A stretch of 64,000 nucleotides of DNA from an uncultured Planctomycetaceae bacterium (GCA_963815195.1 CAWFGE010000011.1:1-64000); one strand, 5' to 3'; shown: positions 1 through 64,000, numbered from the stretch's first letter. Numbers and translations are program-made. Notes: generated by a model not told the origin, from the letters alone.

Positions 1-279
1 CCGCGGCGGGGAGACCTATGCCCGATTGAAATTCGGTTGCGGTCCCGGCCCGAACTGCTGGTGCGTGTGGAAATTGCCTGGGATGTGCCCTTTGCCGGCA
101 CCGACCATGAAACCTGGGATGCGGAATACGACCAGTGCGTCCATCCGCTCGTCCCGCAAAGATTTTTCAGGGAGGAAGATCCCGATGGCACGGATAGAGC
201 CTTTCTCGAAGAACATTCCGAACTGCTGGAGGACTGGCAGTTTTTGGCGGATCACGAACTTCAACATTGGGAGGATTAA
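1..279 (+). CDS. 3' end of a gene, probably a prokaryotic JAB/MPN-like protein (partial, one frameshift near 50)
   Basis: Re-joined [45 protein letters not shown] resembles, from recall, the C-terminus of planctomycete JAB proteins encoded upstream of ThiF genes. The catalytic HxH lies outside the window. Confidence 0.45.
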
Positions 280-287
280 AGATCGCC

Positions 288-930
288 ATGACGCCTTTAG
301 ACTTAAGTGGGCGATTCTCTCGCCAAGCCGATTTGGTGCCCCAGGAAAAACAGACTGAGCGAAGTCATCGGTGTGGGAGCGTGGGCGACAGGTCAATGCA
401 GCGGGAGGGTCGCCATTTGCAGCTTTTCGATTTTGACACGGTGGAGCCGACAAACATCACAACCCAAGGCTATGGATTTGCGGATCTCAACCAGCCCAAG
501 GTCGTGGCCATGCAGGAGGCCATCAACCGGATCGATCCCGAGATTATCGTCACGCCAATTCCCGACCGGTTCCGCGCGAGCTACGAAGCCGGGGAAGTCG
601 TGTTTTGCGCGGTCGACAAGATCGACGCCCGCAAGGCGATCTGGAGAATGGCCGGCAAGCATCGCCGGTTTTGGTCGGACGGCCGGATGCTGGGCGAAAC
701 AATCCGGGTGCTTTCGGCCTCGAACGAGGATGAGCGGAAGCATTACGAGACGACGCTGTTCCCCGCGTCCGAAGCCCAAGCCGGCCGCTGCACGGCCCGG
801 AGCACGATCTACGCGGCGAATATTTGTGCCGCCCTGATGGTCCATCAGTTTTCTCGCTGGCTCCGGGAAACTGCCCCTGGACCGCGATCTCGCCATGAAC
901 CTGTTGGCGAGTGAGATGGTGCTGGCCTGA
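288..930 (+). CDS. ThiF/MoeB/E1-like adenylyltransferase (frameshifted)
   Basis: [15 protein letters not shown] (alternate frame ~364-381), [37 protein letters not shown]-terminus [19 protein letters not shown] in another frame ending at 930. Confidence 0.85.
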
Positions 931-983
931 GTCGCCGGGGACGTATTTGCAGCATCATCTTGTTGCCGTCAATGGACCCTCCA

Positions 984-1250
984 ATGCCCACATTTGAAAT
1001 CGAACAATATGAAATCCACACCCAGACCTATCGCATCGAGGCGAAGACCGTAGCCGAAGCCATCAAGCAATTGATGGACGGAGACGCCGAGGTCATGAAC
1101 AACGGGCTCGAAACGCGGCATCCCAACTGCGAATCCTTGGTTGCCGGGGCGATGACATCCAGACGCCGAGATTTCTCGATCAATGACACATTGTCCAATT
1201 TCGGCCCCAAAGTTGAATCGAAAGGAGCTTGTTTTGAGTTCTGTTTATAA
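984..1250 (+). CDS. Small hypothetical protein (possibly truncated)
   Basis: MPTFEIEQYEIHTQTYRIEAKTVAEAIKQLMDG is protein-like; downstream of and co-oriented with the E1 gene. Confidence 0.45.
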   Translation: MPTFEIEQYEIHTQTYRIEAKTVAEAIKQLMDGDAEVMNNGLETRHPNCESLVAGAMTSRRRDFSINDTLSNFGPKVESKGACFEFCL

Positions 1251-1442
1251 GCGGGCCATTCACCGTTACAGCGTTTGGCTCGGCATTGCCTGTTTGATCA
1301 TTTTGCCGTACATCGGCCCGGGCCGCTTGTCATTTGGCTGCTGACGGTGCTGACGCTCTATGGCTTTCTGCCCATGATTCTGCGTCGCATCATCAGCCGC
1401 GGCTCCAAAAAGAACTGCGGCAATCGACGCCCGCGGTGCTAA
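1234..1442 (+). CDS. Small membrane protein (one frameshift near 1320)
   Basis: AAAGGAG RBS at 1221 then TTG; re-joined YSVWLGIACLIILPYIGP/PLVIWLLTVLTLYGFLPMILRRII gives two hydrophobic stretches. Confidence 0.35.
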
Positions 1443-1511
1443 TCACCTCCCCCGTCGTTTGGCAGCGATGGTTTGAACCCCCATTCCCAAAGCTTTGCGA
1501 GGAGAATTGTC

Positions 1512-1829
1512 ATGGATATCGTCTTTGGAATCGCAATGCTCGCAGCAGCGGGCTACCTCGGATACCAAGCCGGCCTTCAAAAAGCCAAAAACCAGCAAGG
1601 CGGCGTCCGCCCCCATCGCGGCCCGCGGGCGCGGTCGCAATCGGCGATAAGCGACCCGAATAATCGGTTCCATTGGCCCGGTTCTGTTGTGGCCGGGCGG
1701 CCAAACCGCATTCCCCGCCGGCAAACCGTCTTGTTCAATCGAATCTGTCCGCGCACCTTTTGGCGTCTGCTTTCTTCTTTTGCCTGGAGCGCGGGCCGAT
1801 TTCCTTTTGATCCGAGGAACAAACCATGA
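1512..1829 (+). CDS. Small protein with N-terminal transmembrane helix
   Basis: GAGGAG RBS; MDIVFGIAMLAAAGYLGYQAGLQKAK; 3' end uncertain. Confidence 0.4.
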   Translation: MDIVFGIAMLAAAGYLGYQAGLQKAKNQQGGVRPHRGPRARSQSAISDPNNRFHWPGSVVAGRPNRIPRRQTVLFNRICPRTFWRLLSSFAWSAGRFPFDPRNKP

Positions 1830-2464
1830 TCTCCATCCCCTGCCGTGCTCCGACGCGCAGACTCAGCCCGTGACCTTGGATTTGAACGGTTCGGTCATTG
1901 TGCGGGCCGAAGCCGAAGACCAGACGCAGACCGAACTGGTTCTCCGCCGTTCCCGAACGTTGGGAGCGGGGCTTCGGCTGAACACCGACCGTCGCTATCT
2001 GGCCCGGGCCGCCCGTCTGGGTTTTCGCCTGCTTCACTTGGCCGACGGGGAATCGCCCGCGTTCTGCCAGGATGAGCATCGCACGATGGTCTGGGCGGTG
2101 CTGGCAAACTCCGGTGTAATTTCCCCGGCTTCGAAATCGATGAAAACCATTCGCATGGAGTCTCCGCTTGCGGAGGGTTCCGCCGATCCCGACCCCCAGA
2201 AACAGGACTCTCGACCCACGATGACCAAACACCGAAACACCCCGAAGCCCCACGACCAGAACGGGCAAGCCAAGCCCGACGCGAGTGAATCGCTCGGCAT
2301 CGATGCTTTGATCGAACACGCGGAAGCCGTTCAGATTAGCACTGCGGCAGGCCGCGGGCAAAACCCGCGAATTGATTTCGCGGCTCAAACAGCATCGCAA
2401 GCAGTCCAAATCCGTGCAATCGGCCCTGGCGTCTTTACGCCAACTGCAATCGCTGCAGGTTTGA
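1826..2464 (+). pseudogene. Internally deleted/frameshifted island-backbone protein (possibly sliding-clamp-like) with coiled-coil C-terminus
   Basis: GAGGA RBS + MISIP jumps frame into LPCSDAQTQPVTLDLNG...NTDRRYLARAARLGF; tail LRQAAGKTRELISRLKQHRKQSKSVQSALASLRQLQSLQV* after a shift near 2340. Confidence 0.45.
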
Positions 2465-2511
2465 GTTTCGAAGAACTGTGGAGCCCAGGTCGCCCACGAA
2501 ATCCTTCTATC

Positions 2512-2564
2512 AAAACCGTTCCTTCCGGTCGCGCACTGCGCGGCCGGGAGGGGCGGTTTTTTTT
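2512..2564 (+). terminator. Intrinsic terminator
   Basis: ACCGTTCCTTCCGGTCGCGC-ACT-GCGCGGCCGGGAGGGGCGGT stem followed by a T run, downstream of the + strand gene cluster. Confidence 0.75.
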
Positions 2565-2726
2565 AGCATTTGGCGAGATAACGATGTCCTTTGAGGTTAT
2601 GGCCAAAGGAATGGCACGAAATACGCCGCCCACGGAAAAGGAGAAGAAGACGCCATCAGATCCAGTAATCTGTTTCGTGGTTTCGTAGGAGAAGTTCACG
2701 GGGCCTGGACGCCTCACTGACAACCC

Positions 2727-2892
2727 ATGAAACCTACCGTTTTTTTACTCGTAGCTGGACCTCCGCTGGACCCAAGCGGATTTGGAAAACCGTTGCGGCT
2801 TGCATCGCACCTTTATCCGTTCCGTAGAACGCGGAGAGCGAAATGCCTCACATCCTGACCTTCGGCTCATCTCGGCCGCCCTGCGAGTTTGA
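2727..2892 (+). pseudogene. XRE-family helix-turn-helix regulator remnant
   Basis: 2761-2892 reads LRWTQADLENRCGLHRTFIRSVERGERNASHPDLRLISAALRV*; the ATG at 2727 is out of frame. Confidence 0.65.
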
Positions 2893-3443
2893 CGTGACCG
2901 ACCTTTTCACTGCCGACCCGAACGGCTGAGACGCTCATTTCGAAGCGACCCGAACACCGGAAGATCGGGCGGCATTCCATCCACTGTCTCGCCCCCTCCA
3001 ACGGCAACCGCAACGGCAGCAGGGCGAATCCTCCGGCGACCTCGATCATCATAACCACAGCGTCTTTTTGTCGGAGCCCGTAATCACCGGGCCGTCCCGG
3101 TTGGGACTCTCGCAGTATCCTCGGGGTGGGACCGTTCGACGGTTTGTTCAATTCAACACCTACCGTTGTCTCGCATCGTCTGCTGCGTGGTTCGTTCTTG
3201 CCAATCGCGATTTGATATTCAAAGTGACGGCGCAACCGCCGAGGTTACGATCACCTCTGCGCGTTTGAGTGAAACGGAAATTGCGGAGGTTTGTCCAACT
3301 TCAGCAGATTCATGACCAAGCAGATCCGCTGCGGTCCCTACGATCTCGGGAGTGGGAGATGTAGACTCGGACGACACCTGGCGTGATTGTGACCGACGCT
3401 TTTGATCTCCCATCGGGCCTCAATCTCCACGACGTTGCAGAGT

Positions 3444-4805
3444 TCAGTTGAAACCTGTTGAGGCTGGCGATTGGCAACGGTTCATGCGTGCGCCAAAGTC
3501 GCGAAGAAACTCCTCTCGCCAGCGGTTGACTGTCCTCGCACCATGGTGCTCACCCTCAGCGAAATCCGGCTTGGGGTTGTCGGTCCACCAGTGAGGAAAC
3601 CGCGGCGAAGGATCCTTGGCCACCTCCGCTTCGGCGCGACGGCTGTAATCCCGCCCATCTGTCCATCAAGAGCAGATGTGTTGCTGCGAATTGTGAAGCG
3701 GTAGGATGTGGCAGCTTTCGGGCTGAAACGGAAACGGACGATCCCGTCACCAGGTATGTGGCCGATGAGCGCCCGGTTTTCGACGAGAAGTCGGGCTTCT
3801 GGCTTCATTGGATGATCGTTGCCAAGCGGAAGCGAAAGTTCTAGGATGCCGAACAGTTCCATCCGATCGTCCTTCGTCGTGAGCCGATCAAAATGTGCGG
3901 TGGGCCGCTCCCAAGCTCTCACAAACTGCCCACCCCAGCCCGGCTTCGCGGGGTCTTCCGGCGTGCCTTTCAAAAGCCAGGCGACCGACGGCGTGTCCCC
4001 CATCTTGACATCGTCTTTCTTGCTGACAAAGAAATCGCCGAGCGCCCCTGACCTGCGATGTGCTGTTTCACGAATTCCTTATTGCCCCACTCGCCCTTTT
4101 GATTGCCGCCGGTGAACCAACCGCGATAGGTGGAGTTGGCCTCGATGATCCTGAGTTTGGGGTGATGCGTCGCGATGTACTGATAGGCGTCCGGTCCCCA
4201 TTTCTTGTTTGGTCCGCCGATGTAATAGACTCGCAGTTTCGGCAGGATATCGGGAGCGTCGTGTAGGGCTTGAGCCACATCTTCGATGCCGCCCCAGACC
4301 AGAACGTAGAGCGGTCGTGGATCGTTACGCCGCGCACAGGCCACAATCCATTGGGAACCTTCCGTCGAGCGTCGGACGCCGGCATAGGGCGCGGCCTCGG
4401 TTTCACCCTGCTTCGTTATGGTCCGCAACGCATCCTGGCGTTGGATAATTGACGGAATAGGTTTTCAGATTGGGATAATCCTTCTCATAGCAATCGATGA
4501 CGTCCAGAATATGTTTCTTCCGCCCCGGACCAAATGGCGACGAAACAAGCCCCTCGATGTCGAGCACATCCGCATAGACGAGCAAATGCACCATCGACTG
4601 GAAGTCATCCGGATCGGTGCCTCCAATATCGGTCGAGACGATCACGCGATAACGCGCCAGCCAGCGCGCCGCCGTCGAGAGTCGAACTCGTCTCTGGGTC
4701 AACACTTTCGCTTTCTGCCGACCAGGCTTCGATGACTGATTGGCCGGCCAATAACAGCACAAAGACAATCACCCATTTTAAACTGGCGATTTTTTGCATA
4801 TCCAT
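3444..4805 (-). CDS. Secreted DUF1593 (nucleoside hydrolase-like) protein, split by several frameshifts
   Basis: Signal peptide; [42 protein letters not shown]-terminus WWTDNP...[17 protein letters not shown] in an alternate frame. Confidence 0.85.
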
Positions 4806-4840
4806 AGAAAAACTCCTCTTCAGAATCTGATTGAATGAAC

Positions 4841-5139
4841 CTAATCAACCGGGAGCCAAACGGTCATCTCGGGTGACCCGCGATTCGACCAGGCATAGTA
4901 GGGAAGCAGTGACGTTCGGAGGGGAATGCCCTCGGTTTGCTGAAACTTACGATAAAGCTGGCCTTGCCAGTCGGCACGACGCTTCGACGCAAACATTCCC
5001 TTGAGGACCGTGACTCCCTCAAGGAGATCCGCCTCAAAGCGCGGCTCCAGTTTGACATCGGCAGGGATTCGCAGAGGCATCGGCCGCGGACCTCGGTTCG
5101 TCCAGGCCGCGAGAAACGGTGAATCATCATCGTTCCCAT
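4841..5139 (-). pseudogene. GH127-like glycoside hydrolase remnant (C-terminal ~80 aa only)
   Basis: DLLEGVTVLKG...LLPYYAWSNRGSPEMTVWLP is the typical GH127 C-terminus; there is no room for the catalytic domain. Confidence 0.75.
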
Positions 5140-5155
5140 GTCACAAACTCCGGAT

Positions 5156-6133
5156 TCAATCGTTGGACTCACGCATGCGATCGATGGCCACGGCCACAAG
5201 GATCACGCCGCCCTTGACGACTTGTTGCCAGAACGGCGAAACATTCAGCAACACCAATCCGCTGTTGAGCACCCCAATAATCAAGCAGCCGATGACGGTG
5301 CCGAGGATCGTTCCGCGACCCCCTGAAAGTGACGTTCCGCCAATCACGACAGCGGCGATGCTGTCCAGTTCATACCCCATTCCCGCGTTGGGTTGAGCCG
5401 AGTCTAATCGCGAGGTCATCAGCAACCCTGCAACGGCGGATAACGCTCCCGCCAAGGTATAGATGACGATCTTAATGCGATTCACGTTCAGCCCGGACAA
5501 CTTGGCCGTCTGTTCGTTTCCACCGACAGCATAGATGTAACGCCCCAACCGCGTTTTCTTGGTCATCAAAACGAAGATGGCGACCAGGCCGGCAGCAATC
5601 CAGACAGGCGTGGGAACGCCCAACACCGATCGTGTTCCCAGCATCGCGAAGTCGTCGCCCAGGCCGGTGATGGGAAAGCCCTTGGTCCAGAGCATTGTCA
5701 GACCGCGGGCGATACTGAGCATGCCGAGCGTGGCGACGAAGGGGGGAATCCTCACACGAGTGATCATCTGCCCGTTGAACCAGCCCAGAAACATCCCCAC
5801 GAATAATCCAGCAATGATCGCTCCGAATGTCGTGAATTGCAGTTCCACGCCCAGCCAGGGCAGCGGAACCGGGGACTTGATCAGCCCGGCCGTAATCGCG
5901 CCGGCGAGTGCCAGAACCGAACCCACGGACAGGTCGATCCCGCCGGACAAGATCACCAGCGTCATGCCAATCGACAGGCAGACGTTCACGGAAATCTGCC
6001 GCATGATGTTCCAGCCGTTCGCCGGAGTCAGGAAGCGGTCCGACAACAGGCTCATCGCCCCGACCATCAAGACCAAAACGAGCAGCGATTGAAAACGGCT
6101 CGCATGTTGCCAGAATTTTGATTTGTCATGCAT
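5156..6133 (-). CDS. Monosaccharide (ribose-type) ABC transporter permease
   Basis: GGIDLSVGS, IPPFVATLG, GRYIYAVGGNE, GYELDSIAAVVIGG. Confidence 0.95.
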   Translation of the reverse strand: MHDKSKFWQHASRFQSLLVLVLMVGAMSLLSDRFLTPANGWNIMRQISVNVCLSIGMTLVILSGGIDLSVGSVLALAGAITAGLIKSPVPLPWLGVELQFTTFGAIIAGLFVGMFLGWFNGQMITRVRIPPFVATLGMLSIARGLTMLWTKGFPITGLGDDFAMLGTRSVLGVPTPVWIAAGLVAIFVLMTKKTRLGRYIYAVGGNEQTAKLSGLNVNRIKIVIYTLAGALSAVAGLLMTSRLDSAQPNAGMGYELDSIAAVVIGGTSLSGGRGTILGTVIGCLIIGVLNSGLVLLNVSPFWQQVVKGGVILVAVAIDRMRESND

Positions 6134-6169
6134 GGTGGATCATCAGGAAAGTAATTTCAGCCCTTCAAT

Positions 6170-7715
6170 TCAACTCTCGTTCCCAGCCGAGGCCCCAGGC
6201 ACGGCTGCTTCCATCAAGACCATTTCATTCGCAGCGGACCGGTCGAACTCGCCCGTCTTCTTTCCCTCGCACATGACCAGGATGCGATCCGCGATCCCCA
6301 ACAGTTCGGGCAACTCGGAGGAAACAACGACGATCGCCATTCCGTCTTGCTTCAGCCGATCGATCAGGGCATAAATCTCTCGTTTCGCGCTGACGTCGAT
6401 GCCTCGGGTCGGCTCGTCCAACATCAACACGCCTGGCTTTCTGGAAAGCACTTTGGAAAGGACCACCTTCTGCTGATTGCCGCCGCTAAGAGCACCCACA
6501 CGCTGCGCGACGTTCGGGGTCCGAATCGAGAATTGCTCGACAAACGACTGAGCGTGGTTCCGTTCGCGTCGACTGCTCAGCAACCCGCCTGACTCAATCT
6601 CGGAAAGACTCGAAAGGCTGATATTTTGTGCGACGCTCATCCCGAGAATCAGTCCTTGGTGCTTGCGGTCTTCGGGAACAAGTCCCAAGCCGCTGCGAAG
6701 TGCATCCTCTGGCAATTTGATCTCGCAAGGCACGCCGTCGATCGTGACACGTCCCCGTAGTCCTGCTGGGGTGCAAACCAAAGATCGATTCCAACAGTTC
6801 CGTGCGTCCCGCACCCATCAGCCCGAAAATCCCCAACACTTCGCCGCCACGGACGGAAAACGAAACCTGATCAACCAAGGGGCGTCGTGTGTTCTTATGG
6901 GTCAGCGTCAGCGACTCGATGTGCAATTTCACCGGACGGTTGGGCAAAGCGGGTGAATGGACGTAAAGGTCATCGAGTTGGCGGCCAACCATCAGTTGGA
7001 CGATCGCATCCCGATCAGTGTCAGATGTATCCACTGTGTCCACCAGCCGTCCATCACGCAGGACCGTAATGCGGTCACTGATAGCTAGCAGTTCGTCGAG
7101 CTTGTGGGACACGTAAACGATGGAGACGCCAGCATCCCGCAATGACCGGATCAGGCGGAACAGCGAATTCACTTCGTGGTCGCTGATCGCCGAAGTCGGT
7201 TCATCCATGAAGATCACCCGCGCCCTGGAATTGATGGCTTTGGCAATCTCGACGACTTGTTGTTGCCCGACTCGCAGACGATGGACTTCCGTACGAGGAT
7301 CAATCGAATCGTCCAAATCGGCCAAGAGCTTGCGGCATTGCCGGTTCTGGTCCTGTGAGCGAATGAGTCCGAGTTTGGAGACCAACTCGCGTCCAAGAAA
7401 AATGTTCTCCGCAACGGAGAGGTACGGAACAAGATTCAATTCCTGATGCACCAATGCAATGCCGCGGTCCATCGCCTCACGCGGATTGGCAAACTGAACC
7501 GGCTCGCCGTCCAACCGAACCACACCTTCATCGGCACGAGTGGCCCCAGCCAGGATGTGCATCAGCGTCGATTTCCCGGCCCCATTTTCGCCGATTAAGC
7601 CGTGGACTTCCCCAACTCGCACCGTGAAGTCGACTTGATCCAAAGCCAACACGCCGGGATAGCGTTTGACGATTCCCTCCGCTGCTAAGACAACCGGTTC
7701 GGAAGACTGGATCAC
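6170..7715 (-). CDS. Sugar ABC transporter ATP-binding protein (RbsA-like, two ABC domains; frameshift near 6770)
   Basis: GENGAGKST, MDEPTS, GLMGAGRTE, VPEDRK, LSGGNQQK, LDEPTRG; GTG start overlaps the upstream TGA. Confidence 0.93.
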
Positions 7716-8407
7716 GGGGATGGTCCCCCGTTGGAAGCATTGCTTGAACCGGCATCGGCTTTCTCGCTGCTGCGAACTTCCAGGCGAATGGGAATGAGAC
7801 ACAACGGATCGAGGTCGGAATCCCGGCCAACCTTGGTACACCCGACGAAATCCACGACCACGCCCGGCTTTAAGAGCGGCCGATTCGGCTTGATGACTTC
7901 TTCTTCGACGAGGCGATTGAGTTCCGACGAGACCGCGTTGAAATCCTGCGAGTTCGCAAAATCGCTGGCCTTCACACCGATGGCTTCGCGGACCGTGTTG
8001 TCCACAACCACTCCCAGTTCGAGGCAGGCGCGGCGGGAACTGCCAGTAATCGATAAAACACAACGGTTTTTCTCCACCGTTTCCACCGTGCCTTGTCCGC
8101 GGATGCAGAAATACCACGCCCCGCCCAGCCCCGCCTGTCGACCGTACTGGCTTCTGGCCTTGGCTGTGTCCGCATCAAAGGCGTTCCATAGCTGCTTGAT
8201 CTCCGAGCCAGGGTCGCTGGTTCTCAGCGGGCCGTTCCAAACATCGCGCACGTAAACTGCTGGATCAGCGGGACCGGATTTCGGCGTCGCGGATTGGTCC
8301 GGCGAACCTTGGCCCAACGGTCGGATGTGAAAGAGGGGAAAGAGCCAGCAAAGGATGCCGCCGACAATCAGCAACCCGCCCCCCACGAACAACGGCCTGC
8401 GCGACAC
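7712..8407 (-). CDS. DUF2291-family periplasmic protein
   Basis: N-terminal TM; NTVREA...SDFANSQDFNAVSSELN motif; lies between the SBP and the ATPase. Confidence 0.75.
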   Translation of the reverse strand: MSRRPLFVGGGLLIVGGILCWLFPLFHIRPLGQGSPDQSATPKSGPADPAVYVRDVWNGPLRTSDPGSEIKQLWNAFDADTAKARSQYGRQAGLGGAWYFCIRGQGTVETVEKNRCVLSITGSSRRACLELGVVVDNTVREAIGVKASDFANSQDFNAVSSELNRLVEEEVIKPNRPLLKPGVVVDFVGCTKVGRDSDLDPLCLIPIRLEVRSSEKADAGSSNASNGGPSP

Positions 8408-8409
8408 AA

Positions 8410-9367
8410 TTACTCCTTTTTCCCATACGCGGTGAAATCGTCGATGTTCTCTCGGGTTACGAGATCGACATTTACCGGGATCTTTTGAGAGAAATCACGT
8501 TTGTTGGTCGCCAGGTACTCGTGGGCATACTCCGCCGATGTCCGAGCCATCACCTTGGGGTATTGCATCACGGTCGCTGTGATCTTGCTTTCGCTGATCG
8601 ACTTAATCACGTCTTCCGAGCCGTCATAGCCGAAGACTTTCACCTGGTCGGCTTTTCCCGCCGCCAAGAGGGCTTGATACGCTCCCATCGCCATGGCATC
8701 GTTGCCGCAGAAGACGGCATCAATGTCGTCGTGCGATTGGAGGATCGATTCCAGGACCTCCATCGCTTTGTTGCGATCAAAGTCCGCACTCTGTTGGGCG
8801 ACCATCTTCAATCCCTCGTACCGATCGACGACGCTGTGAAAACCTTTCGAGCGGTTCCAGGTATTATTGTCTCCCACCAGCCCCAAGAGTTCCACGTACT
8901 TGCCTTTCTCGCCGACCTTCTCGACGAAGTACTTGCCGAGTTCCACGCAGCCCGAATAGTTATCCGACAAAAGCTGTGCCGTTGCGGCATCGTTCGAATT
9001 GATCTCGCGGTCGATACAAAACACAGGAATCCCTGCTTCCTTGGCACGTTTGACGTTGGCAATCGAGCCATCGGCATCGGTCGGATTGAACAGGATCGCC
9101 GAGTAATCTGCAGCGATGACATTGTCGAAATGATCTGCTTCCTTCGCTGTGTCGTTTTGCGAATCGAATATGGTCGCCTCGTAACCTAGTTCGACAGCCC
9201 GATCGCGAGCTGTCTCACCCAGGACAACGAACCAGGGATTGTTCATTGTGGAGACGATCACAGCAATTCTGGGCTTCTCCGATTTCTCGGCAGGACCCCC
9301 ACCGCATCCTGCCAGCAGGGTGAGCAGGCAGGGCGAGCGTTTTCATTGGAAAGCGGGTTCGATTCAT
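8410..9367 (-). CDS. Sugar ABC substrate-binding lipoprotein (RbsB/apiose-binding-like; frameshift in signal peptide)
   Basis: Lipobox LLAGC after re-joining; [32 protein letters not shown]. Confidence 0.92.
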
Positions 9368-9410
9368 GGGAGTCGCCTCTTTCGCAGGCAGGGGATTGTC
9401 GGCCGTGGTT

Positions 9411-9818
9411 TCAGAAGACCACGCCAGATTTGAGAATGACATTCGCATACGGGGTGCATTCGCCAGTCCGCACAATGACTTCACTCTCTTGAGAGAGCCG
9501 TTTGAACTCGCTATGCGGCACTTCTGTCAAGGCAGGTTTCATTTGATGGCTTTGAAAAACACCCATCATCTCCTCGAAAACTTTCGGGCTTTTCTGGTGG
9601 ATTTCGCTGGCCACCACAATCTCTTCGACCATCATCTCGCTCAACAAGGCATCCAGGGTGCGGACGAACGATGGGTATCCCTGTTCGATGGCCAGGTCGA
9701 TCCGCTTCACTTCAGCAGGAATGGGCAGTCCGGCATCGCACAATGTGATGGACGCCGTATGCCCGATCCGGCTGATCGCGTAGCTCAACTCGCTATTGAG
9801 CAATCGGGTTCGTTTCAT
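9411..9818 (-). CDS. rbsD: D-ribose pyranase
   Basis: LLNSELS..ISRIGHT, CDAGLPIP, IDLAI, PHSEFK, VRTGECTPYANVILKSGVVF. Confidence 0.95.
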   Translation of the reverse strand: MKRTRLLNSELSYAISRIGHTASITLCDAGLPIPAEVKRIDLAIEQGYPSFVRTLDALLSEMMVEEIVVASEIHQKSPKVFEEMMGVFQSHQMKPALTEVPHSEFKRLSQESEVIVRTGECTPYANVILKSGVVF

Positions 9819-9851
9819 CTGTCACCTTCAAAATCGGCATGAAAGATCAGT

Positions 9852-11021
9852 TCACGCTTTGTGGGGCACAACTTCGATTTTGACGCACTCGTCGAATTTT
9901 GTCACGGTGCCGAAACCCTCGACCAACTCATTGAGTCCCATCCGATGCGTAATAAGCGATGGGAAATGGTAGCGATTCGACTGCTGATGTAGGACCTTCA
10001 GCACCGGCCGCCAATTGGTCCCGCAATGAAAGACCGAGTGGATGTGCAGGTTCTTCGAGTTGATGTGTCGCATCACATCGAGCGGAACCGTCTTCCCGAG
10101 ATCGACCCAGTTGCCGACTTCGATCACCGTCCCGCCCTTGCGGACCATCTGCAGGGCTTCCAGGAAGACCTCAGGCTCTCCCGCCGATTCGATCACCAGG
10201 TCCGGGCCGACGCCTTCGGTCAGTTCCTTAGCCCGCTGAATCCGTTCTTCCACGCTCACTTTGGAAGCGTTCATCGTGACGTCTGCGTACAACTTCTTGG
10301 CCGTGTTCAGCCGCAGATCGGACAAGTCCGTGGCAATCGACAATCCTGCTCCCTGAATCCTCGCCATGATGCCGTGTAGGATGCCCAACGGGCCATTGCC
10401 CAGTACCGCCACCGACATCCCCGGACCGAAGCCTTCATTCACTGGGGCGAATGGCACCGCCGCCCGTGCAAGGGCATGATAGGCCACCGCCATTTCCTCG
10501 ACAAAGACGGCGACATCGGTGGACATGTCCTCAGGGATCTTGAACAGATGGGTCCGCGGCCGAATATACATGTACTCTGCGAAACCGCCGCGCAGGTACG
10601 GGGCTGTGTCGGCATTGGGATGCAGCCCATAGGCCTGGAGTTGGTTTTCGCAGGTGGTGTTGTTGTAGTGATTCCGGCAATACCAGCACTCGCCGCAGTT
10701 CACCTCGACCGCAATCGCCACCCGATCACCGGGCTTGAGCGGTTGGCCGTCATAGTCCATCGTCCGGGCGGCGTTGTCCCCGATCTCGACAATCGTCCCT
10801 ATGACTTCATGTCCTCCGATGTAGGGATAGATCGACTTGCCTCGGAGTTGCGTGGCCTCTCCCTTGTAGATGTGCCGGTCCGTCCCACAAATGCCAGTCA
10901 TCTCGACTTTCAGGATCGCCGAGTCGTGATCCATCTCCGGATAAGGATAGGTCCGCATCTCGGTTTTGCCGGGGGCTGTCATGGCGACGGCCCTGACTTT
11001 GGATGGGCTGGAACTGGGCAT
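9852..11021 (-). CDS. Zinc-dependent medium-chain alcohol/polyol dehydrogenase
   Basis: GICGTD, GHE, CGECWYC...C, GNGPLG. Confidence 0.92.
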   Translation of the reverse strand: MPSSSPSKVRAVAMTAPGKTEMRTYPYPEMDHDSAILKVEMTGICGTDRHIYKGEATQLRGKSIYPYIGGHEVIGTIVEIGDNAARTMDYDGQPLKPGDRVAIAVEVNCGECWYCRNHYNNTTCENQLQAYGLHPNADTAPYLRGGFAEYMYIRPRTHLFKIPEDMSTDVAVFVEEMAVAYHALARAAVPFAPVNEGFGPGMSVAVLGNGPLGILHGIMARIQGAGLSIATDLSDLRLNTAKKLYADVTMNASKVSVEERIQRAKELTEGVGPDLVIESAGEPEVFLEALQMVRKGGTVIEVGNWVDLGKTVPLDVMRHINSKNLHIHSVFHCGTNWRPVLKVLHQQSNRYHFPSLITHRMGLNELVEGFGTVTKFDECVKIEVVPHKA

Positions 11022-11177
11022 TCATCTCTCCTGCAGGGAACCTGTTTGATAGAACGGTGGTGGGGGAAACGGAATCGGAATGTGATGTCAACTCTGGAAT
11101 TGTCTCATGTGATACCCGACAAATCTTCCTCTGATTCGACAAAAACTCACGGAATGCTAAGGTGACGGGCAAACGGA

Positions 11178-12158
11178 TCAGAATTCTGTCTCGTTCGCTA
11201 AATCACTTGCAGCCATTCGCTCGTTGACTTCGGCCAGTCGGGGAAATGCGGCCTGAGTCCCGATGCGAGTGACGGTCAGTGCGGCGACGGTGCTGGCTCG
11301 ACGGCCCGCCTCTCGCAATGACATTCCCTCAGCGAGCGACACGGCCAGAGCCGCCGTGAAGGCGTCGCCCGCACCAGTGGTGTCCAGGGCATCAACCTTC
11401 ACCACCGGGATTTGCGTGGCGTCGGTGTCGTTTGCGACGAAGGCACCGTTGCCCCCCATCGTAAGAGCAACGGACTTCACCCCACGCAACATGAGCAACG
11501 TCGCCGCGGCGTATGCATCATCACGAGTATTGACTGGTTGCCCGACGAGAACTTCAATCTCAATCCTGTTCGGTACGCACACATCACAGAGGCGTAAAAG
11601 CTCATCCGGCAATTCCACAACTGGTGCCGGCGTGAGAATCGTTAATTTTCCCGCCGCCCGAGCCAAGCGAAACGCTTCCAGAGTCGCATCGAGCGGTGTT
11701 TCGAGTTGACAGACAACGGCATCGGCGTTCTGAATGACAACTGACGCATGCCTCACATCATCAGGCGTCAGCTCCGCATTGGCACCGGGCACCACGATGA
11801 TGCAATTCTCGGCCTTGTCATCAACGATAATTGCTGCGGTGCCAGTCGGCGAATTCGCGACTTGACGAATGAACTCGGTGTTGATCCCTTCGGCTTGATA
11901 CTGGCGAACGGCTTCCGCTCCTAACGAGTCGTTGCCGAGGCACGCCACGAATGCGACATCGGCACCCAGCCTCGCGGCGGCGACCGCCTGATTCGCTCCC
12001 TTACCTCCCATGCCATGATGCAGAGAATGACCCGTCACGGTTTCACCCGCCTGGGGAAACCGCGGTGTGCGAAACGTCAGATCGACATTGGCCGAACCGA
12101 TCACGCAAATGCGGCGGGCGTTTTTCATGAGCGTTTCCATTGTCAGCGACTGATGCAC
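11178..12158 (-). CDS. rbsK: Ribokinase
   Basis: GSANVDL, GETV, GGKGANQAVAAARLG, QLET, PAP, DTTGAGDAF. Confidence 0.93.
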   Translation of the reverse strand: MHQSLTMETLMKNARRICVIGSANVDLTFRTPRFPQAGETVTGHSLHHGMGGKGANQAVAAARLGADVAFVACLGNDSLGAEAVRQYQAEGINTEFIRQVANSPTGTAAIIVDDKAENCIIVVPGANAELTPDDVRHASVVIQNADAVVCQLETPLDATLEAFRLARAAGKLTILTPAPVVELPDELLRLCDVCVPNRIEIEVLVGQPVNTRDDAYAAATLLMLRGVKSVALTMGGNGAFVANDTDATQIPVVKVDALDTTGAGDAFTAALAVSLAEGMSLREAGRRASTVAALTVTRIGTQAAFPRLAEVNERMAASDLANETEF

Positions 12159-12222
12159 CAGTCGCCTGAAAAACCAAAGAATATAATCGATGCAAAAACG
12201 GATTGTGCCATTAGCGCCAATT

Positions 12223-13677
12223 TCATTTCTCGTTTCCTTTGATGTTGCAAATCACGCGTTGATAGAATGTTAAGGGCGGCGTACCGTTGTCGGTCGCTTC
12301 GAGAATGATGTGGATTTGCTTGCCGGGTTCATCGGGCACGACAAAGCTGGCATCGTCCGGCGAGTCGCTTTTGGATAGAGTCACATTCGTCGCCACCGAG
12401 TCCGCTTCGGAATACTGCCACCACCGAAACGTCAGTTCGTCGCCATCGGGATCCGTTGCTCTGGCCGCAAGTTTGACCGTTTCGCCCGGTTTCACTTCAC
12501 GCGTCAATTCTCCCCGCACATTCACGACAGGATGGTGGTTGGCTTCTTTGAACTCTTTCACGCACCAGTCGGCTCGTGCCGCAAAGTCGTTCTGGATTGC
12601 TCCGATCCAGCGCCATTGAGGCTTGAGGTAGGCAATCAACGCGGCATCGTTTGGGATCTCTTTCTTCAATCGCTGGCGGCCCCATGCCGATCCCGTGTAC
12701 CAGCGACCCGCGGGATAGTGATAGCCGGGCTCGGCCACAGGATCGAGCCACATGTTTTCACGAACCTTGACAAAACGCCCGCCCCAGCCGCCCCAGTCCG
12801 GTGACTCATCGCTCCGCAGGCCGTTCGGGATGTTGAAGAGGAATGCGGGCGAATCCCCTTCAGATCGGAAATCGCCTTCGTTGAATCCGTTGTCGCCCTT
12901 CACGTGAGCCTTATATAACGAGCACAGCGGGCCGTGGTCCTCCAGGATGTTGGCCTTCATCCATGAGCTGACCAAATAGGCCTGCTGCTCCGCCGGGATG
13001 TACTTCTTCCAGTGGTAAAATAGGGCGATGAACTGATCGGAAATGACTGTCTGAATGCCGAATTTGCCCCAGTGTGGCCGGATGGACTTCTGGTATGTCT
13101 CATCCTGCTCCCAGATGAAATAGAAGCGGATTTTCTTCGCGACCTCGGCCATCCTCTCGGGATGTTGTTCTTCAATCGTTTTCAGTGCCCGAGCAATGGT
13201 GTTTGTCCCGCCCCAGGCCTGAATCCAGACGGGACGTTCGTCCGACTCATCCAGCAGCACCTCAACAATCCGCTTAGAACCTGCGGTGACCTCGTCCATT
13301 TCCCCTTCGGCCTTCACGTTTCCGAGTAGCGTCCGGGCCTGAAGAAACTTTGGTGTGGGATAACGTGGGTCGTGTTTGACGAGGTTCGGATAGACTTTGG
13401 CATAGGCATCCAGATAGGGATTCACCCAGTCATCGCCCGCCCACTTGTGCCCGTGCGAGTGGTACTGTGAACTGGAAGTGATGATCCCCTCGACGTCGAA
13501 TTCGTTCGCGTAAAGCAGAAAACGAACCATCGAACACTCATCGTCGATTTCGCCATCGGTCGTGACGATCACGCGCGGTTTGTTCGAAGCCATTAGCGTG
13601 CAATCGGCCAGTGCGAGCGACGCCAGTGCGATGAGCACCAATCGGATTCTCGTGGTGTGAAATGGACTACTGCTCAT
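12223..13677 (-). CDS. Secreted DUF1593 protein with C-terminal Ig/REJ-like domain
   Basis: Signal peptide; RVIVTTDGEIDDECS, QAWGGTNT, SEGDSP, WGGWGGRF, QNDFAARADW, DPDGD, DNGTP. Confidence 0.9.
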   Translation of the reverse strand: MSSSPFHTTRIRLVLIALASLALADCTLMASNKPRVIVTTDGEIDDECSMVRFLLYANEFDVEGIITSSSQYHSHGHKWAGDDWVNPYLDAYAKVYPNLVKHDPRYPTPKFLQARTLLGNVKAEGEMDEVTAGSKRIVEVLLDESDERPVWIQAWGGTNTIARALKTIEEQHPERMAEVAKKIRFYFIWEQDETYQKSIRPHWGKFGIQTVISDQFIALFYHWKKYIPAEQQAYLVSSWMKANILEDHGPLCSLYKAHVKGDNGFNEGDFRSEGDSPAFLFNIPNGLRSDESPDWGGWGGRFVKVRENMWLDPVAEPGYHYPAGRWYTGSAWGRQRLKKEIPNDAALIAYLKPQWRWIGAIQNDFAARADWCVKEFKEANHHPVVNVRGELTREVKPGETVKLAARATDPDGDELTFRWWQYSEADSVATNVTLSKSDSPDDASFVVPDEPGKQIHIILEATDNGTPPLTFYQRVICNIKGNEK

Positions 13678-15082
13678 GGGGTTTCTCCAGTGTATTGATA
13701 TTGTTTTCGGGCTTCGTGTAATCAACGAACGCCGTCGGATCAGTGCCGTTGAGGTACTCCTCGACGTTGGTGTAGCCATCGCCGTCTTTGTCCGCGGAGT
13801 GGTCGTCCGCACTGTTTGCATTCAGGCCATACTTGACTTCCCATGCATCCGGCATGCCGTCATTGTCTGCGTCGGCGGGGGTTGTCCCACCCTGCAATTC
13901 GGGCCAGCCGCCCACATCACTCGGCGTGTCGATGATTCCATTTTTTCCATAGGTCGCCTTGCCATCGCGAACGTCTTCGATGATGCGGGAGTCGATCGAA
14001 TCCCGCTCAGGCAATGAACAGCCGGCCTGTTTGAGCACAGCCAGATACGCATCCTGCGGGGATTGCTGACGAATGGGCAGGGCGTCCCAGGGCGCGGCCA
14101 GTTTCATGAAGGAACTGCCACCCATGCCCAACCAATTGTCACCGGTGACTTCCGGAGAACCCTCGACAAAATTGTCTGCCACATACCAGTTGCCGTAATC
14201 GTCATCGCCGCGGGACGAAGGCTTCGCAATACGATCCCTCACGTCGTTTCGCGTGGCGGGGCCGGGTTTGTAGTAGTTGGCCACCATGTTAATGGTCGAG
14301 TGCTCGATAGGTGGCTTTCGCCGATCGCCTTTTTGATGGGCTTCGGCGCCATAACAACTTTCATATCCCCAGTTGTACAGCACGTTGTTGCGGTAATCGT
14401 TGTAGCCACAGCCCGAGGCCCAGCGGGGGTTACGACTGTCATTGTGAGCAATCAGATTGTGATGATAGGTGCCGCGATGGTTTCCCCAGATGCCGCCGAA
14501 GCGATGCGACCCATCGGCCTTGGCGCAGGCTTCCGTGATCATGCACCATTGAATCGTGACATCTTCATTGTGGTACAGGGATAGCACCTCGTCGCTGCTC
14601 CAACTGGTCGACAGGTGATCCAAAATGATGTTCTTCTTGTATCTTCCGCCGACCGCGTCACCCTCGTGGTCGGTTCTTACCCGGAGATACCGAATCACGA
14701 CATCATTGGCATCAATGCCGAGATTGCCTTTGATCGTGATTCCATCTCCCGGTGCCGTCTGCCCAGCGACTGTTATATGATCCTGTCGGATTCTCACATC
14801 TCCATCGATCGTGCCCGCCACCTTGAAGACGACGATTCGCGGTCCCTGGGCCTCACACGCCGCTTGAAGGCTGCCCGGTCCCGAGGCATTGAGGTTGGTC
14901 ACCGCAATCACCTTGCCACCACGCCCTCCGGTTGTCTTTGCGCCATAACCCTCCGCGCCGGGAAAGGCGGGCACGGCAGTCGGTGTCGAGGTCTTGGGTT
15001 GCTTATCAGCCAAAGAGGCGGAAGTGAAGAACAAACATGTCAGCATCACGGAGGCGATTCGGTTGGATGGGATCTGCGTCAT
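13667..15082 (-). CDS. Secreted pectate lyase-like protein (PL1 type)
   Basis: PAFPGAEGYG, TGGRGG, VTNL..SGPGSL, GQTAPG, IILDHLSTSWSSDE, HHNL..HNDSRNPR; C-terminal DxDxDG motifs. Confidence 0.9.
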   Translation of the reverse strand: MTQIPSNRIASVMLTCLFFTSASLADKQPKTSTPTAVPAFPGAEGYGAKTTGGRGGKVIAVTNLNASGPGSLQAACEAQGPRIVVFKVAGTIDGDVRIRQDHITVAGQTAPGDGITIKGNLGIDANDVVIRYLRVRTDHEGDAVGGRYKKNIILDHLSTSWSSDEVLSLYHNEDVTIQWCMITEACAKADGSHRFGGIWGNHRGTYHHNLIAHNDSRNPRWASGCGYNDYRNNVLYNWGYESCYGAEAHQKGDRRKPPIEHSTINMVANYYKPGPATRNDVRDRIAKPSSRGDDDYGNWYVADNFVEGSPEVTGDNWLGMGGSSFMKLAAPWDALPIRQQSPQDAYLAVLKQAGCSLPERDSIDSRIIEDVRDGKATYGKNGIIDTPSDVGGWPELQGGTTPADADNDGMPDAWEVKYGLNANSADDHSADKDGDGYTNVEEYLNGTDPTAFVDYTKPENNINTLEKPHEQ

Positions 15083-15203
15083 GAGATGTCCTATGGTAAA
15101 TAGGGGGGCTGGTGATCTTCGAAATTGCATTTCCTGTTTGATGGTAGGAAGCTCATGGTCGTCTGTCGGTGAGCTCGCTAGCGGATACTCTGCTGCCGTT
15201 TCT

Positions 15204-16607
15204 TCATTTGATATTGAAAATGATGCGCTGGTAACCCACGAGAGACGGCGTACCGTTGTCGGTCACTTCGAGAATGATTTGAATCTGTTTGCCGGGTTCG
15301 TTCGGCACCTCAAAACTGGCCTTGTCCAGCGATTCACTGTTCACGATGGTTACGGCGGCCTTAGCGGAATCGGCATCGGCGTATTGCCACCATTTGGAAG
15401 TGAGCTTGTTGCCATCGGGATCGGTAGCGGTCGCCGTGAGCTTTACGGTCTCTCCAGGCTTCACCTCGCGCTGGTAAGGGCCGTTGACTTTCGCGACGGG
15501 CGCGTGGTTGGCTTCCTTGAAGTCTTTGACGCACCAATCCATGCGGGCCGCAAAATCGTTTTGCGCTGCGGGAACCCAGCGCCAATACATCTTGTTGCGA
15601 TTGCCGTCCTCCTCAAGTTTGTTGTCGGTGAGATGATTGGGAAACTTCGGATCGTCGTAAGCAGATCGTCCACCCCAACCGCCGAGCGTGTAATCGCGGT
15701 GTGCCTCCAGGCCGTTGTTCACCAGGTGCAGGAACGACGGCGTGTCGCCTTCGCTGATGTATTTCTGGGGAGTCATCGCGCCGAGCGGACCATGGCCGAC
15801 CTTGACGTTCACATCCAGCCAGGCGGGTTTCATGTATTCCTGAATCTCGGGCGGATTCGAACTGAGTTTGCCCTTGGCACGGGCGTTGTCGTGGCTCTCG
15901 TAGTCCCAAACGTTGTCCCAGCGGTAGGCTTCGTTGATGTACGCCTGCGGAATATTCTCCTGAATCCATTTGCCGCCGCCGTCCTGATACCAGATGCAGT
16001 AGATGCGGATCCGCGACGCAGCATATTCAAACTTGTCCAAAGGGTATTCCGTTTTCAGTTTCCACAACGCCGACGCCGTGGTGTTCGCGCCGCCCCAGGA
16101 GAGGACGTGAACGGGCCGCGGGTCATCGTCGAGCAGCGTGTCAATGATGAGTTGGGCACCGGGCGTGTCTTTTGTCTGCATATCCGGCGGGGCAACATAG
16201 AGATCCTTGCTGTTCTCGTTCCCGACCCGCACCACACGGCGCAAGGACTCGGTATCCGGGTAATCCGAGTTGTGTTTGCGAAGGTTCGGCAGAATCCTCT
16301 CATAGGCGTCGAGTTGGGCTTCGATCCACTTTTTGTCGCTGTGCCCGTTCTTTTGGAACCTGGAGTTGACCTGCACAATGCCCACGACATCGAAATCACA
16401 AGCATAGAGCAGGAATCGTATCATGCTGCTGCGGTCGTCCACCTCACCGTCGGTGGTGGCGATGACACGAGGCTTCCGTGATGCGTCGGCAGCCAACATG
16501 GTGCCCCGTCCAATTGTGAAGTAGCAGCTGGCCCCCAGCAGCAATCCGAGAATTTGCCAAACTCGCAAGACGTTGATGAATCGAGTGGTGCGGTCGGGTG
16601 GGTTCAT
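15204..16607 (-). CDS. Secreted DUF1593 protein with C-terminal Ig/REJ-like domain
   Basis: Signal peptide; RVIATTDGEVDDRSS, SWGGANT, SEGDTPSF, GGWGGR, QNDFAARMDW. Confidence 0.9.
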   Translation of the reverse strand: MNPPDRTTRFINVLRVWQILGLLLGASCYFTIGRGTMLAADASRKPRVIATTDGEVDDRSSMIRFLLYACDFDVVGIVQVNSRFQKNGHSDKKWIEAQLDAYERILPNLRKHNSDYPDTESLRRVVRVGNENSKDLYVAPPDMQTKDTPGAQLIIDTLLDDDPRPVHVLSWGGANTTASALWKLKTEYPLDKFEYAASRIRIYCIWYQDGGGKWIQENIPQAYINEAYRWDNVWDYESHDNARAKGKLSSNPPEIQEYMKPAWLDVNVKVGHGPLGAMTPQKYISEGDTPSFLHLVNNGLEAHRDYTLGGWGGRSAYDDPKFPNHLTDNKLEEDGNRNKMYWRWVPAAQNDFAARMDWCVKDFKEANHAPVAKVNGPYQREVKPGETVKLTATATDPDGNKLTSKWWQYADADSAKAAVTIVNSESLDKASFEVPNEPGKQIQIILEVTDNGTPSLVGYQRIIFNIK

Positions 16608-16725
16608 TTCGTTGTACCTCCGAGAACTGTTTGCCAGATAGAGCTTCCCAATTCACGAAATGCTATCCGAAAATCTGGCGAGTTCTTCCTGTTTTCGAGT
16701 CATCTCTCACGGTATCCTAATGGGA

Positions 16726-17586
16726 ATGCAGAAATTCGATAACACCCGGCCGGAGTTTTCGCCTTATGGGTTCACCTGCGAACAGTGGACTCCGGCCCGC
16801 ATGCCTCGACCGGACCGACACAGCGAGATCGAAGTCAACCTCCTTCGATCCGGTTCGCTGACGTATCTCTTCGGTGGACACCGCACCACGATCGATGCCG
16901 GTCGGCTGGCTCTCTTTTGGGCTGCAATTCCGCATCAAATCGTCGCCTTCGAGGGCGATTCACCGTATTACGTTGTGACGTTGCCGTTGAGCGAGTTCCT
17001 GCGAACGGGACTGGAATTGGACGTGGTGAATCGGATTCTTCACGGCGAGATTCTGGTCGATTCTGCCACCGACACCTGCGACGAACCCAAGTTTCAGCAA
17101 TGGGAACGCGACCTCCGAATGAGAGATGCGGCAAATGAGCGGGCGGCGCGGCTGGAAGTTCAAGCTCGGTTGCTTCGGTTGGCCTCCGGCCTATCAAAAC
17201 ACCCAACAGCACCGAAGTCGGCCCCCGATTTGTCCCGCGCCGATCAGTTGGCATGCTACATCGCGAGGAATTACCACCTACCCATCACAGCCAAATCGAT
17301 CGCTGATGCCAACGGCGTGCATCCGAACTATGCCATGACTCTCTTCCGTCAAACATTTGGCACGACGATGACCACTTTCGTCACCCAACACCGCATCTCG
17401 CATGCTCAGCGTTTGCTGGTCACCACGGACGAGGCAATCCTGAATATCGCGCTGGATGCTGGCTTTCAAAGCCTCAGTCGGTTCAACGAAGCCTTCAAAG
17501 CCGCCTGTGGGTGCTCGCCGCGCGACTATCGCAAGGCACATCGATTCGTCGAGAAGCCAATCATCGCCCCCAAGCGGATGAAGTGA
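16726..17586 (+). CDS. AraC-family transcriptional regulator (MelR-like)
   Basis: Cupin HSEIEVN...FWAAIPHQ; HPNYAM, IALDAGFQSLSRFN, SPRDYR; divergent from the sugar operon. Confidence 0.93.
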   Translation: MQKFDNTRPEFSPYGFTCEQWTPARMPRPDRHSEIEVNLLRSGSLTYLFGGHRTTIDAGRLALFWAAIPHQIVAFEGDSPYYVVTLPLSEFLRTGLELDVVNRILHGEILVDSATDTCDEPKFQQWERDLRMRDAANERAARLEVQARLLRLASGLSKHPTAPKSAPDLSRADQLACYIARNYHLPITAKSIADANGVHPNYAMTLFRQTFGTTMTTFVTQHRISHAQRLLVTTDEAILNIALDAGFQSLSRFNEAFKAACGCSPRDYRKAHRFVEKPIIAPKRMK

Positions 17587-18222
17587 CTCGCTGTTAAGCT
17601 TCCAATCTCGACCACATTTCGGCGTCGCTCGAACTGCTGGCGGTTGCATCATCCGCTGTCGGGAAGGAATTGTTGTTTAACGCAGCGGTGTTTTTCACCG
17701 CAAGCAGTTTGGCGAGAGCGAAAGTGTAGTCAAGTTGATTGCGACCAGCAGCTTCTCTGGGCGATGGATTGGCCACATTCGTAACCTGCTTCGGTCACAT
17801 CGACCGACAGCAATTGGAGAAACTCGAAACCGCAGCGCAGTCGGACAACCTTCTGCCGGTTGCGACTCACGCGAACTGCGGGAGCTGGCGGACACCGCTG
17901 GGGAAAAGACGCATCGCCGCCGGCCGTGTTTGCGTCGATCGCGAAATACGCGACCGGACTCGGAGAAAAGCGGAGATTTTTTCCCCGAAGGCGGTTTGTC
18001 CCGATCAAACTGCAGGACTCGGAACGCCAGCATTTCATCCGCGAGTCCGTTGTCGTTCAAACGTTCAAGCCAACTCGCACGGCTTTTCTCGATACAGCGT
18101 TTTTCTGCCTGCGACCGTGTTCTTCGTGAATGGCGTTGACTATGTCTGCGTCAGTCAAAATCGCTACTATTCGGCTTCAGCCAATTCCCAAAAACACGTT
18201 TCACTGTTACGAAGGAGCAATC

Positions 18223-18576
18223 ATGGCCAAGAAGAAATCGCAAGGCCCAAGCAAAAGCCAATCTGTCCGCGACTACCTCAGCGAGAATCCGAGCGCCACC
18301 GCATCCGTGGTGGTGCCCGAAATGGCCGAGCGGGGAATCAAGGTGAGCCCCGCACTGGTCAGCCAGGTCAAAAAGCGGATGAAGGAGTCCGGCCAATTGG
18401 ATGGGCAAAAAGCGGCGACGAAGAAGTCGGGAAACAAAAAGTCCAGCCCAAAGAAATCGGCCCCAGCCAACGCGCTGACGGCGGAAAATTTGGTTGAAGC
18501 GAAGAAACTGGTAAACGAATTGGGCGGAATCGACCAGGCCCGCCAGGCGCTCAAGTTCCTGGAAGAATTGGGCTGA
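18223..18576 (+). CDS. Small basic (Lys-rich) putative DNA-binding/nucleoid-like protein
   Basis: AAGGAG RBS; SKSQSVRDYLSENP...GIKVSPALVSQVK, Lys-rich linker, C-terminal AKKLVNELGGIDQARQAL helix pair. Confidence 0.8.
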   Translation: MAKKKSQGPSKSQSVRDYLSENPSATASVVVPEMAERGIKVSPALVSQVKKRMKESGQLDGQKAATKKSGNKKSSPKKSAPANALTAENLVEAKKLVNELGGIDQARQALKFLEELG

Positions 18577-18592
18577 GCCCAAGCTGGCCCAC

Positions 18593-18622
18593 AAAAATGC
18601 TCCCTTGCGGGAGCATGGTTTT
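18593..18622. terminator. Probable bidirectional terminator
   Basis: AAAA-ATGCTCCC-TTGC-GGGAGCAT-GGTTTT between convergent ORFs. Confidence 0.6.
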
Positions 18623-18746
18623 AAGCGGCCTTTTGGATTTTCTGGAGCGCTTCGATCGCGGCTTTCGCTTTTTCGATGCTGCCCAGCTTCTCCACGAACT
18701 GTCGCATTTTCAGGACGGCGTGTTCTTTGGGTTTGCTGTCGGCCAC
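18621..18746 (-). CDS. 41-aa mini-protein homologous to the C-terminus of the adjacent basic protein
   Basis: AAAGGA RBS then GTG; MADSKPKEHAVLKMRQFVEKLGSIEKAKAAIEALQKIQKAA*. Confidence 0.7.
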   Translation of the reverse strand: MADSKPKEHAVLKMRQFVEKLGSIEKAKAAIEALQKIQKAA

Positions 18747-18884
18747 CAGATTTCCTTTCTGAGAATCGCGGCTTCGGGAATCTTCCCTTTTGATCGGCAA
18801 GGGCGATTGTGGAAGTTGAACGAAGTCGGGCGGAGAGAATTACGCCCCATCTGAATTGAGCCGGGGCTGGGCCGCCCGTGGAGC

Positions 18885-19175
18885 CTAGGGTTTGTCGCCC
18901 AGTTCCGCCTGGAGTTGGTTAGCCGGCCTTTGATCTCGGCGATGATCTGCTGATGCTGCGGGTCATGGTAGGCGTTTTGGGTTTCGTGCGGATCACCGGC
19001 CAAGATCATAAAACTCCCACCGCCGAGCGGGCGACTGCTTGCGGAGGCCTCGTAATAGATCAGCTTGTGCTTCGTGGTGCGGATGCGCGTACCCTGCGAA
19101 TGACCAGCGATGAGTTTTTCGGCCGGCACGCCGGGAATCGGAAATGAGATTTGATCGTCGTGGATGTTCTTCATC
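18885..19175 (-). pseudogene. Sulfatase C-terminal remnant
   Basis: IRTTKHKLIYY...DPHETQNAYHDPQHQQIIAEIKGRL with several frameshifts; no N-terminus. Confidence 0.55.
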
Positions 19176-19222
19176 ACTGGTAGCAATGCTCCACCTCGCG
19201 CCGGGCGGCTTGGTCGTGATGG

Positions 19223-19456
19223 ATGACCCCTGCGATGCAACTGGATGTTCTGAAGCGACTGATCGCCCTGGATGCGGCGCTGGCTGGCATTGGCTTGAGC
19301 GTCAGCGAATTCGCCGCCGAGCATAAGATCGACCCGAAGACGGTGCGACGCGATCTCGATTTGCTCCGCGCGGCGGGGTGCCAGATCCCGCTGGGTTCGA
19401 CCGCATCCGGGCCACGTATTTCGGTATGCGGATCCCCGCCGAACGCTCTTCTCTGA
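19223..19456 (+). CDS. Small HTH protein (like the N-terminal HTH of WYL/PafB regulators), possibly truncated
   Basis: LSVSEFAAEHKIDPKTVRRDLDLLRAAG. Confidence 0.55.
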   Translation: MTPAMQLDVLKRLIALDAALAGIGLSVSEFAAEHKIDPKTVRRDLDLLRAAGCQIPLGSTASGPRISVCGSPPNALL

Positions 19457-19473
19457 GTGGGCCCAGGCGGAAG

Positions 19474-19517
19474 CAGGGCGATAGTTTCCATTGACGCCAA
19501 TAGAAACTATCGCCCTG
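19474..19517. repeat. 44-bp near-perfect palindrome
   Basis: CAGGGCGATAGTTTC-cATTGacgcCAATa-GAAACTATCGCCCTG. Confidence 0.85.
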
Positions 19518-19627
19518 GGGCCCCAGTCGGCCGCCTGGCGGGGATTCTGGCCTTGGGGCGGGTTCTGGGCCCCGGGCGCGCGGCGGGCCTTGGCGGGTCG
19601 CTGGGTGGTCCAGCAAAAAAGGCAAAA

Positions 19628-19672
19628 TAGCGGACCGGTTAGTTGACCACGCTTAACGGACCATAGTGGACC
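19628..19672. repeat. Four 9-bp direct repeats, putative integrase arm-type sites
   Basis: TAGCGGACC, TAGTTGACC, TAACGGACC, TAGTGGACC, about 45-90 bp from the tRNA 3' end. Confidence 0.6.
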
Positions 19673-19715
19673 AAATTGGCTTGTCCTAAGTCCTTTGTAT
19701 TTCTTGGTTTAGGAG

Positions 19716-19789
19716 TGGTCCCGACAGGACTCGAACCTGTAACTTCTACCTTGTAAGGGTAGCACTCTAGCCGATTGAGTTACGGGACC
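19716..19789 (-). tRNA. tRNA-Val (anticodon TAC), CCA not encoded
   Basis: Minus strand GGTCCCGTAACTCAATCGGCTAGAGTG-CTACC-CTTACAA-GGTAG-AAGTTACAGGTTCGAGTCCTGTCGGGACCA folds as a cloverleaf. Confidence 0.97.
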
Positions 19790-19796
19790 GTGGGGT

Positions 19797-21292
19797 TTAT
19801 CTTACGGCGGGCGGCGGTTTTTGCAATTGTGAGTTCGCCAGGTGTTGCCGCAGTTGTCGGATCAGGTCGGGGCGGGAGTCGGCGATGTTTTGGCTGCTGT
19901 CGAGATTGCCGGAAAGATCATAAAGAGCCGTGTGGGGCTCGCCTTGTTTGGTCTTCCCGAGGATGAGGCGATGCGTGGCGGAGCGGATGCTGACGGCATC
20001 GCCCCAGTAACTGACCGCTGCCTCCCGCACACTCGAGGCTTCGCGTTGGAGAATCGGGACGAGGGATTTTCCGTCCAGCGGCCATTGAGTTTGCTGGAAC
20101 GTTGGGTGACAGAGATCGATCAAGGTCGGATACAGATCGATCGTTTCCACCAATGCGCTGGTTTTGCTGCCGGGGCCGGAGAGTCCGCGAGCGCGGATCA
20201 TCAGCACGCTGCGGTTGGCTCGTTCGAAGGGCGTGTGCTTGGCCCAAATTTCTTGCTCGCCCAAATGCCAGCCGTGATCGCCCCACACGATGACGACCGT
20301 GTTCTTGTCCAGGCCGAGTTTTTTGAGTTCCGCGAGCACCCGGCCGACTTGCCGATCGACATACCGCACGCAGGCATAATACGCCCGGCGGGCGGTGCGC
20401 TGGGCGGCGGGAGAGAGCGGATGCGTTTTCTTGAAGGGGGCGTCGTATTTGTAAAACTCGCCGCTCGCGTGCCAATAAGGCGAGCCGATCTTCCCTTCGG
20501 GCGGGAGCGGGATGTCGCTGTTTTCAAAGGCTTCCCAATCCCGGCGTGTCGCCACGAACGGCAAGTGCGGTTTGAAGAACCCCACGCCCAGGAAAAACGG
20601 TTCCGGCGAGGATTTGAAGGCCCGCAAATGGTCGATGGCCGTCGCCGCGAGCAGGCCGTCGGGAAGGTCTTCGTCCTTCTCGGCGGTGAACTCCATCAGG
20701 TCGCTATGGCCGCCGCCGTCTTCGCGATGTTTTCCATTTGCATAAGCGAAGAAAATCCCCCAGCCGCGTTTCCAGGGGCCGAACGGTGTGGGCAGTTCAT
20801 CCCAAGCGTTCGGGAGTTCCGGCCGGCCGTCGCCCGAACCGTTATACGCGTAGACCCGGCCGTCGGGTGTGTGGGAGATTTTGCCGATCGAGGCGGTGTG
20901 ATAGCCGGAACGCCGGAAAAGTTCAGGCAGCGATTGGGCACCCGGTTGCGGATTGGGTTTGAGGGCGGATTTGCCTTGATAGGCCGCGGCGTTATTTCGC
21001 GTGACGCCCGAATGGGCGGGGCTGCGCCCGTGAGCAGCGCATACCGCGAAGCTCCGCAAGTCGCGACTTGGACGTAATGCCGATCGAACACCACGGCCGA
21101 TTCCGCGAACCGGTCCAAGTTCGGCGACTGCGCCGCCTTCACGCCGTAACAACCGAGTTCCGGCCGCAGATCATCGATCGCAATAAACAGCACATTGTAA
21201 GGGTTGGTTTCCTCGCCCGCGGCGAAGCTCCATGAAACACACGAGGCGAAGGCCAACCACGGCCAGACGTAGGCCAATTTACTTTTCAGCAT
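19797..21292 (-). CDS. Secreted S1 sulfatase (iduronate-2-sulfatase-like; frameshift near 21030)
   Basis: NVLFIAIDDLRP, CGASRYALLTG, GKISH, GFFKPHLPF, WGDHGWHLGE. Confidence 0.9.
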
Positions 21293-22259
21293 TCGCGGGT
21301 TTCTCGGCTTCGGCGGATTTGTCTTGGGCGTCGGCCTCGATGGCTTTTTGGAGGCGGTTTTCGATCTCGGTCAACCGCTTCTTCATTTCCACGATGTCCT
21401 TCTTGAAAGCTTCGCGGGATTCCTTCGAAGCGTCTTTAATCGCGTTGTCATCGGTCGAATTTTCCAAGATCCGGCTCAAGCTCTGGACCATCCGCCCGGC
21501 CATTTCCAGGCCTCCGGTGTTAGCAGCGGGTCGGGCGGGTCGGGCGGCGCGTCCGCCAAAGCCACCGCCTGCAACGCCGCCGCCTCCAAATCTCGCGGCG
21601 GCGGCCCGGTTGATGTAGCCTTCGTATTGCTGGTAAATCTCGTGGCCTTTGGGGTGATTCTTTTTGAGTTCGTCCATGTTCTTGGCGGCGAATTTCTCGG
21701 TCACGTCCTTGCCGTTTTTCTTTTCGGTCGATGCGATTTTGATTTCGCCTTGGGGATCGACCTCGATTTTCACGGTCTTTTCCCCGTCTTGGGCATCGAT
21801 GGTTTTGACGCCGTTGATGGTTCGAATCGACACCCGCCGAACGCCCCTCCCGGGAAGTGGAAACGCGGGGATGGCAATTCGGTTGCGGATGCCGGCCGGG
21901 GCGGGTTGCGGTTGGGGCTTCGGCGTCAATGCGCTTTTGGCCCGGCGGGCGGTGGCCGGGTTTTTGCTGCCCGACAGTTTTTCCAAAGCGGACTTGGCTT
22001 CGTCCGCGGCGGTTTTGTCTTTCGATTCCATCAGGTTCTGGAGGATCTGAATCGACCGCACCGCCGTCTCCAAGTTGCCCGTTTCCGCGGCTTCGGCGAG
22101 GGCCGGGACCGCCTGTTTGCCTTGAGCTTCGAGCTTCTGGGCCGCCTGCTCGCGGTCCTGAAAGCCCTCGGCGTCAAGCTGTTTGATGAGATCGGAAACC
22201 TCATCCGCCGCCAAGGGACTGCACATCATCAACGCGATCAACAACACAACACATCGCAT
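21279..22259 (-). CDS. Secreted hypothetical protein with N-terminal HEAT-like repeats
   Basis: Signal peptide; LIKQLDAEGFQDREQAAQKL...AVPALAEA. Confidence 0.75.
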   Translation of the reverse strand: MRCVVLLIALMMCSPLAADEVSDLIKQLDAEGFQDREQAAQKLEAQGKQAVPALAEAAETGNLETAVRSIQILQNLMESKDKTAADEAKSALEKLSGSKNPATARRAKSALTPKPQPQPAPAGIRNRIAIPAFPLPGRGVRRVSIRTINGVKTIDAQDGEKTVKIEVDPQGEIKIASTEKKNGKDVTEKFAAKNMDELKKNHPKGHEIYQQYEGYINRAAAARFGGGGVAGGGFGGRAARPARPAANTGGLEMAGRMVQSLSRILENSTDDNAIKDASKESREAFKKDIVEMKKRLTEIENRLQKAIEADAQDKSAEAEKPANAEK

Positions 22260-22391
22260 AGCGCCGCTCCAAATTCGCGTGAAGGGGGGTTTTGACCGGG
22301 ATCACACCGCGCGCTATGTTATCAAAACCCGCCGCGCGATGCGCGGATCTCAGGCAAAAAGCAAAAAGTCTCTCCGCATTCGATGCGGGTC

Positions 22392-22774
22392 TTATCCGGG
22401 AAACTGGCTCGGGGAGACGCCCAGATCGACGATGCTGCAAGCCATGATGATCCGCAAACCCAACTCTTGGGCGCGGTCCAGGATTTCGTCGCTTTCGCTG
22501 CCGGGGTTGAACCAGACTTCCGCGGGCTCTAGGGCCTGGATTTCTTCGAGCAGGGTGACGCCGACGGCGGGCGGAAGATAAACGCTCACCCGGTCCACCG
22601 TGGACACCGGCAAATCCGCCAGCGAAGGATAGGCTTTGAGGCTTTCGATTTCCTCCGCGTGCGGATTGACCGGATAGACTTCGTATCCCTGATCTAAGTT
22701 GCGCGGACGGATTTGTTGCCGAACTTCTGGCGGTTCTGGCTTGCGCCGAAAATCGCCACCGTGGGTTTTTGCAT
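22392..22774 (-). CDS. CoA-binding protein (YccU-like; frameshift near 22698)
   Basis: TVAIFGASQNRQKFGNKSVRA, GYEVYPVNP, KAYPSLADLP, VWFNPG, AC. Confidence 0.85.
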
Positions 22775-22819
22775 TCCGGGCCTCGTCAGGTTCCGTGGAG
22801 TTAGACAAGCGGGTTTGCG

Positions 22820-22948
22820 TTAGACGTCGTCCAACAGCGACTGAAAGCCATTGTACTCGTTTTTCCAGTCCGCGTAACAACCCAACAGTCCGCAATCGAC
22901 GCATCGGCAGCCGAGATACAGCCAGCGCACGTCCACCTGGCGATGCCG
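22820..22948 (-). pseudogene. C-terminal remnant of a Cys-rich hypothetical protein
   Basis: RHRQVDVRWLYLGCRCVDCGLLGCYADWKNEYNGFQSLLDDV*, with no start or RBS. Confidence 0.5.
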
Positions 22949-22950
22949 GC

Positions 22951-23544
22951 TTACACGGCCGAGGCAACAGGCAGCTTCTGGTAATGCCGGGTGATGAGGT
23001 CGTTCTGCAGCCAGAGCAGTTTGTTGAAAGCCTGGATGGTCCGCCGCTCGGCCGCCCGGTCCAAGCCCAGGCTGAAAATTGTCTGAATCAACGCATCCGA
23101 GACAAAGCCCATGAGGGCGTTCATCTGCACCAAGGGCACGTCCAATTCCTTGCTGCCGGCGTTTGGCGTGTGAATCTCGCCGACGCGGTTGAGATAGCCC
23201 ACGAACTTGCCGTCGTAGGGTTTGGTCACGAGGTTGGTCAGATACCGGCCCAGATGCTGCTTGCGGAACTGGATCATCTCGTGATCCATCTCCAACGTCT
23301 CCAGGCTCGCGGGGACGTCGCCTTCATACCCCGTTTGGCGAGGCACGAAATGCCGTTTGGTGGCATCGTACGAAATCAACTGCTCGTACACGGCATCCAC
23401 CAGGCTGGGCACCCGAGGCGCCAAATGTCCGGCGGCCGCGTGCATCGCTTCCACATCGTCCTCGGCAAACCCCATGAACCCGCTGACGTATTCGAAGCGG
23501 TATCCCAGGTCGTTCTCCAGACGGGCTTCATCAATGTGCTGCAT
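22951..23544 (-). CDS. Stand-alone protoglobin-domain (sensor globin) protein
   Basis: FMGFAEDD..MH, LVDAVYEQL, YLNRVGEIH (proximal His), AFNKLLWLQNDL. Confidence 0.85.
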   Translation of the reverse strand: MQHIDEARLENDLGYRFEYVSGFMGFAEDDVEAMHAAAGHLAPRVPSLVDAVYEQLISYDATKRHFVPRQTGYEGDVPASLETLEMDHEMIQFRKQHLGRYLTNLVTKPYDGKFVGYLNRVGEIHTPNAGSKELDVPLVQMNALMGFVSDALIQTIFSLGLDRAAERRTIQAFNKLLWLQNDLITRHYQKLPVASAV

Positions 23545-23703
23545 CGTTCCGTTCTCGTTTTCTCGAAGGAGCAAAAAGTCCAGGACCACAAACCGCTGTG
23601 GTTCTCCGTTTGAGAAACGATAGAAGCATTAAAAGTGGATGTCAAGGTCCAGTTTTAGATTTTGGGGAAACCCCCGAAGCGATTTGGGCTGGGTCAGCAC
23701 ACG

Positions 23704-24090
23704 CTACTTGTCGAGGTTCCAGTCCGCGGTGTTGGTGTTGTCGGGTTTCACTTCAAACTCGAGCGTGGTTTCATCGTTGTATTTGCTGGGAATGTAGGAT
23801 TCGGAAATGAGTTCTCCGTATTGATCCTTCTCTCCCGTTTCGCGGACGGCGGTAATTCGCACTTTTTTCTTCCCGGGTTGGGATTTCAATTCAAAGGTGC
23901 CGTTCTGGATTCCGCCGCTGGCGGCACCGCCCACTCCGTCGATGGGGTCGAGCACAACCGAGCCGGATTCCAGAGGTTTCCCGTCATATTTCACGGTGCC
24001 TTTGACGGTATATTCCGGCAGTTTGGGCTCGCCTCCACAACCTGCGAGGAACGAGACAGCGAGACAGCCGATGAAGATTCGCAATACCAT
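23704..24090 (-). CDS. Planctomycete lipoprotein with carboxypeptidase-regulatory-like domain (DUF1559 partner)
   Basis: LAGC lipobox; VKGTVKYDGKPL, IPSKYN. Confidence 0.85.
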   Translation of the reverse strand: MVLRIFIGCLAVSFLAGCGGEPKLPEYTVKGTVKYDGKPLESGSVVLDPIDGVGGAASGGIQNGTFELKSQPGKKKVRITAVRETGEKDQYGELISESYIPSKYNDETTLEFEVKPDNTNTADWNLDK

Positions 24091-24214
24091 GAGTTCGTAA
24101 GTTTCCTTTGAGGAGAATGAGATGTATGAAAACAAAGCAAACGGCCTGCGCGCAGGACGGCAGGCCTGAAACCGGCACGATGAAACGAGGCCGGCGGTCG
24201 TGTTCGCGAATAGA

Positions 24215-25162
<948 letters not shown>

Positions 25163-25563
25163 AAGCAGGTTTCCTTTCGAAAGTCGGACGTGGAATGAAG
25201 AGGAACAAAAAATTAGACAGCAGAAATGTTCTGAAATAAGAAATCAAAAGAGGCTTGTGGACCAGGAAATTGGGGGTACAATGCAAAAATCCCACCCAAG
25301 GTGCAGATTGCGACCTTCAAGGTGGGACGTGGGTTGGTGAGGAAATTACTTTGACGGGTGAAACCTCACCAACCCCATTTCTTAAAATCATGGACAAAGC
25401 ATCCCATTTGGAAGGTCAAATGGTGCTCCGTCCAACATCAAACCCACCTGAGCGGAAAACGGATCGCAAAAGCGAAAAAAAATCCGGAAAAAAACGGAGC
25501 CGGGGAAAGGGAAACCTTCCCCCAGCTCCGCGGAATCGTTTCCTCGGCGGGCGGCAACTCATC

Positions 25564-27240
25564 CTAAGGCACGGCTTCCGGGCGGTCTGCCCGTTTCCAG
25601 AACCCCATCGCCCAAGTGCCGGCACCGCCTTTGAGAGCGCTGATCGCGATGGCGAGCAAAAAGCACCCCAATCCCGCAGCCAGCGGATAAAGCGCTTTCG
25701 GGCCCATTTCGATCAGTAGCCATTCCCAGAGCCGCGTGCTGCCGGTGACGAGCATCCCGCCTAATGAGACGCCCAAACCGTACAGCGACCACCGCTCGCT
25801 GCAGTACCACCAATAGAGTCCCGCGACGAGCGTCAATCCGCCCATGTAGCCGAACTGCCAGCCAAAGCGGGCGGCGTCCGGAAATTCATAGGTCAAGGCG
25901 GCGAGGCAAGACATCGCGAGCATCAGGGCCCCGGCTTTTCGCAGGAACCGGGCGAAGCCGTCGTGAAAGGTCGCGCCGATCACCAGCATCGCCAACAGCA
26001 GCAAATGATAGGGAATGACCTGTTGGAACAATGCCGTGTGCGGCACATCGGGCGAGAGGACCAGGGCCGCGATGGAAACCGCAACGCCCAGGAAGCAGCG
26101 TTTGGAATCCACGCGCACCAGGGCCAGGAGAAACTCCAAGAGCCCCGCGGCACGCAAGGCCCACAGTTGGGGTTCGCTCCCGTCCCCCAGTCGGAGAGAA
26201 TCGGGTTCGACGAACACGGCCACGAGCAGCATGGCCAGGCAGCCCCATTCGCCGAAGCGAACGCCGCGAATCCAGGCGTACGCATAAAACACGGCGAGGC
26301 TGCACACCGTCAAAAACAACGGCGCGCCGGCCAACGCGGTGAGTTCCACGAGGAAATGCCGGGAGACCGGGCTGCCGTCGCCCGCCGCCTGGGCAAGAAA
26401 CACCAGGCCAAAGCCGGCGGCCATCACCAATCGTCTGAGGACTTTCGAGCGGTGCACGAGGGCGAGTTCGAGCAGAAGCACCAACCCCGCCAGCAGAAAC
26501 GGCACCAAGGTATAAAGCCCGAAGGTGCTGTTCATCCCGGCGGCCGGGTCGAACGAGATGCTGAGCACGTAGGCCCGCGCGCAAACCGCCAGCGCGAGAA
26601 ACGCGAACATCGGCCACGGAACCCAAGGCCAGCGCCAGGGCGTGCCGTTGGGCAAGGTGTAACTCGCCCCCCGGCGGACCGCCGGGATCAAGGCCAAAAA
26701 CGGAACCGCCGCCGCGGCGGGAAACAGCAGGATCCGCCAGCGCAACACGTCCACCGGCAGCTCGGTGACTTCCGGCGACACCCACAGCGGGTACCCGAAA
26801 AACAAGCCGAGCAGCAAATAATAAGGCCCCCGGTAAAGCGCCGGCAGCCTGATCTGAAGCCCCCGCAAGAGCCCTTCCGAAATCACCACCGAAAGACAAA
26901 AGCCGAATAGTAAAAGTCCCTGACCTAACTGCGAGGTGGTGTTGACGATTTCATCAAAGCTGACCGAGAGGGCCAAAAACAAGAACAATAAAATCAATAA
27001 CAGCGAGCGGGCATCTTCCCAGACTTTGCCGAACCGCACGATGGCAAACGCCGTGAGCGCGGCGACGAGCGTGTAGCCGCTCAAGGCGGCCAAGAGGGCC
27101 CAGGGGTCGATCAACTCGCCCGCCGCGGGATGAAACGCCGCCTGAAGCCCGTAGAGCACCAAACAGGTGCTGATGAGATAAAAGGGGTTGTGGTTATATA
27201 AAAGCCGCACGACCCCCGGCATTTTGGATTGAGTTCGCAT
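25564..27240 (-). CDS. Multi-pass membrane protein of unknown function
   Basis: 558-aa ORF with many TM segments; LYNHNPFYLIS, VWEDARS. Confidence 0.8.
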   Translation of the reverse strand: MRTQSKMPGVVRLLYNHNPFYLISTCLVLYGLQAAFHPAAGELIDPWALLAALSGYTLVAALTAFAIVRFGKVWEDARSLLLILLFLFLALSVSFDEIVNTTSQLGQGLLLFGFCLSVVISEGLLRGLQIRLPALYRGPYYLLLGLFFGYPLWVSPEVTELPVDVLRWRILLFPAAAAVPFLALIPAVRRGASYTLPNGTPWRWPWVPWPMFAFLALAVCARAYVLSISFDPAAGMNSTFGLYTLVPFLLAGLVLLLELALVHRSKVLRRLVMAAGFGLVFLAQAAGDGSPVSRHFLVELTALAGAPLFLTVCSLAVFYAYAWIRGVRFGEWGCLAMLLVAVFVEPDSLRLGDGSEPQLWALRAAGLLEFLLALVRVDSKRCFLGVAVSIAALVLSPDVPHTALFQQVIPYHLLLLAMLVIGATFHDGFARFLRKAGALMLAMSCLAALTYEFPDAARFGWQFGYMGGLTLVAGLYWWYCSERWSLYGLGVSLGGMLVTGSTRLWEWLLIEMGPKALYPLAAGLGCFLLAIAISALKGGAGTWAMGFWKRADRPEAVP

Positions 27241-27795
27241 CGGACGCCTCCCTCAAATCGCGAAAACAAGATTTGGGAAACCTTTACGAGATGATTTCCC
27301 ATCCCTGAAGGCGAACATCCGGAGGCGCGCGGGACCGGGGAACGGGGCGCGGGGCTGTTTCGCTTTTGCCGCGAAATCCCCCGCCGCGGAGAAGCGGGCC
27401 GAAAGCTAAAACCAACCGAGAGGGCATGCTGACCCTCCGCGTCATAAAAACGAGTTCCGGCTTCCAAGAACAGAGAAGCCGTCACAGGAAAAAGAAAGGC
27501 ATGATCGGAAAGGAAATCTGCAAGAACGTGGGAAACCACACCTTCATTCTGCGAAGGCGGAATCCAAAGTGCAAGAGGATTCCCGGCGTTTAGGCGGCGG
27601 CTCTTTCGTCGGAGGGGATGCAACAAAATCATGGTTCACAGAATGTCTGGGATTCTGTGGACCATGATTTTGTAATGAATGGGTCCGCATCGCGCTTGAA
27701 CTCGCCAATCGGCACGGATCGTCCTTATAATCGGAAACGTTGCCGAGGAAACCGGCCGGCTCTCGATCTGTGATCTTTGTGAGAGGAATCACCGT

Positions 27796-29214
27796 ATGAA
27801 GAACCTAGGCGTTGTTCTTTTTGTGCTGGGCTTCGCGACATCGGCGCTGGCGGAGAACAAACCCAACATCGTTTACATCATGTCCGACGAACTCGGCTAT
27901 TATGAGTTGTCCTGCTTGGGGAATCCGCATATCCAAACGCCGCGAATCGACCGCATGGCGAAAGAGGGCATCCGCTTTACGCAGGGCCTGGCGGGTTCCT
28001 CGCTGTGCGCTCCCACCCGCTGTTGCCTGATGACCGGCAAACACAGCGGCCACACGTCCGTCCGCTTGAATGGCGGCGGGACGCCAATGCGGGCCGGGGA
28101 GCAAACGGTCGCCTCGATCTTGAAGAAAGAAGGCTACGCCACAGGCGGGTTCGGCAAATGGGGCTGCGGCGGGCGCGGCTCCACCGGCGTCCCGGAAAAG
28201 CACGGCTTCGATGTGTTCCTGGGGTACTACGACCAGGTCCACGCCCATAGTTATTATCCGCCTTACATCGTCCGCAACAGCGAGGAAGTCCCGCTCAAAA
28301 ACAACCGCGGCGGCAGCGACGGCGAGACGTATTCCCATTATGTCATTGTGGAAGCGGCCAAGGATTTCATTCGCCAGAATAAAGACCGACCGTTCTTCTG
28401 CTACATGCCGATCACACCGCCGCACGGCATCTTTGACATTCCCGGCACAGATCCCGCGTGGGCGATCTACAAGGACAAACCTTGGCCCGAGCAAGCCAAA
28501 CGCTTTGCGGCGATGGTCAGCATGGTGGACCGCCAGGTGGGCGAGGTGCTGGATTTGCTTCGCGAGTTGGATTTGGAACAGAACACGCTGGTGTTATTCT
28601 GCGGCGACAACGGGGGCAACGATTATTTCCGCGATGACCAGCATCCCCGCGGATTTCATGGCGCGAACGTCAATCCCCGAACCGGCGTGGAGTTTCGCGG
28701 AAAGAAAGGCAATCTCTATGAAGGCGGCCTGCGGATTCCGATGATCGCCCGCTGGCCGGGAAAAATTGAACCGGGACGCGTGAGCGATCGGTTGTGGTAT
28801 TTCCCCGACGTGCTCCCCACAGTCGCAGAGTTGGCGGGCGCGACGCCGCCCAAAGACAGCGACGGCGTGTCGATCGTGCCCGAACTGCTGGGCGAGAAAG
28901 CGGCCGGGCGAAAGCAGCCTGAGCATCAATACCTCTATTGGGAACTCAACGGGCAAACGGCGGTCCGCATGCAGAATTGGAAAGCCATCCAGCCCGGCAA
29001 GAATCGGGCGTGGGAACTTTACGATCTCAGCCAAGACATCAGCGAGCGGCACGACCTGGCCCAGGCGAAGCCCGATGTCCTCGCCAAGCTCAAATCCTTT
29101 GCCCAACAGGCTCACACTCCGGTCCAGGAAGGCGTGTTCTTTGACCGCGAAATTCACGAGAAAGACCGGCGGGCGAAGTTCGGCGGAAAGCGAGCCGCCC
29201 AACGAAGACCGTGA
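27796..29214 (+). CDS. Secreted arylsulfatase (S1)
   Basis: KPNIVYIMSDELGY, CAPTR, GKWG, DNG, LYEGGLRIP. Confidence 0.95.
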   Translation: MKNLGVVLFVLGFATSALAENKPNIVYIMSDELGYYELSCLGNPHIQTPRIDRMAKEGIRFTQGLAGSSLCAPTRCCLMTGKHSGHTSVRLNGGGTPMRAGEQTVASILKKEGYATGGFGKWGCGGRGSTGVPEKHGFDVFLGYYDQVHAHSYYPPYIVRNSEEVPLKNNRGGSDGETYSHYVIVEAAKDFIRQNKDRPFFCYMPITPPHGIFDIPGTDPAWAIYKDKPWPEQAKRFAAMVSMVDRQVGEVLDLLRELDLEQNTLVLFCGDNGGNDYFRDDQHPRGFHGANVNPRTGVEFRGKKGNLYEGGLRIPMIARWPGKIEPGRVSDRLWYFPDVLPTVAELAGATPPKDSDGVSIVPELLGEKAAGRKQPEHQYLYWELNGQTAVRMQNWKAIQPGKNRAWELYDLSQDISERHDLAQAKPDVLAKLKSFAQQAHTPVQEGVFFDREIHEKDRRAKFGGKRAAQRRP

Positions 29215-29254
29215 TTCCTCGATCACTTCCAACAATTCCCGAAAGGCGATTCTG

Positions 29255-30214
29255 ATGCAGCGATGGATTTCCTTGAGCCTGGCGATGCTCTTCGCGGTGT
29301 TGGCCTATACAGCGATTCTCGGCCAACCGGGAAGACGCCCTCCCGGTCCGCCGCGCCGCAGACATACCGTCAATCAGTCCCCCGGGAAATTGAACCTCGT
29401 GCCTGCGACAAAGAAACCGGGGAGCGCCAATCGAGTATCCATCACGGTTGAAGGAAACGAGCGCGTGATTCGCGCCAATGGAATCCCCCAACATGACACC
29501 GGCGCGTTTCCGAATCCCGGGAATCCGCACCGCATCGCCGAGCAATCCTATGTGTACCGGATCCCCGCCCATCCCAAAACCGCAGACCGAACAACACCCT
29601 TGCGGATGCACAATTTCGGGATCGCCGTGAATGGAGTGCCGTTCGATCCGGGGGCGGCGGAATGGTATCTCGGCGATCCGATGAGCCCCTGGCAGTATGA
29701 GCCGTTGTCGGGAGCGATTGCCTTGGGCATCGATGTCAGCCACGCGCACGTTCAACCCACCGGTGCTTACCACTACCACGGCTTGCCCACCGGCTTGTTG
29801 TCTTCCGTGAAGATCGCTGCGGACCGCCATTCTCCGCTCGTGGGCTGGGCGGCCGACGGCTTTCCCATGTACGCCGTGTATGGCTATGCCGACCCGAAGG
29901 ATCCCAACTCGAAGATCAAACCGCTGAAATCCAGTTATCGCCTCAAAAAAGGAAAGCGTCCCGGCGGTCGCGGCCAACCGGGCGGGCCATTCGACGGCAC
30001 CTTCGTTGCGGATTATGAATTTGTGGATGGAAGCGGCGACCTGGATGAATGCAACGGGCGATTTGCCGTGACCCCCGAATTCCCACAGGGGACCTACGCT
30101 TACTTCTTGACCGAAACCTGGCCCGTGATTCCCCGCTGTTATCGCGGAACGCCGTCCGAGGATTTTGTTCGCCGAGGTCCGCCTCCTCGTCCCGGCATTC
30201 GATTCAGGCGGTGA
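29255..30214 (+). CDS. Secreted YHYH-domain protein
   Basis: NGIPQH, GIAVNGVPFDP, HAHVQPTGAYHYHG, GWAADGFP, GDLDECNG. Confidence 0.92.
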   Translation: MQRWISLSLAMLFAVLAYTAILGQPGRRPPGPPRRRHTVNQSPGKLNLVPATKKPGSANRVSITVEGNERVIRANGIPQHDTGAFPNPGNPHRIAEQSYVYRIPAHPKTADRTTPLRMHNFGIAVNGVPFDPGAAEWYLGDPMSPWQYEPLSGAIALGIDVSHAHVQPTGAYHYHGLPTGLLSSVKIAADRHSPLVGWAADGFPMYAVYGYADPKDPNSKIKPLKSSYRLKKGKRPGGRGQPGGPFDGTFVADYEFVDGSGDLDECNGRFAVTPEFPQGTYAYFLTETWPVIPRCYRGTPSEDFVRRGPPPRPGIRFRR

Positions 30215-30348
30215 ATCAGTGGATGCCCTGTTGCCAAGCCTCCGCGGCAGGCTACCAATTGAACGAGCTCGCGTTATACTAACGGAATCCGCCGGATTGG
30301 GCGTCTTTCGATAACTCCTGTTTTGTCCTTGGTTTACGAGCAGACAGC

Positions 30349-30597
30349 ATGGCGAATCTCAATAAATACGATCCGCGTCTGGAATCGCTGGTGATCGAAA
30401 CCCGCACGTTCTGGGATCCGTCCGTCGGGGAACTGACCGATGAGGATCGCCGCTGGTTGGCCGGTTCGCTGCATCGGCATCCCGAATTGGCCTCGAACGT
30501 GAAATACGAGCGGTCCCACACGGGCTTCACCCGCGAAATCACCGTGACGGTCGCCGACATCGAACGGCTGTATCAGGATCGGCTCGGCGCTTCCTAA
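30349..30597 (+). CDS. Small hypothetical protein
   Basis: 82-aa ATG ORF with genome-typical codon usage. Confidence 0.55.
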   Translation: MANLNKYDPRLESLVIETRTFWDPSVGELTDEDRRWLAGSLHRHPELASNVKYERSHTGFTREITVTVADIERLYQDRLGAS

Positions 30598-30842
30598 CCC
30601 GTCGCCTCGCCAGCCGCGTTTCTCAACGCTTCGGCAAGGGCGAGGTTCGATGCTGCGCACTTTCTCTTTGAAAAAACTGCCTCGGCACGGCGTATAAAGA
30701 TGTGAGCCAGGCTCCGCGCACCTCTCTTCGTCCCAATCCCGATGCCGCCTGTCTCCCGGCGGGGCGAGCGGATATAATACCTTTGCCCCCATCCAAAATC
30801 TGTTGACGATCTTTTGAACCATAAAGCAATCGAAATGGGATC

Positions 30843-31817
30843 ATGGCTGAACAATACGAGATTGACGGCGTAAACCTGCACTTGGGCCAACCGGATTCCT
30901 CTCAGGGAGAATGGATCGGGCAGCGGGAAGTTTTGAAGCAGGTCCTGGCGTGCTGGCTCGTCATCGACGAGAAAGACCTGCCGCTCGCGCCCCGGTTGGT
31001 CGGGGCGCCGGGCATCGGCAAGACAACGCTCGCGATCGCGGCGGCCCGGGTCCGGCAGCAATCGCTGTACATCTACCAATGCACCGCCGACACCCGCCCG
31101 GAAGACTTGCTCGTGACGCCGGTCTTGGGCGAAAAGGGCACGATCAAATACCACGCATCGCCTATGGTGTCGGCGATGATCAAGGGCGGGATCTGCCTGT
31201 TGGACGAGGGCAACCGCATGAACGAAAAGTCCTGGGCGAGCCTGGCGCCGCTCTTGGATCATCGCCGATACGTGGAATCGATCGTCGCCGGGATCACGAT
31301 TCCCGCCCATCCCGATTTCCGCTGCGCGGTGACGATGAATGAGGATGAATCCACCTTCGAGATCCCCGATTACATCCTCAGCCGCTTGCAGCCCACCTTG
31401 ACCTTAGGTCATCCCAACCGCGCGGACGAGTTGGCGATCCTCCAATATCACCTGCCGTTCGCCACCGAGGAAATGCTGAACCTCACCGTGGAGTTCCTGC
31501 AGGAGGCCCACGAGCTGAAACTCGATTTCTCCACGCGCGACGGCATCAACGTGATGCGGTACGCCCTCAAGCGCATCGCCGCCGACCCGGATCACCCCTT
31601 GAGCAAAGACGCCGCCTGGCAGGAGGCGCTGCAAAGTTGCCTGGGCGAAGAGGCCCTCGATCTCCAATCCCTCGCCGACCGCAAAAACCAGACCCTGGGC
31701 GGCAACGTGGTCCCAATGGGCTTAGGGGATTTCTTCTTCTCCCCCGGCGACCCGTTGCACCCCGACTACGAAGATGACGATGACGATGACTTCGACGAGG
31801 ACGATGAGGATTATTGA
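30843..31817 (+). CDS. MoxR/CbbQ-type AAA+ ATPase
   Basis: [36 protein letters not shown]; acidic tail. Confidence 0.9.
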
Positions 31818-31841
31818 TCGCTTCACCGGGGAGGACCAATC

Positions 31842-32518
31842 ATGCCCCACGACGCTTGTGCTCGACGATGACATGGAAATTCCGATGGATATAGAGATCC
31901 TGGCCGACTTTCGGCAATGGGCGTTATCGGAAGAGTTCCCCGAACGCGGGCGAATCGATACTTCAATGGCCAGATAGAAGTGGCCATGGTCGCCGCGGAA
32001 AATCTTTCGCCACGGTGCGGTGATAGCCGAAATGGTGCGCGGCATCGGAAACTTTTGCAAGGCCGGAATTTGGGACAGGTGTTGATGAGTCGATGCCGTT
32101 ATTCCAGTCCCGATGCGGGTCTCTCTGTGGAACCGGACGTATTCTATTTTTCCTATGAACGTATTGAATCCAAGCGGGCACGGATGGTTCCCGATCCCAG
32201 CGGCAAACCAGGGAGTCCGTGTCGAAATCGAAGGAGCGGCCGATTTGATCGTGGAGATCATTGATGTTGCGACGAAACCAAAGACACCGAGCGGTTGCCG
32301 CTGGCTTATTTTCAAGCAGGTGTTAAAGAACTTTGGTTGGTCGATGCCCGCGGGGAGGAATTGACATTCCAGATTCATCATGGCGGGGAGAACGGATTCC
32401 AGCCGGCCGGGGTGGACGACGAGGGATTCCAACGATCGAGAGTCTTCAAGCGGCGGTACTGTTTGGAACGGGAGACGCACTCCGCGGTCATTGGACATTC
32501 GATTTGAAAGTGGATTGA
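31842..32518 (+). CDS. Uma2/DUF820 family endonuclease (multiple frameshifts)
   Basis: FRQWALSEEFPERGRI, SVEPD, EGAADLIVEI, YFQAGVKELWLVDARG. Confidence 0.8.
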
Positions 32519-32634
32519 CAAGGTAAAAGGGGGCAATGGATTGCGAAAAATCAAACCGATGCCAAAGTGAGGTCTTGTGTGCATATTGACCTCATGTCTA
32601 TTGTTTTGTCCTGTTAAGTATATTGGGGCAAGTC

Positions 32635-33597
32635 ATGATTAGTATATGTTATACTAAGCGTAGCTCTTTGCTAGTATTGACAGGTATTGTAGGTCTTTTA
32701 CTCCTATATCTTGCTTTGTGTGCAGTTTCAAGCGATTCGGAGATGCCAAAAAAGTCAGATAGACAGAAGGAAACAATCGCTAAGCATTGGAAAAATGAAG
32801 ACCTACTAAAGCGATTAAATAGGGAGTTAACCCAGGCGATTTCGAGGAGTAAACTAGATTGGCCTGAAGTGGTTTCCGTCAACGGATTCTGGGGTAGCGC
32901 AGTATTTCGGGAAATGTATAGAGAGTCTACGCCGAGTGAATTGGAATGGCTTGCAGAGAATTTACCTTCCTACCCGGCGAAACTTGCCCCATTCGTGATT
33001 GCGGCCGAAAAGCAAAAGCGAATTGCCGCCGAGCGTAGCGGTGCGGTTGGTTGCATCATCCGATCCTCTTCCCACAATGCTAGTCTCCCCAGTGCTGATA
33101 TATCTACAATCGTTGAAACCGGATGAAATCCAATATCCGCAGCTTAAACTTGATGACATATCGTCGAAATATAACGGGCATAAAACTGCGATGGCGGTGT
33201 TGGTCGGCGTGATTAACTACAAAATAATGAGCGAGTGGTTTCATGATAAAAGAACCGATGTGTTCTAGCACCTTGTACTTATTCGTTCTATCAGAATTGT
33301 ATGCGAGGATGCCAAGCGATAATGAGCCTTCGGAAAGGATGCGCGACGCACTATTGACATGTGCGAAGAAATCAAGTCAGGGAAGGCTGGTATATGTGTA
33401 CCATGCTTCAGAGTCAGAACCAATCTACCGTGACACCCTCCGTGCGGTTCTTGAGGATAAACAGATTTCTGACGCTGAATTGGAAGGAGTACTCGTTGCA
33501 AAAGAGTCTACATCAAGGAACACGTCAATTTGGAGAAACTGTCTCTGCCACTCGCGCGCATAGAGCATATACGACAACTGTTGGAGCAAGTAGATGA
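32635..33597 (+). CDS. AT-rich hypothetical protein with N-terminal TM (probably one gene split by frameshifts)
   Basis: Overlapping consecutive ORFs 32623-33126, 32999-33268 and 33243-33563 in a visibly low-GC block. Confidence 0.5.
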
Positions 33598-33789
33598 TCG
33601 ATAAGGTAACGGGCTGGCCTGCTGTTATCTGTTAAATCAACAACTCGTAATGCCGCGTCAGCCGTTGGGTTCCGCGCAATCACGGACGAAAAAGGGATGT
33701 TACGAGACTGTTTGACTCCGGTTTCCCAACTTCAGGTTATAATGCGGGCCGGTCGGTTTCATCATTCCATCCACCAGAAGAGGTTTCCC

Positions 33790-34242
33790 ATGAACGCAGT
33801 GCTCCTGTCGCTCGCAATTTTCGCCGTCGAACCGAAAACCGCCGATCTCGATCTCCGCGACGAGGCCGGCAAGGTACTGGTGTCGTCGGATGAGATTACC
33901 GGCTATGAATGGTCGTCGCATACGTTGATCTTGAAAAAAGGAGTCGCGGACCGCTTGAGTATTCGGCTCATCCAACAAGAGCAAAAACTGGCGATGCCAT
34001 TCACCTTGGCTTTGGATGGGAAAACCGTTTACCGGGGAGAGTTGACCACTGGCTTTTCTTCGCAATCTTTGAGCGGCATGGTGATTGTCTTAGGCGATCA
34101 ACAACCGGACAAGAACGCAAAAACCGACCGCCTTTCGCTTCAACTGGGATATCCGAGCAAGAAATTTTTCCAGGGGAAGGATCCGCGTGGCGACGACCGC
34201 GTGAAAAATGCACTGCAATCGGCAAAAAAACTGCGAAAATAG
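33790..34242 (+). CDS. Secreted hypothetical protein
   Basis: AGAGG RBS; MNAVLLSLAIFA; YEWSSH, LGYP, DPRGDDRV. Confidence 0.7.
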   Translation: MNAVLLSLAIFAVEPKTADLDLRDEAGKVLVSSDEITGYEWSSHTLILKKGVADRLSIRLIQQEQKLAMPFTLALDGKTVYRGELTTGFSSQSLSGMVIVLGDQQPDKNAKTDRLSLQLGYPSKKFFQGKDPRGDDRVKNALQSAKKLRK

Positions 34243-34284
34243 AAATCGCGCGGCGAGGCCCTCAAGAAATTAATTACAAGACCT

Positions 34285-36165
34285 ATGACAACCGAGTTTC
34301 TCCAAATCAGCCCGAAGATTACCGTATTGCCCATCATTCATGGCAGCGGGGATTTTGCGATTGAAGTCCGGCGAGTGATGCTCTCGCAGTCGTTCGATTG
34401 CCTGGCGGTGCCTTTGCCCGCTTCGTTTCAAAACGATGTGGAACGGGCGATCGCGTTTTTGCCGGGCATCTCGGCGGTGATGCAGGAAGAGGTCGAACAT
34501 TTCTCGCCGAGCGAATGGTCGCCCGATGCGGCCGACGATGACGATGAGGCCCGCAGCTTCAGTTATGTGCCGATCGATCCGTGCCAAGGCGTGATCGCGG
34601 CCTTGCGGATTGCGATTCAGGAGCGCATGCCCCGGGCGTTTATCGATTTGGAGACGGCGGATTTTCATTCCTACGAAGGCGTGTTTCCCGATCCCTACGC
34701 GCTCAAGACCACGCATGCCGACAAGTTCGCCGCCGCCGTCCTCCCCGCCATCAGTCCGGTCCCCGAAGGCCAGCCGCTAAATCGCGTCCGGCACATGACA
34801 AATCGGCTCAGGGATCTCGAGCAGAAGTACGAATCGATTCTGTTCGTGTGCTCGATTCTGGATTGGCCTTGGATCAAGGATGCGTATTTCGATCAGATCG
34901 AATCGACCGCCGAGCATGATCTTGTCGAAGCCGACGTCCCTCTATCGCCGCGGACCCGGCTTCGTTGATGTTCCTCTTGGGCGAGATGCCTTATATCACC
35001 GGGCTTTACGAACGCGCCCGGCAGGAACTCGACGACGATGAGAACCTCTCCATCGACGGCATCAAGGAGCTATTGCTCGCCACGCGGGACCGCTATCAAA
35101 CCGATCTCAAATCGCGGGCCCGCAAGATCACGCCCAAGTTGCTCCGCGTGTATTTCAACTATGTGCGGAACCTGGCGCTTGTCGAACGCCGGATGACGCC
35201 GGACCTGTATACCCTCGTCATCGCCGCCCAGCAAATTGCGGGCGATCAATTTGCGATCTTTCTGACGGAAACCGCCCACAGCTATCCCTACACCGACTTG
35301 ATGCCGTTCCCCGTGTTCAAAATGGGTTTAGGCAAAGGCCGATTGCCGGACGGGGACGTGGTGAAACTGAAAAGCCGCCTGCCCGGCCAATCCCGGCAAT
35401 GGCGCAGCCTGCCAGCTCACGCCGCTGCCGCCCAAACCGCAGCAGCAGGAATGGAGCCACAGTTGGAACCCGTTCGGCCAGTGCAGTTGGCCGCCGGAGG
35501 ATTCTTCGATCGAGAAGTTCCGCACGCACGTCAAAGATGTGGCGATGGCGCTGTTGGGGAACGACCTCGCGCGCACGGAGAAGTTCACGACCAGCCTCAA
35601 AGACGGCTTGGACATCCGCGAGACCTTGCGGAACTGGCACACGGGGGATCTGTTCGTCAAGATTTTCCCGCCCGCCAAGGGGAGCCTCGACTGCGTGGTG
35701 ATGCTCTTCGATTCGCCGGCCGACCCGCGGGATTATCCTTGGCGGATCACCTGGCACGCGGAGCATCACGATGAATCGACGTTGGCGCTCTTCGCGTCGG
35801 ACTTCCGCCAGCAAATGGTCGGGCCGGGGATTGCGCTTTCGACCTACGGCGGCGGGATGTTTCTGTTTCCGCCGCGGCCGATTCCCGACGTCTGGCAGGA
35901 TCCGCGGTTCGACTTCACCGACACGCTGGAAGAACGTCTGATCGCCGCCGCCTGCTATCACAGCCGGGAAAAACACGTCGCGCTCTTGAGCGAAGGCGCC
36001 CCGGGCCTCGGTTGGCGCGGGCTCGCGAAACGCTTCGGCGTAAAGCTCGTCCACGTCCCCATCAGCCGCTTCAGCCAGGCCACGATCCAGCAACTGCGAA
36101 TGTTCCACGTCTTAAACGGCCAACACATCCGCAGCTACGCGGCCCATTTTATACGGAAAGCGTAA
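34285..36165 (+). CDS. Conserved ~620-aa hypothetical protein (TraB/DUF5682-like N-terminus; frameshifts near 34950 and 35410)
   Basis: VLPIIHG...DCLAVPLP, FIDL, PDPYAL, LLGEMPY, CSWPPED, LKDGLDIRETLRNWH across three ORFs. Confidence 0.75.
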
Positions 36166-36197
36166 GGGTTATCACGCGGGAAAAAGCGTGACAACCC
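36166..36197 (+). terminator. Hairpin immediately after stop codon, possible terminator
   Basis: GGGTTATCACGC-N8-GCGTGACAACCC; no clear U tract. Confidence 0.4.
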
Positions 36198-36373
36198 AGG
36201 TTCTCGACTGGAGACGATGCGATTGAAAATAACGCCCTCTTGATCCTGAATGATGCCGAGCAATTCATCACCACACTGGAGAATCACGACGATTTCGGCG
36301 GCCTCGACGCCTTCGGCCAGTCATATTTGCAGGGCTTTCGTAAAGCAAGAGAACGGCTAACAGGAGCTTCCGG

Positions 36374-36778
36374 TTGAACCGCGCCGAGTTACTGGTAAAT
36401 GAACAAATCGACGCGGGCGAAGAATTTATCCGCGACTTCAATGACTGTTTTTCGATTGCCGCGGCTTTTTGGATCCATCCCGCGGATTCAGAAGATTGGT
36501 TCTTGTACATTGCGTCCACGGAAATCGATGATGCCAATATTCGCGCTGCCTACGGCGAGGTGCTTCGGCGTCTCGGCGGCAAACAGAACCCATGGCTTGA
36601 TGCTTTCCGAGTCAAACTTCTGAATGCTTCGGACCCGCTGGCCGCTAAAGTCGTCGAGATTCGAAATCGCGATCCACTGAAAGTCCCTGCACGCTACAAC
36701 GGGTCATCCATCGCTGGTTTGCCAATCGACGGCGCATACATTTACCCGCCGGTCGCGGCTGGCAGTTCCGCACCGTAA
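36374..36778 (+). CDS. Hypothetical protein, probable antitoxin-type partner of HEPN proteins
   Basis: AGGAG RBS; LVNEQIDAG, AAFW...WFLYIAS, AAYG, IDGAYIY. Confidence 0.65.
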   Translation: MNRAELLVNEQIDAGEEFIRDFNDCFSIAAAFWIHPADSEDWFLYIASTEIDDANIRAAYGEVLRRLGGKQNPWLDAFRVKLLNASDPLAAKVVEIRNRDPLKVPARYNGSSIAGLPIDGAYIYPPVAAGSSAP

Positions 36779-36781
36779 AGG

Positions 36782-38332
36782 CTACTGCCCGCGCGGTTTG
36801 CGCCAATGCCGGCCGGTTTTTGTGAGGAGGCGTTCCGAGGCTGCGGGGCCCCAACTGCCGGCGGGGTAAGGTTCGGGCTCGAACTCCGGCTGCTCCCAAT
36901 GTTCGAGCACCGGCGTGACGAACCGCCAGGCCGTTTCCAGTTCGTCGCTTCGCGTGAACAGCGTCGAATCGCCCCGCAGTGCTTCGAGCAGCAGGCGTTC
37001 GTAGGCTTCGGGCAGGCAGCTTTGAAAGGCGGATTCGTACGCGAAATCCATCGTCACCGGCTGGATTTGATACTGCATGCCGGGGCGTTTTGTGGAGAAC
37101 TGCAGCGAGATCGCTTCCTTGGGCTGGATGCGAAAGATCAGCGTGTTGGGCCGGGCCTGGACGAGATCGCAAATGTCCCCTTCGCATTCGACCGTCGTAA
37201 ACAGATGCTTGGGCGGCTCCTTGAACTGCACCGCGATCTCGGTGACCCGCAGGGGCAGGCGTTTGCCCGTCCGCAGATAAAACGGCACCCCGGCCCAACG
37301 CCAGTTCTCGATGCGGACATCCATCGCCACGAACGTTTCCCGGCGGGAATCGGCCGCCACGCGGTCTTCCTGGCGGTATCCCGCGACCGGTTCGCCGTTC
37401 ATCACGGCTTCGGTGTATTGGCCGGCGACGGCCCAATCGCTGAGCTTCGCCGCTCCGGGGGCCAGGGCTTCGAGGACTTTCATTTTCTCATCGCGGATGG
37501 ACTGCCCGCGAAACAGGGCCGGGGGCTCCATCGCCATCAGGCACAAGAGTTGAAGCACGTGGTTCTGCAGCACATCGCGGAGGGCCCCGGATTTGTCGTA
37601 GTAGTTGCCGCGGCCGTGCTCGATGCCCTGCGACTCGGCCACGCTGATTTGGACGTGGTCGACGTGGTTGCGGTTTAGGAGCGGCTCGAAGATCGCATTG
37701 CCGAAGCGGAACAGCAAGATGTTCTGCACCGTCTCTTTGCCCAGGTAATGATCGATGCGGTAGATTTGGCTTTCGTCGAGCAGTTGGCCCAAGTCGTGGG
37801 CGAGTTGTTGAGCCGACGCCAAGTCCCGCCCGAAGGGCTTTTCGATGACCACGCGCAGCCAGCGGTCGGCTTCGGGGTGCGGGATCATCTCCGCATGTGC
37901 AAGGCCCTGCACGGTGGGCAGAAACAGCGTCGGAGCCGTCGCCAGGTACGCCAATCGGCAGCGGCCCGGATTGCGGGCGGCTTCGATTTCCTCCACCTGG
38001 TGGCGGAGTTTCACATAGTCCTCCGGATTCGTGAGATCCGCCTCGCGGTAGAACAGCCGCTCGGCGAAGCGGCTCCACTCCTCCGGCGAGACGGGGCCGC
38101 AGTGCGGGGACGATTGCACGGCCTCGCGCATTTCCTCGCGGAAGCCGTCGTCGGTTTTGTCCCGCCGGGCCACGCCCACGACGGGCGATTGATCGGAGAG
38201 AAACCCATTTTTCCAAAGAGCATAAAGGGCGGGCATCAGCTTTCGCGCGGTCAAATCCCCGGAGGCCCCGAAGATCAAAATCGTGGCGAGTTCCTTCGCC
38301 GAAGAATCCTCTACAACAGAAATGCTCGCCAC
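36782..38332 (-). CDS. zwf: Glucose-6-phosphate 1-dehydrogenase
   Basis: GASGDL, EKPFG, YRIDHYLGKETVQN, QNH, GVPFYLRTGK, EAYERL. Confidence 0.97.
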   Translation of the reverse strand: MASISVVEDSSAKELATILIFGASGDLTARKLMPALYALWKNGFLSDQSPVVGVARRDKTDDGFREEMREAVQSSPHCGPVSPEEWSRFAERLFYREADLTNPEDYVKLRHQVEEIEAARNPGRCRLAYLATAPTLFLPTVQGLAHAEMIPHPEADRWLRVVIEKPFGRDLASAQQLAHDLGQLLDESQIYRIDHYLGKETVQNILLFRFGNAIFEPLLNRNHVDHVQISVAESQGIEHGRGNYYDKSGALRDVLQNHVLQLLCLMAMEPPALFRGQSIRDEKMKVLEALAPGAAKLSDWAVAGQYTEAVMNGEPVAGYRQEDRVAADSRRETFVAMDVRIENWRWAGVPFYLRTGKRLPLRVTEIAVQFKEPPKHLFTTVECEGDICDLVQARPNTLIFRIQPKEAISLQFSTKRPGMQYQIQPVTMDFAYESAFQSCLPEAYERLLLEALRGDSTLFTRSDELETAWRFVTPVLEHWEQPEFEPEPYPAGSWGPAASERLLTKTGRHWRKPRGQ

Positions 38333-38484
38333 GAGAGTTTGTCCTTAGTCCGTTGTCCGTCGCCAAGGAAATAACTTAAACTTTTGAACCACTCAACATA
38401 ACCAGGGGGCTTACGCGGGCACCGACCGCAGGTTGGTCTGCTCGCCTTTTAGTCCCCATGTTGAAGTTGTTTTCTTGATGTTCG

Positions 38485-39324
38485 CTAAGCAGACGGCGCG
38501 ATCCGCCCCGTCTCCGGACTCGACGCGGTGGCGTAGAGTTTTTTCGGGATCCGCCCGGCCCCCGCGGCGAGCCGGCCCGACTGGCAGGCAAGCTTCATCG
38601 CCTCGGCCATGCGGCGGGGATCTTTCGCCCCGGCGATGCCCGTGTTGAGCAGCACGCCGTCGCAGCCCAGTTCCATCGCAATCGCCACATCGCTCGCCGT
38701 CCCGACGCCGGCGTCGACAATCACCGGATAATTCGGATCATCCTCTTTGAGGTATTCCAGGCAGATGCGGATGTTGTTCGGATTCAAAATCCCCTGCCCG
38801 CTGCCGATGGGACTGCCCGCCGGCATCACCGAAGTCGCCCCGGCCTGTTTCAATCGGCGGGCGGTGATCGGATCGTCGGTCGTGTAGCACAGGACCTGAA
38901 AACCCTCGGCCACGAGTTGCTCCGTCGCGGCGAGCGTGGCGATAGGATCGGGGAGCAGCGTTTTCGTATCGCCCAGCACTTCCAGCTTGACCCAATCGGC
39001 TCCGGGGTTCTCCAATCCCGAGAGAATCTCCCGCCCCAACCGGGCCACGCGGACGGCGTCCTCGGCGGAAAAACACCCCGCGGTGTTCGGCAGGATCGTG
39101 TACCGGGACAGATCGATGAAATCCAAGATGCTCCGGCCCTCGGCATCGATCAACCGCTCCCGCCGGACCGCGACCGTGATCACCTCCGCCCCGCTGATTT
39201 CCAGGCAGTCCCGCATCAGTTCATAGGTGGCGTATTTCCCCGTCCCCACGATCAGCCGCGATAGAAACGCATGCGTGCCCAGTTGAAGCCGACGCGGTTC
39301 GGCGGGAGAAAGATCGGTCGTCAT
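38485..39324 (-). CDS. thiG: Thiazole synthase
   Basis: [44 protein letters not shown]. Confidence 0.97.
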
Positions 39325-39374
39325 ATCGATGCAAACTTAGAGAGAAGACTTAAGGGGACGCTTCGGCCGAGGAT

Positions 39375-39590
39375 TTATCCGCCGCCCACGAGCGTGACGA
39401 TTTCGATTTGATCGCCCGCCTCGAGCCGGCATTGGGCGTGCGTTGTCCGCGGCACGAGTTCGCCGTTTCGCTCCACGGCGACGAATTTGGGCTCGAGCTT
39501 CAGGTATTCGATCAGCCAGGCGACGCTGGCGTCCGCCGGCACTTTTTGCGGCTCGCCGTTGACCTGAATTTCTTGGTAGCGGATTTCCAT
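39375..39590 (-). CDS. thiS: Sulfur carrier protein ThiS
   Basis: IQVNGE...AVERNGE...EIVTLVGGG; upstream of thiG. Confidence 0.93.
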
Positions 39591-39637
39591 CGGTCGATTC
39601 AAACGTTTGTTGTGAAGGGAACAACCAGCCTTTCGCG

Positions 39638-39666
39638 AGTTTAGGATGGGGCCCGGAGACCGTCAA
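39638..39666 (-). promoter_or_regulatory. Putative sigma-70 promoter of thiSG
   Basis: Minus strand TTGACG-N17-TAAACT. Confidence 0.5.
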
Positions 39667-39710
39667 GGACTGATGGATTTCGACGGCCGTCCGCGATGAA
39701 AGCGCACCGC

Positions 39711-41141
39711 CTATTCTCGCTCGGGCGACTCCGAGAGATGCTTGATGTGATTGAGCACCCGCTCGTGGATGCGGTGGATGCTCGTGTCGGACCAGAGCGT
39801 CCAGTAGGCTTGCGGGAACATTTCGAAGGTGTACCAGGTTCGGCCTTCGAGCCGGGTTCGGTTTCCGGGAAGCGGAATGAGGCGGAACTCGCCCCGCCGG
39901 CTTTGTAAGGCCTGATGCTCGAGGTGCGGAGGATGGACGTGGCGATAGGGGCTGAGTTCCCGCATCGGGTCGGGCTGTTTTGTGACATCGAACGCCAGCC
40001 GCCGGGGCTCGTCCCAGACGGTGATTGGCTCGACGAACGCCCCGGTCGTGAATTCGCAGTAGCGGACGGCCCCCACGCCTTGCCCTTCGATCCGCGCCCG
40101 CATCGGGCAGGCGATTCCCGTGCGAAAGAACCACTCCTCCGGATCGGGCATGTCGGAAAACTCGACGACGTTTCGCCAGACCGTTTCCGGCGGGGCGTCG
40201 ATCTCGACGCGGCTCACGACGACATATTCCGGGGCCGGGTGATACAGAGCCTCGGCCCCCGCCAGGAACGGCAGCGCCAACAGCACGGACCACGTCTGCC
40301 GCAGGCTGGTTCCCGTCGAGTCGGCGATGGCCTTTCCCAACGCCGCCCCGATTAGCCCAAGCGGAAACACCAACGGCACCGCCATCAACAGGCAAATCAG
40401 GCCTTCCAACGCGAACAGCAGCAAGGTTCCACCGGCGGCCAGCATCAGCAGCATGCCAACGCCCAGCGTTCCGCTCCAGCTTTGCGGATGCGGGCGGTTG
40501 TAGAAGAAACCCGCACAGGCTCCCATCAACAGCGGCGTCCCGAAAAACAACGTCGCCCCGTAAAGCTGGAAGGCATAAACGCTGATCCCCAGCATCACGA
40601 GCCCGACAAATAACCCGGCACCGACGGCAAGCAAGGCGTGCCGATATTCATGCCGAGGTTCGTGCCGGTCGCTCTCCCGGGGCGAATCGGGGTTCCAATG
40701 CCGCTCCGAATCGTTGGGAACCAGGGCCAGAACGAGCATGACGACGAGATTCACCACGGGAACCAGCACGAGCATCCCGATCCAAGGCGATCCCACCTCG
40801 GCCGAGCGGCGGACGCTCATCGAGAACGCGATCCAGGCGAAGGGCAGATTCCAAGCAAACAACGCCCAGCCGAGCCATTGGGGGGCGGGCTGCAAAATCG
40901 CCTGCCGCGAACTGAGCAGCGGGTTCAAAAAGTCCCAAGGCGTCAACACATGCTGCGTGAAATAAAAGATGACCCCCGCCTCGACGGCGTATTTGAAGAG
41001 CATCAGCCCCAACCCGCTCCAGGCATACATGCCGCGCGTGACCTCATCCCGCACGCCGAACCAGATTCGAACGAGAGAAGGCCGCGGGCGATCGTGTCGG
41101 GCAAAGTCGTTCTGCGGATAGTCCGGTGCCGAGTCGGGCAT
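39711..41141 (-). CDS. Membrane protein, DUF805-like N-terminus plus SRPBCC/polyketide-cyclase-like C-terminus
   Basis: SVRR..., many TMs, LEGLICL, IDAPPETVW, FRTGIACP, GAVRYC, IHRIHERVL. Confidence 0.8.
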   Translation of the reverse strand: MPDSAPDYPQNDFARHDRPRPSLVRIWFGVRDEVTRGMYAWSGLGLMLFKYAVEAGVIFYFTQHVLTPWDFLNPLLSSRQAILQPAPQWLGWALFAWNLPFAWIAFSMSVRRSAEVGSPWIGMLVLVPVVNLVVMLVLALVPNDSERHWNPDSPRESDRHEPRHEYRHALLAVGAGLFVGLVMLGISVYAFQLYGATLFFGTPLLMGACAGFFYNRPHPQSWSGTLGVGMLLMLAAGGTLLLFALEGLICLLMAVPLVFPLGLIGAALGKAIADSTGTSLRQTWSVLLALPFLAGAEALYHPAPEYVVVSRVEIDAPPETVWRNVVEFSDMPDPEEWFFRTGIACPMRARIEGQGVGAVRYCEFTTGAFVEPITVWDEPRRLAFDVTKQPDPMRELSPYRHVHPPHLEHQALQSRRGEFRLIPLPGNRTRLEGRTWYTFEMFPQAYWTLWSDTSIHRIHERVLNHIKHLSESPERE

Positions 41142-41282
41142 GGCGAGTTCCTTCTTGGGGAGGACAAGAGGACAAGGCGTCCGTTTGAGACGGGACCCAT
41201 ACCATACCCACCGCAGCGGCGGGGCTCAATTAACGAAGGATTTTGGCCTTCGCTGCGAAGTTGTCGGCGTTGAGGTTTGCTG

Positions 41283-41434
41283 TCACGGCGGATCTGCCGA
41301 CCCGCTCAGACCCAACCAGAGTTTTACGGCCGTTTCGACTTCGGACATTTGGCTTTCCGGCAGCGTTCCAAGTCGGCGAATGAGTTTTGGAGGGTGTCGA
41401 ACGTTTCGAGCCATTGGATTGCCGTTTCTGTCAT
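41283..41434 (-). pseudogene. Collapsed toxin-antitoxin locus: antitoxin-like N-terminus joined out of frame to a PemK/MazF C-terminus
   Basis: AAAGGA RBS, MTETAIQWLETFDTL, then in another frame PKLIRRLGTLPESQMSEVETAVKLWLGL. Confidence 0.6.
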
Positions 41435-41548
41435 AGGTGGTCGTCCTTTCTTTGAAATCGCACTTTTTTTGCGGCCATACGGAAATTCTAATCTCCAATC
41501 CGACGAACGGAAATAATTTCCCCAAAAACGGGCCCATGCCATTGACGC

Positions 41549-42073
41549 TCACCCTTCCAAATCGGCCGGTTCCATGACGGCGATGTAGGGCAGGTGGCGG
41601 TAGTGGTCGTTGTAATCGAGGCCGTAGCCCACGACAAACTCGTCCGGGATTTCAAAGCCCACGTAATCGGGTTTCAAGGGGACTTTGGTGCGGGCGGTCT
41701 TCCAGAGCAGGACGCAGGTCCGCACGCTCGCGGCGTCGCTGTTCTGGATTTCGCGATAGAGCGTTTGCAACGTGTTCCCCGTGTCGAGAATGTCATCCAC
41801 CAACAGCACGTGCCGGCCTGACAGATCCGGGACCAGATCGGTGTTCCACGAGAACTTTCCCGGCGAGGTGGCGGGGCCGCGGTAGCTCGACGCCTGGATC
41901 AAACCCACCTTGAGCGGCAAATCCATCCGCCGGATCAAATCGGCCAAGAACACCAGGCTCCCCGTCAACACGCCCAGGACCGTGATCGGTTGCCCGCGGT
42001 AGTCGCGGGCGATCTCCGCTCCCAGCACATCGACCCGCGCTTGAATTTCCGTCTCGCTCAATAAAGGCTTCAT
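41549..42073 (-). CDS. hpt: Hypoxanthine phosphoribosyltransferase
   Basis: GVLTGS, ASSY, VLLVDDILDTGNTL, FVVGYGLDY. Confidence 0.96.
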   Translation of the reverse strand: MKPLLSETEIQARVDVLGAEIARDYRGQPITVLGVLTGSLVFLADLIRRMDLPLKVGLIQASSYRGPATSPGKFSWNTDLVPDLSGRHVLLVDDILDTGNTLQTLYREIQNSDAASVRTCVLLWKTARTKVPLKPDYVGFEIPDEFVVGYGLDYNDHYRHLPYIAVMEPADLEG

Positions 42074-42274
42074 GCAAGGGAACTCCGAAAACAGTGGCCG
42101 GTTTGCGATTCAAACTTTAAGGTAAGGGGGGTCTCTTTTCAAAATAGGTTCCTTGAAATCATGCCGGGTTTGAGGCGAGTTCACAATTCATGGAGAAGCC
42201 CGGAATTGACGGGCCGGGCGGCAGGGTCCACAATGGGGTTTCGACAATCCGTGAACTTTCCGTTGGGATCTCGT

Positions 42275-43804
42275 ATGTTTTTCCGCAGAAAACTTCGTCT
42301 TTTCATTTTCGCAGCCGGTTGGTTGTTGTGTTCGATCGGGACGGCTCAAGACAAGTCACCGCCGAATATTATCGTGATTATGGCCGATGACTTGGGCTAC
42401 GGCGACGTTTCGTGCTACGGGGCGGCCGCGCTCAAGACCCCGAACATCGATCGGTTGGCGGCGGAAGGCCTCAAATTCACCAGCGGCTACTGCTCGGCTT
42501 CGACCTGCACGCCGACGCGGTATTCGTTTCTGACGGGAAGTTACGCCTTCCGCAAAAAAGGCACCGGCATCGCGGCCCCCAATAATCCCGCGATCATCCA
42601 GCCCGGCACCGAGACCCTGCCTTCGCTGCTCAAACGGGCCGGCTATCAAACGGCCGTCATCGGCAAGTGGCATTTGGGTTTGGGCGGACCGGATGGCCCG
42701 GATTGGAATCACGACCTCAAACCGGGGCCGTTGGAAATCGGCTTCGATTATTGCTATCTCCTGCCGACGACCAACGACCGGGTGCCGCAGGTGTACGTGG
42801 AAAATCATCGCGTCCCGAATCTCGATCCCAAAGATCCCCTGTGGGTGGGCAACAAAAAGCCCAGCCCCGACCATCCCACCGGAATCACGCATCGCAGCAC
42901 GCTCCGCATGGATTGGGACTACGGGCACAACGGGACGATTCACAACGGCATCAGCCGGATCGGTTTTTATACCGGCGGGCACGCGGCGAGGTTTCGCGAT
43001 GAAGACCTCGCGGACGAGTGGGTCAAGCGATCGGTGAAGTGGATCGAAGACAACAAGGATCGGTCGTTCTTTCTGTTTTTCGCCTCGCACGACCTGCACG
43101 TGCCCCGTATGCCCCACGAACGCTTTCAAGGCAAGACCCCGCTGGGTTACCGCGGGGATGCGATTGTGGAACTCGATTGGTGCGTGGGCGAGTTGATGAA
43201 AACCCTCAAGCGGCTCGATCTCGAACAGAACACGCTCGTCGTGTTTTGTTCCGACAACGGCCCCGTGCTCAACGATGGCTATAAGGATGGGGCCGTCGAA
43301 AAAAACGATGGCCACAAACCGGCCGGCCCCTATAGCGGCGGGAAATACACGATCCAGGAAGGCGGCACGCGGACGCCGTTCATCACCCGCTGGCCGGGCA
43401 CGATTTCGCCGGGCGTGTCGGAGGAGATGGTGTGCACGATCGACCTCGCCGCCAGCTTCGCCGCGATGAACGATGTCCCACTTCCCGCCGACGCCTGCGT
43501 CGATAGTTTTAACGTTCTGGCCGCGCTCTTGGGAGAAAAAGACGCCAAGGGCCGGGAGAGTTTGATCCAGCAGGACAACGGCCAGCGCGGGAATTACGGA
43601 TTCCGCTCGGGCGATTGGAAGCTGCAACGCAAAGCCGGGCGAAAACGCAACCAGCAAGCGAAACCGGACCTCGCGCTGTACAACCTGGCCGACGATCCCG
43701 CCGAAGAGAACAACATCATTAAAGAGCACCCCCAAATCGCCGAGCAACTCGCCAAACAATTGGACGATTCCATCCAAGCCGGCCGCACCCGCCCCGCGAA
43801 GTGA
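42275..43804 (+). CDS. Secreted arylsulfatase (S1)
   Basis: PNIIVIMADDLGYGD, CTPTRYS, GKWHLG, SDNG, EGGTR. Confidence 0.95.
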   Translation: MFFRRKLRLFIFAAGWLLCSIGTAQDKSPPNIIVIMADDLGYGDVSCYGAAALKTPNIDRLAAEGLKFTSGYCSASTCTPTRYSFLTGSYAFRKKGTGIAAPNNPAIIQPGTETLPSLLKRAGYQTAVIGKWHLGLGGPDGPDWNHDLKPGPLEIGFDYCYLLPTTNDRVPQVYVENHRVPNLDPKDPLWVGNKKPSPDHPTGITHRSTLRMDWDYGHNGTIHNGISRIGFYTGGHAARFRDEDLADEWVKRSVKWIEDNKDRSFFLFFASHDLHVPRMPHERFQGKTPLGYRGDAIVELDWCVGELMKTLKRLDLEQNTLVVFCSDNGPVLNDGYKDGAVEKNDGHKPAGPYSGGKYTIQEGGTRTPFITRWPGTISPGVSEEMVCTIDLAASFAAMNDVPLPADACVDSFNVLAALLGEKDAKGRESLIQQDNGQRGNYGFRSGDWKLQRKAGRKRNQQAKPDLALYNLADDPAEENNIIKEHPQIAEQLAKQLDDSIQAGRTRPAK

Positions 43805-43915
43805 AACCTTTCCCGCTCTCCTCGATCGCTCTGACGAGTGGAGCGGCGTAGAGCTGGCCCTACAGCTAAAGAAGGCAGGCGGGAGCCGGCCCTGCAATTA
43901 CTTTGAGAGAAGCAG

Positions 43916-44254
43916 GCCGAGGTTTAACCAATTCCTCAGCCTGAAGCCAGCGACTGGTGGCACTGTCAGTATTACGTGTGGTTTTTGTGAGTTGTTTTTC
44001 GGGTGCCACTGGCAACTTGTTGCCAGTGCGACTATGCAGTCTCCGAGATTGCGGCAGGGTGGCATGCTCATGGCTTTGCATGAGCATGCGATACGAAGAA
44101 ACTTGAATCTCTTGGAATCGAACGGCACGCCCACTCCAGGCAGTGATAAAAACTCACCTTGTCACTTCCTGGATGCTTGCGAGACATGCTCATGCAAAGC
44201 CATGAGCATGCCACCCCGCCGAGGTTTAACCAATTACTCAGCCTGAAGCCAGCG
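43916..44254. repeat. 37-bp direct repeats enclosing REP-like palindromes (BIME/REPIN-like)
   Basis: GCCGAGGTTTAACCAATT(C/A)CTCAGCCTGAAGCCAGCG at 43916 and 44218; inverted pair GGGTGGCATGCTCATGGCTTTGCATGAGCATG at 44057 and 44185; GGGTGCCACTGGCAACTTGTTGCCAGTG at 44001. Confidence 0.85.
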
Positions 44255-44483
44255 CAATGGACGGTTTTTCAAGGCGATGTCTGGTGGCGCACGGTCATGC
44301 CGCGGCTCTAATCGTAGCGATTCTGCCGGTCTGAGGGTTTCCGGCCGCCGTTGTTTCCGGGAATCAACGCGAGTGTGCCACTGGCTCCGCCAGTGCGGTT
44401 TTGAGACAATCGTTGTGACGAGGCGCCCGTAGCCTGCTTCAATCGTTCCGGTCTTTGCCACTTCGATGCTCTGGAGCAATCCC

Positions 44484-45062
44484 ATGCCTCATCGGAAAAC
44501 CGTTCGGCATTATCATGAACCGGGCCATCTCCATGAGTTCACTTTCTCCTGCTATCAACGTCGGCCATTGCTGACAAACGACGATTGGCGGGAAAAACTG
44601 GCCCGCTGTCTCGACCAGGCCAACCAGGAATACCGCTTTGAACTCGTGGCATTTGTGTTGATGCCCGAACACGTCCATCTCTTGACGTATCCCCTCGAAT
44701 TAGAACCAAACTTCGGGGGCTATCTTGCTCAAATCAAGCAGCCTTTCTCCAAGCAAATCAAACAGGTGCTCACCGAAAACCGGTCGCCGCTCCTCCAACG
44801 GCTGACCGTCCGGGAACGAAAGGACAAATACTGCTTTCGATTCTGGCAGGAAGGGCCGGGGTTCGACCGAAATCTATTCAGCAAGGAGGCGATCGTCGGT
44901 TCCATCAATTACATCCACGAGAATCCCGTCAAGCGAGGATTGTGCCAAAAAGCCACCGACTGGAAGTGGTCCTCGGCCCGATATTATTTGAATGAACCGC
45001 CCGGTCAACAGGAAGCCGATTTACCCTTGATCCACGGCCCTCCCATAGGCATGCTGGACTAA
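44484..45062 (+). CDS. REP-associated tyrosine (Y1/HUH) transposase, RAYT-like
   Basis: HEFTFSC, FVLMPEHVHLL, FWQ, NYIHENPVKRGL, DWKWSSA; flanked by inverted REPs. Confidence 0.92.
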   Translation: MPHRKTVRHYHEPGHLHEFTFSCYQRRPLLTNDDWREKLARCLDQANQEYRFELVAFVLMPEHVHLLTYPLELEPNFGGYLAQIKQPFSKQIKQVLTENRSPLLQRLTVRERKDKYCFRFWQEGPGFDRNLFSKEAIVGSINYIHENPVKRGLCQKATDWKWSSARYYLNEPPGQQEADLPLIHGPPIGMLD

Positions 45063-45348
45063 CTCCGGCAAACACACTGGCAGAGCCAGTGGCACACAAA
45101 CAGATCGTGTTCCGCTTCGGAGAGAACGACTACTATCGTTGGGAACAAGAAATCAACGAGCCGTAGTCGCAGGAACATTTCACCGAGGCACTGGCGGAGC
45201 CAGTGGCACACAAGATCCGCCAGTGCCACCCCGCCGGATGGTCAAGCCTTGCTTTTTGGAAAGTCGGCGGTCTTTCATGGAAAACCCGTGTTCAAAGCCA
45301 TCGGGAAATACGTCGGGCATTCCGCCCGGCACCGTAGGATTGGACCTA

Positions 45349-45900
45349 TTAATCATTGCTTTGGTGATAGCGGAAATCAAATGCTGCGAATGCAAAAAAA
45401 CCGTAAATTTCAGAAAGGATCAATGGAATAGTACAATTGGAAATTCGGCCAATATTCCCCTTGCCATAAACCCAAAGGCAAGGGGATTGAGTAGTCACGT
45501 CAGAATAGATTTCTCTCCCGAGACAATAAAGCCTCCACTCATTTTCAATAGAATTTGGAAACACAATTCGGACAACGTCTTCTTCCACATCCACATGGAT
45601 TGCACAAGAATTGAACATACTAACGATTTCTACTATTTCTGGATTGCTCGGTAGAGCTAATAGGTTCTTGAAATCGTCAAAAACCTTGCTATAGCCGCCA
45701 TTGGCCAGTTTTGGGACAACAGGCAAATCCTGAAGTTGACCTTTCATGACCTCCATATTTAGGAGATCATCTTTTGGGAGAGAGCAGGAATCAAAACCGC
45801 TAAATTGCTTAGATGATATGAGTGTGTTCCGAATAAACTCCACAGGATTCGGTTGGAGAAAATTTGCTTCCCATTCTGCAAAAAAATCATCGTCACTCAT
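45349..45900 (-). CDS. AT-rich hypothetical protein (cargo)
   Basis: 183-aa ORF with AGGAG RBS in a low-GC block between 61-bp IRs. Confidence 0.6.
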   Translation of the reverse strand: MSDDDFFAEWEANFLQPNPVEFIRNTLISSKQFSGFDSCSLPKDDLLNMEVMKGQLQDLPVVPKLANGGYSKVFDDFKNLLALPSNPEIVEIVSMFNSCAIHVDVEEDVVRIVFPNSIENEWRLYCLGREIYSDVTTQSPCLWVYGKGNIGRISNCTIPLILSEIYGFFAFAAFDFRYHQSND

Positions 45901-46004
45901 CTAAACTCTCCTTTACAACTGAGGTTATACTATACAAAAGCAACCTTCCTTGAGCATGTTTAATTTCCAACAAGCCAAGTAGGGTCCGCTGTGCGGACCG
46001 TTTT

Positions 46005-46216
46005 TTACTCCCCGGCGTCGGTGACTCTCGCCACGTTTTCGGGAACCGCCGCACCACATCCCCAATCGATGGGATAAACTCCCGCTTTCACCCAACGGTG
46101 AAATGATGAATACGGCCAATCCTTCGGGCATCTTACATAGCCATGTTTGACGGGGTTCCAATGAATATAGTCGAAATGGGCCTCGAAATCATCCTCATCC
46201 TCAATCGTGTGTTGCC
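46005..46216 (-). pseudogene. C-terminal remnant of a second RAYT transposase
   Basis: WQHTIEDEDDFEAHFDYIHWNPVKHG...DWPYSSFHRWV; bracketed by a 58-bp direct repeat (45973, 46217) containing a GTAG-REP (GTAGGGTCCGCTGTGCGGACC). Confidence 0.85.
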
Positions 46217-46927
46217 AGCCAAGTAGGGTCCGCTGTGCGGACCGTTTTTTACTCCCCGGCGTCGGTGACTCTCGGCGGGGTGGCACTGGCGGACCTTGTG
46301 TGCCACTGGCTCCGCCAGTGCCTTGGTGAAATGGTTGCGGGACTCAGGCTGGCTGATTTTCTGTTCCCCAAAAAACAGCAGACTTTGTCTCCGAAGCAAA
46401 ATGCGATGCCAGGCGAACTTTGTCCATCGTCTCAACAATTGTCTCAAAACCGCACTGGCAGAGCCAGTGGCACACTCGGCCCATCCGTCCGCCGCCCCGC
46501 AAAATCAACGTGTTCCTGCTCTTCGCTTGGTTCTCCGCTCCATCTCTAGCGGTTCTGACGGTCTGAGGGTTTCCGTCCGCCGTTGTTTCCGGGAATCAAC
46601 GCGGCGCTCGCGGATTTTGTTGACGGCCGGCAACTGGGGCCTATGTTTTCCTACCCTCTCAAAAACTGGCTCTCAGCATGCGGGCGGGGCACGTTCTGTT
46701 TTCAGAACACGCCCCGATCCCGCATGCGCGGGCCGTTCGTTCTGTTCGATGCGACCGGAGCGAACGCCTCCGCGAATTGTATTGATAAAACACCCGGTCA
46801 ACTCCGTCCGATTGTGGGGCGGTTGATCGTCTTCGAGCGTTCGCCTTCGCCCACACGAAGCGGGCCGCCCGAAAAATTCCCTCAATGATTTTGCAACTCT
46901 GATCCGCTAGAGCCAAAGAGAGGCATC

Positions 46928-48325
46928 ATGAAGACGAACCACGGCTCGTTGCTGGTGGTCGATGACGACCAGCACGTTCTATCCGCAATGGCCGACTATC
47001 TTCGCAGTTTCGGGCACCGCACCGAGACCGCCGCCTCCTGCCAGGAAGCGAAAACCCGCATGCGGGAGTTTCCCTTCGAGGCGGTGATCTGCGATGTGCA
47101 CCTCCCGGACCAGGACGGCTTCCAGCTTCTCGAATGGGCCCTCGACGAGAAGCCCGAAACCGCGATGATCCTGCTCACGGGCTACGGCACGATCGAAAGC
47201 GCCGTCGAAGCCATCCGCATGGGCGCGTTCGATTATCTCACCAAGCCCGTCATCGACGAGGAACTCCATCTCGCCATTCAGCGGGCGCTCGGGCAGCGGA
47301 AGATCGTCGAAGAGAACAAGAAGCTCAAGCAGCAGCTCGACGAGCGGTTCGGGATCGGGAACATCGTCGGCCACGATTACAAGATGCTGCGGATGTTCGA
47401 TTTGATCGAAAGCGTGGCCGCCACCCGCACCACGGTCTTGATCCTGGGCGAAAGCGGGACGGGCAAAACGATGACGGCCCGCGCGATCCATCAGCTCAGC
47501 GACCGCCGGGACAAGCCCTTCGTGGAAGTCGCCTGCGGCGCGCTTCCCGAGAACCTTCTGGAGAGCGAACTCTTCGGCCACGTCGCGGGTTCCTTCACGG
47601 GAGCCACGGGCGACAAGGTGGGAAAATTCCTGCAAGCCGACGGCGGCACGATCTTCCTCGACGAAGTGGCGACCGCTTCGCAAAGCCTGCAGGTCAAGCT
47701 GCTCCGCGTGCTCCAGGACCGCGAGTTCGAGCCCGTCGGCGGGAACAAAACGCACAAGATCGACGTGCGGCTGATTCTCGCCACGAATGCCGACCTCGAA
47801 GACATGGTCGCCAGCGGCGAGTTCCGCGAAGATCTGTATTACCGCATCAACGTGATCTCCGTCACGCAGCCGCCGCTCCGCGAACGCATCGGCGATATTC
47901 CGCTGCTGGTCGAACATTACCTCACCCAGTTCAACGCGCAGACCGGCAAAGAACTCAAAGGCTTCGACGAATCGGCGATGCACTTCCTGCAGCAATACGA
48001 CTGGCCCGGCAATGTCCGCGAGTTGGTCAACGTTGTCGAGCGGGCGGTGGTGCTGTCCAAGAACGAAGTCATCACGGCCGGCGATCTGCCTGAAAAAGTC
48101 CGCCAAAGCGATCGGCACCCGGCCCGGTTCGTCGTGGCGGGCGCGGGGAGCAATCTCAAATCCGCCATGGCCACGCCCGAACGCCAGATCATCGTCGATG
48201 CCCTGGAAGCCAACGGCTGGAATCGCCAGAGCACCGCGAAGATGCTGGGCATCAACCGCACCACGCTGTATAAGAAAATGAAAAAGTACGACATCGAGTA
48301 CGAGAAGGAAAAGCAGCTCGTTTGA
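46928..48325 (+). CDS. Sigma-54-dependent response regulator (NtrC/AtoC family)
   Basis: REC (VVDDD, D, TG, KP), [28 protein letters not shown], Fis [14 protein letters not shown]. Confidence 0.95.
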
Positions 48326-48372
48326 TCTCTTGGAAGGAGCAAAGGCCACAGAGGAGCAAAGGCCGCAAAGTT

Positions 48373-48407
48373 GAAAGCCGCGTAGCTGCCCGGGCTACGC
48401 GGCTTTC
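48373..48407. terminator. Stem-loop between convergent genes
   Basis: GAAAGCCGCGTAGC-N7-GCTACGCGGCTTTC. Confidence 0.7.
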
Positions 48408-48435
48408 GTTCTTTGTTGGACTCGCTCTGCCGCTT

Positions 48436-49721
48436 TCAAAACGGGACCGGCAGCAAGAAGGCGTGGTGCTGGAACAGGACCCATTTGCCCTGGGCACCGA
48501 TGAACTGCGTGAAGAACAGCAGAAACACATACAGCCCCAACAGCGGAGGCATCAGCCAGCGGGCGAGCCATCTCCAGCCGAACCACGCCGGCCGCGGTTT
48601 GTGCATCCCGCGGTAATACGCCCAGCCGGCGAGCACCTTGGCGGGATAAATGCTGACGATGAACAACGGCGTCAATAGCACCAGCGCATCCCGCGGCGGC
48701 AGGACGATTTTGGAAAGATACAAAGGCAGCGCCAAAACATACACGCCCAGGATCGCGAACATGAATGCGACCGGGGCATTGCGAAACGCGCGCCGAATCG
48801 AGCGAAGCTCGAAGAATGCTCGCCAACGATTTTCCGCGGCGAACCGGGCTTGCAAAAACGGCAGCCAACTGAGGACGAGCATCAATAGCACGCCGCCCGC
48901 AATTGTCACCAGCGCGGCCCCGCCTTCGGGTTTGTCCGCCGCCGCGAAAAAAAAGGTGGGCACAGCGAGCCAGGCGAAGGCCCCCACCAATCCGCAGCCC
49001 CAGCGAAAACAAATGCCCGATCCGCCAGCGGGCGATGAAGTCGCGCACGTTCTCGTCCGCCGATCTTAGCGAACCCGTTTTCCGCGACCGCCATCGCCCG
49101 AGCATGTACCGCAGATTTTTAAGCGGCCGAAAGAAGCACCCAAAACTCCCGCCCCGCGCGAGGGCCAGGCAAAGATGGATTGCGATCAACACCGACGCGA
49201 CCGTCTTCGCCGTTTGCCAGCCGGCCGTTTGCGGGCTCGCGGGATCGATCAATTTCGCATCCGAGGCGTAGCTGCCGATCAAAAACAGCGGCAGCAGCCA
49301 AAACCCCACGCCCAACACAATGGAACCGAGCCGGGGCGCAGAGTTCCAACATCGGAAACGCATCGCGAAGCCGGCCCCGCCGAGCGACCCGGCCCTCGAC
49401 TTCCAGAAGGTATCCCAAGGCGAGAATCTGCACAACCGGAATCGCCGCCACGATCGCCCACAACCCGACGAGCGCGAGAATCCCGAGTCCGTTCCGCACG
49501 AACCACGCCGACGCCCGAAGCGGATGTTTGAGCAAATGCGGGCAGCGGGGGATCGGCGGGAAATTCGGCAACGGCGGAAGCTCGTCGCTTTCCCACTCCG
49601 CCAGATGATCGGCGGATTCCAGCGCGGGTTCTGCGCACAAAACCAGATCGCCGTCGCCCGACTCGTCTTCCGACAAAGCCGGCGAAATCGCGGATCGCTG
49701 GGCAAGCAGTTCCCGTTCCAT
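48436..49721 (-). CDS. Membrane protein (DUF4013-like; frameshifts near 49345 and 48990)
   Basis: AAIPVVQILALGYLLE, ALARGG..CFFRP, LPFLQARFA, LPLYL, HHAFLLPVPF. Confidence 0.75.
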
Positions 49722-49993
49722 TGGCAGATCGATGGTTTTAAGTACGCGTTTGTAAACCTGAGCGGTAGGCGCTACCTAGCCTCCGGTCTCGATGAAGAAA
49801 AATCCGTCGAAACCAAAACGGGCGGCGAGCGCCTTGCCGCTCACTTTGGCGGAAACAGGCCGACTAAAATAGGGTTACCTCGATCGGGCCGAGACGAGTT
49901 TCAAAGATTTGCTGAAACGCGGCGAATGTCCATCGAGTATAGTCAAAGTAACCGCAAAGTTCGCGTGTGGAACCGGGAGTGTTTTGGGTGGCG

Positions 49994-51658
49994 ATGCGAA
50001 AGTTTCTCGTGCCGGCGTCGGTGGTGCTCGGCGTGTGTTGGCTGGTCGGCTGGGCCGTGAATAGTCCGGTCGAGCGCGGCCTGCCCGCAGAGACTCCCGA
50101 GGTGCAAGAAATCGCTGGCATCGCGGAGCAGGTCGATCGCCACTTTGAGAAACAATGGGCAGCCGAGCAACTCACGCCCGCGAAACCGGCGGACGAGTTG
50201 CACGTCCTCCGCCGACTGGCGCTCGCGCTCCACGGCACGATTCCTTCGCTCGAGGAAATCCGCCGCTTTGAAGCCGACGAAAACCCCGGCCGCCTTGCCC
50301 GCTGGACGGCGGCGATGCTCGACGACCGCCGGTTCGCCGACTATTTCGCCGAGCGATTGGCCCGCGGTTTTGTCGGCACCGAGGGCGGGCAGTTTATCGT
50401 GTATCGGCGAGACCGGTTTGTGAGTTGGCTCGCGGATGAGCTGCACCAGAACCGCCCTTACGATGCCATCGTCCGGCAGATGATTCAGCAGGACGGCCTG
50501 TGGACCGGGCAGCCCGAGGTCAACTTTATGACGGCCGCGTTCAACGAAGGCGAGTTCGACGAAAACAAACTCGCCGGCCGCACCGCGCGGGCGTTTCTGG
50601 GGCAGAGCATGGACTGCGCCCAATGCCACGACCATTTCTTCGCCGAGTGGACGCAGGAGCAATTCCAAGGCCTCGCCGCGTTTTATGGCCAGGCCCGCTT
50701 GAGCCTGGTCGGTTTGACCGATCAAACCAAAAACAAAACAGGCCCCGTCGAATACCGTTACGAAAAACGTATCCAGGAGAACGGCGAGGAAGTCGTCCAA
50801 GAAATCGAAATCGCCCCGGCGGTGCCGTTCGGCGAGGACTGGCTCCCGAAAGAAGGCAGCCGGCGGGAACGGCTGGCGGCGTGGATTACCCATCCCCAAA
50901 ACCGCCGGTTCGAGCGGGCGATTGTCAACCGCGTGTGGGGCCTGATGTTCGGCCGGCCTTACACGGCCACTTTGGAAATCCCCGCCGCCGTCGATGACCT
51001 CCCCAATCCGAAACCGCTCACCGCGGATTTCCAGGGCGATCTCTTGGACATCTTGGGGCGGGATTTTCGCGAGCACGGCTGCGATCTCCGCCGATTGATT
51101 CTGGCGATCGCCGCGTCCCGGCCGTTTGGCTTGTCGTCCATTCATCCCGCGGAAACTTTGGCAGACTACCAGCGGCACGAAGCGGCCTGGACGGTGTTTC
51201 CCGTCACGAGACTCCGCCCCGAGCAGGTCATCGGCTCCATGCTGCAGGCGGCTTCGGTGAAGACCATCGACCAGAACTCGCATCTGTTGGTGCGGACGAT
51301 CAAGTTCTTCCGCCAGCGGGATTTCGTCAACAATTACGGTGACCTGGGAGCGGATGAACTTCAGGATCGCTCCGGCACGATCGCCCAGGCACTCTTGCGG
51401 ATGAACGGCACGCTCTCCAAGGAATTGACGGACGCAAGTTTGTTTTCCAGCAGCGGCCGCATCGCCGACACCGCCGGCAGCGATCAGACATGCCTGGAGG
51501 CGCTCTATCTCGTCAGCCTCACCCGCCGCCCCACGAAAGCAGAAACCGCCGCGTTCTTGCCGCAATTAACAGACACCCAAAAAGAGAACCGCAAACGGGC
51601 CGTGGAAGACATCATGTGGCCGCTGTTCAATTCCGAAGAGTTCTCGTGGGACCACTGA
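49994..51658 (+). CDS. DUF1549/DUF1553 planctomycete protein
   Basis: LRRLALAL.GTIP, FLGQSMDCAQCHDH, VNRVW, QALLRMN, LFNSEEF. Confidence 0.92.
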   Translation: MRKFLVPASVVLGVCWLVGWAVNSPVERGLPAETPEVQEIAGIAEQVDRHFEKQWAAEQLTPAKPADELHVLRRLALALHGTIPSLEEIRRFEADENPGRLARWTAAMLDDRRFADYFAERLARGFVGTEGGQFIVYRRDRFVSWLADELHQNRPYDAIVRQMIQQDGLWTGQPEVNFMTAAFNEGEFDENKLAGRTARAFLGQSMDCAQCHDHFFAEWTQEQFQGLAAFYGQARLSLVGLTDQTKNKTGPVEYRYEKRIQENGEEVVQEIEIAPAVPFGEDWLPKEGSRRERLAAWITHPQNRRFERAIVNRVWGLMFGRPYTATLEIPAAVDDLPNPKPLTADFQGDLLDILGRDFREHGCDLRRLILAIAASRPFGLSSIHPAETLADYQRHEAAWTVFPVTRLRPEQVIGSMLQAASVKTIDQNSHLLVRTIKFFRQRDFVNNYGDLGADELQDRSGTIAQALLRMNGTLSKELTDASLFSSSGRIADTAGSDQTCLEALYLVSLTRRPTKAETAAFLPQLTDTQKENRKRAVEDIMWPLFNSEEFSWDH

Positions 51659-51748
51659 AGCCCTTCGGGAAATCCCAATGTCCAAGCACCAATGACCAAT
51701 AAGATTTCATGTCCTAATTCCCAAGCTCCTGGGAGGGAGGGAAGTAGG

Positions 51749-51908
51749 AACCACGAATGACACCAATAACACGAATTATTTAAGATAGATTTGACCGCCG
51801 ATAGTTCAGTTTACAGGGACGGAAACTACAAAGAAGAAAACAATCTGATTTTTATTCAGGATCGGCATTCGCTGGGTTTTCTTCGTGTGATTCGTGTGAT
51901 TCGTGGTT
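51749..51908. repeat. Inverted pair of tandem nonamer repeats
   Basis: AACCACGAATGACACCAATAACACGAAT ... TTCGTGTGATTCGTGTGATTCGTGGTT. Confidence 0.7.
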
Positions 51909-51949
51909 GCCTTCGATTTAGTCAAAAACCTTTGATTGAGTTTGTTCCG

Positions 51950-53236
51950 ATGTTCGATTCACAAGCCATCACTCGGCGGAATGTGTTACAGGGGGCTTTG
52001 GGGCTGGGGGTGTCGTTTGCGTTGCCGGCTCTGGATTTGCAGGCGGCTCGGAAGCGTGGGGCGGAGCGGCCGAAGTCGCTGATCGTTTTGTGGCTGGCCG
52101 GCGGGCCGAGCCAATTGGAGACCTGGGACCCGCATCCGGGCACGAAGATCGGCGGCGAAACCAAATCCATCGCCACTAAGCTGCCGGGCGTCCGGATCGC
52201 GGACTTTTATCCTCATCTCGCCGAGGAAATCGATTGCCTGAACGTTATTCGCTCCTTGACATCGAAAGAAGGCGACCATGAGCGGGGGACGTATTTGCTG
52301 AAGACCGGTTTTCGCCCCGTGCCGAAATTGACGCACCCTGCGCTCGGGGCGGTGTTGGCCCACGAACGGCCTGCGCCGAAGCTCGAGATTCCCCAATTTG
52401 TTTCGCTGGGCGGCACAGAGTGGCCGGGCCGGGGCGGGTATTTGGGGGATGAGTACGATGCCTTCCGCATTTTCGATCCCGGCCGAAACATCCAAAACAT
52501 GCGGGCCCGGGTTCCCGAAGATCGCCATCAGCAACGGCTCAAGAACTTGGAAGTCATTTCCAACTCCTTCGCCAATCGCCGGCCGTTCGCTTCCCGGAAA
52601 ACGCTGCATCAGGAAATGATCCAGCGGGCGCTGACCATGATGAGTTCCGAGCAGCTCAATGCCTTCGAGATGGCAGGCGAACCGAAAGCCACCACCAAAG
52701 CGTATGGCGATTCGCCGTTCGGCCGCGGTTGCCTGGTGGCCCGGCGACTCGTCGAGCAGGGCGTCCGCAGCATCGAGGTGAACCTCGGCGGCTTCGACAG
52801 CCACGCCAACAACTATGAAGCCCACAAAACGAACGCCGCCATTCTTGACCCCGCCTTCGCAGCGCTCCTCAAGGATTTGAAGGAACGCGATCTGTGGGAC
52901 TCGACGGTCGTCTTGTGCATCGGCGAGTTCGGCCGCACGCCGACGATCAACCCCTTGGACGGCCGGGACCATTGGCCCAAGGGCTTTTCCTGCCTCGTGG
53001 GCGGCGGGGGAATGAAACGGGGCCAGGTCATCGGCGAAACCGACCCCACCGGCCAAAAAACCGACCCCGCCGACCCCATCGAAGTCAAAGACCTCTACGC
53101 CACGTTGCTGCACGTCTTCGGCGTCGAATACGGCAAAGAACTCCAAACCCCCATCGGCCGCCCGATGCGCTTAAGCGAAGGCCAACCGATCCGGCGACTG
53201 CTTCAGGCGAGCGGGGGGCGTAAGCCCCCTGGTTAG
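51950..53236 (+). CDS. DUF1501 protein (Tat-like RR signal)
   Basis: TRRNVL, WLAGGPSQLETWDP, CLVARRLVE, GEFGRTP, GRDHWP. Confidence 0.93.
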   Translation: MFDSQAITRRNVLQGALGLGVSFALPALDLQAARKRGAERPKSLIVLWLAGGPSQLETWDPHPGTKIGGETKSIATKLPGVRIADFYPHLAEEIDCLNVIRSLTSKEGDHERGTYLLKTGFRPVPKLTHPALGAVLAHERPAPKLEIPQFVSLGGTEWPGRGGYLGDEYDAFRIFDPGRNIQNMRARVPEDRHQQRLKNLEVISNSFANRRPFASRKTLHQEMIQRALTMMSSEQLNAFEMAGEPKATTKAYGDSPFGRGCLVARRLVEQGVRSIEVNLGGFDSHANNYEAHKTNAAILDPAFAALLKDLKERDLWDSTVVLCIGEFGRTPTINPLDGRDHWPKGFSCLVGGGGMKRGQVIGETDPTGQKTDPADPIEVKDLYATLLHVFGVEYGKELQTPIGRPMRLSEGQPIRRLLQASGGRKPPG

Positions 53237-53351
53237 CCATGAACGCTCAGGTTGCCGCCAATGGTTTTTGTCGTTTCAGAAACATTCGGCAATCGAATTG
53301 GGATTCACGAAACCAGGGGGCTGACGCCCGGGCTGACGCCCCCCGCTCGCC
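53206..53351. repeat. REP-like inverted pair (further copies at 54272-54300 and, partially, ~38400)
   Basis: GGCGAGCGGGGGGCGT(A/C)AGCCCCCTGGTT and its reverse complement at 53311-53351. Confidence 0.8.
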
Positions 53352-53410
53352 TTGGAAATTCCACAGACCTGAGTTTCCCCAGGGCGGCGCTCTGCTAAAA
53401 TGGCGGGGCC

Positions 53411-54268
53411 ATGAACGACTCCGCTGCTTCGCCCGCTGATTTTCCGAAAGTCCTCGCCATCGTCGGCGTGGGTTTGATCGGCGGTTCCATCGCGGCGGCG
53501 CTCAAGTCGCGGGATTTCACTGGAACCATTTGGGGCGTCGGGCGAAATCCCGATCGGCTGAAAGCCGCGATTCAAGCGGGGTTGATCGATGAGTTCGCGG
53601 AACGCGTGGAAGATGTTTTTGCCGATCTGTGGGTATTCTGCACGCCGGTGGATCGGATCGCGGCCGGTGTTTTGAGCGTTCGCGGGCAGCCGGGGAAGAC
53701 CACGTTGATCACTGACGCCGGCAGCGTGAAGCGGGCGATTTGCGAAGAGGTTCGAGGGAAACTCCCTGCGGGCGTGGAGTTTATCGGTTCGCATCCCTTG
53801 GCCGGTTCCGAAAAACGCGGCTTCGAGCATGCCGAGGCCGATTTGTTTGTCGACCGCCTGTGCGTCCTGACGCCGGATTCCTCGACATCGAAAATTGAAC
53901 TTCAAAGGCTGCGGGGCTTTTGGGAGTTTTTGGGAATGCAGGTCGTGGAGATGGACGCCGCGGCCCACGATCTGGCGCTTGCGGAAACCAGTCATCTGCC
54001 GCATTTGGTGGCGGCGGCTTTGGCGGGGACGCTTCAAGAACAAAACGCCCACCTCGCCGCCACGGGCTTTGCGGACACGACGCGCATCGCCGCGGGCGAT
54101 CCCGGGTTGTGGTCGGCGATTTTTCTCGGGAACGCGGAGGGAATCTCTCAGGCCTTGTCGCGGTTTTCCGACAGGCTCGCGGAATTTCAAAGAGCCTTGG
54201 AACAGAAAGACGCCGGGGCCTTGCAAAACCTGTTAGAACACGCCAAAACCAACCGCGACCGGCTTTGA
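53411..54268 (+). CDS. tyrA: Prephenate/arogenate dehydrogenase
   Basis: GVGLIGGS, TDAGSVK, GSHPLAGSE, HD...SHLPH, GFADTTRIA. Confidence 0.93.
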   Translation: MNDSAASPADFPKVLAIVGVGLIGGSIAAALKSRDFTGTIWGVGRNPDRLKAAIQAGLIDEFAERVEDVFADLWVFCTPVDRIAAGVLSVRGQPGKTTLITDAGSVKRAICEEVRGKLPAGVEFIGSHPLAGSEKRGFEHAEADLFVDRLCVLTPDSSTSKIELQRLRGFWEFLGMQVVEMDAAAHDLALAETSHLPHLVAAALAGTLQEQNAHLAATGFADTTRIAAGDPGLWSAIFLGNAEGISQALSRFSDRLAEFQRALEQKDAGALQNLLEHAKTNRDRL

Positions 54269-54371
54269 CAAGGCGAGCGGGGGGCGTCAGCCCCCTGGTT
54301 TCATGGAATATTGAAAACCATTCATCAAACAACAACCGACAAGCCACGGACAAAAGGACAACTGACAAAGA

Positions 54372-57290
54372 ATGCTGTGGGAAGTTGAAATCCAACCGGC
54401 CGCGGGGCGGCCGGACCGGGAAGCGGAACGGGTGCTGGCGGACAGCCGGGGCTTTGGGGCCGACTCGGTTCGCCGGGTGCGGTCGGCGAAATCGTTTTTG
54501 ATCGAAGGCGATCTGGACCGGGCCGCGATCGAATCCGCCGCCGCGGGCCTCTTGGTCGATCCCGTCATCGAAACCTGGACCGCGCACCCGATCGAAGAGT
54601 CGGCCAAGCCCGATGCAATGAATGATGGCTTGCTGTTGAACGTGCTCTACAAGCCCGGCGTGACCGACAACGTGGCCCAGACCACAAAGGCGGCCCTGGC
54701 GGACCGGGGCATTCACGCCGACGCCGTCGCCACGTGCCGGAAGTATTGGATCAATCCGGACGCAGCGCCGGCCGACCGCGAACGGCTCGCCACGAAGGTG
54801 CTTTCCAACGATGCTATCGAGCGGGTCGTGTGGGGAACGCTCCGGATGAAAGCCATCTCCTTGGGCAGCCCTTATCAGTTTGAGCTGATCAAAGTCCCCA
54901 TCCGCGAAATGGACGATGCTCGTTTGGAGCAACTCAGCAAGGCCGGGCAGCTTTATTTGAATCTCACCGAGATGCAAACCATCCGGCGGCATTTTATCCA
55001 AGAGGATCGCGATCCCACGGATGTCGAACTGGAAACCCTCGCCCAAACCTGGAGCGAACATTGCTCGCATAAAACACTCGCGGGGCGGATCCATTACCGC
55101 GACGGCGAGCGGGAACTTCAGTTCGAGAACATGCTGAAGGAAACCATCTTCGCGGCGACCGTGAGCATTCGCGAGCAGTTGGCCGAGGATGATTGGTGCG
55201 TGAGCGTGTTCAAGGACAACGCGGGCATCGTGCGGTTCGATGAGAAGCAGAACGTGTGCTTCAAGGTCGAAACGCACAACCATCCCTCGGCTCTCGAACC
55301 CTACGGCGGAGCCAACACCGGCTTGGGCGGCGTGATCCGCGATCCCTTGGGCACCGGTTTGGGGGCCCGGCCGATCTGCAATACCGACGTGTTTTGCTTC
55401 GCCCCGCCGGAGACGAGCTATGACGATTTGCCGCCGGGCGTTTTGCATCCGAAGATCGTTGCCCGCGGCGTGGTGGCGGGCGTGCGGGACTACGGCAACC
55501 GCATGGGCCTGCCCACCGTCAACGGGGCCGTGTATTTCGATTCCCGCTATCTCGGCAATCCGCTCGTCTATTGCGGCAACGTGGGCATGATCCCCGTGGA
55601 CAAGTGCGAAAAGCATCTCTCGCCGGGCGATTTGATTGTCGCGGTCGGCGGGCGGACGGGACGCGACGGCATCCACGGGGCGACGTTTTCCTCGGCCGAG
55701 CTGACCGAAGAAAGCGAAACGCTCTCCGGTGGAGCGGTGCAGATCGGAAATGCCGTCACCGAAAAGATGGTGCTCGACGTGATCCTCGCCGCGCGGGATC
55801 GCGGGTTGTATTCGGCCATCACCGATTGCGGGGCCGGAGGTTTCAGCAGTGCCGTCGGCGAGATGGGTGAACACACCGGAGCCGAGGTCTGGTTGGATAA
55901 AGCCCCGCTCAAATATGCCGGGCTGTCGTACGCGGAGATTTGGATCTCCGAAGCCCAGGAGCGGATGGTGCTCGCCGTCCCGCCCGCGAACTGGGAGGCG
56001 TTTCAAACCCTCTGCCAAAGCGAGGAGGTGGAAGCCACCGTCATCGGAAAGTTCACCGAAACCAAGCGGCTGGTTTTAAAATACCACGACGCGTGTGTGG
56101 GCGATTTGTCGATGGAGTTCCTGCACGACGGCCGGCCGCCGATCGTCCGGCAGGCGGTGTATCAGGCTCCGGAGCCGACGCCGATGTCTATCCCGAAGAA
56201 GGGCCGCTACGACGAGGATTTGAAGAAAATTCTGGGTTCGCTCAACGTGTGCAGCAAGGAGTGGATCATCCGGCAGTACGATCACGAAGTGCTCGCGGGC
56301 AGCGTGGTGAAACCTCTGGTCGGGGCGGCAAGCGACGGGCCGTCCGATGCAGCGGTCGTCCGGCCGGATCTGAAATCCTCGCGCGGCCTCGTGATTGCCT
56401 GCGGCATGAATCCCCGCTTGGGGGATCTCGATCCGTATTGGATGGCGGCGTCGGCGATTGACGAAGCGGTGCGGAACTGCGTCGCCGTCGGTGCGGACCC
56501 GGAGCGGATTGCGATCCTCGACAACTTCTGCTGGGGCAACACCGACAAGCCCGAAACCCTCGGCAGCCTGGTGCGCGCGGCGCTCGCCTGCCAGGAAACG
56601 GCGATCGCCTTTCAAACGCCGTTCATCAGCGGCAAAGACAGCTTGTACAACGAGTTTTCCTACGTCGATCAAACCGGCAACCGGCAAACGGTGGCGATCC
56701 CGCCGTCGCTGCTGATTAGTGCCCTCGGTCAGATTGAAAATATCGAAGAGGCGGTGACGATGGATCTCAAATCGCCCGGCAATCGCTTGTTCCTCGTGGG
56801 TGCCACGAAAGCCGAACTCGGCGGCAGCCATTGGGCGATGGTCAATCATCTCGAAGGCGGCGACGTCCCGCAGGTCGATCTCAAAACGGCCCCCCAAATC
56901 TTCGCGGCGGCGCATCGGGCGATTCGTGCGGGCTCTGTGCGGAGTTGCCACGACTTGAGCGAAGGCGGACTGGCGGTCGCGATCGCGGAGATGGCGTTCG
57001 CGGGCGAATGGGGCGTGGAGATTTCGCTCGATCTTCTTGCGAAAGCGTCAGGGATTTCCGATGCGGGCACATTGCTCTTCGCGGAAAGCAACACCCGGTT
57101 TGTGATGGAAGTCCCGCCGGCCTCTTTGGAAGAGTTCAAGGCCCACTTCGCGGATCTGCCGATTGTGGAATTGGGCACTGTCACCGAAGGCGAGCGCGTT
57201 CGCATTTCGGGAACGGCGGGGAATCCGCTGGTGGAGGCTATGTGGAGCGAACTCAAAGCCGCCTGGCAAAAGCCGCTGCATTGGGATTAG
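54372..57290 (+). CDS. purL: Phosphoribosylformylglycinamidine synthase large subunit with N-terminal PurS-like extension
   Basis: [45 protein letters not shown]. Confidence 0.97.
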
Positions 57291-57293
57291 CCC

Positions 57294-57545
57294 AAAGTCG
57301 CCCTTCGCTCCGCGAAGGCAGCGAGACGAAGAGTAATCCCGCAATCATAGCGCTGTTTGCAAAAACCATCAAATGGGCAATCCGCGACGTTCGCGGAGCG
57401 GCTGTGATTTTTTCCGCGGTGGCTCCAACTGCCGACTGGACGCCGAGCCGGCTATTGGGGGCGGCTAGAAGCCGCCGCGACGATCACGTTTTCGCGCTAC
57501 CATCGCGGAGCGATGGGCGACTTTCGCGGAGCGAACGGCGACTTT
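57294..57545. repeat. REP-like inverted elements between convergent genes
   Basis: AAAGTCGCCCTTCGCTCCGCGAAGG at 57294; two inverted copies TCGCGGAGCGA..GGCGACTTT at ~57502-57545. Confidence 0.75.
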
Positions 57546-57611
57546 CTCTCTTAATCTCTCACGGGGGCCTCAATGATTTTGGGCGGTTGGTAGCCGGGTT
57601 TCCAGTCTTCG

Positions 57612-58631
57612 TCATTTCTGACTATCCGGAACGGGAGGCGATTTCGGCGTCGCGGCGTTCTCCAAATTGAGGGGCCCCCAAATCGTGAGGTCCACCGGCT
57701 CTCCGGTGTCGAGGAAGACTTTGCCTTTCACCCGCTCCAGGACCTCCGCGACCGTCTGATAATAATAGCGTTCCAAGGCGAGCCGGCGGGCCGCGGAGCG
57801 GGCGTTTGCGTCCGGGGAATGCGGATCGTGAAATTCCTGGATGATCTGCAAGAAGCGGGCGGCCGATCCATTCGCGGCTTGCAAGGTTTCGCGGGCTTCG
57901 CTCTCCGCGGCATCGCGGATTTCGCGGGCGTCGGCTTCGGCGGACCGGCGGCGCTGATCGGCCGACGACAGCGCCATTTGAATCAACTGCTCCCGCTCCG
58001 CCCGCGCATTGGCCACGTCCAAAAAGTCCGCCTTGACCTGCACCGGCGGGGAAATCTCTTCCAACGAAACATCGTCGATCACCAGTCCCAACCGCTGGGC
58101 GTCGGCCCGCCGCTGGAGCCGATCGGCGAGCATTCGCCTGAGTTCGGAGATCCCCGACACCTGCACGAAGTCCACGCCACTCTCGGCGAATCGCTCCGCG
58201 GCGACGGCTTCCGTGGAAGCAGCCAGCCGATTTTCGATCGAATCCGAACCGAAGAAAAACTCCTCGACGCCGGCTTCGGCGATGCGGTATTGCACGGCCA
58301 GCCGCACGTTGAGCAGGTTCTTATCGCCCGTCAAAAACACGAGCTCTCGGGGTGCCCCATCTCCCAGTAAAAGCGACTCGTCGTTCGCGCGGGAATCGCC
58401 CGCGGGAATTTCGAGCGTGCGGACTTCGTTGAGGTTCACGCGGTCCACTTGCGAGATCGGCCAAGGCCAATCGAAGTGCAACCCGTTTCCATAAAGCACG
58501 AGCGAGCCGTCGTCCTGGCGAACCGCCCGCCCGCACCGCCGCACGACCGCCCGTTCGTTGCTGCCCACAATGGAAACCGCCGTGAGCAGCCACACGGCAA
58601 CGAGAGCCAGGATGATTTTGAGAAAACGCAT
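57612..58631 (-). CDS. HflK-like SPFH/band-7 protein
   Basis: N-terminal TM, ERAVVRRCG, GLHF.WPWPI, LTGDKN, PPVQVKADF, GSAARF. Confidence 0.85.
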   Translation of the reverse strand: MRFLKIILALVAVWLLTAVSIVGSNERAVVRRCGRAVRQDDGSLVLYGNGLHFDWPWPISQVDRVNLNEVRTLEIPAGDSRANDESLLLGDGAPRELVFLTGDKNLLNVRLAVQYRIAEAGVEEFFFGSDSIENRLAASTEAVAAERFAESGVDFVQVSGISELRRMLADRLQRRADAQRLGLVIDDVSLEEISPPVQVKADFLDVANARAEREQLIQMALSSADQRRRSAEADAREIRDAAESEARETLQAANGSAARFLQIIQEFHDPHSPDANARSAARRLALERYYYQTVAEVLERVKGKVFLDTGEPVDLTIWGPLNLENAATPKSPPVPDSQK

Positions 58632-58712
58632 CGGGCGGAAAAGTCGAGTGGAGAAATTCGAGACACGAATTCTACCACGAGGTCCGTGTTGCGTCATGTC
58701 GCGGAGCCCGAT

Positions 58713-59663
58713 TTAATTGCACTCGGCCACCAAGGGGCCGGCGAGTTCTTTCAGGAAGTACAACCGGCCCGGCTGCGTGGGCATGTACGTGGACGGGATC
58801 CAGGGCGTGGGTTCGTGGCGGAGCGTCATCCACAGGCTGAGTCCTTGCCACATCATGCCCCGGCCCAACGCTCCGTCCGCGCCGCCGATGATCGAATCCG
58901 CATTCAAAAACAGCCCCGGCCCGATCGTGTTCGCATACGCGGGGACCAAGGTGGTCCGGCTTTTGAAGCTCGTGATCGCGTTTTGCTCGACGGTGAGCGG
59001 ATGCAGCTTCGCGCCGATGCGGTGCGTCTGCTGTTTCCACTCGGCTTCGCTTTCGTACTCGCCCGCGAACTGCGGCTCCCAAAATGCGATGTGGCACACC
59101 CGCCCGATCCCGAAGATCACCGTCAGCTTGCCGCCGGCCGCCCGCAATTCGCCGATGCGGTCCCCGTAGGTCGGCAGCTTGTCTTTCGTGCCGAAGTGCC
59201 GCTGACTTTCGGGCACGGTGAGTGAACCCAAGGGGCCGTAAAAAGCCTGCTCCATCGCGTTTTGAAACGCCCCCGGATCGGTCGCCGGCAGCGTGTTGCC
59301 TCGGGCGTCGCTCCACTCATCCATGTTGAACCCGTGGACGTGGTCGCAGGGCACGTTCCACTCTTTCAGAAAATACACCGCCCAGCGGTACATGCCCATC
59401 GGCCCGACCGGCAGAATCAGCACCGCTTTCTCGCCCGCCTCCCGACGCCGGCGGATGGTGTGCGCGATCTCGTGGCCCATGAAGGTGTCAAAATCCGCCA
59501 CCGACTCGCAGGGCACCGGCTCGAACTGCGGATGCCACCACGATTGGCGATCCGTGACCGATTGGGGATTGTCATCGACGCATCCGTCAATCTTCGCCAG
59601 GTCCCAACCGGCAGGATAAAAGCCTTCCATCAACGAACCGGGAAGCGTGTTGAGCAAATCCAT
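58713..59663 (-). CDS. Glucosamine-6-phosphate isomerase/deaminase-like (NagB family) protein
   Basis: [28 protein letters not shown]. Confidence 0.8.
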
Positions 59664-59743
59664 GAGTCGTCCTTCAATTGAGAGCCGCGAGCTTTGCGAG
59701 ATTCGGATTTCGGATTAACCGGCGCGGAACCACACATCGTGAT

Positions 59744-60163
59744 TTAACCGTCCATGCCGGGGTGGACCCATTCGGTGCTGCCGTCGGCCCAGTTTTCTTT
59801 TTTCCAGATGGGCACGAGAACTTTCAGCTCATCGATCAAAAACTGCCCGGCTTCGAAGGCCTGGCTTCGATGCGGGCAGCTCACCGCGACCGCCACGCTG
59901 ATGTCGCCCAGCTCCAGATGCCCCAGGCGGTGGACGATGCCTGCTTTGTCGATCGGCCATTTTTGCTCCGCGGCCGCGATGAGTTCCGCCATCTTCGCCT
60001 CGGCCATTTCGGGGAAGGCCTCGTAATCCAAAGCGGCCGTTCGCCGGCCCGCGGTCATCTCCCGCACCGTGCCCAAAAATAGCACCACCGCCCCCGACTG
60101 GGAAGACCGCACCCCCTCGGTGAGGGCCGTGTAATCGATCGGGTCTCGCGTGAGTTCAATCAT
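59744..60163 (-). CDS. moaE: Molybdopterin synthase catalytic subunit
   Basis: GAVVLFLGTVR, LDYEAF, HRLG, PHR, VPIWKKE. Confidence 0.95.
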   Translation of the reverse strand: MIELTRDPIDYTALTEGVRSSQSGAVVLFLGTVREMTAGRRTAALDYEAFPEMAEAKMAELIAAAEQKWPIDKAGIVHRLGHLELGDISVAVAVSCPHRSQAFEAGQFLIDELKVLVPIWKKENWADGSTEWVHPGMDG

Positions 60164-60196
60164 CTTTGTGGATCATGCCAGATTCGGGAAATGGGC

Positions 60197-60582
60197 TTTA
60201 ACGCAAAGACGCAAAGGCCGCAAAGAACATTAGGATTGCTCGATCAATAATTGTGGCATTTATTCCGGAATCGCGAAGCGATGGCAGCAGATAGCCTTGG
60301 GCGTAAGCCCAAGGATCTCAGCCAAAAGAAACAGGAAAGCCGCGAAGCGGCGACAGCAGGAGCCGTCGCGCCGTCACTTGAGATTTGCTGCCGCCGCTTC
60401 GCGGCTCTCGACTGTTTTTGTCCTGTTTCCGTGGGCTTACGCCCACGGCTACATGCTACCGTCGCTTCGCGACTCCGGAAATGCGCAACTTCAAAGCTTG
60501 CGCTTCGGGCCGATAAAACTGCGGAGAAACTTACGATGAAGGGCGTTATCATGTACGTCTTCCTCGGCGTCTTTGCGTTAAA
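60197..60582. repeat. Nested inverted repeats in the moaD-moaE spacer
   Basis: Outer TTTAACGCAAAGACGC (60197/60567); middle TCGCGAAGCGA..GCAG..TAGCC.TGGGCGTAAGCCCA (~60271/~60430-60474); inner AGCCGCGAAGCGGCG.CAGCA (60338/~60386). Confidence 0.85.
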
Positions 60583-60595
60583 AACGAAGATGCTT

Positions 60596-60847
60596 TCAGC
60601 CCCCACTGACCGGCGGAAAACACGCGGCTTGCCTGTGGCTGGCGATCGGCGTGTTGTCGTCGGCGTAGTCGGTGCCGAGGGCGATCAACAGGCTTTGTAT
60701 GTGCGGCTCCAGTTTCGGATAGCTCTCGGCGAGCGCAAACCTGAGATCGCCGACGGTGGCGGAGTCCGCCAAGCTCAATGACACCTTCTCGGTGCCGGCG
60801 AGGTCGCGGGCGCGGGCGAACAGCGTGACATCAATCGTAACGGTCAT
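60596..60847 (-). CDS. moaD: Molybdopterin synthase sulfur carrier
   Basis: VTLFARARDLAG...ACFPPVSGG; ATGA overlap with the upstream gene; adjacent to moaE. Confidence 0.92.
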   Translation of the reverse strand: MTVTIDVTLFARARDLAGTEKVSLSLADSATVGDLRFALAESYPKLEPHIQSLLIALGTDYADDNTPIASHRQAACFPPVSGG

Positions 60848-63832
60848 GAGACGGTCAGTTTTCCGGTGGTGCGTTGGAGTTTGTTGGCGATCTGGGGCAT
60901 GAGGCCGTAACTGTAGGCCAGCAGCTTGAGGGGATGCAGCGTGGGGATCGTCGTGCCTTGCTCCATCTGGATTTTGCAGCTTGCGCATTCGGTGGTGCCG
61001 ATGGTGAGGTCGCCGTCCCGCATGCGGGAGATCAACCCCCAGCCGAGCTTGATCGAGGTTTGATAATTCTCGCTGGTCAGGCCATAAGCCCCGGCCATGC
61101 CCGAGCAGCCGCCGTCGATTGTAGAGAGCCTTAAATCGGGAATCAAAGCCAAGAGCCTCGCCAGCGAGGAACTCCCCGACATAGCTTTCAGATGGCAGGG
61201 GGTATGATAGCCCGCGTCGAGCGCCAACGAGGCGAAGTCCGTTTTCAGCCCGCCTCGCTTGTGCAGGTTTTCGAGGAACAACCCCGCTTCGATCGTTTGA
61301 TCCGCCACCGAGCTGCACGTCGGGGTGATTGAGCAGCATCGGATATTCCTGCTTCAAACACAGGGCCGCCGACGGTTCGGTGCACAGGATCGGAATGCCT
61401 TCGCGGGCGTAATCGCCGAGCACGCGGAGATTCGTCTGGGCGACTTCGCGGGCGGCGTCCAAATCGCCGGCGGAAATCATCGCCATTCCCGACGAGGTCT
61501 GGCCGCGAGGCACGATCACGGGAATGTCGTGATGCCTTAAGATGGCGACGAGCGCCTGCGACAGCTCGGGATCGTAGTAGTTCGCATAATCGCCGACGAA
61601 ATACACGACCGGCTTGTTGCCGGTGGCTCCGGAGCCGGCCATTGATTCCGACCGCAGCGACCGCAAGAACGACCGCCGGGCGAACAGCGGCAGCTTGCGA
61701 TGCCGGGAGATGCCCAAGAGCTTCTCCATCAGCCAGCGGGCGGTGGGATGGCGGATCATCCAGTTCGCGGCGAAGGCCATCGTGCTGCCCACGGCTCCCA
61801 GCGAATGGGCCCGCGACAAAATCCAATCCGCCCGCGACAGGCCGTTCGCCGCCACGTAGGCGGCCTTGGCTTCGATCATCAACTGCGGGATGTTGACGTT
61901 CGTGGGGCATTCGAGCTGGCACTGCTTGCAGTTGAAGCACAAACTCGCGAGGTGCTTCATTTCGTCCGAGGCGAACTCCTCCGGCAGCATCGCCCCGGTG
62001 AGCACCCCGCGGACCACGTTCGCCTTGGAGCGCGGGCTGGCTTCTTCCACCGGGTCGATGCGGAAGAACGGGCACATCCGCAGGTCGGGCGATTGCGTCC
62101 GGCACACCGCGCAGCCGTTGCAGCGGCCGGCTTCCTCGGCCATTTCGTTCGGCGTCCAATTCAGTTGCAGTTCCACGAACTCCGGCGAGGCTTGGGCGGG
62201 CGGGCGAAAGTTCTTGGCGGTGATGTGGGCATCGTCGCTGATGATCTTGCCGGGGTTCAATAAGTTATGCGGATCGAAAATGTCCTTGACCTGCTGAAAC
62301 ACCCGGTACAACGGCCCGTACTGCGAACGGATGAACGACGTCCGCGCGAGGCCGTCGCCGTGCTCGCCGCTGATCGTCCCGCCCACGCTGCGGACCGCCT
62401 GATACAAATCGCGGGCCAGCGACTCCAGCCGGGTTCCATCCAAGGGCTGCGAAGGCGGCGGCAAGAACGGCCGCATGTGCAGCTGCCCCGAAGCCGCGTG
62501 CGCGTATAAAGACGCCGTCACCTGGTGCTTTTGAAACACCTTCTGCGACGACACCAGAAACTCGAGCATCGCCTCCGGGGGCACGGCGATGTCTTCCACG
62601 ATAGGCAGCGGACGCGACGGGCCTTTGAGCTTCGTCAACAAGGGCACGACCTTCGCCGGCAGCGACCAGAGAAAATCGACTTCCTCGGGAGTCGAAGCTT
62701 CATGGGCGACGACGACCCGCAGGTTGATTTCGCGGACCGTCGCGACCACCATCCGCAGCCGGTCCCGGACTTGCTTTTCACTGGAGCCGAGCTGCTCGAC
62801 CAACACCGCGGCCTCCGCCGCCGGGGAGATCAATTCCCCAAACCGCGGGTCGGCTTCGCGCGCGAGCGTCAACAGCCGGCGGTCCATCAAATCGCAGGCG
62901 CTCGGCTGCAGGCGGGCGATCTGCTGCACGCTGCGGATTGCCCCTTCGAGTTGCCCGAACAACAACAACACCACGCCGCGATGCGCGGGCAGCGGAGCCG
63001 TGTGCAACGTCGCCGCGGTCCATAATCCCAATGTGCCTTCCGAACCGACCAGAAGCCGCGGGAGGTTCAAATGCGTCTCGGAGAGCACCCCCCGCAGCAT
63101 GTAGCCGCAAGAGTTTCGGATCAAAGCCGGCTGGCGTTCGCGGATGAGCTGTTCATTGTCGGCGAGCAGCCGCGACAGCCGGCTGACGAGATTCCGCTTG
63201 ACCGCGAACGCCGACTCGCCGTCGTCCGGCCCGGATTCGGTTCCCGGGCGAACGGCCGAGCGCTGGGGCGGCGGGGTTCTGAGCATCTCCAGAGGTTCCA
63301 CGCCGGCTTCAAACACCTGCCCGCCGGCCAACACGACTTCCAGGCTTTCGACGTGATCCCGCATCGACCCGACGCGGACCGCATGCGAACCCGCAGCGTC
63401 CACGCCCAGCATTCCGCCCACGGTCGTCACGCTCGTGTTGCTGGGATCGGGCGGAAAATATCGGCCGTGCGGACGCAGCAAATGGTTGAGCCGGTCCCGC
63501 ACGATGCCCGGCTGCACGCGGATGGTCTCCTCGTTGATCGATTCCACCCGCCGCATCGAGCGGGAGAAGTCCACGATCAATCCCGACCCCAAAACCGACC
63601 CCGCCAAGCCGCTGCCGGCCCCGCGGGGAATCAAAGGAATCCCCATCTCGGCGGAATACTTGGCCAGCGTGACCACATCTTCGCGGTTCTGCGGATAGGC
63701 GACGCCGAAGGGCGGGATCTGATAGAGGCTCGCATCGCTGGCGTACATCTGCACGGCGAGCGCATCGCAGCGAATCTCGCCCGCGAGCAAGCCCGTGAGA
63801 TCTTCCATCATCCGCCGGCGCTGTTCGTCCAC
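60844..63832 (-). CDS. FAD-linked oxidase fused to Fe-S/CCG domains (YdiJ/GlcD-GlcF-like; frameshift near 61305)
   Basis: YASDAS, PRGAGSG, GSEGTLG, GEHGDG, NPGKI, CNGCAVC, CFNCKQC..ECP, HTPCH, CSGMAG, ECASCKIQ. Confidence 0.92.
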
Positions 63833-63874
63833 TGTGGGAATTTACCAATGAATGAGAAAAGGTGACGTGCGAAA

Positions 63875-63935
63875 CAAATCCGAAATCCGAATCTCGAAAT
63901 CCGAAACAAATTCGAATGATCGAAATTCCAAAGAA
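63875..63935. repeat. Degenerate heptamer tandem repeat (AAATCCG)n
   Basis: CAAATCCGAAATCCGAATCTCGAAATCCGAAACAAATTCGAATG; 20-bp exact inverted copy at 59697-59716. Confidence 0.75.
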
Positions 63936-64000
63936 TGAACCAAAACCTGGAGATGGAAATCGATGGGAAAAAGGAAGGGGAACTCGATTGGTTGGGTGGC

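Follow-up and report, generated by a model that had tools for sequence, protein, structure and literature searches.

The closest described relative of the DUF1593 proteins encoded here is the founding member Sde_0182 of Saccharophagus degradans (C-terminal region, 2YHG; PF07632 and PF21027, formerly DUF1593), for which a Ca2+ site has been reported in the available part of the source (PMC8910321). The two-domain fold and the Asp cluster are shared, but the proteins here are predicted to be stand-alone exported paralogues without its carbohydrate-binding modules, DUF1593_A and DUF1593_B have a short loop of nucleoside hydrolase (NH) length, DxxxDD, and the cassette also holds an importer and catabolic genes. 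With the IU-NHs (2MAS and kin) they have in common the fold, the Asp pair of the first loop and another Asp about 230 residues further on; unlike these enzymes they have Thr or Ser for the first Asp of the NH fingerprint DxDxxxDD, with a longer loop in many paralogues, Gly at the place of His241, an extra beta-sandwich and predicted export.

Clusters for the D-apiose transketolase pathway consist of ApsI or two SDRs, AplK, AptAB and an importer in the order binding protein-DUF2291-ABC. The cluster of E. coli SE15 has the same importer order as our locus (binding protein-DUF2291-ATPase-permease), with 35% identity for the binding protein, 41% for the ATPase and 38% for the permease, and sister loci of ours carry AplK/AptAB-like genes. 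Its catabolic genes are however absent here, without an orthologue elsewhere in this genome (G000), and RbsK, a Zn-dehydrogenase and RbsD are found instead. Strains with an SE15-type cluster are reported to grow on apiose (PMC13001218, available part).

The closest solved binding protein is that of the Thermotoga maritima rbs operon (TM0958, 2FN8), described as ribose-bound, from an operon that ribose induces and that eight Thermotogales conserve together with a ribokinase (PMC2630998, PMC3750489, both in part). The T. maritima genome, used as a control, has DUF2291, RbsD, a ribokinase and a PF13204 gene, and no match to PF07632. Its rbs operon differs in also having a transketolase and two enzymes predicted to act on D-arabinose, the substrate predicted as well for the additional enzymes of three among the eight Thermotogales operons (PMC3750489, available part). 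RusGH/RusNH of Bacteroides thetaiotaomicron comprises an exported Ca2+-dependent enzyme, reported as weakly active on pNP-ribose, beside ribokinases (10.1101/574913, available part), with SusC/D transport where our locus has an ABC importer; PF07632 has no match in that control genome, which apparently puts RusGH outside the DUF1593 family. The D-apionate oxidoisomerase ApnO, NAD- and metal-dependent according to the available part of PMC13753588, is a precedent for coupling oxidation to a carbon shift in a sugar derived from apiose, but ApnO has a KARI-like fold and an acid substrate, whereas ours is a medium-chain dehydrogenase for which such a reaction is proposed here.

Gene content and frameshifts

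The locus lies in a window of 64,000 nucleotides, the whole stretch of DNA that was analysed, from a genome assembly that is 94.6% complete. An AraC-type gene is located on the + strand and all other cassette genes on the - strand, facing away from it in the order of Table 1.

Table 1. Features of the locus, positions counted from the first nucleotide of the window.
Feature	Position	Strand	Evidence
AraC/MelR-like regulator, divergent from cassette	16660..17586	+	PF12833, PF02311; NF007693 below cut-off
DUF1593_A, NH-fold protein, hydrophobic N-terminus	15204..16607	-	PF07632 E 2e-70 and PF21027; 2YHG E 1e-63
PL1-like pectate lyase, C-terminal TSP3 repeats	13667..15130, likely start 15082	-	9BUJ E 2e-40
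DUF1593_B, NH-fold protein	12223..13677	-	PF07632 E 5e-73; modelled fold
RbsK, ribokinase-family kinase	11178..12158	-	TIGR02152 over cut-off
Zn-dependent medium-chain dehydrogenase, uncharacterised subfamily	9852..11021	-	PF08240/PF00107
RbsD-type pyranase/mutarotase	9411..9818	-	NF008761 over cut-off
Sugar-binding lipoprotein of ABC importer	8410..9367	-	2FN8 E 3e-113; 5IBQ/4RY0 E 2e-58
DUF2291 protein	7712..8407	-	PF10054 E 2e-31
ABC ATPase, RbsA-type	6170..7715	-	one frameshift near 6757
ABC permease, RbsC-type	5156..6133	-	PF02653; NF007067 below cut-off
GH127 C-terminal remnant	4841..5074	-	59% over 76 aa to intact GH127 of locus L059
DUF1593_C	3444..4805	-	PF07632 in pieces; four frameshifts in assembly

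Profile searches agree with the original prediction on the genes, their order and the Asp motifs, and also on the GH127 remnant, which comprises the last ~76 residues only and is syntenic with locus L055; the DUF2291 gene, which bears on the interpretation, had been overlooked, and DUF1593_C is not an open frame. The GH127 catalytic domain (PF07944) is absent from the locus, where the C-terminal tail alone remains, and compared with Roseiconus about 3 kb is missing, corresponding to another DUF1593 gene and most of GH127. The nearest solved relative of the PL1-like lyase is the pectate lyase 9BUJ, and among NCBIfam profiles NF041900 is matched under its cut-off (E 1e-37). The cassette has no aldolase, transketolase or decarboxylase genes, and nothing in the genome matches PF13204 (GH140 apiosidase family) over the cut-off, nor do the DUF1593 proteins match it.

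Relative to two intact orthologues, DUF1593_C is interrupted at ~4655, 4430, 4048 and 3631; the binding protein has one frameshift at ~9325, inside the signal peptide, and the ATPase one (Table 1). Assembly error is a plausible cause, since outside the locus 15 of 75 matched ORFs (some of the 75 being overlapping duplicates) are also split over two or more frames, a rate of roughly one per 6 kb, and long-ORF cover is lower within 4 kb of contig ends than inside contigs (0.49 versus 0.70).

Catabolic modules behind a shared binding protein

Eighty loci with the same binding protein (71–89% identity) were compared, and were called apiose-type when they had at least two of FucI-like isomerase, FGGY kinase, TktN and TktC. 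Forty-seven are apiose-type, with isomerase, AplK-like kinase and split transketolase, seven carry RbsK, the Zn-dehydrogenase (ZnDH) and RbsD, and none has both, so that the catabolic module is swapped behind an unchanged binding protein. The binding-site columns are identical in both types of loci, and the binding proteins of the ZnDH-type do not form one clade (AU p 0.0007). The enzymes of the apiose-type loci are 46–54% (AptA), 37–45% (AptB) and 32–39% (AplK) identical to those of E. coli; four kinases inspected have the AplK signature GDS/KAT or GDS/KVT, the glycerol-kinase type being GDQ or GDH/KNT, and the isomerase belongs to PF02952, named by the sources only as L-fucose/L-arabinose isomerase-like. 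The apiose label of this module thus stands for homology of 32–54%, to be read with the D-arabinose enzymes predicted in Thermotogales operons in mind.

Fifty of the 80 genomes, most of them incomplete assemblies, were searched whole. An intact dehydrogenase orthologue (84–89%) is present in six, all planctomycetes and thus not independent; four of these have a 39–43% kinase match of the glycerol-kinase type only and two no full-length match. A recognisable AplK-like kinase was found in none of seven genomes with intact dehydrogenase versus 42 of 44 without it. The best FGGY match in G000 (36%) also has the glycerol-kinase motif, and its best transketolase halves (32–43%) are located in other contexts. 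The D-apiose transketolase pathway was accordingly not found in G000 by a search for FucI-like isomerase, AplK and AptAB, the xylose-isomerase-type ApsI lying outside the search. FucI-like isomerase was likewise not found in four of four ZnDH genomes tested; G456, whose dehydrogenase is fragmentary, does have it, and ZnDH genome G454 has an unclassified 139-residue kinase fragment (47%) at a contig end. RbsD and RbsK accompany the transketolase-type module in none of the 47 loci and seem tied to the dehydrogenase, not to the importer.

The Zn-dehydrogenase, passed over in the original prediction, is the least explained part of the locus. It reaches no cut-off of a named NCBIfam subfamily, and its predicted model is closest to TM0436 (1VJ0; Z 41.2, 28% identity), an ordinary medium-chain fold in which no special chemistry is evident. 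The CGTD and GHE zinc motifs, the four-Cys structural site, GxGPxG and the Asp for NAD are all present, and C45, H71, E72, C109/112/115/124, G208–G213 and D232 are invariant in 61 of 61 dehydrogenases. The transketolase module is absent from all 62 dereplicated dehydrogenase loci; PF13204-like genes adjoin the dehydrogenase in 18 of them and the AraC family of our regulator also in 18. Twenty-nine of the 38 loci with at least 70% identity have the importer, a PF13204 apiosidase-like gene or DUF1593, versus an apiose-type marker in only three of the 24 below 70%. RbsD occurs in 22 of the 38 close loci and RbsK in only three, so the conserved core is the dehydrogenase with RbsD, rather than RbsK. 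The ribokinases beside the dehydrogenase fall into four groups with 28–41% mutual identity, as expected if a common product had led to the recruitment of ordinary ribokinases. A low-GC lineage also has this dehydrogenase, RbsD and RbsK, there flanking a DUF2291 importer, and the binding protein of that importer has 5IBQ/4RY0 as its nearest relatives (E 4e-102). We take 5IBQ to hold apiose and 4RY0 ribose; the structure search names both only 'probable ribose ABC transporter'.

RbsK scores 360 bits against TIGR02152 (cut-off 299.65) and 302 against NF008353 (cut-off 341), with the sugar-site Asn/Asp/Asn/Glu and GAGD residues of ribokinases kept, and RbsD 175 bits against NF008761 (cut-off 93), with full-length alignment to solved RbsD proteins. 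They are the only ribokinase over the cut-off and the only RbsD match in the genome; among the 44 genomes that lack the dehydrogenase, 17 also have a ribokinase.

Apiose, ribose or another pentose

The comparative data point to apiose rather than ribose, and 'ribose' is probably not the whole story of the locus. We tentatively propose, with confidence a little short of even, an apiose-pectin utilisation cassette, a reading drawn from sequence comparison. The PL1-like lyase would cut a galacturonan backbone of the apiogalacturonan or RG-II type, exported DUF1593 proteins would set free D-apiose, a branched pentose, and the DUF2291-type importer would take it up, probably together with ribose. 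The dehydrogenase, which would replace the isomerase, kinase and split transketolase of the sister loci, is the candidate entry enzyme, and its product is predicted to be fed by RbsD and RbsK into the pentose-phosphate pathway. For the dehydrogenase itself the chemistry that we favour, in itself unlikely, begins with NAD-dependent oxidation of one hydroxymethyl arm; a 1,2 (alpha-ketol) shift would then give a linear keto-pentose, to be reduced again to D-ribose, with RbsD interconverting ring forms and RbsK making ribose 5-phosphate. By our own reasoning the C2 configuration of D-ribose is that of D-apiose. If true, this would be an undescribed way to free apiose from pectin and channel it into ribose metabolism.

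Several findings count against apiose: RbsK and RbsD pass ribose-specific models, the nearest solved binding protein binds ribose, RbsK is rare beside close dehydrogenases, PF16896 genes occur in some ZnDH genomes, and in the 20 DUF1593 regions of related genomes neither rbsK or rbsD nor the transketolase-type module was found. On the same side stand the missing aldolase, transketolase, decarboxylase and PF13204 genes, the ordinary dehydrogenase model, the rarity of apiose-type markers in the more distant dehydrogenase loci, and the ribokinases of genomes that lack the dehydrogenase. The ribose-specific matches of RbsK and RbsD and of the binding protein would suit a D-ribose cassette, in which the DUF1593 proteins would be Ca2+-dependent beta-ribofuranosidases on a ribose- and uronate-containing glycan, e.g. 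bacterial exopolysaccharide, RbsD and RbsK would have their normal roles, and the dehydrogenase would handle a side product, e.g. ribitol. The confinement of the genome's ribokinase and RbsD to this locus, the rbsK-DUF1593 interleaving in four other genomes and the NH fold agree with it, as do the polar ligand motifs of ribose-binding protein kept in the binding protein, but these motifs fail to separate ribose from apiose binders. The model of E. coli-type RbsB (NF007936) is matched at 221 bits with a cut-off of 337 (283-residue frame). We consider a pure ribose cassette unlikely, as it leaves unexplained that the dehydrogenase and not RbsK is the conserved core, its PF13204-like neighbours, and the same binding site and DUF1593 orthologues beside AplK/AptAB-like enzymes elsewhere.

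Rather improbable is apiose use with the enzyme as a D-apiose 1-dehydrogenase yielding apionolactone, with RbsD giving the ring form, apionate passed to unlinked oxidative genes or excreted, and RbsK serving co-imported ribose only. Such chemistry would be ordinary for a medium-chain fold, and more kinds of apiose dehydrogenase have been anticipated (PMC13753588, available part). PF16896, Dak1 and RuBisCO-like families we take as markers of oxidative apiose/apionate routes. PF16896 occurs in three of seven ZnDH genomes versus eight of 44 others, one copy adjoining a DUF1537 kinase and a RuBisCO-like gene, but G000, the cultured Roseiconus genome and two other ZnDH genomes gave no match to it, and Dak1 was absent in five of five genomes tested. 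G000 (at its 94.6% completeness) has no match to such a PF16896/DUF1537/RuBisCO-like cluster, PF16896, PF00016 and PF02733 all being missing, and the link of RbsD and RbsK to the dehydrogenase rather than the importer also disagrees.

Both modules might instead serve another pentose or polyol, e.g. D-arabinose, by isomerase and kinase in most genomes and by dehydrogenase, mutarotase and ribokinase here; the D-arabinose enzymes predicted for the T. maritima operon (PMC3750489, available part) and the PF02952 isomerase with its L-fucose/L-arabinose name are compatible with this, but the split transketolase, the AplK-type signature, DUF2291 and the PF13204/PL1/GH127 neighbours suit an apiose cluster better, making it slightly more improbable still.

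The DUF1593 proteins

The Asp motifs are TTDGEVDD...EGD in DUF1593_A, TTDGEIDD...EGD in DUF1593_B and [11 protein letters not shown]...MGD in DUF1593_C, whose intact orthologue has no PF21027 domain. A and B match PF07632 and PF21027 over the Pfam cut-offs, and the 2YHG-like two-domain fold was modelled for B only (pLDDT 88; Z 43.0, rmsd 2.2, 390 residues aligned). Overlay of this model on IU-NH 2MAS (Z 17.7, rmsd 3.6, 248 residues) upholds the predicted NH-like fold at just 9–16% identity to NH structures. D41, D45, D46 and D275 are invariant in 54 of 54 DUF1593 sequences, as are Ser49 and Trp155, at a mean column identity of 28%, so that by the model the fold and a Ca2+-type Asp cluster are intact, the residues having been mapped to NHs by motif and spacing without residue-level overlay. 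Signal peptides were assessed by eye only.

Release of ribose or a similar furanose had been predicted; a furanose-releasing role would fit, with apiose favoured as above. In the apiose-pectin reading the paralogues would bind Ca2+ through the four Asp, hold a furanoside by its 2,3-cis-diol and hydrolyse an O-glycoside; in A and B the candidate acid is Glu273 of their EGD motif. NHs mostly activate the leaving group by a His, Trp or Cys that precedes the last Ca-Asp, with exceptions listed (PMC8910321, available part), and DUF1593 has Gly in 54 of 54 sequences, without a His241 equivalent. This gap, and the description of the founding member as inactive and hypothetically furanose-interacting (same source), would agree with non-catalytic capture of substrate that other hydrolases cut. 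We find that very improbable given the invariant residues, the use of nucleosides in the reported assays, and the lack of another intact glycoside hydrolase in the G000 cassette. A ribose salvage operon supplied by exported nucleoside hydrolases, to which the NH fold and RbsK/RbsD would point (nucleosides having been an alternative substrate in the original prediction), is hardly to be expected, because Sde_0182 was reported inactive on purine and pyrimidine nucleosides (PMC8910321, available part) and the Gly is invariant in the 54 sequences, besides the low identity to NHs, the pectin-type neighbours and, to the depth of clustering covered, the failure of nucleobase genes to recur in 80 + 80 loci.

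The genome has three PF07632 genes, all of them inside the locus, indicating that their clustering is not chance. The predicted linkage of DUF1593 to rbsK and rbsD holds in part: it is narrow, extending to five of 33 binding-protein loci with DUF1593 (17 others have the apiose-type transketolase module and 11 neither) and to none of the 20 related regions. Orthologues of at least 60% identity occur in one (A), three (B) and seven (C) transketolase-type loci. DUF1593_A is missing at the equivalent position in two congeners, and two congeners retain AraC-PL1-DUF1593_B without the importer. Several other planctomycete genomes, among them that of the cultured Roseiconus, also have DUF1593 genes interspersed with rbsK, the dehydrogenase and rbsD.

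Gene content and assembly state of the cassette

The window covers the opening 64 kb of a 116-kb contig in a genome of 8.9 Mb that is 94.6% complete, and the closest relatives of the cassette's binding protein are Planctomycetota records. All genes listed in the original prediction are present in the order it gave, but a DUF2291 gene between the binding-protein and ATPase genes had been overlooked, and DUF1593_C is broken (see table). All PF07632 matches of the whole genome lie inside the cassette locus. The binding-protein and ATPase genes carry one frameshift each. Since frameshifts are frequent throughout the assembly (in 15 of 75 matched ORFs, or roughly 1 per 6 kb) and long-ORF cover falls near contig ends (0.49 vs 0.70), assembly error is a plausible origin for those of the locus. 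The four in DUF1593_C lie within 1.3 kb, a density far over the assembly average, and this gene comes after a deletion that spared just the tail of the GH127 gene. Public DNA contigs did not settle the question: a 97%-identical contig from another strain lacks the extra base at 4436, an identical contig ends at 4048, and none bridges 3631 or 4655. A contig of sequencing run X1 aligns only with many small gaps where the GH127 remnant ends, and the deletion may look different in a close strain.

No RNA run was listed in a search of sequencing runs for the locus. Scans for promoters (8 vs 5.3 +/- 2.1 in shuffled sequence) and terminators (23 vs 14.8 +/- 3.9) stayed near the shuffled level and are not used as evidence, and the sole Rfam match is a tRNA outside the cassette locus.

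Coordinates of features in the window and in other loci and contigs
Sequence	Positions	Feature	Remark
Window	267-914	ThiF-family gene	close to contig start
Window	4805-3444	DUF1593_C	four frameshifts, judged against two intact orthologues
Window	5074-5128	edge of GH127 remnant	
Window	18710-21292	stretch with the next three features	
Window	18710-19324	short sulfatase C-terminal remnant	
Window	19716-19789	tRNA	
Window	19797-21292	sulfatase gene	split by frameshift
Window	22951-23589	protoglobin-family gene	
G000:C13 (contig of the same genome)	608831-610321	DUF5060 + PF12904 protein	
L063	14574-17030	GH10-DUF1593 fusion	
L152	7026-11337	dehydrogenase, DUF1593, alpha-L-fucosidase	36% GC contig, beside trp genes
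L216 (G455:C45)	4389-10500	AraC-DUF1593-RbsK-dehydrogenase-RbsD	decayed second copy
L241	19085-19975	AraC	

The DUF1593 proteins and their gene neighbourhoods

DUF1593_A and DUF1593_B match PF07632, PF21027 and the only solved member of the family, 2YHG; the founding structure is reportedly that of Hehemann et al. 2011, and the family, with a solved structure since 2011, is not known to have any activity. A literature search under the name DUF1593, with most subscription papers outside it, found nothing. The predicted model of DUF1593_B (pLDDT 88) aligns to 2YHG with Z 43.0, and the proposed overlay on a nucleoside hydrolase bore out the fold, with Z 17.7 for this model against 2MAS at 9-16% identity to nucleoside hydrolases. 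D41, D45, D46 and D275 are invariant among 54 aligned DUF1593 sequences and have the spacing given for the Ca2+ site in a review (PMC8910321). At the position just before the last Asp, occupied by His241 in the classic enzyme, all 54 sequences have Gly; one position earlier, 41 have Glu and 13 have Met, and DUF1593_C belongs with the latter. The same review describes the founding member as lacking activity on nucleosides. On these grounds a furanoside O-glycosidase is a reasonable inference; nucleosides, one of the substrates originally predicted, are unlikely.

The nearest functional precedent is RusGH of B. thetaiotaomicron (10.1101/574913). As prior art for DUF1593 it was rejected, PF07632 being silent in the B. 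thetaiotaomicron control genome, and it apparently belongs to a separate family. In locus L063 a GH10 domain is fused to a complete DUF1593 unit.

The predicted linkage of DUF1593 with rbsK and rbsD is conserved narrowly. By tblastn a DUF1593 gene lies within 10 kb in 33 of the best 80 binding-protein loci, 17 of them with the transketolase module (PF02952 isomerase, FGGY kinase and two transketolase halves), five with the RbsK/Zn-dehydrogenase/RbsD module, and 11 with neither in the sequence stretch covered. A count of 48/80 from single-linkage ORF clustering was discarded because wrong members had been chained in. The 20 DUF1593 regions in 14 of 20 related genomes having PF07632 (the other six, with only short contigs or fragments, were omitted) contain no rbsK, rbsD or binding-protein gene, and likewise no transketolase module. 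AraC, the PL1-like lyase and DUF1593_B are kept in two congeners (80-86%) that lack DUF1593_A. A search of three congeners for the binding protein gave no match. The cultured Roseiconus locus (L055) has the same cassette, surrounded by five DUF1593 genes, PL1 and an intact GH127, and orthologues of DUF1593_A, B and C are found in both transketolase-type and Zn-dehydrogenase-type loci.

One importer type with two catabolic modules

Among solved structures, the ribose-binding protein of T. maritima (PMC2630998) comes closest to the binding protein (E 3e-113). The operon of that protein is induced by ribose, and its extra enzymes are predicted as D-arabinose enzymes (PMC3750489). The importer order binding protein-DUF2291-ATPase-permease is the same in the window and in the apiose cluster of E. 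coli SE15, and apiose supports growth of strains with that cluster (PMC13001218). DUF2291 is present in 78 of the best 80 binding-protein loci, and "ribose transporter" labels on DUF2291-type importers may conceal apiose uptake. The T. maritima control genome contains PF13204, DUF2291, RbsD and a ribokinase; its "ribose" operon also encodes a transketolase and two enzymes predicted to act on D-arabinose, and may in fact serve ribose and apiose jointly without having been recognised as such.

At least two of the four components of the transketolase module are encoded in 47 of the best 80 loci, and RbsK, the dehydrogenase or RbsD in 7; both gene sets together occur in 0 of 80, and among the other 26 many are short or carry the module at another site. 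The module enzymes are 46-54% (AptA), 37-45% (AptB) and 32-39% (AplK) identical to those of E. coli. AplK and the four operon kinases inspected share a GDS signature, which is GDQ in glycerol-kinase-type proteins. In a midpoint-rooted tree E. coli AplK fell outside the operon kinases, and the AplK label thus rests on synteny, the GDS signature and moderate identity. For the PF02952 isomerase we infer a role in apiose metabolism.

The swap of modules holds genome-wide, not just at the loci. Among 50 of 80 genomes, picked for closeness and long contigs, six have an intact dehydrogenase orthologue (84-89%); in four of these the only FGGY kinase is of the glycerol-kinase type (39-43%), the sole type in the genome of the window too, and two have no match at E 1e-90, one of them having an unclassified 139-residue kinase fragment. 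An operon-type kinase is present in 42 of the 44 genomes without an intact dehydrogenase. The isomerase was not found in the genome of the window or in four genomes with the dehydrogenase, and in one compared genome (G456) it is present and the dehydrogenase is a fragment. A ribokinase over the cut-off is found in 7/7 genomes with the dehydrogenase vs 17/44 others. The co-occurrence is given without a p-value because related genomes do not count as independent samples and most of the assemblies are incomplete. Both types of binding protein have the same residues in the binding-site columns, and the Zn-dehydrogenase-type proteins occupy several positions in the tree, a single clade being rejected (p-AU 0.0007; 21 vs 47 rows, with unlabelled loci and three distant rows omitted, the groups labelled before the tree and the test run after the first tree was seen). 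The genome holding the decayed copy L216 also has an intact cassette.

The Zn-dehydrogenase and a candidate apiose route

The dehydrogenase has the full set of zinc and NAD motifs, reaches no named subfamily cut-off, and has its closest structure in T. maritima TM0436 (28% identity). Its predicted model holds no feature discriminating between candidate reactions, the gene contexts of four distant homologues give no hint of the substrate, and homologue names are automatic and uninformative. The protein is rare: no orthologue is present in 400 other sampled genomes of the phylum, which yielded two relatives at 39-42%.

The 80 metagenome loci with relatives collapsed to 62 groups, none with the transketolase module. 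The importer, a PF13204 apiosidase-like gene or DUF1593 accompanies the dehydrogenase in 29 of 38 loci at >=70% identity, where RbsD is found in 22 and RbsK in 3, and in only 3 of 24 below 70%; the dehydrogenase is the core of the cassette. The PF13204 neighbours are mostly distant DUF5060/DUF5605 forms (E ~1e-17 to 1e-19), with some stronger (4e-68, 2e-38). The adjoining ribokinases form four groups with 28-41% mutual identity. In a low-GC lineage RbsK, DUF2291, ATPase, permease, binding protein, RbsD and dehydrogenase form one cluster, and the binding protein is closest to 5IBQ/4RY0 (E 4e-102), structures that we take to hold apiose and ribose.

In L152, a separate lineage with the same pairing, the gene immediately after that of the dehydrogenase (77%) encodes a DUF1593 protein, and an alpha-L-fucosidase comes next. 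Relatives at 62-65% (L169, L172, L177, L179 and L182) lie with LacI regulators, other ABC importers and M24 peptidase-like genes, and their substrate may be different. The DUF5060 + PF12904 protein on another contig of the window's genome has no PF13204 match, is 63% identical to the product of a gene in dehydrogenase locus L185, and may belong to the system as an unlinked component.

RbsK, the dehydrogenase and RbsD are the only cytoplasmic enzymes of the cassette, so if the sugar is apiose its branch would have to be handled by the dehydrogenase or by unlinked genes. The PF16896/DUF1537/RuBisCO-like cluster, presumably a marker of oxidative apiose and apionate routes, has no match in the genome of the window, and a PF16896 gene occurs in 3/7 genomes with the dehydrogenase and 8/44 others. 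Given the lack of such a cluster here, we favour a dehydrogenase that would turn apiose into a product usable by RbsD and RbsK. In the simplest chemistry a hydroxymethyl arm would be oxidised and, after an alpha-ketol shift, re-reduced to D-ribose. This step is a guess, and rather an unlikely one: such a reaction is not known to occur in this fold, and the predicted model is ordinary. An enzyme of another fold, ApnO, does couple oxidation to a carbon shift and serves as precedent (PMC13753588). It is improbable that both parts hold, namely that the Zn-dehydrogenase is a one-step redox-neutral apiose-to-ribose isomerase and that DUF1593 is a new Ca2+-dependent apiofuranosidase family on the nucleoside-hydrolase fold; if so, one gene with ordinary RbsD and RbsK would stand in for the four-gene transketolase route.

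A literature search, with most subscription papers outside it, found no description of an apiose/ribose/Zn-dehydrogenase/RbsD cassette, and four routes of apiose breakdown are described (PMC13753588). The exchange of modules singles out an enzyme that is as yet uncharacterised, and a role of DUF1593 in apiose release is putative. Removal or linearisation of the branch is the chemically interesting step in bacterial apiose breakdown, and a further route built on one uncharacterised dehydrogenase would extend a common fold to new chemistry or, at the least, supply an additional apiose dehydrogenase. This compact cassette has intact genes in cultured Roseiconus nitratireducens JC645 and offers a direct test of DUF1593 function. 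The polymer target is likely an apiose-containing pectin, RG-II or apiogalacturonan (PMC5607165), and B. thetaiotaomicron uses a PL1 lyase together with an apiosidase to cut RG-II (10.64898/2026.03.13.711244). The AraC protein of L241 has the same N-terminal sequence pattern as the regulator in the window and is encoded near a PF16896-type cluster, and the presence of this AraC family may mark apiose loci that differ in their type of route.
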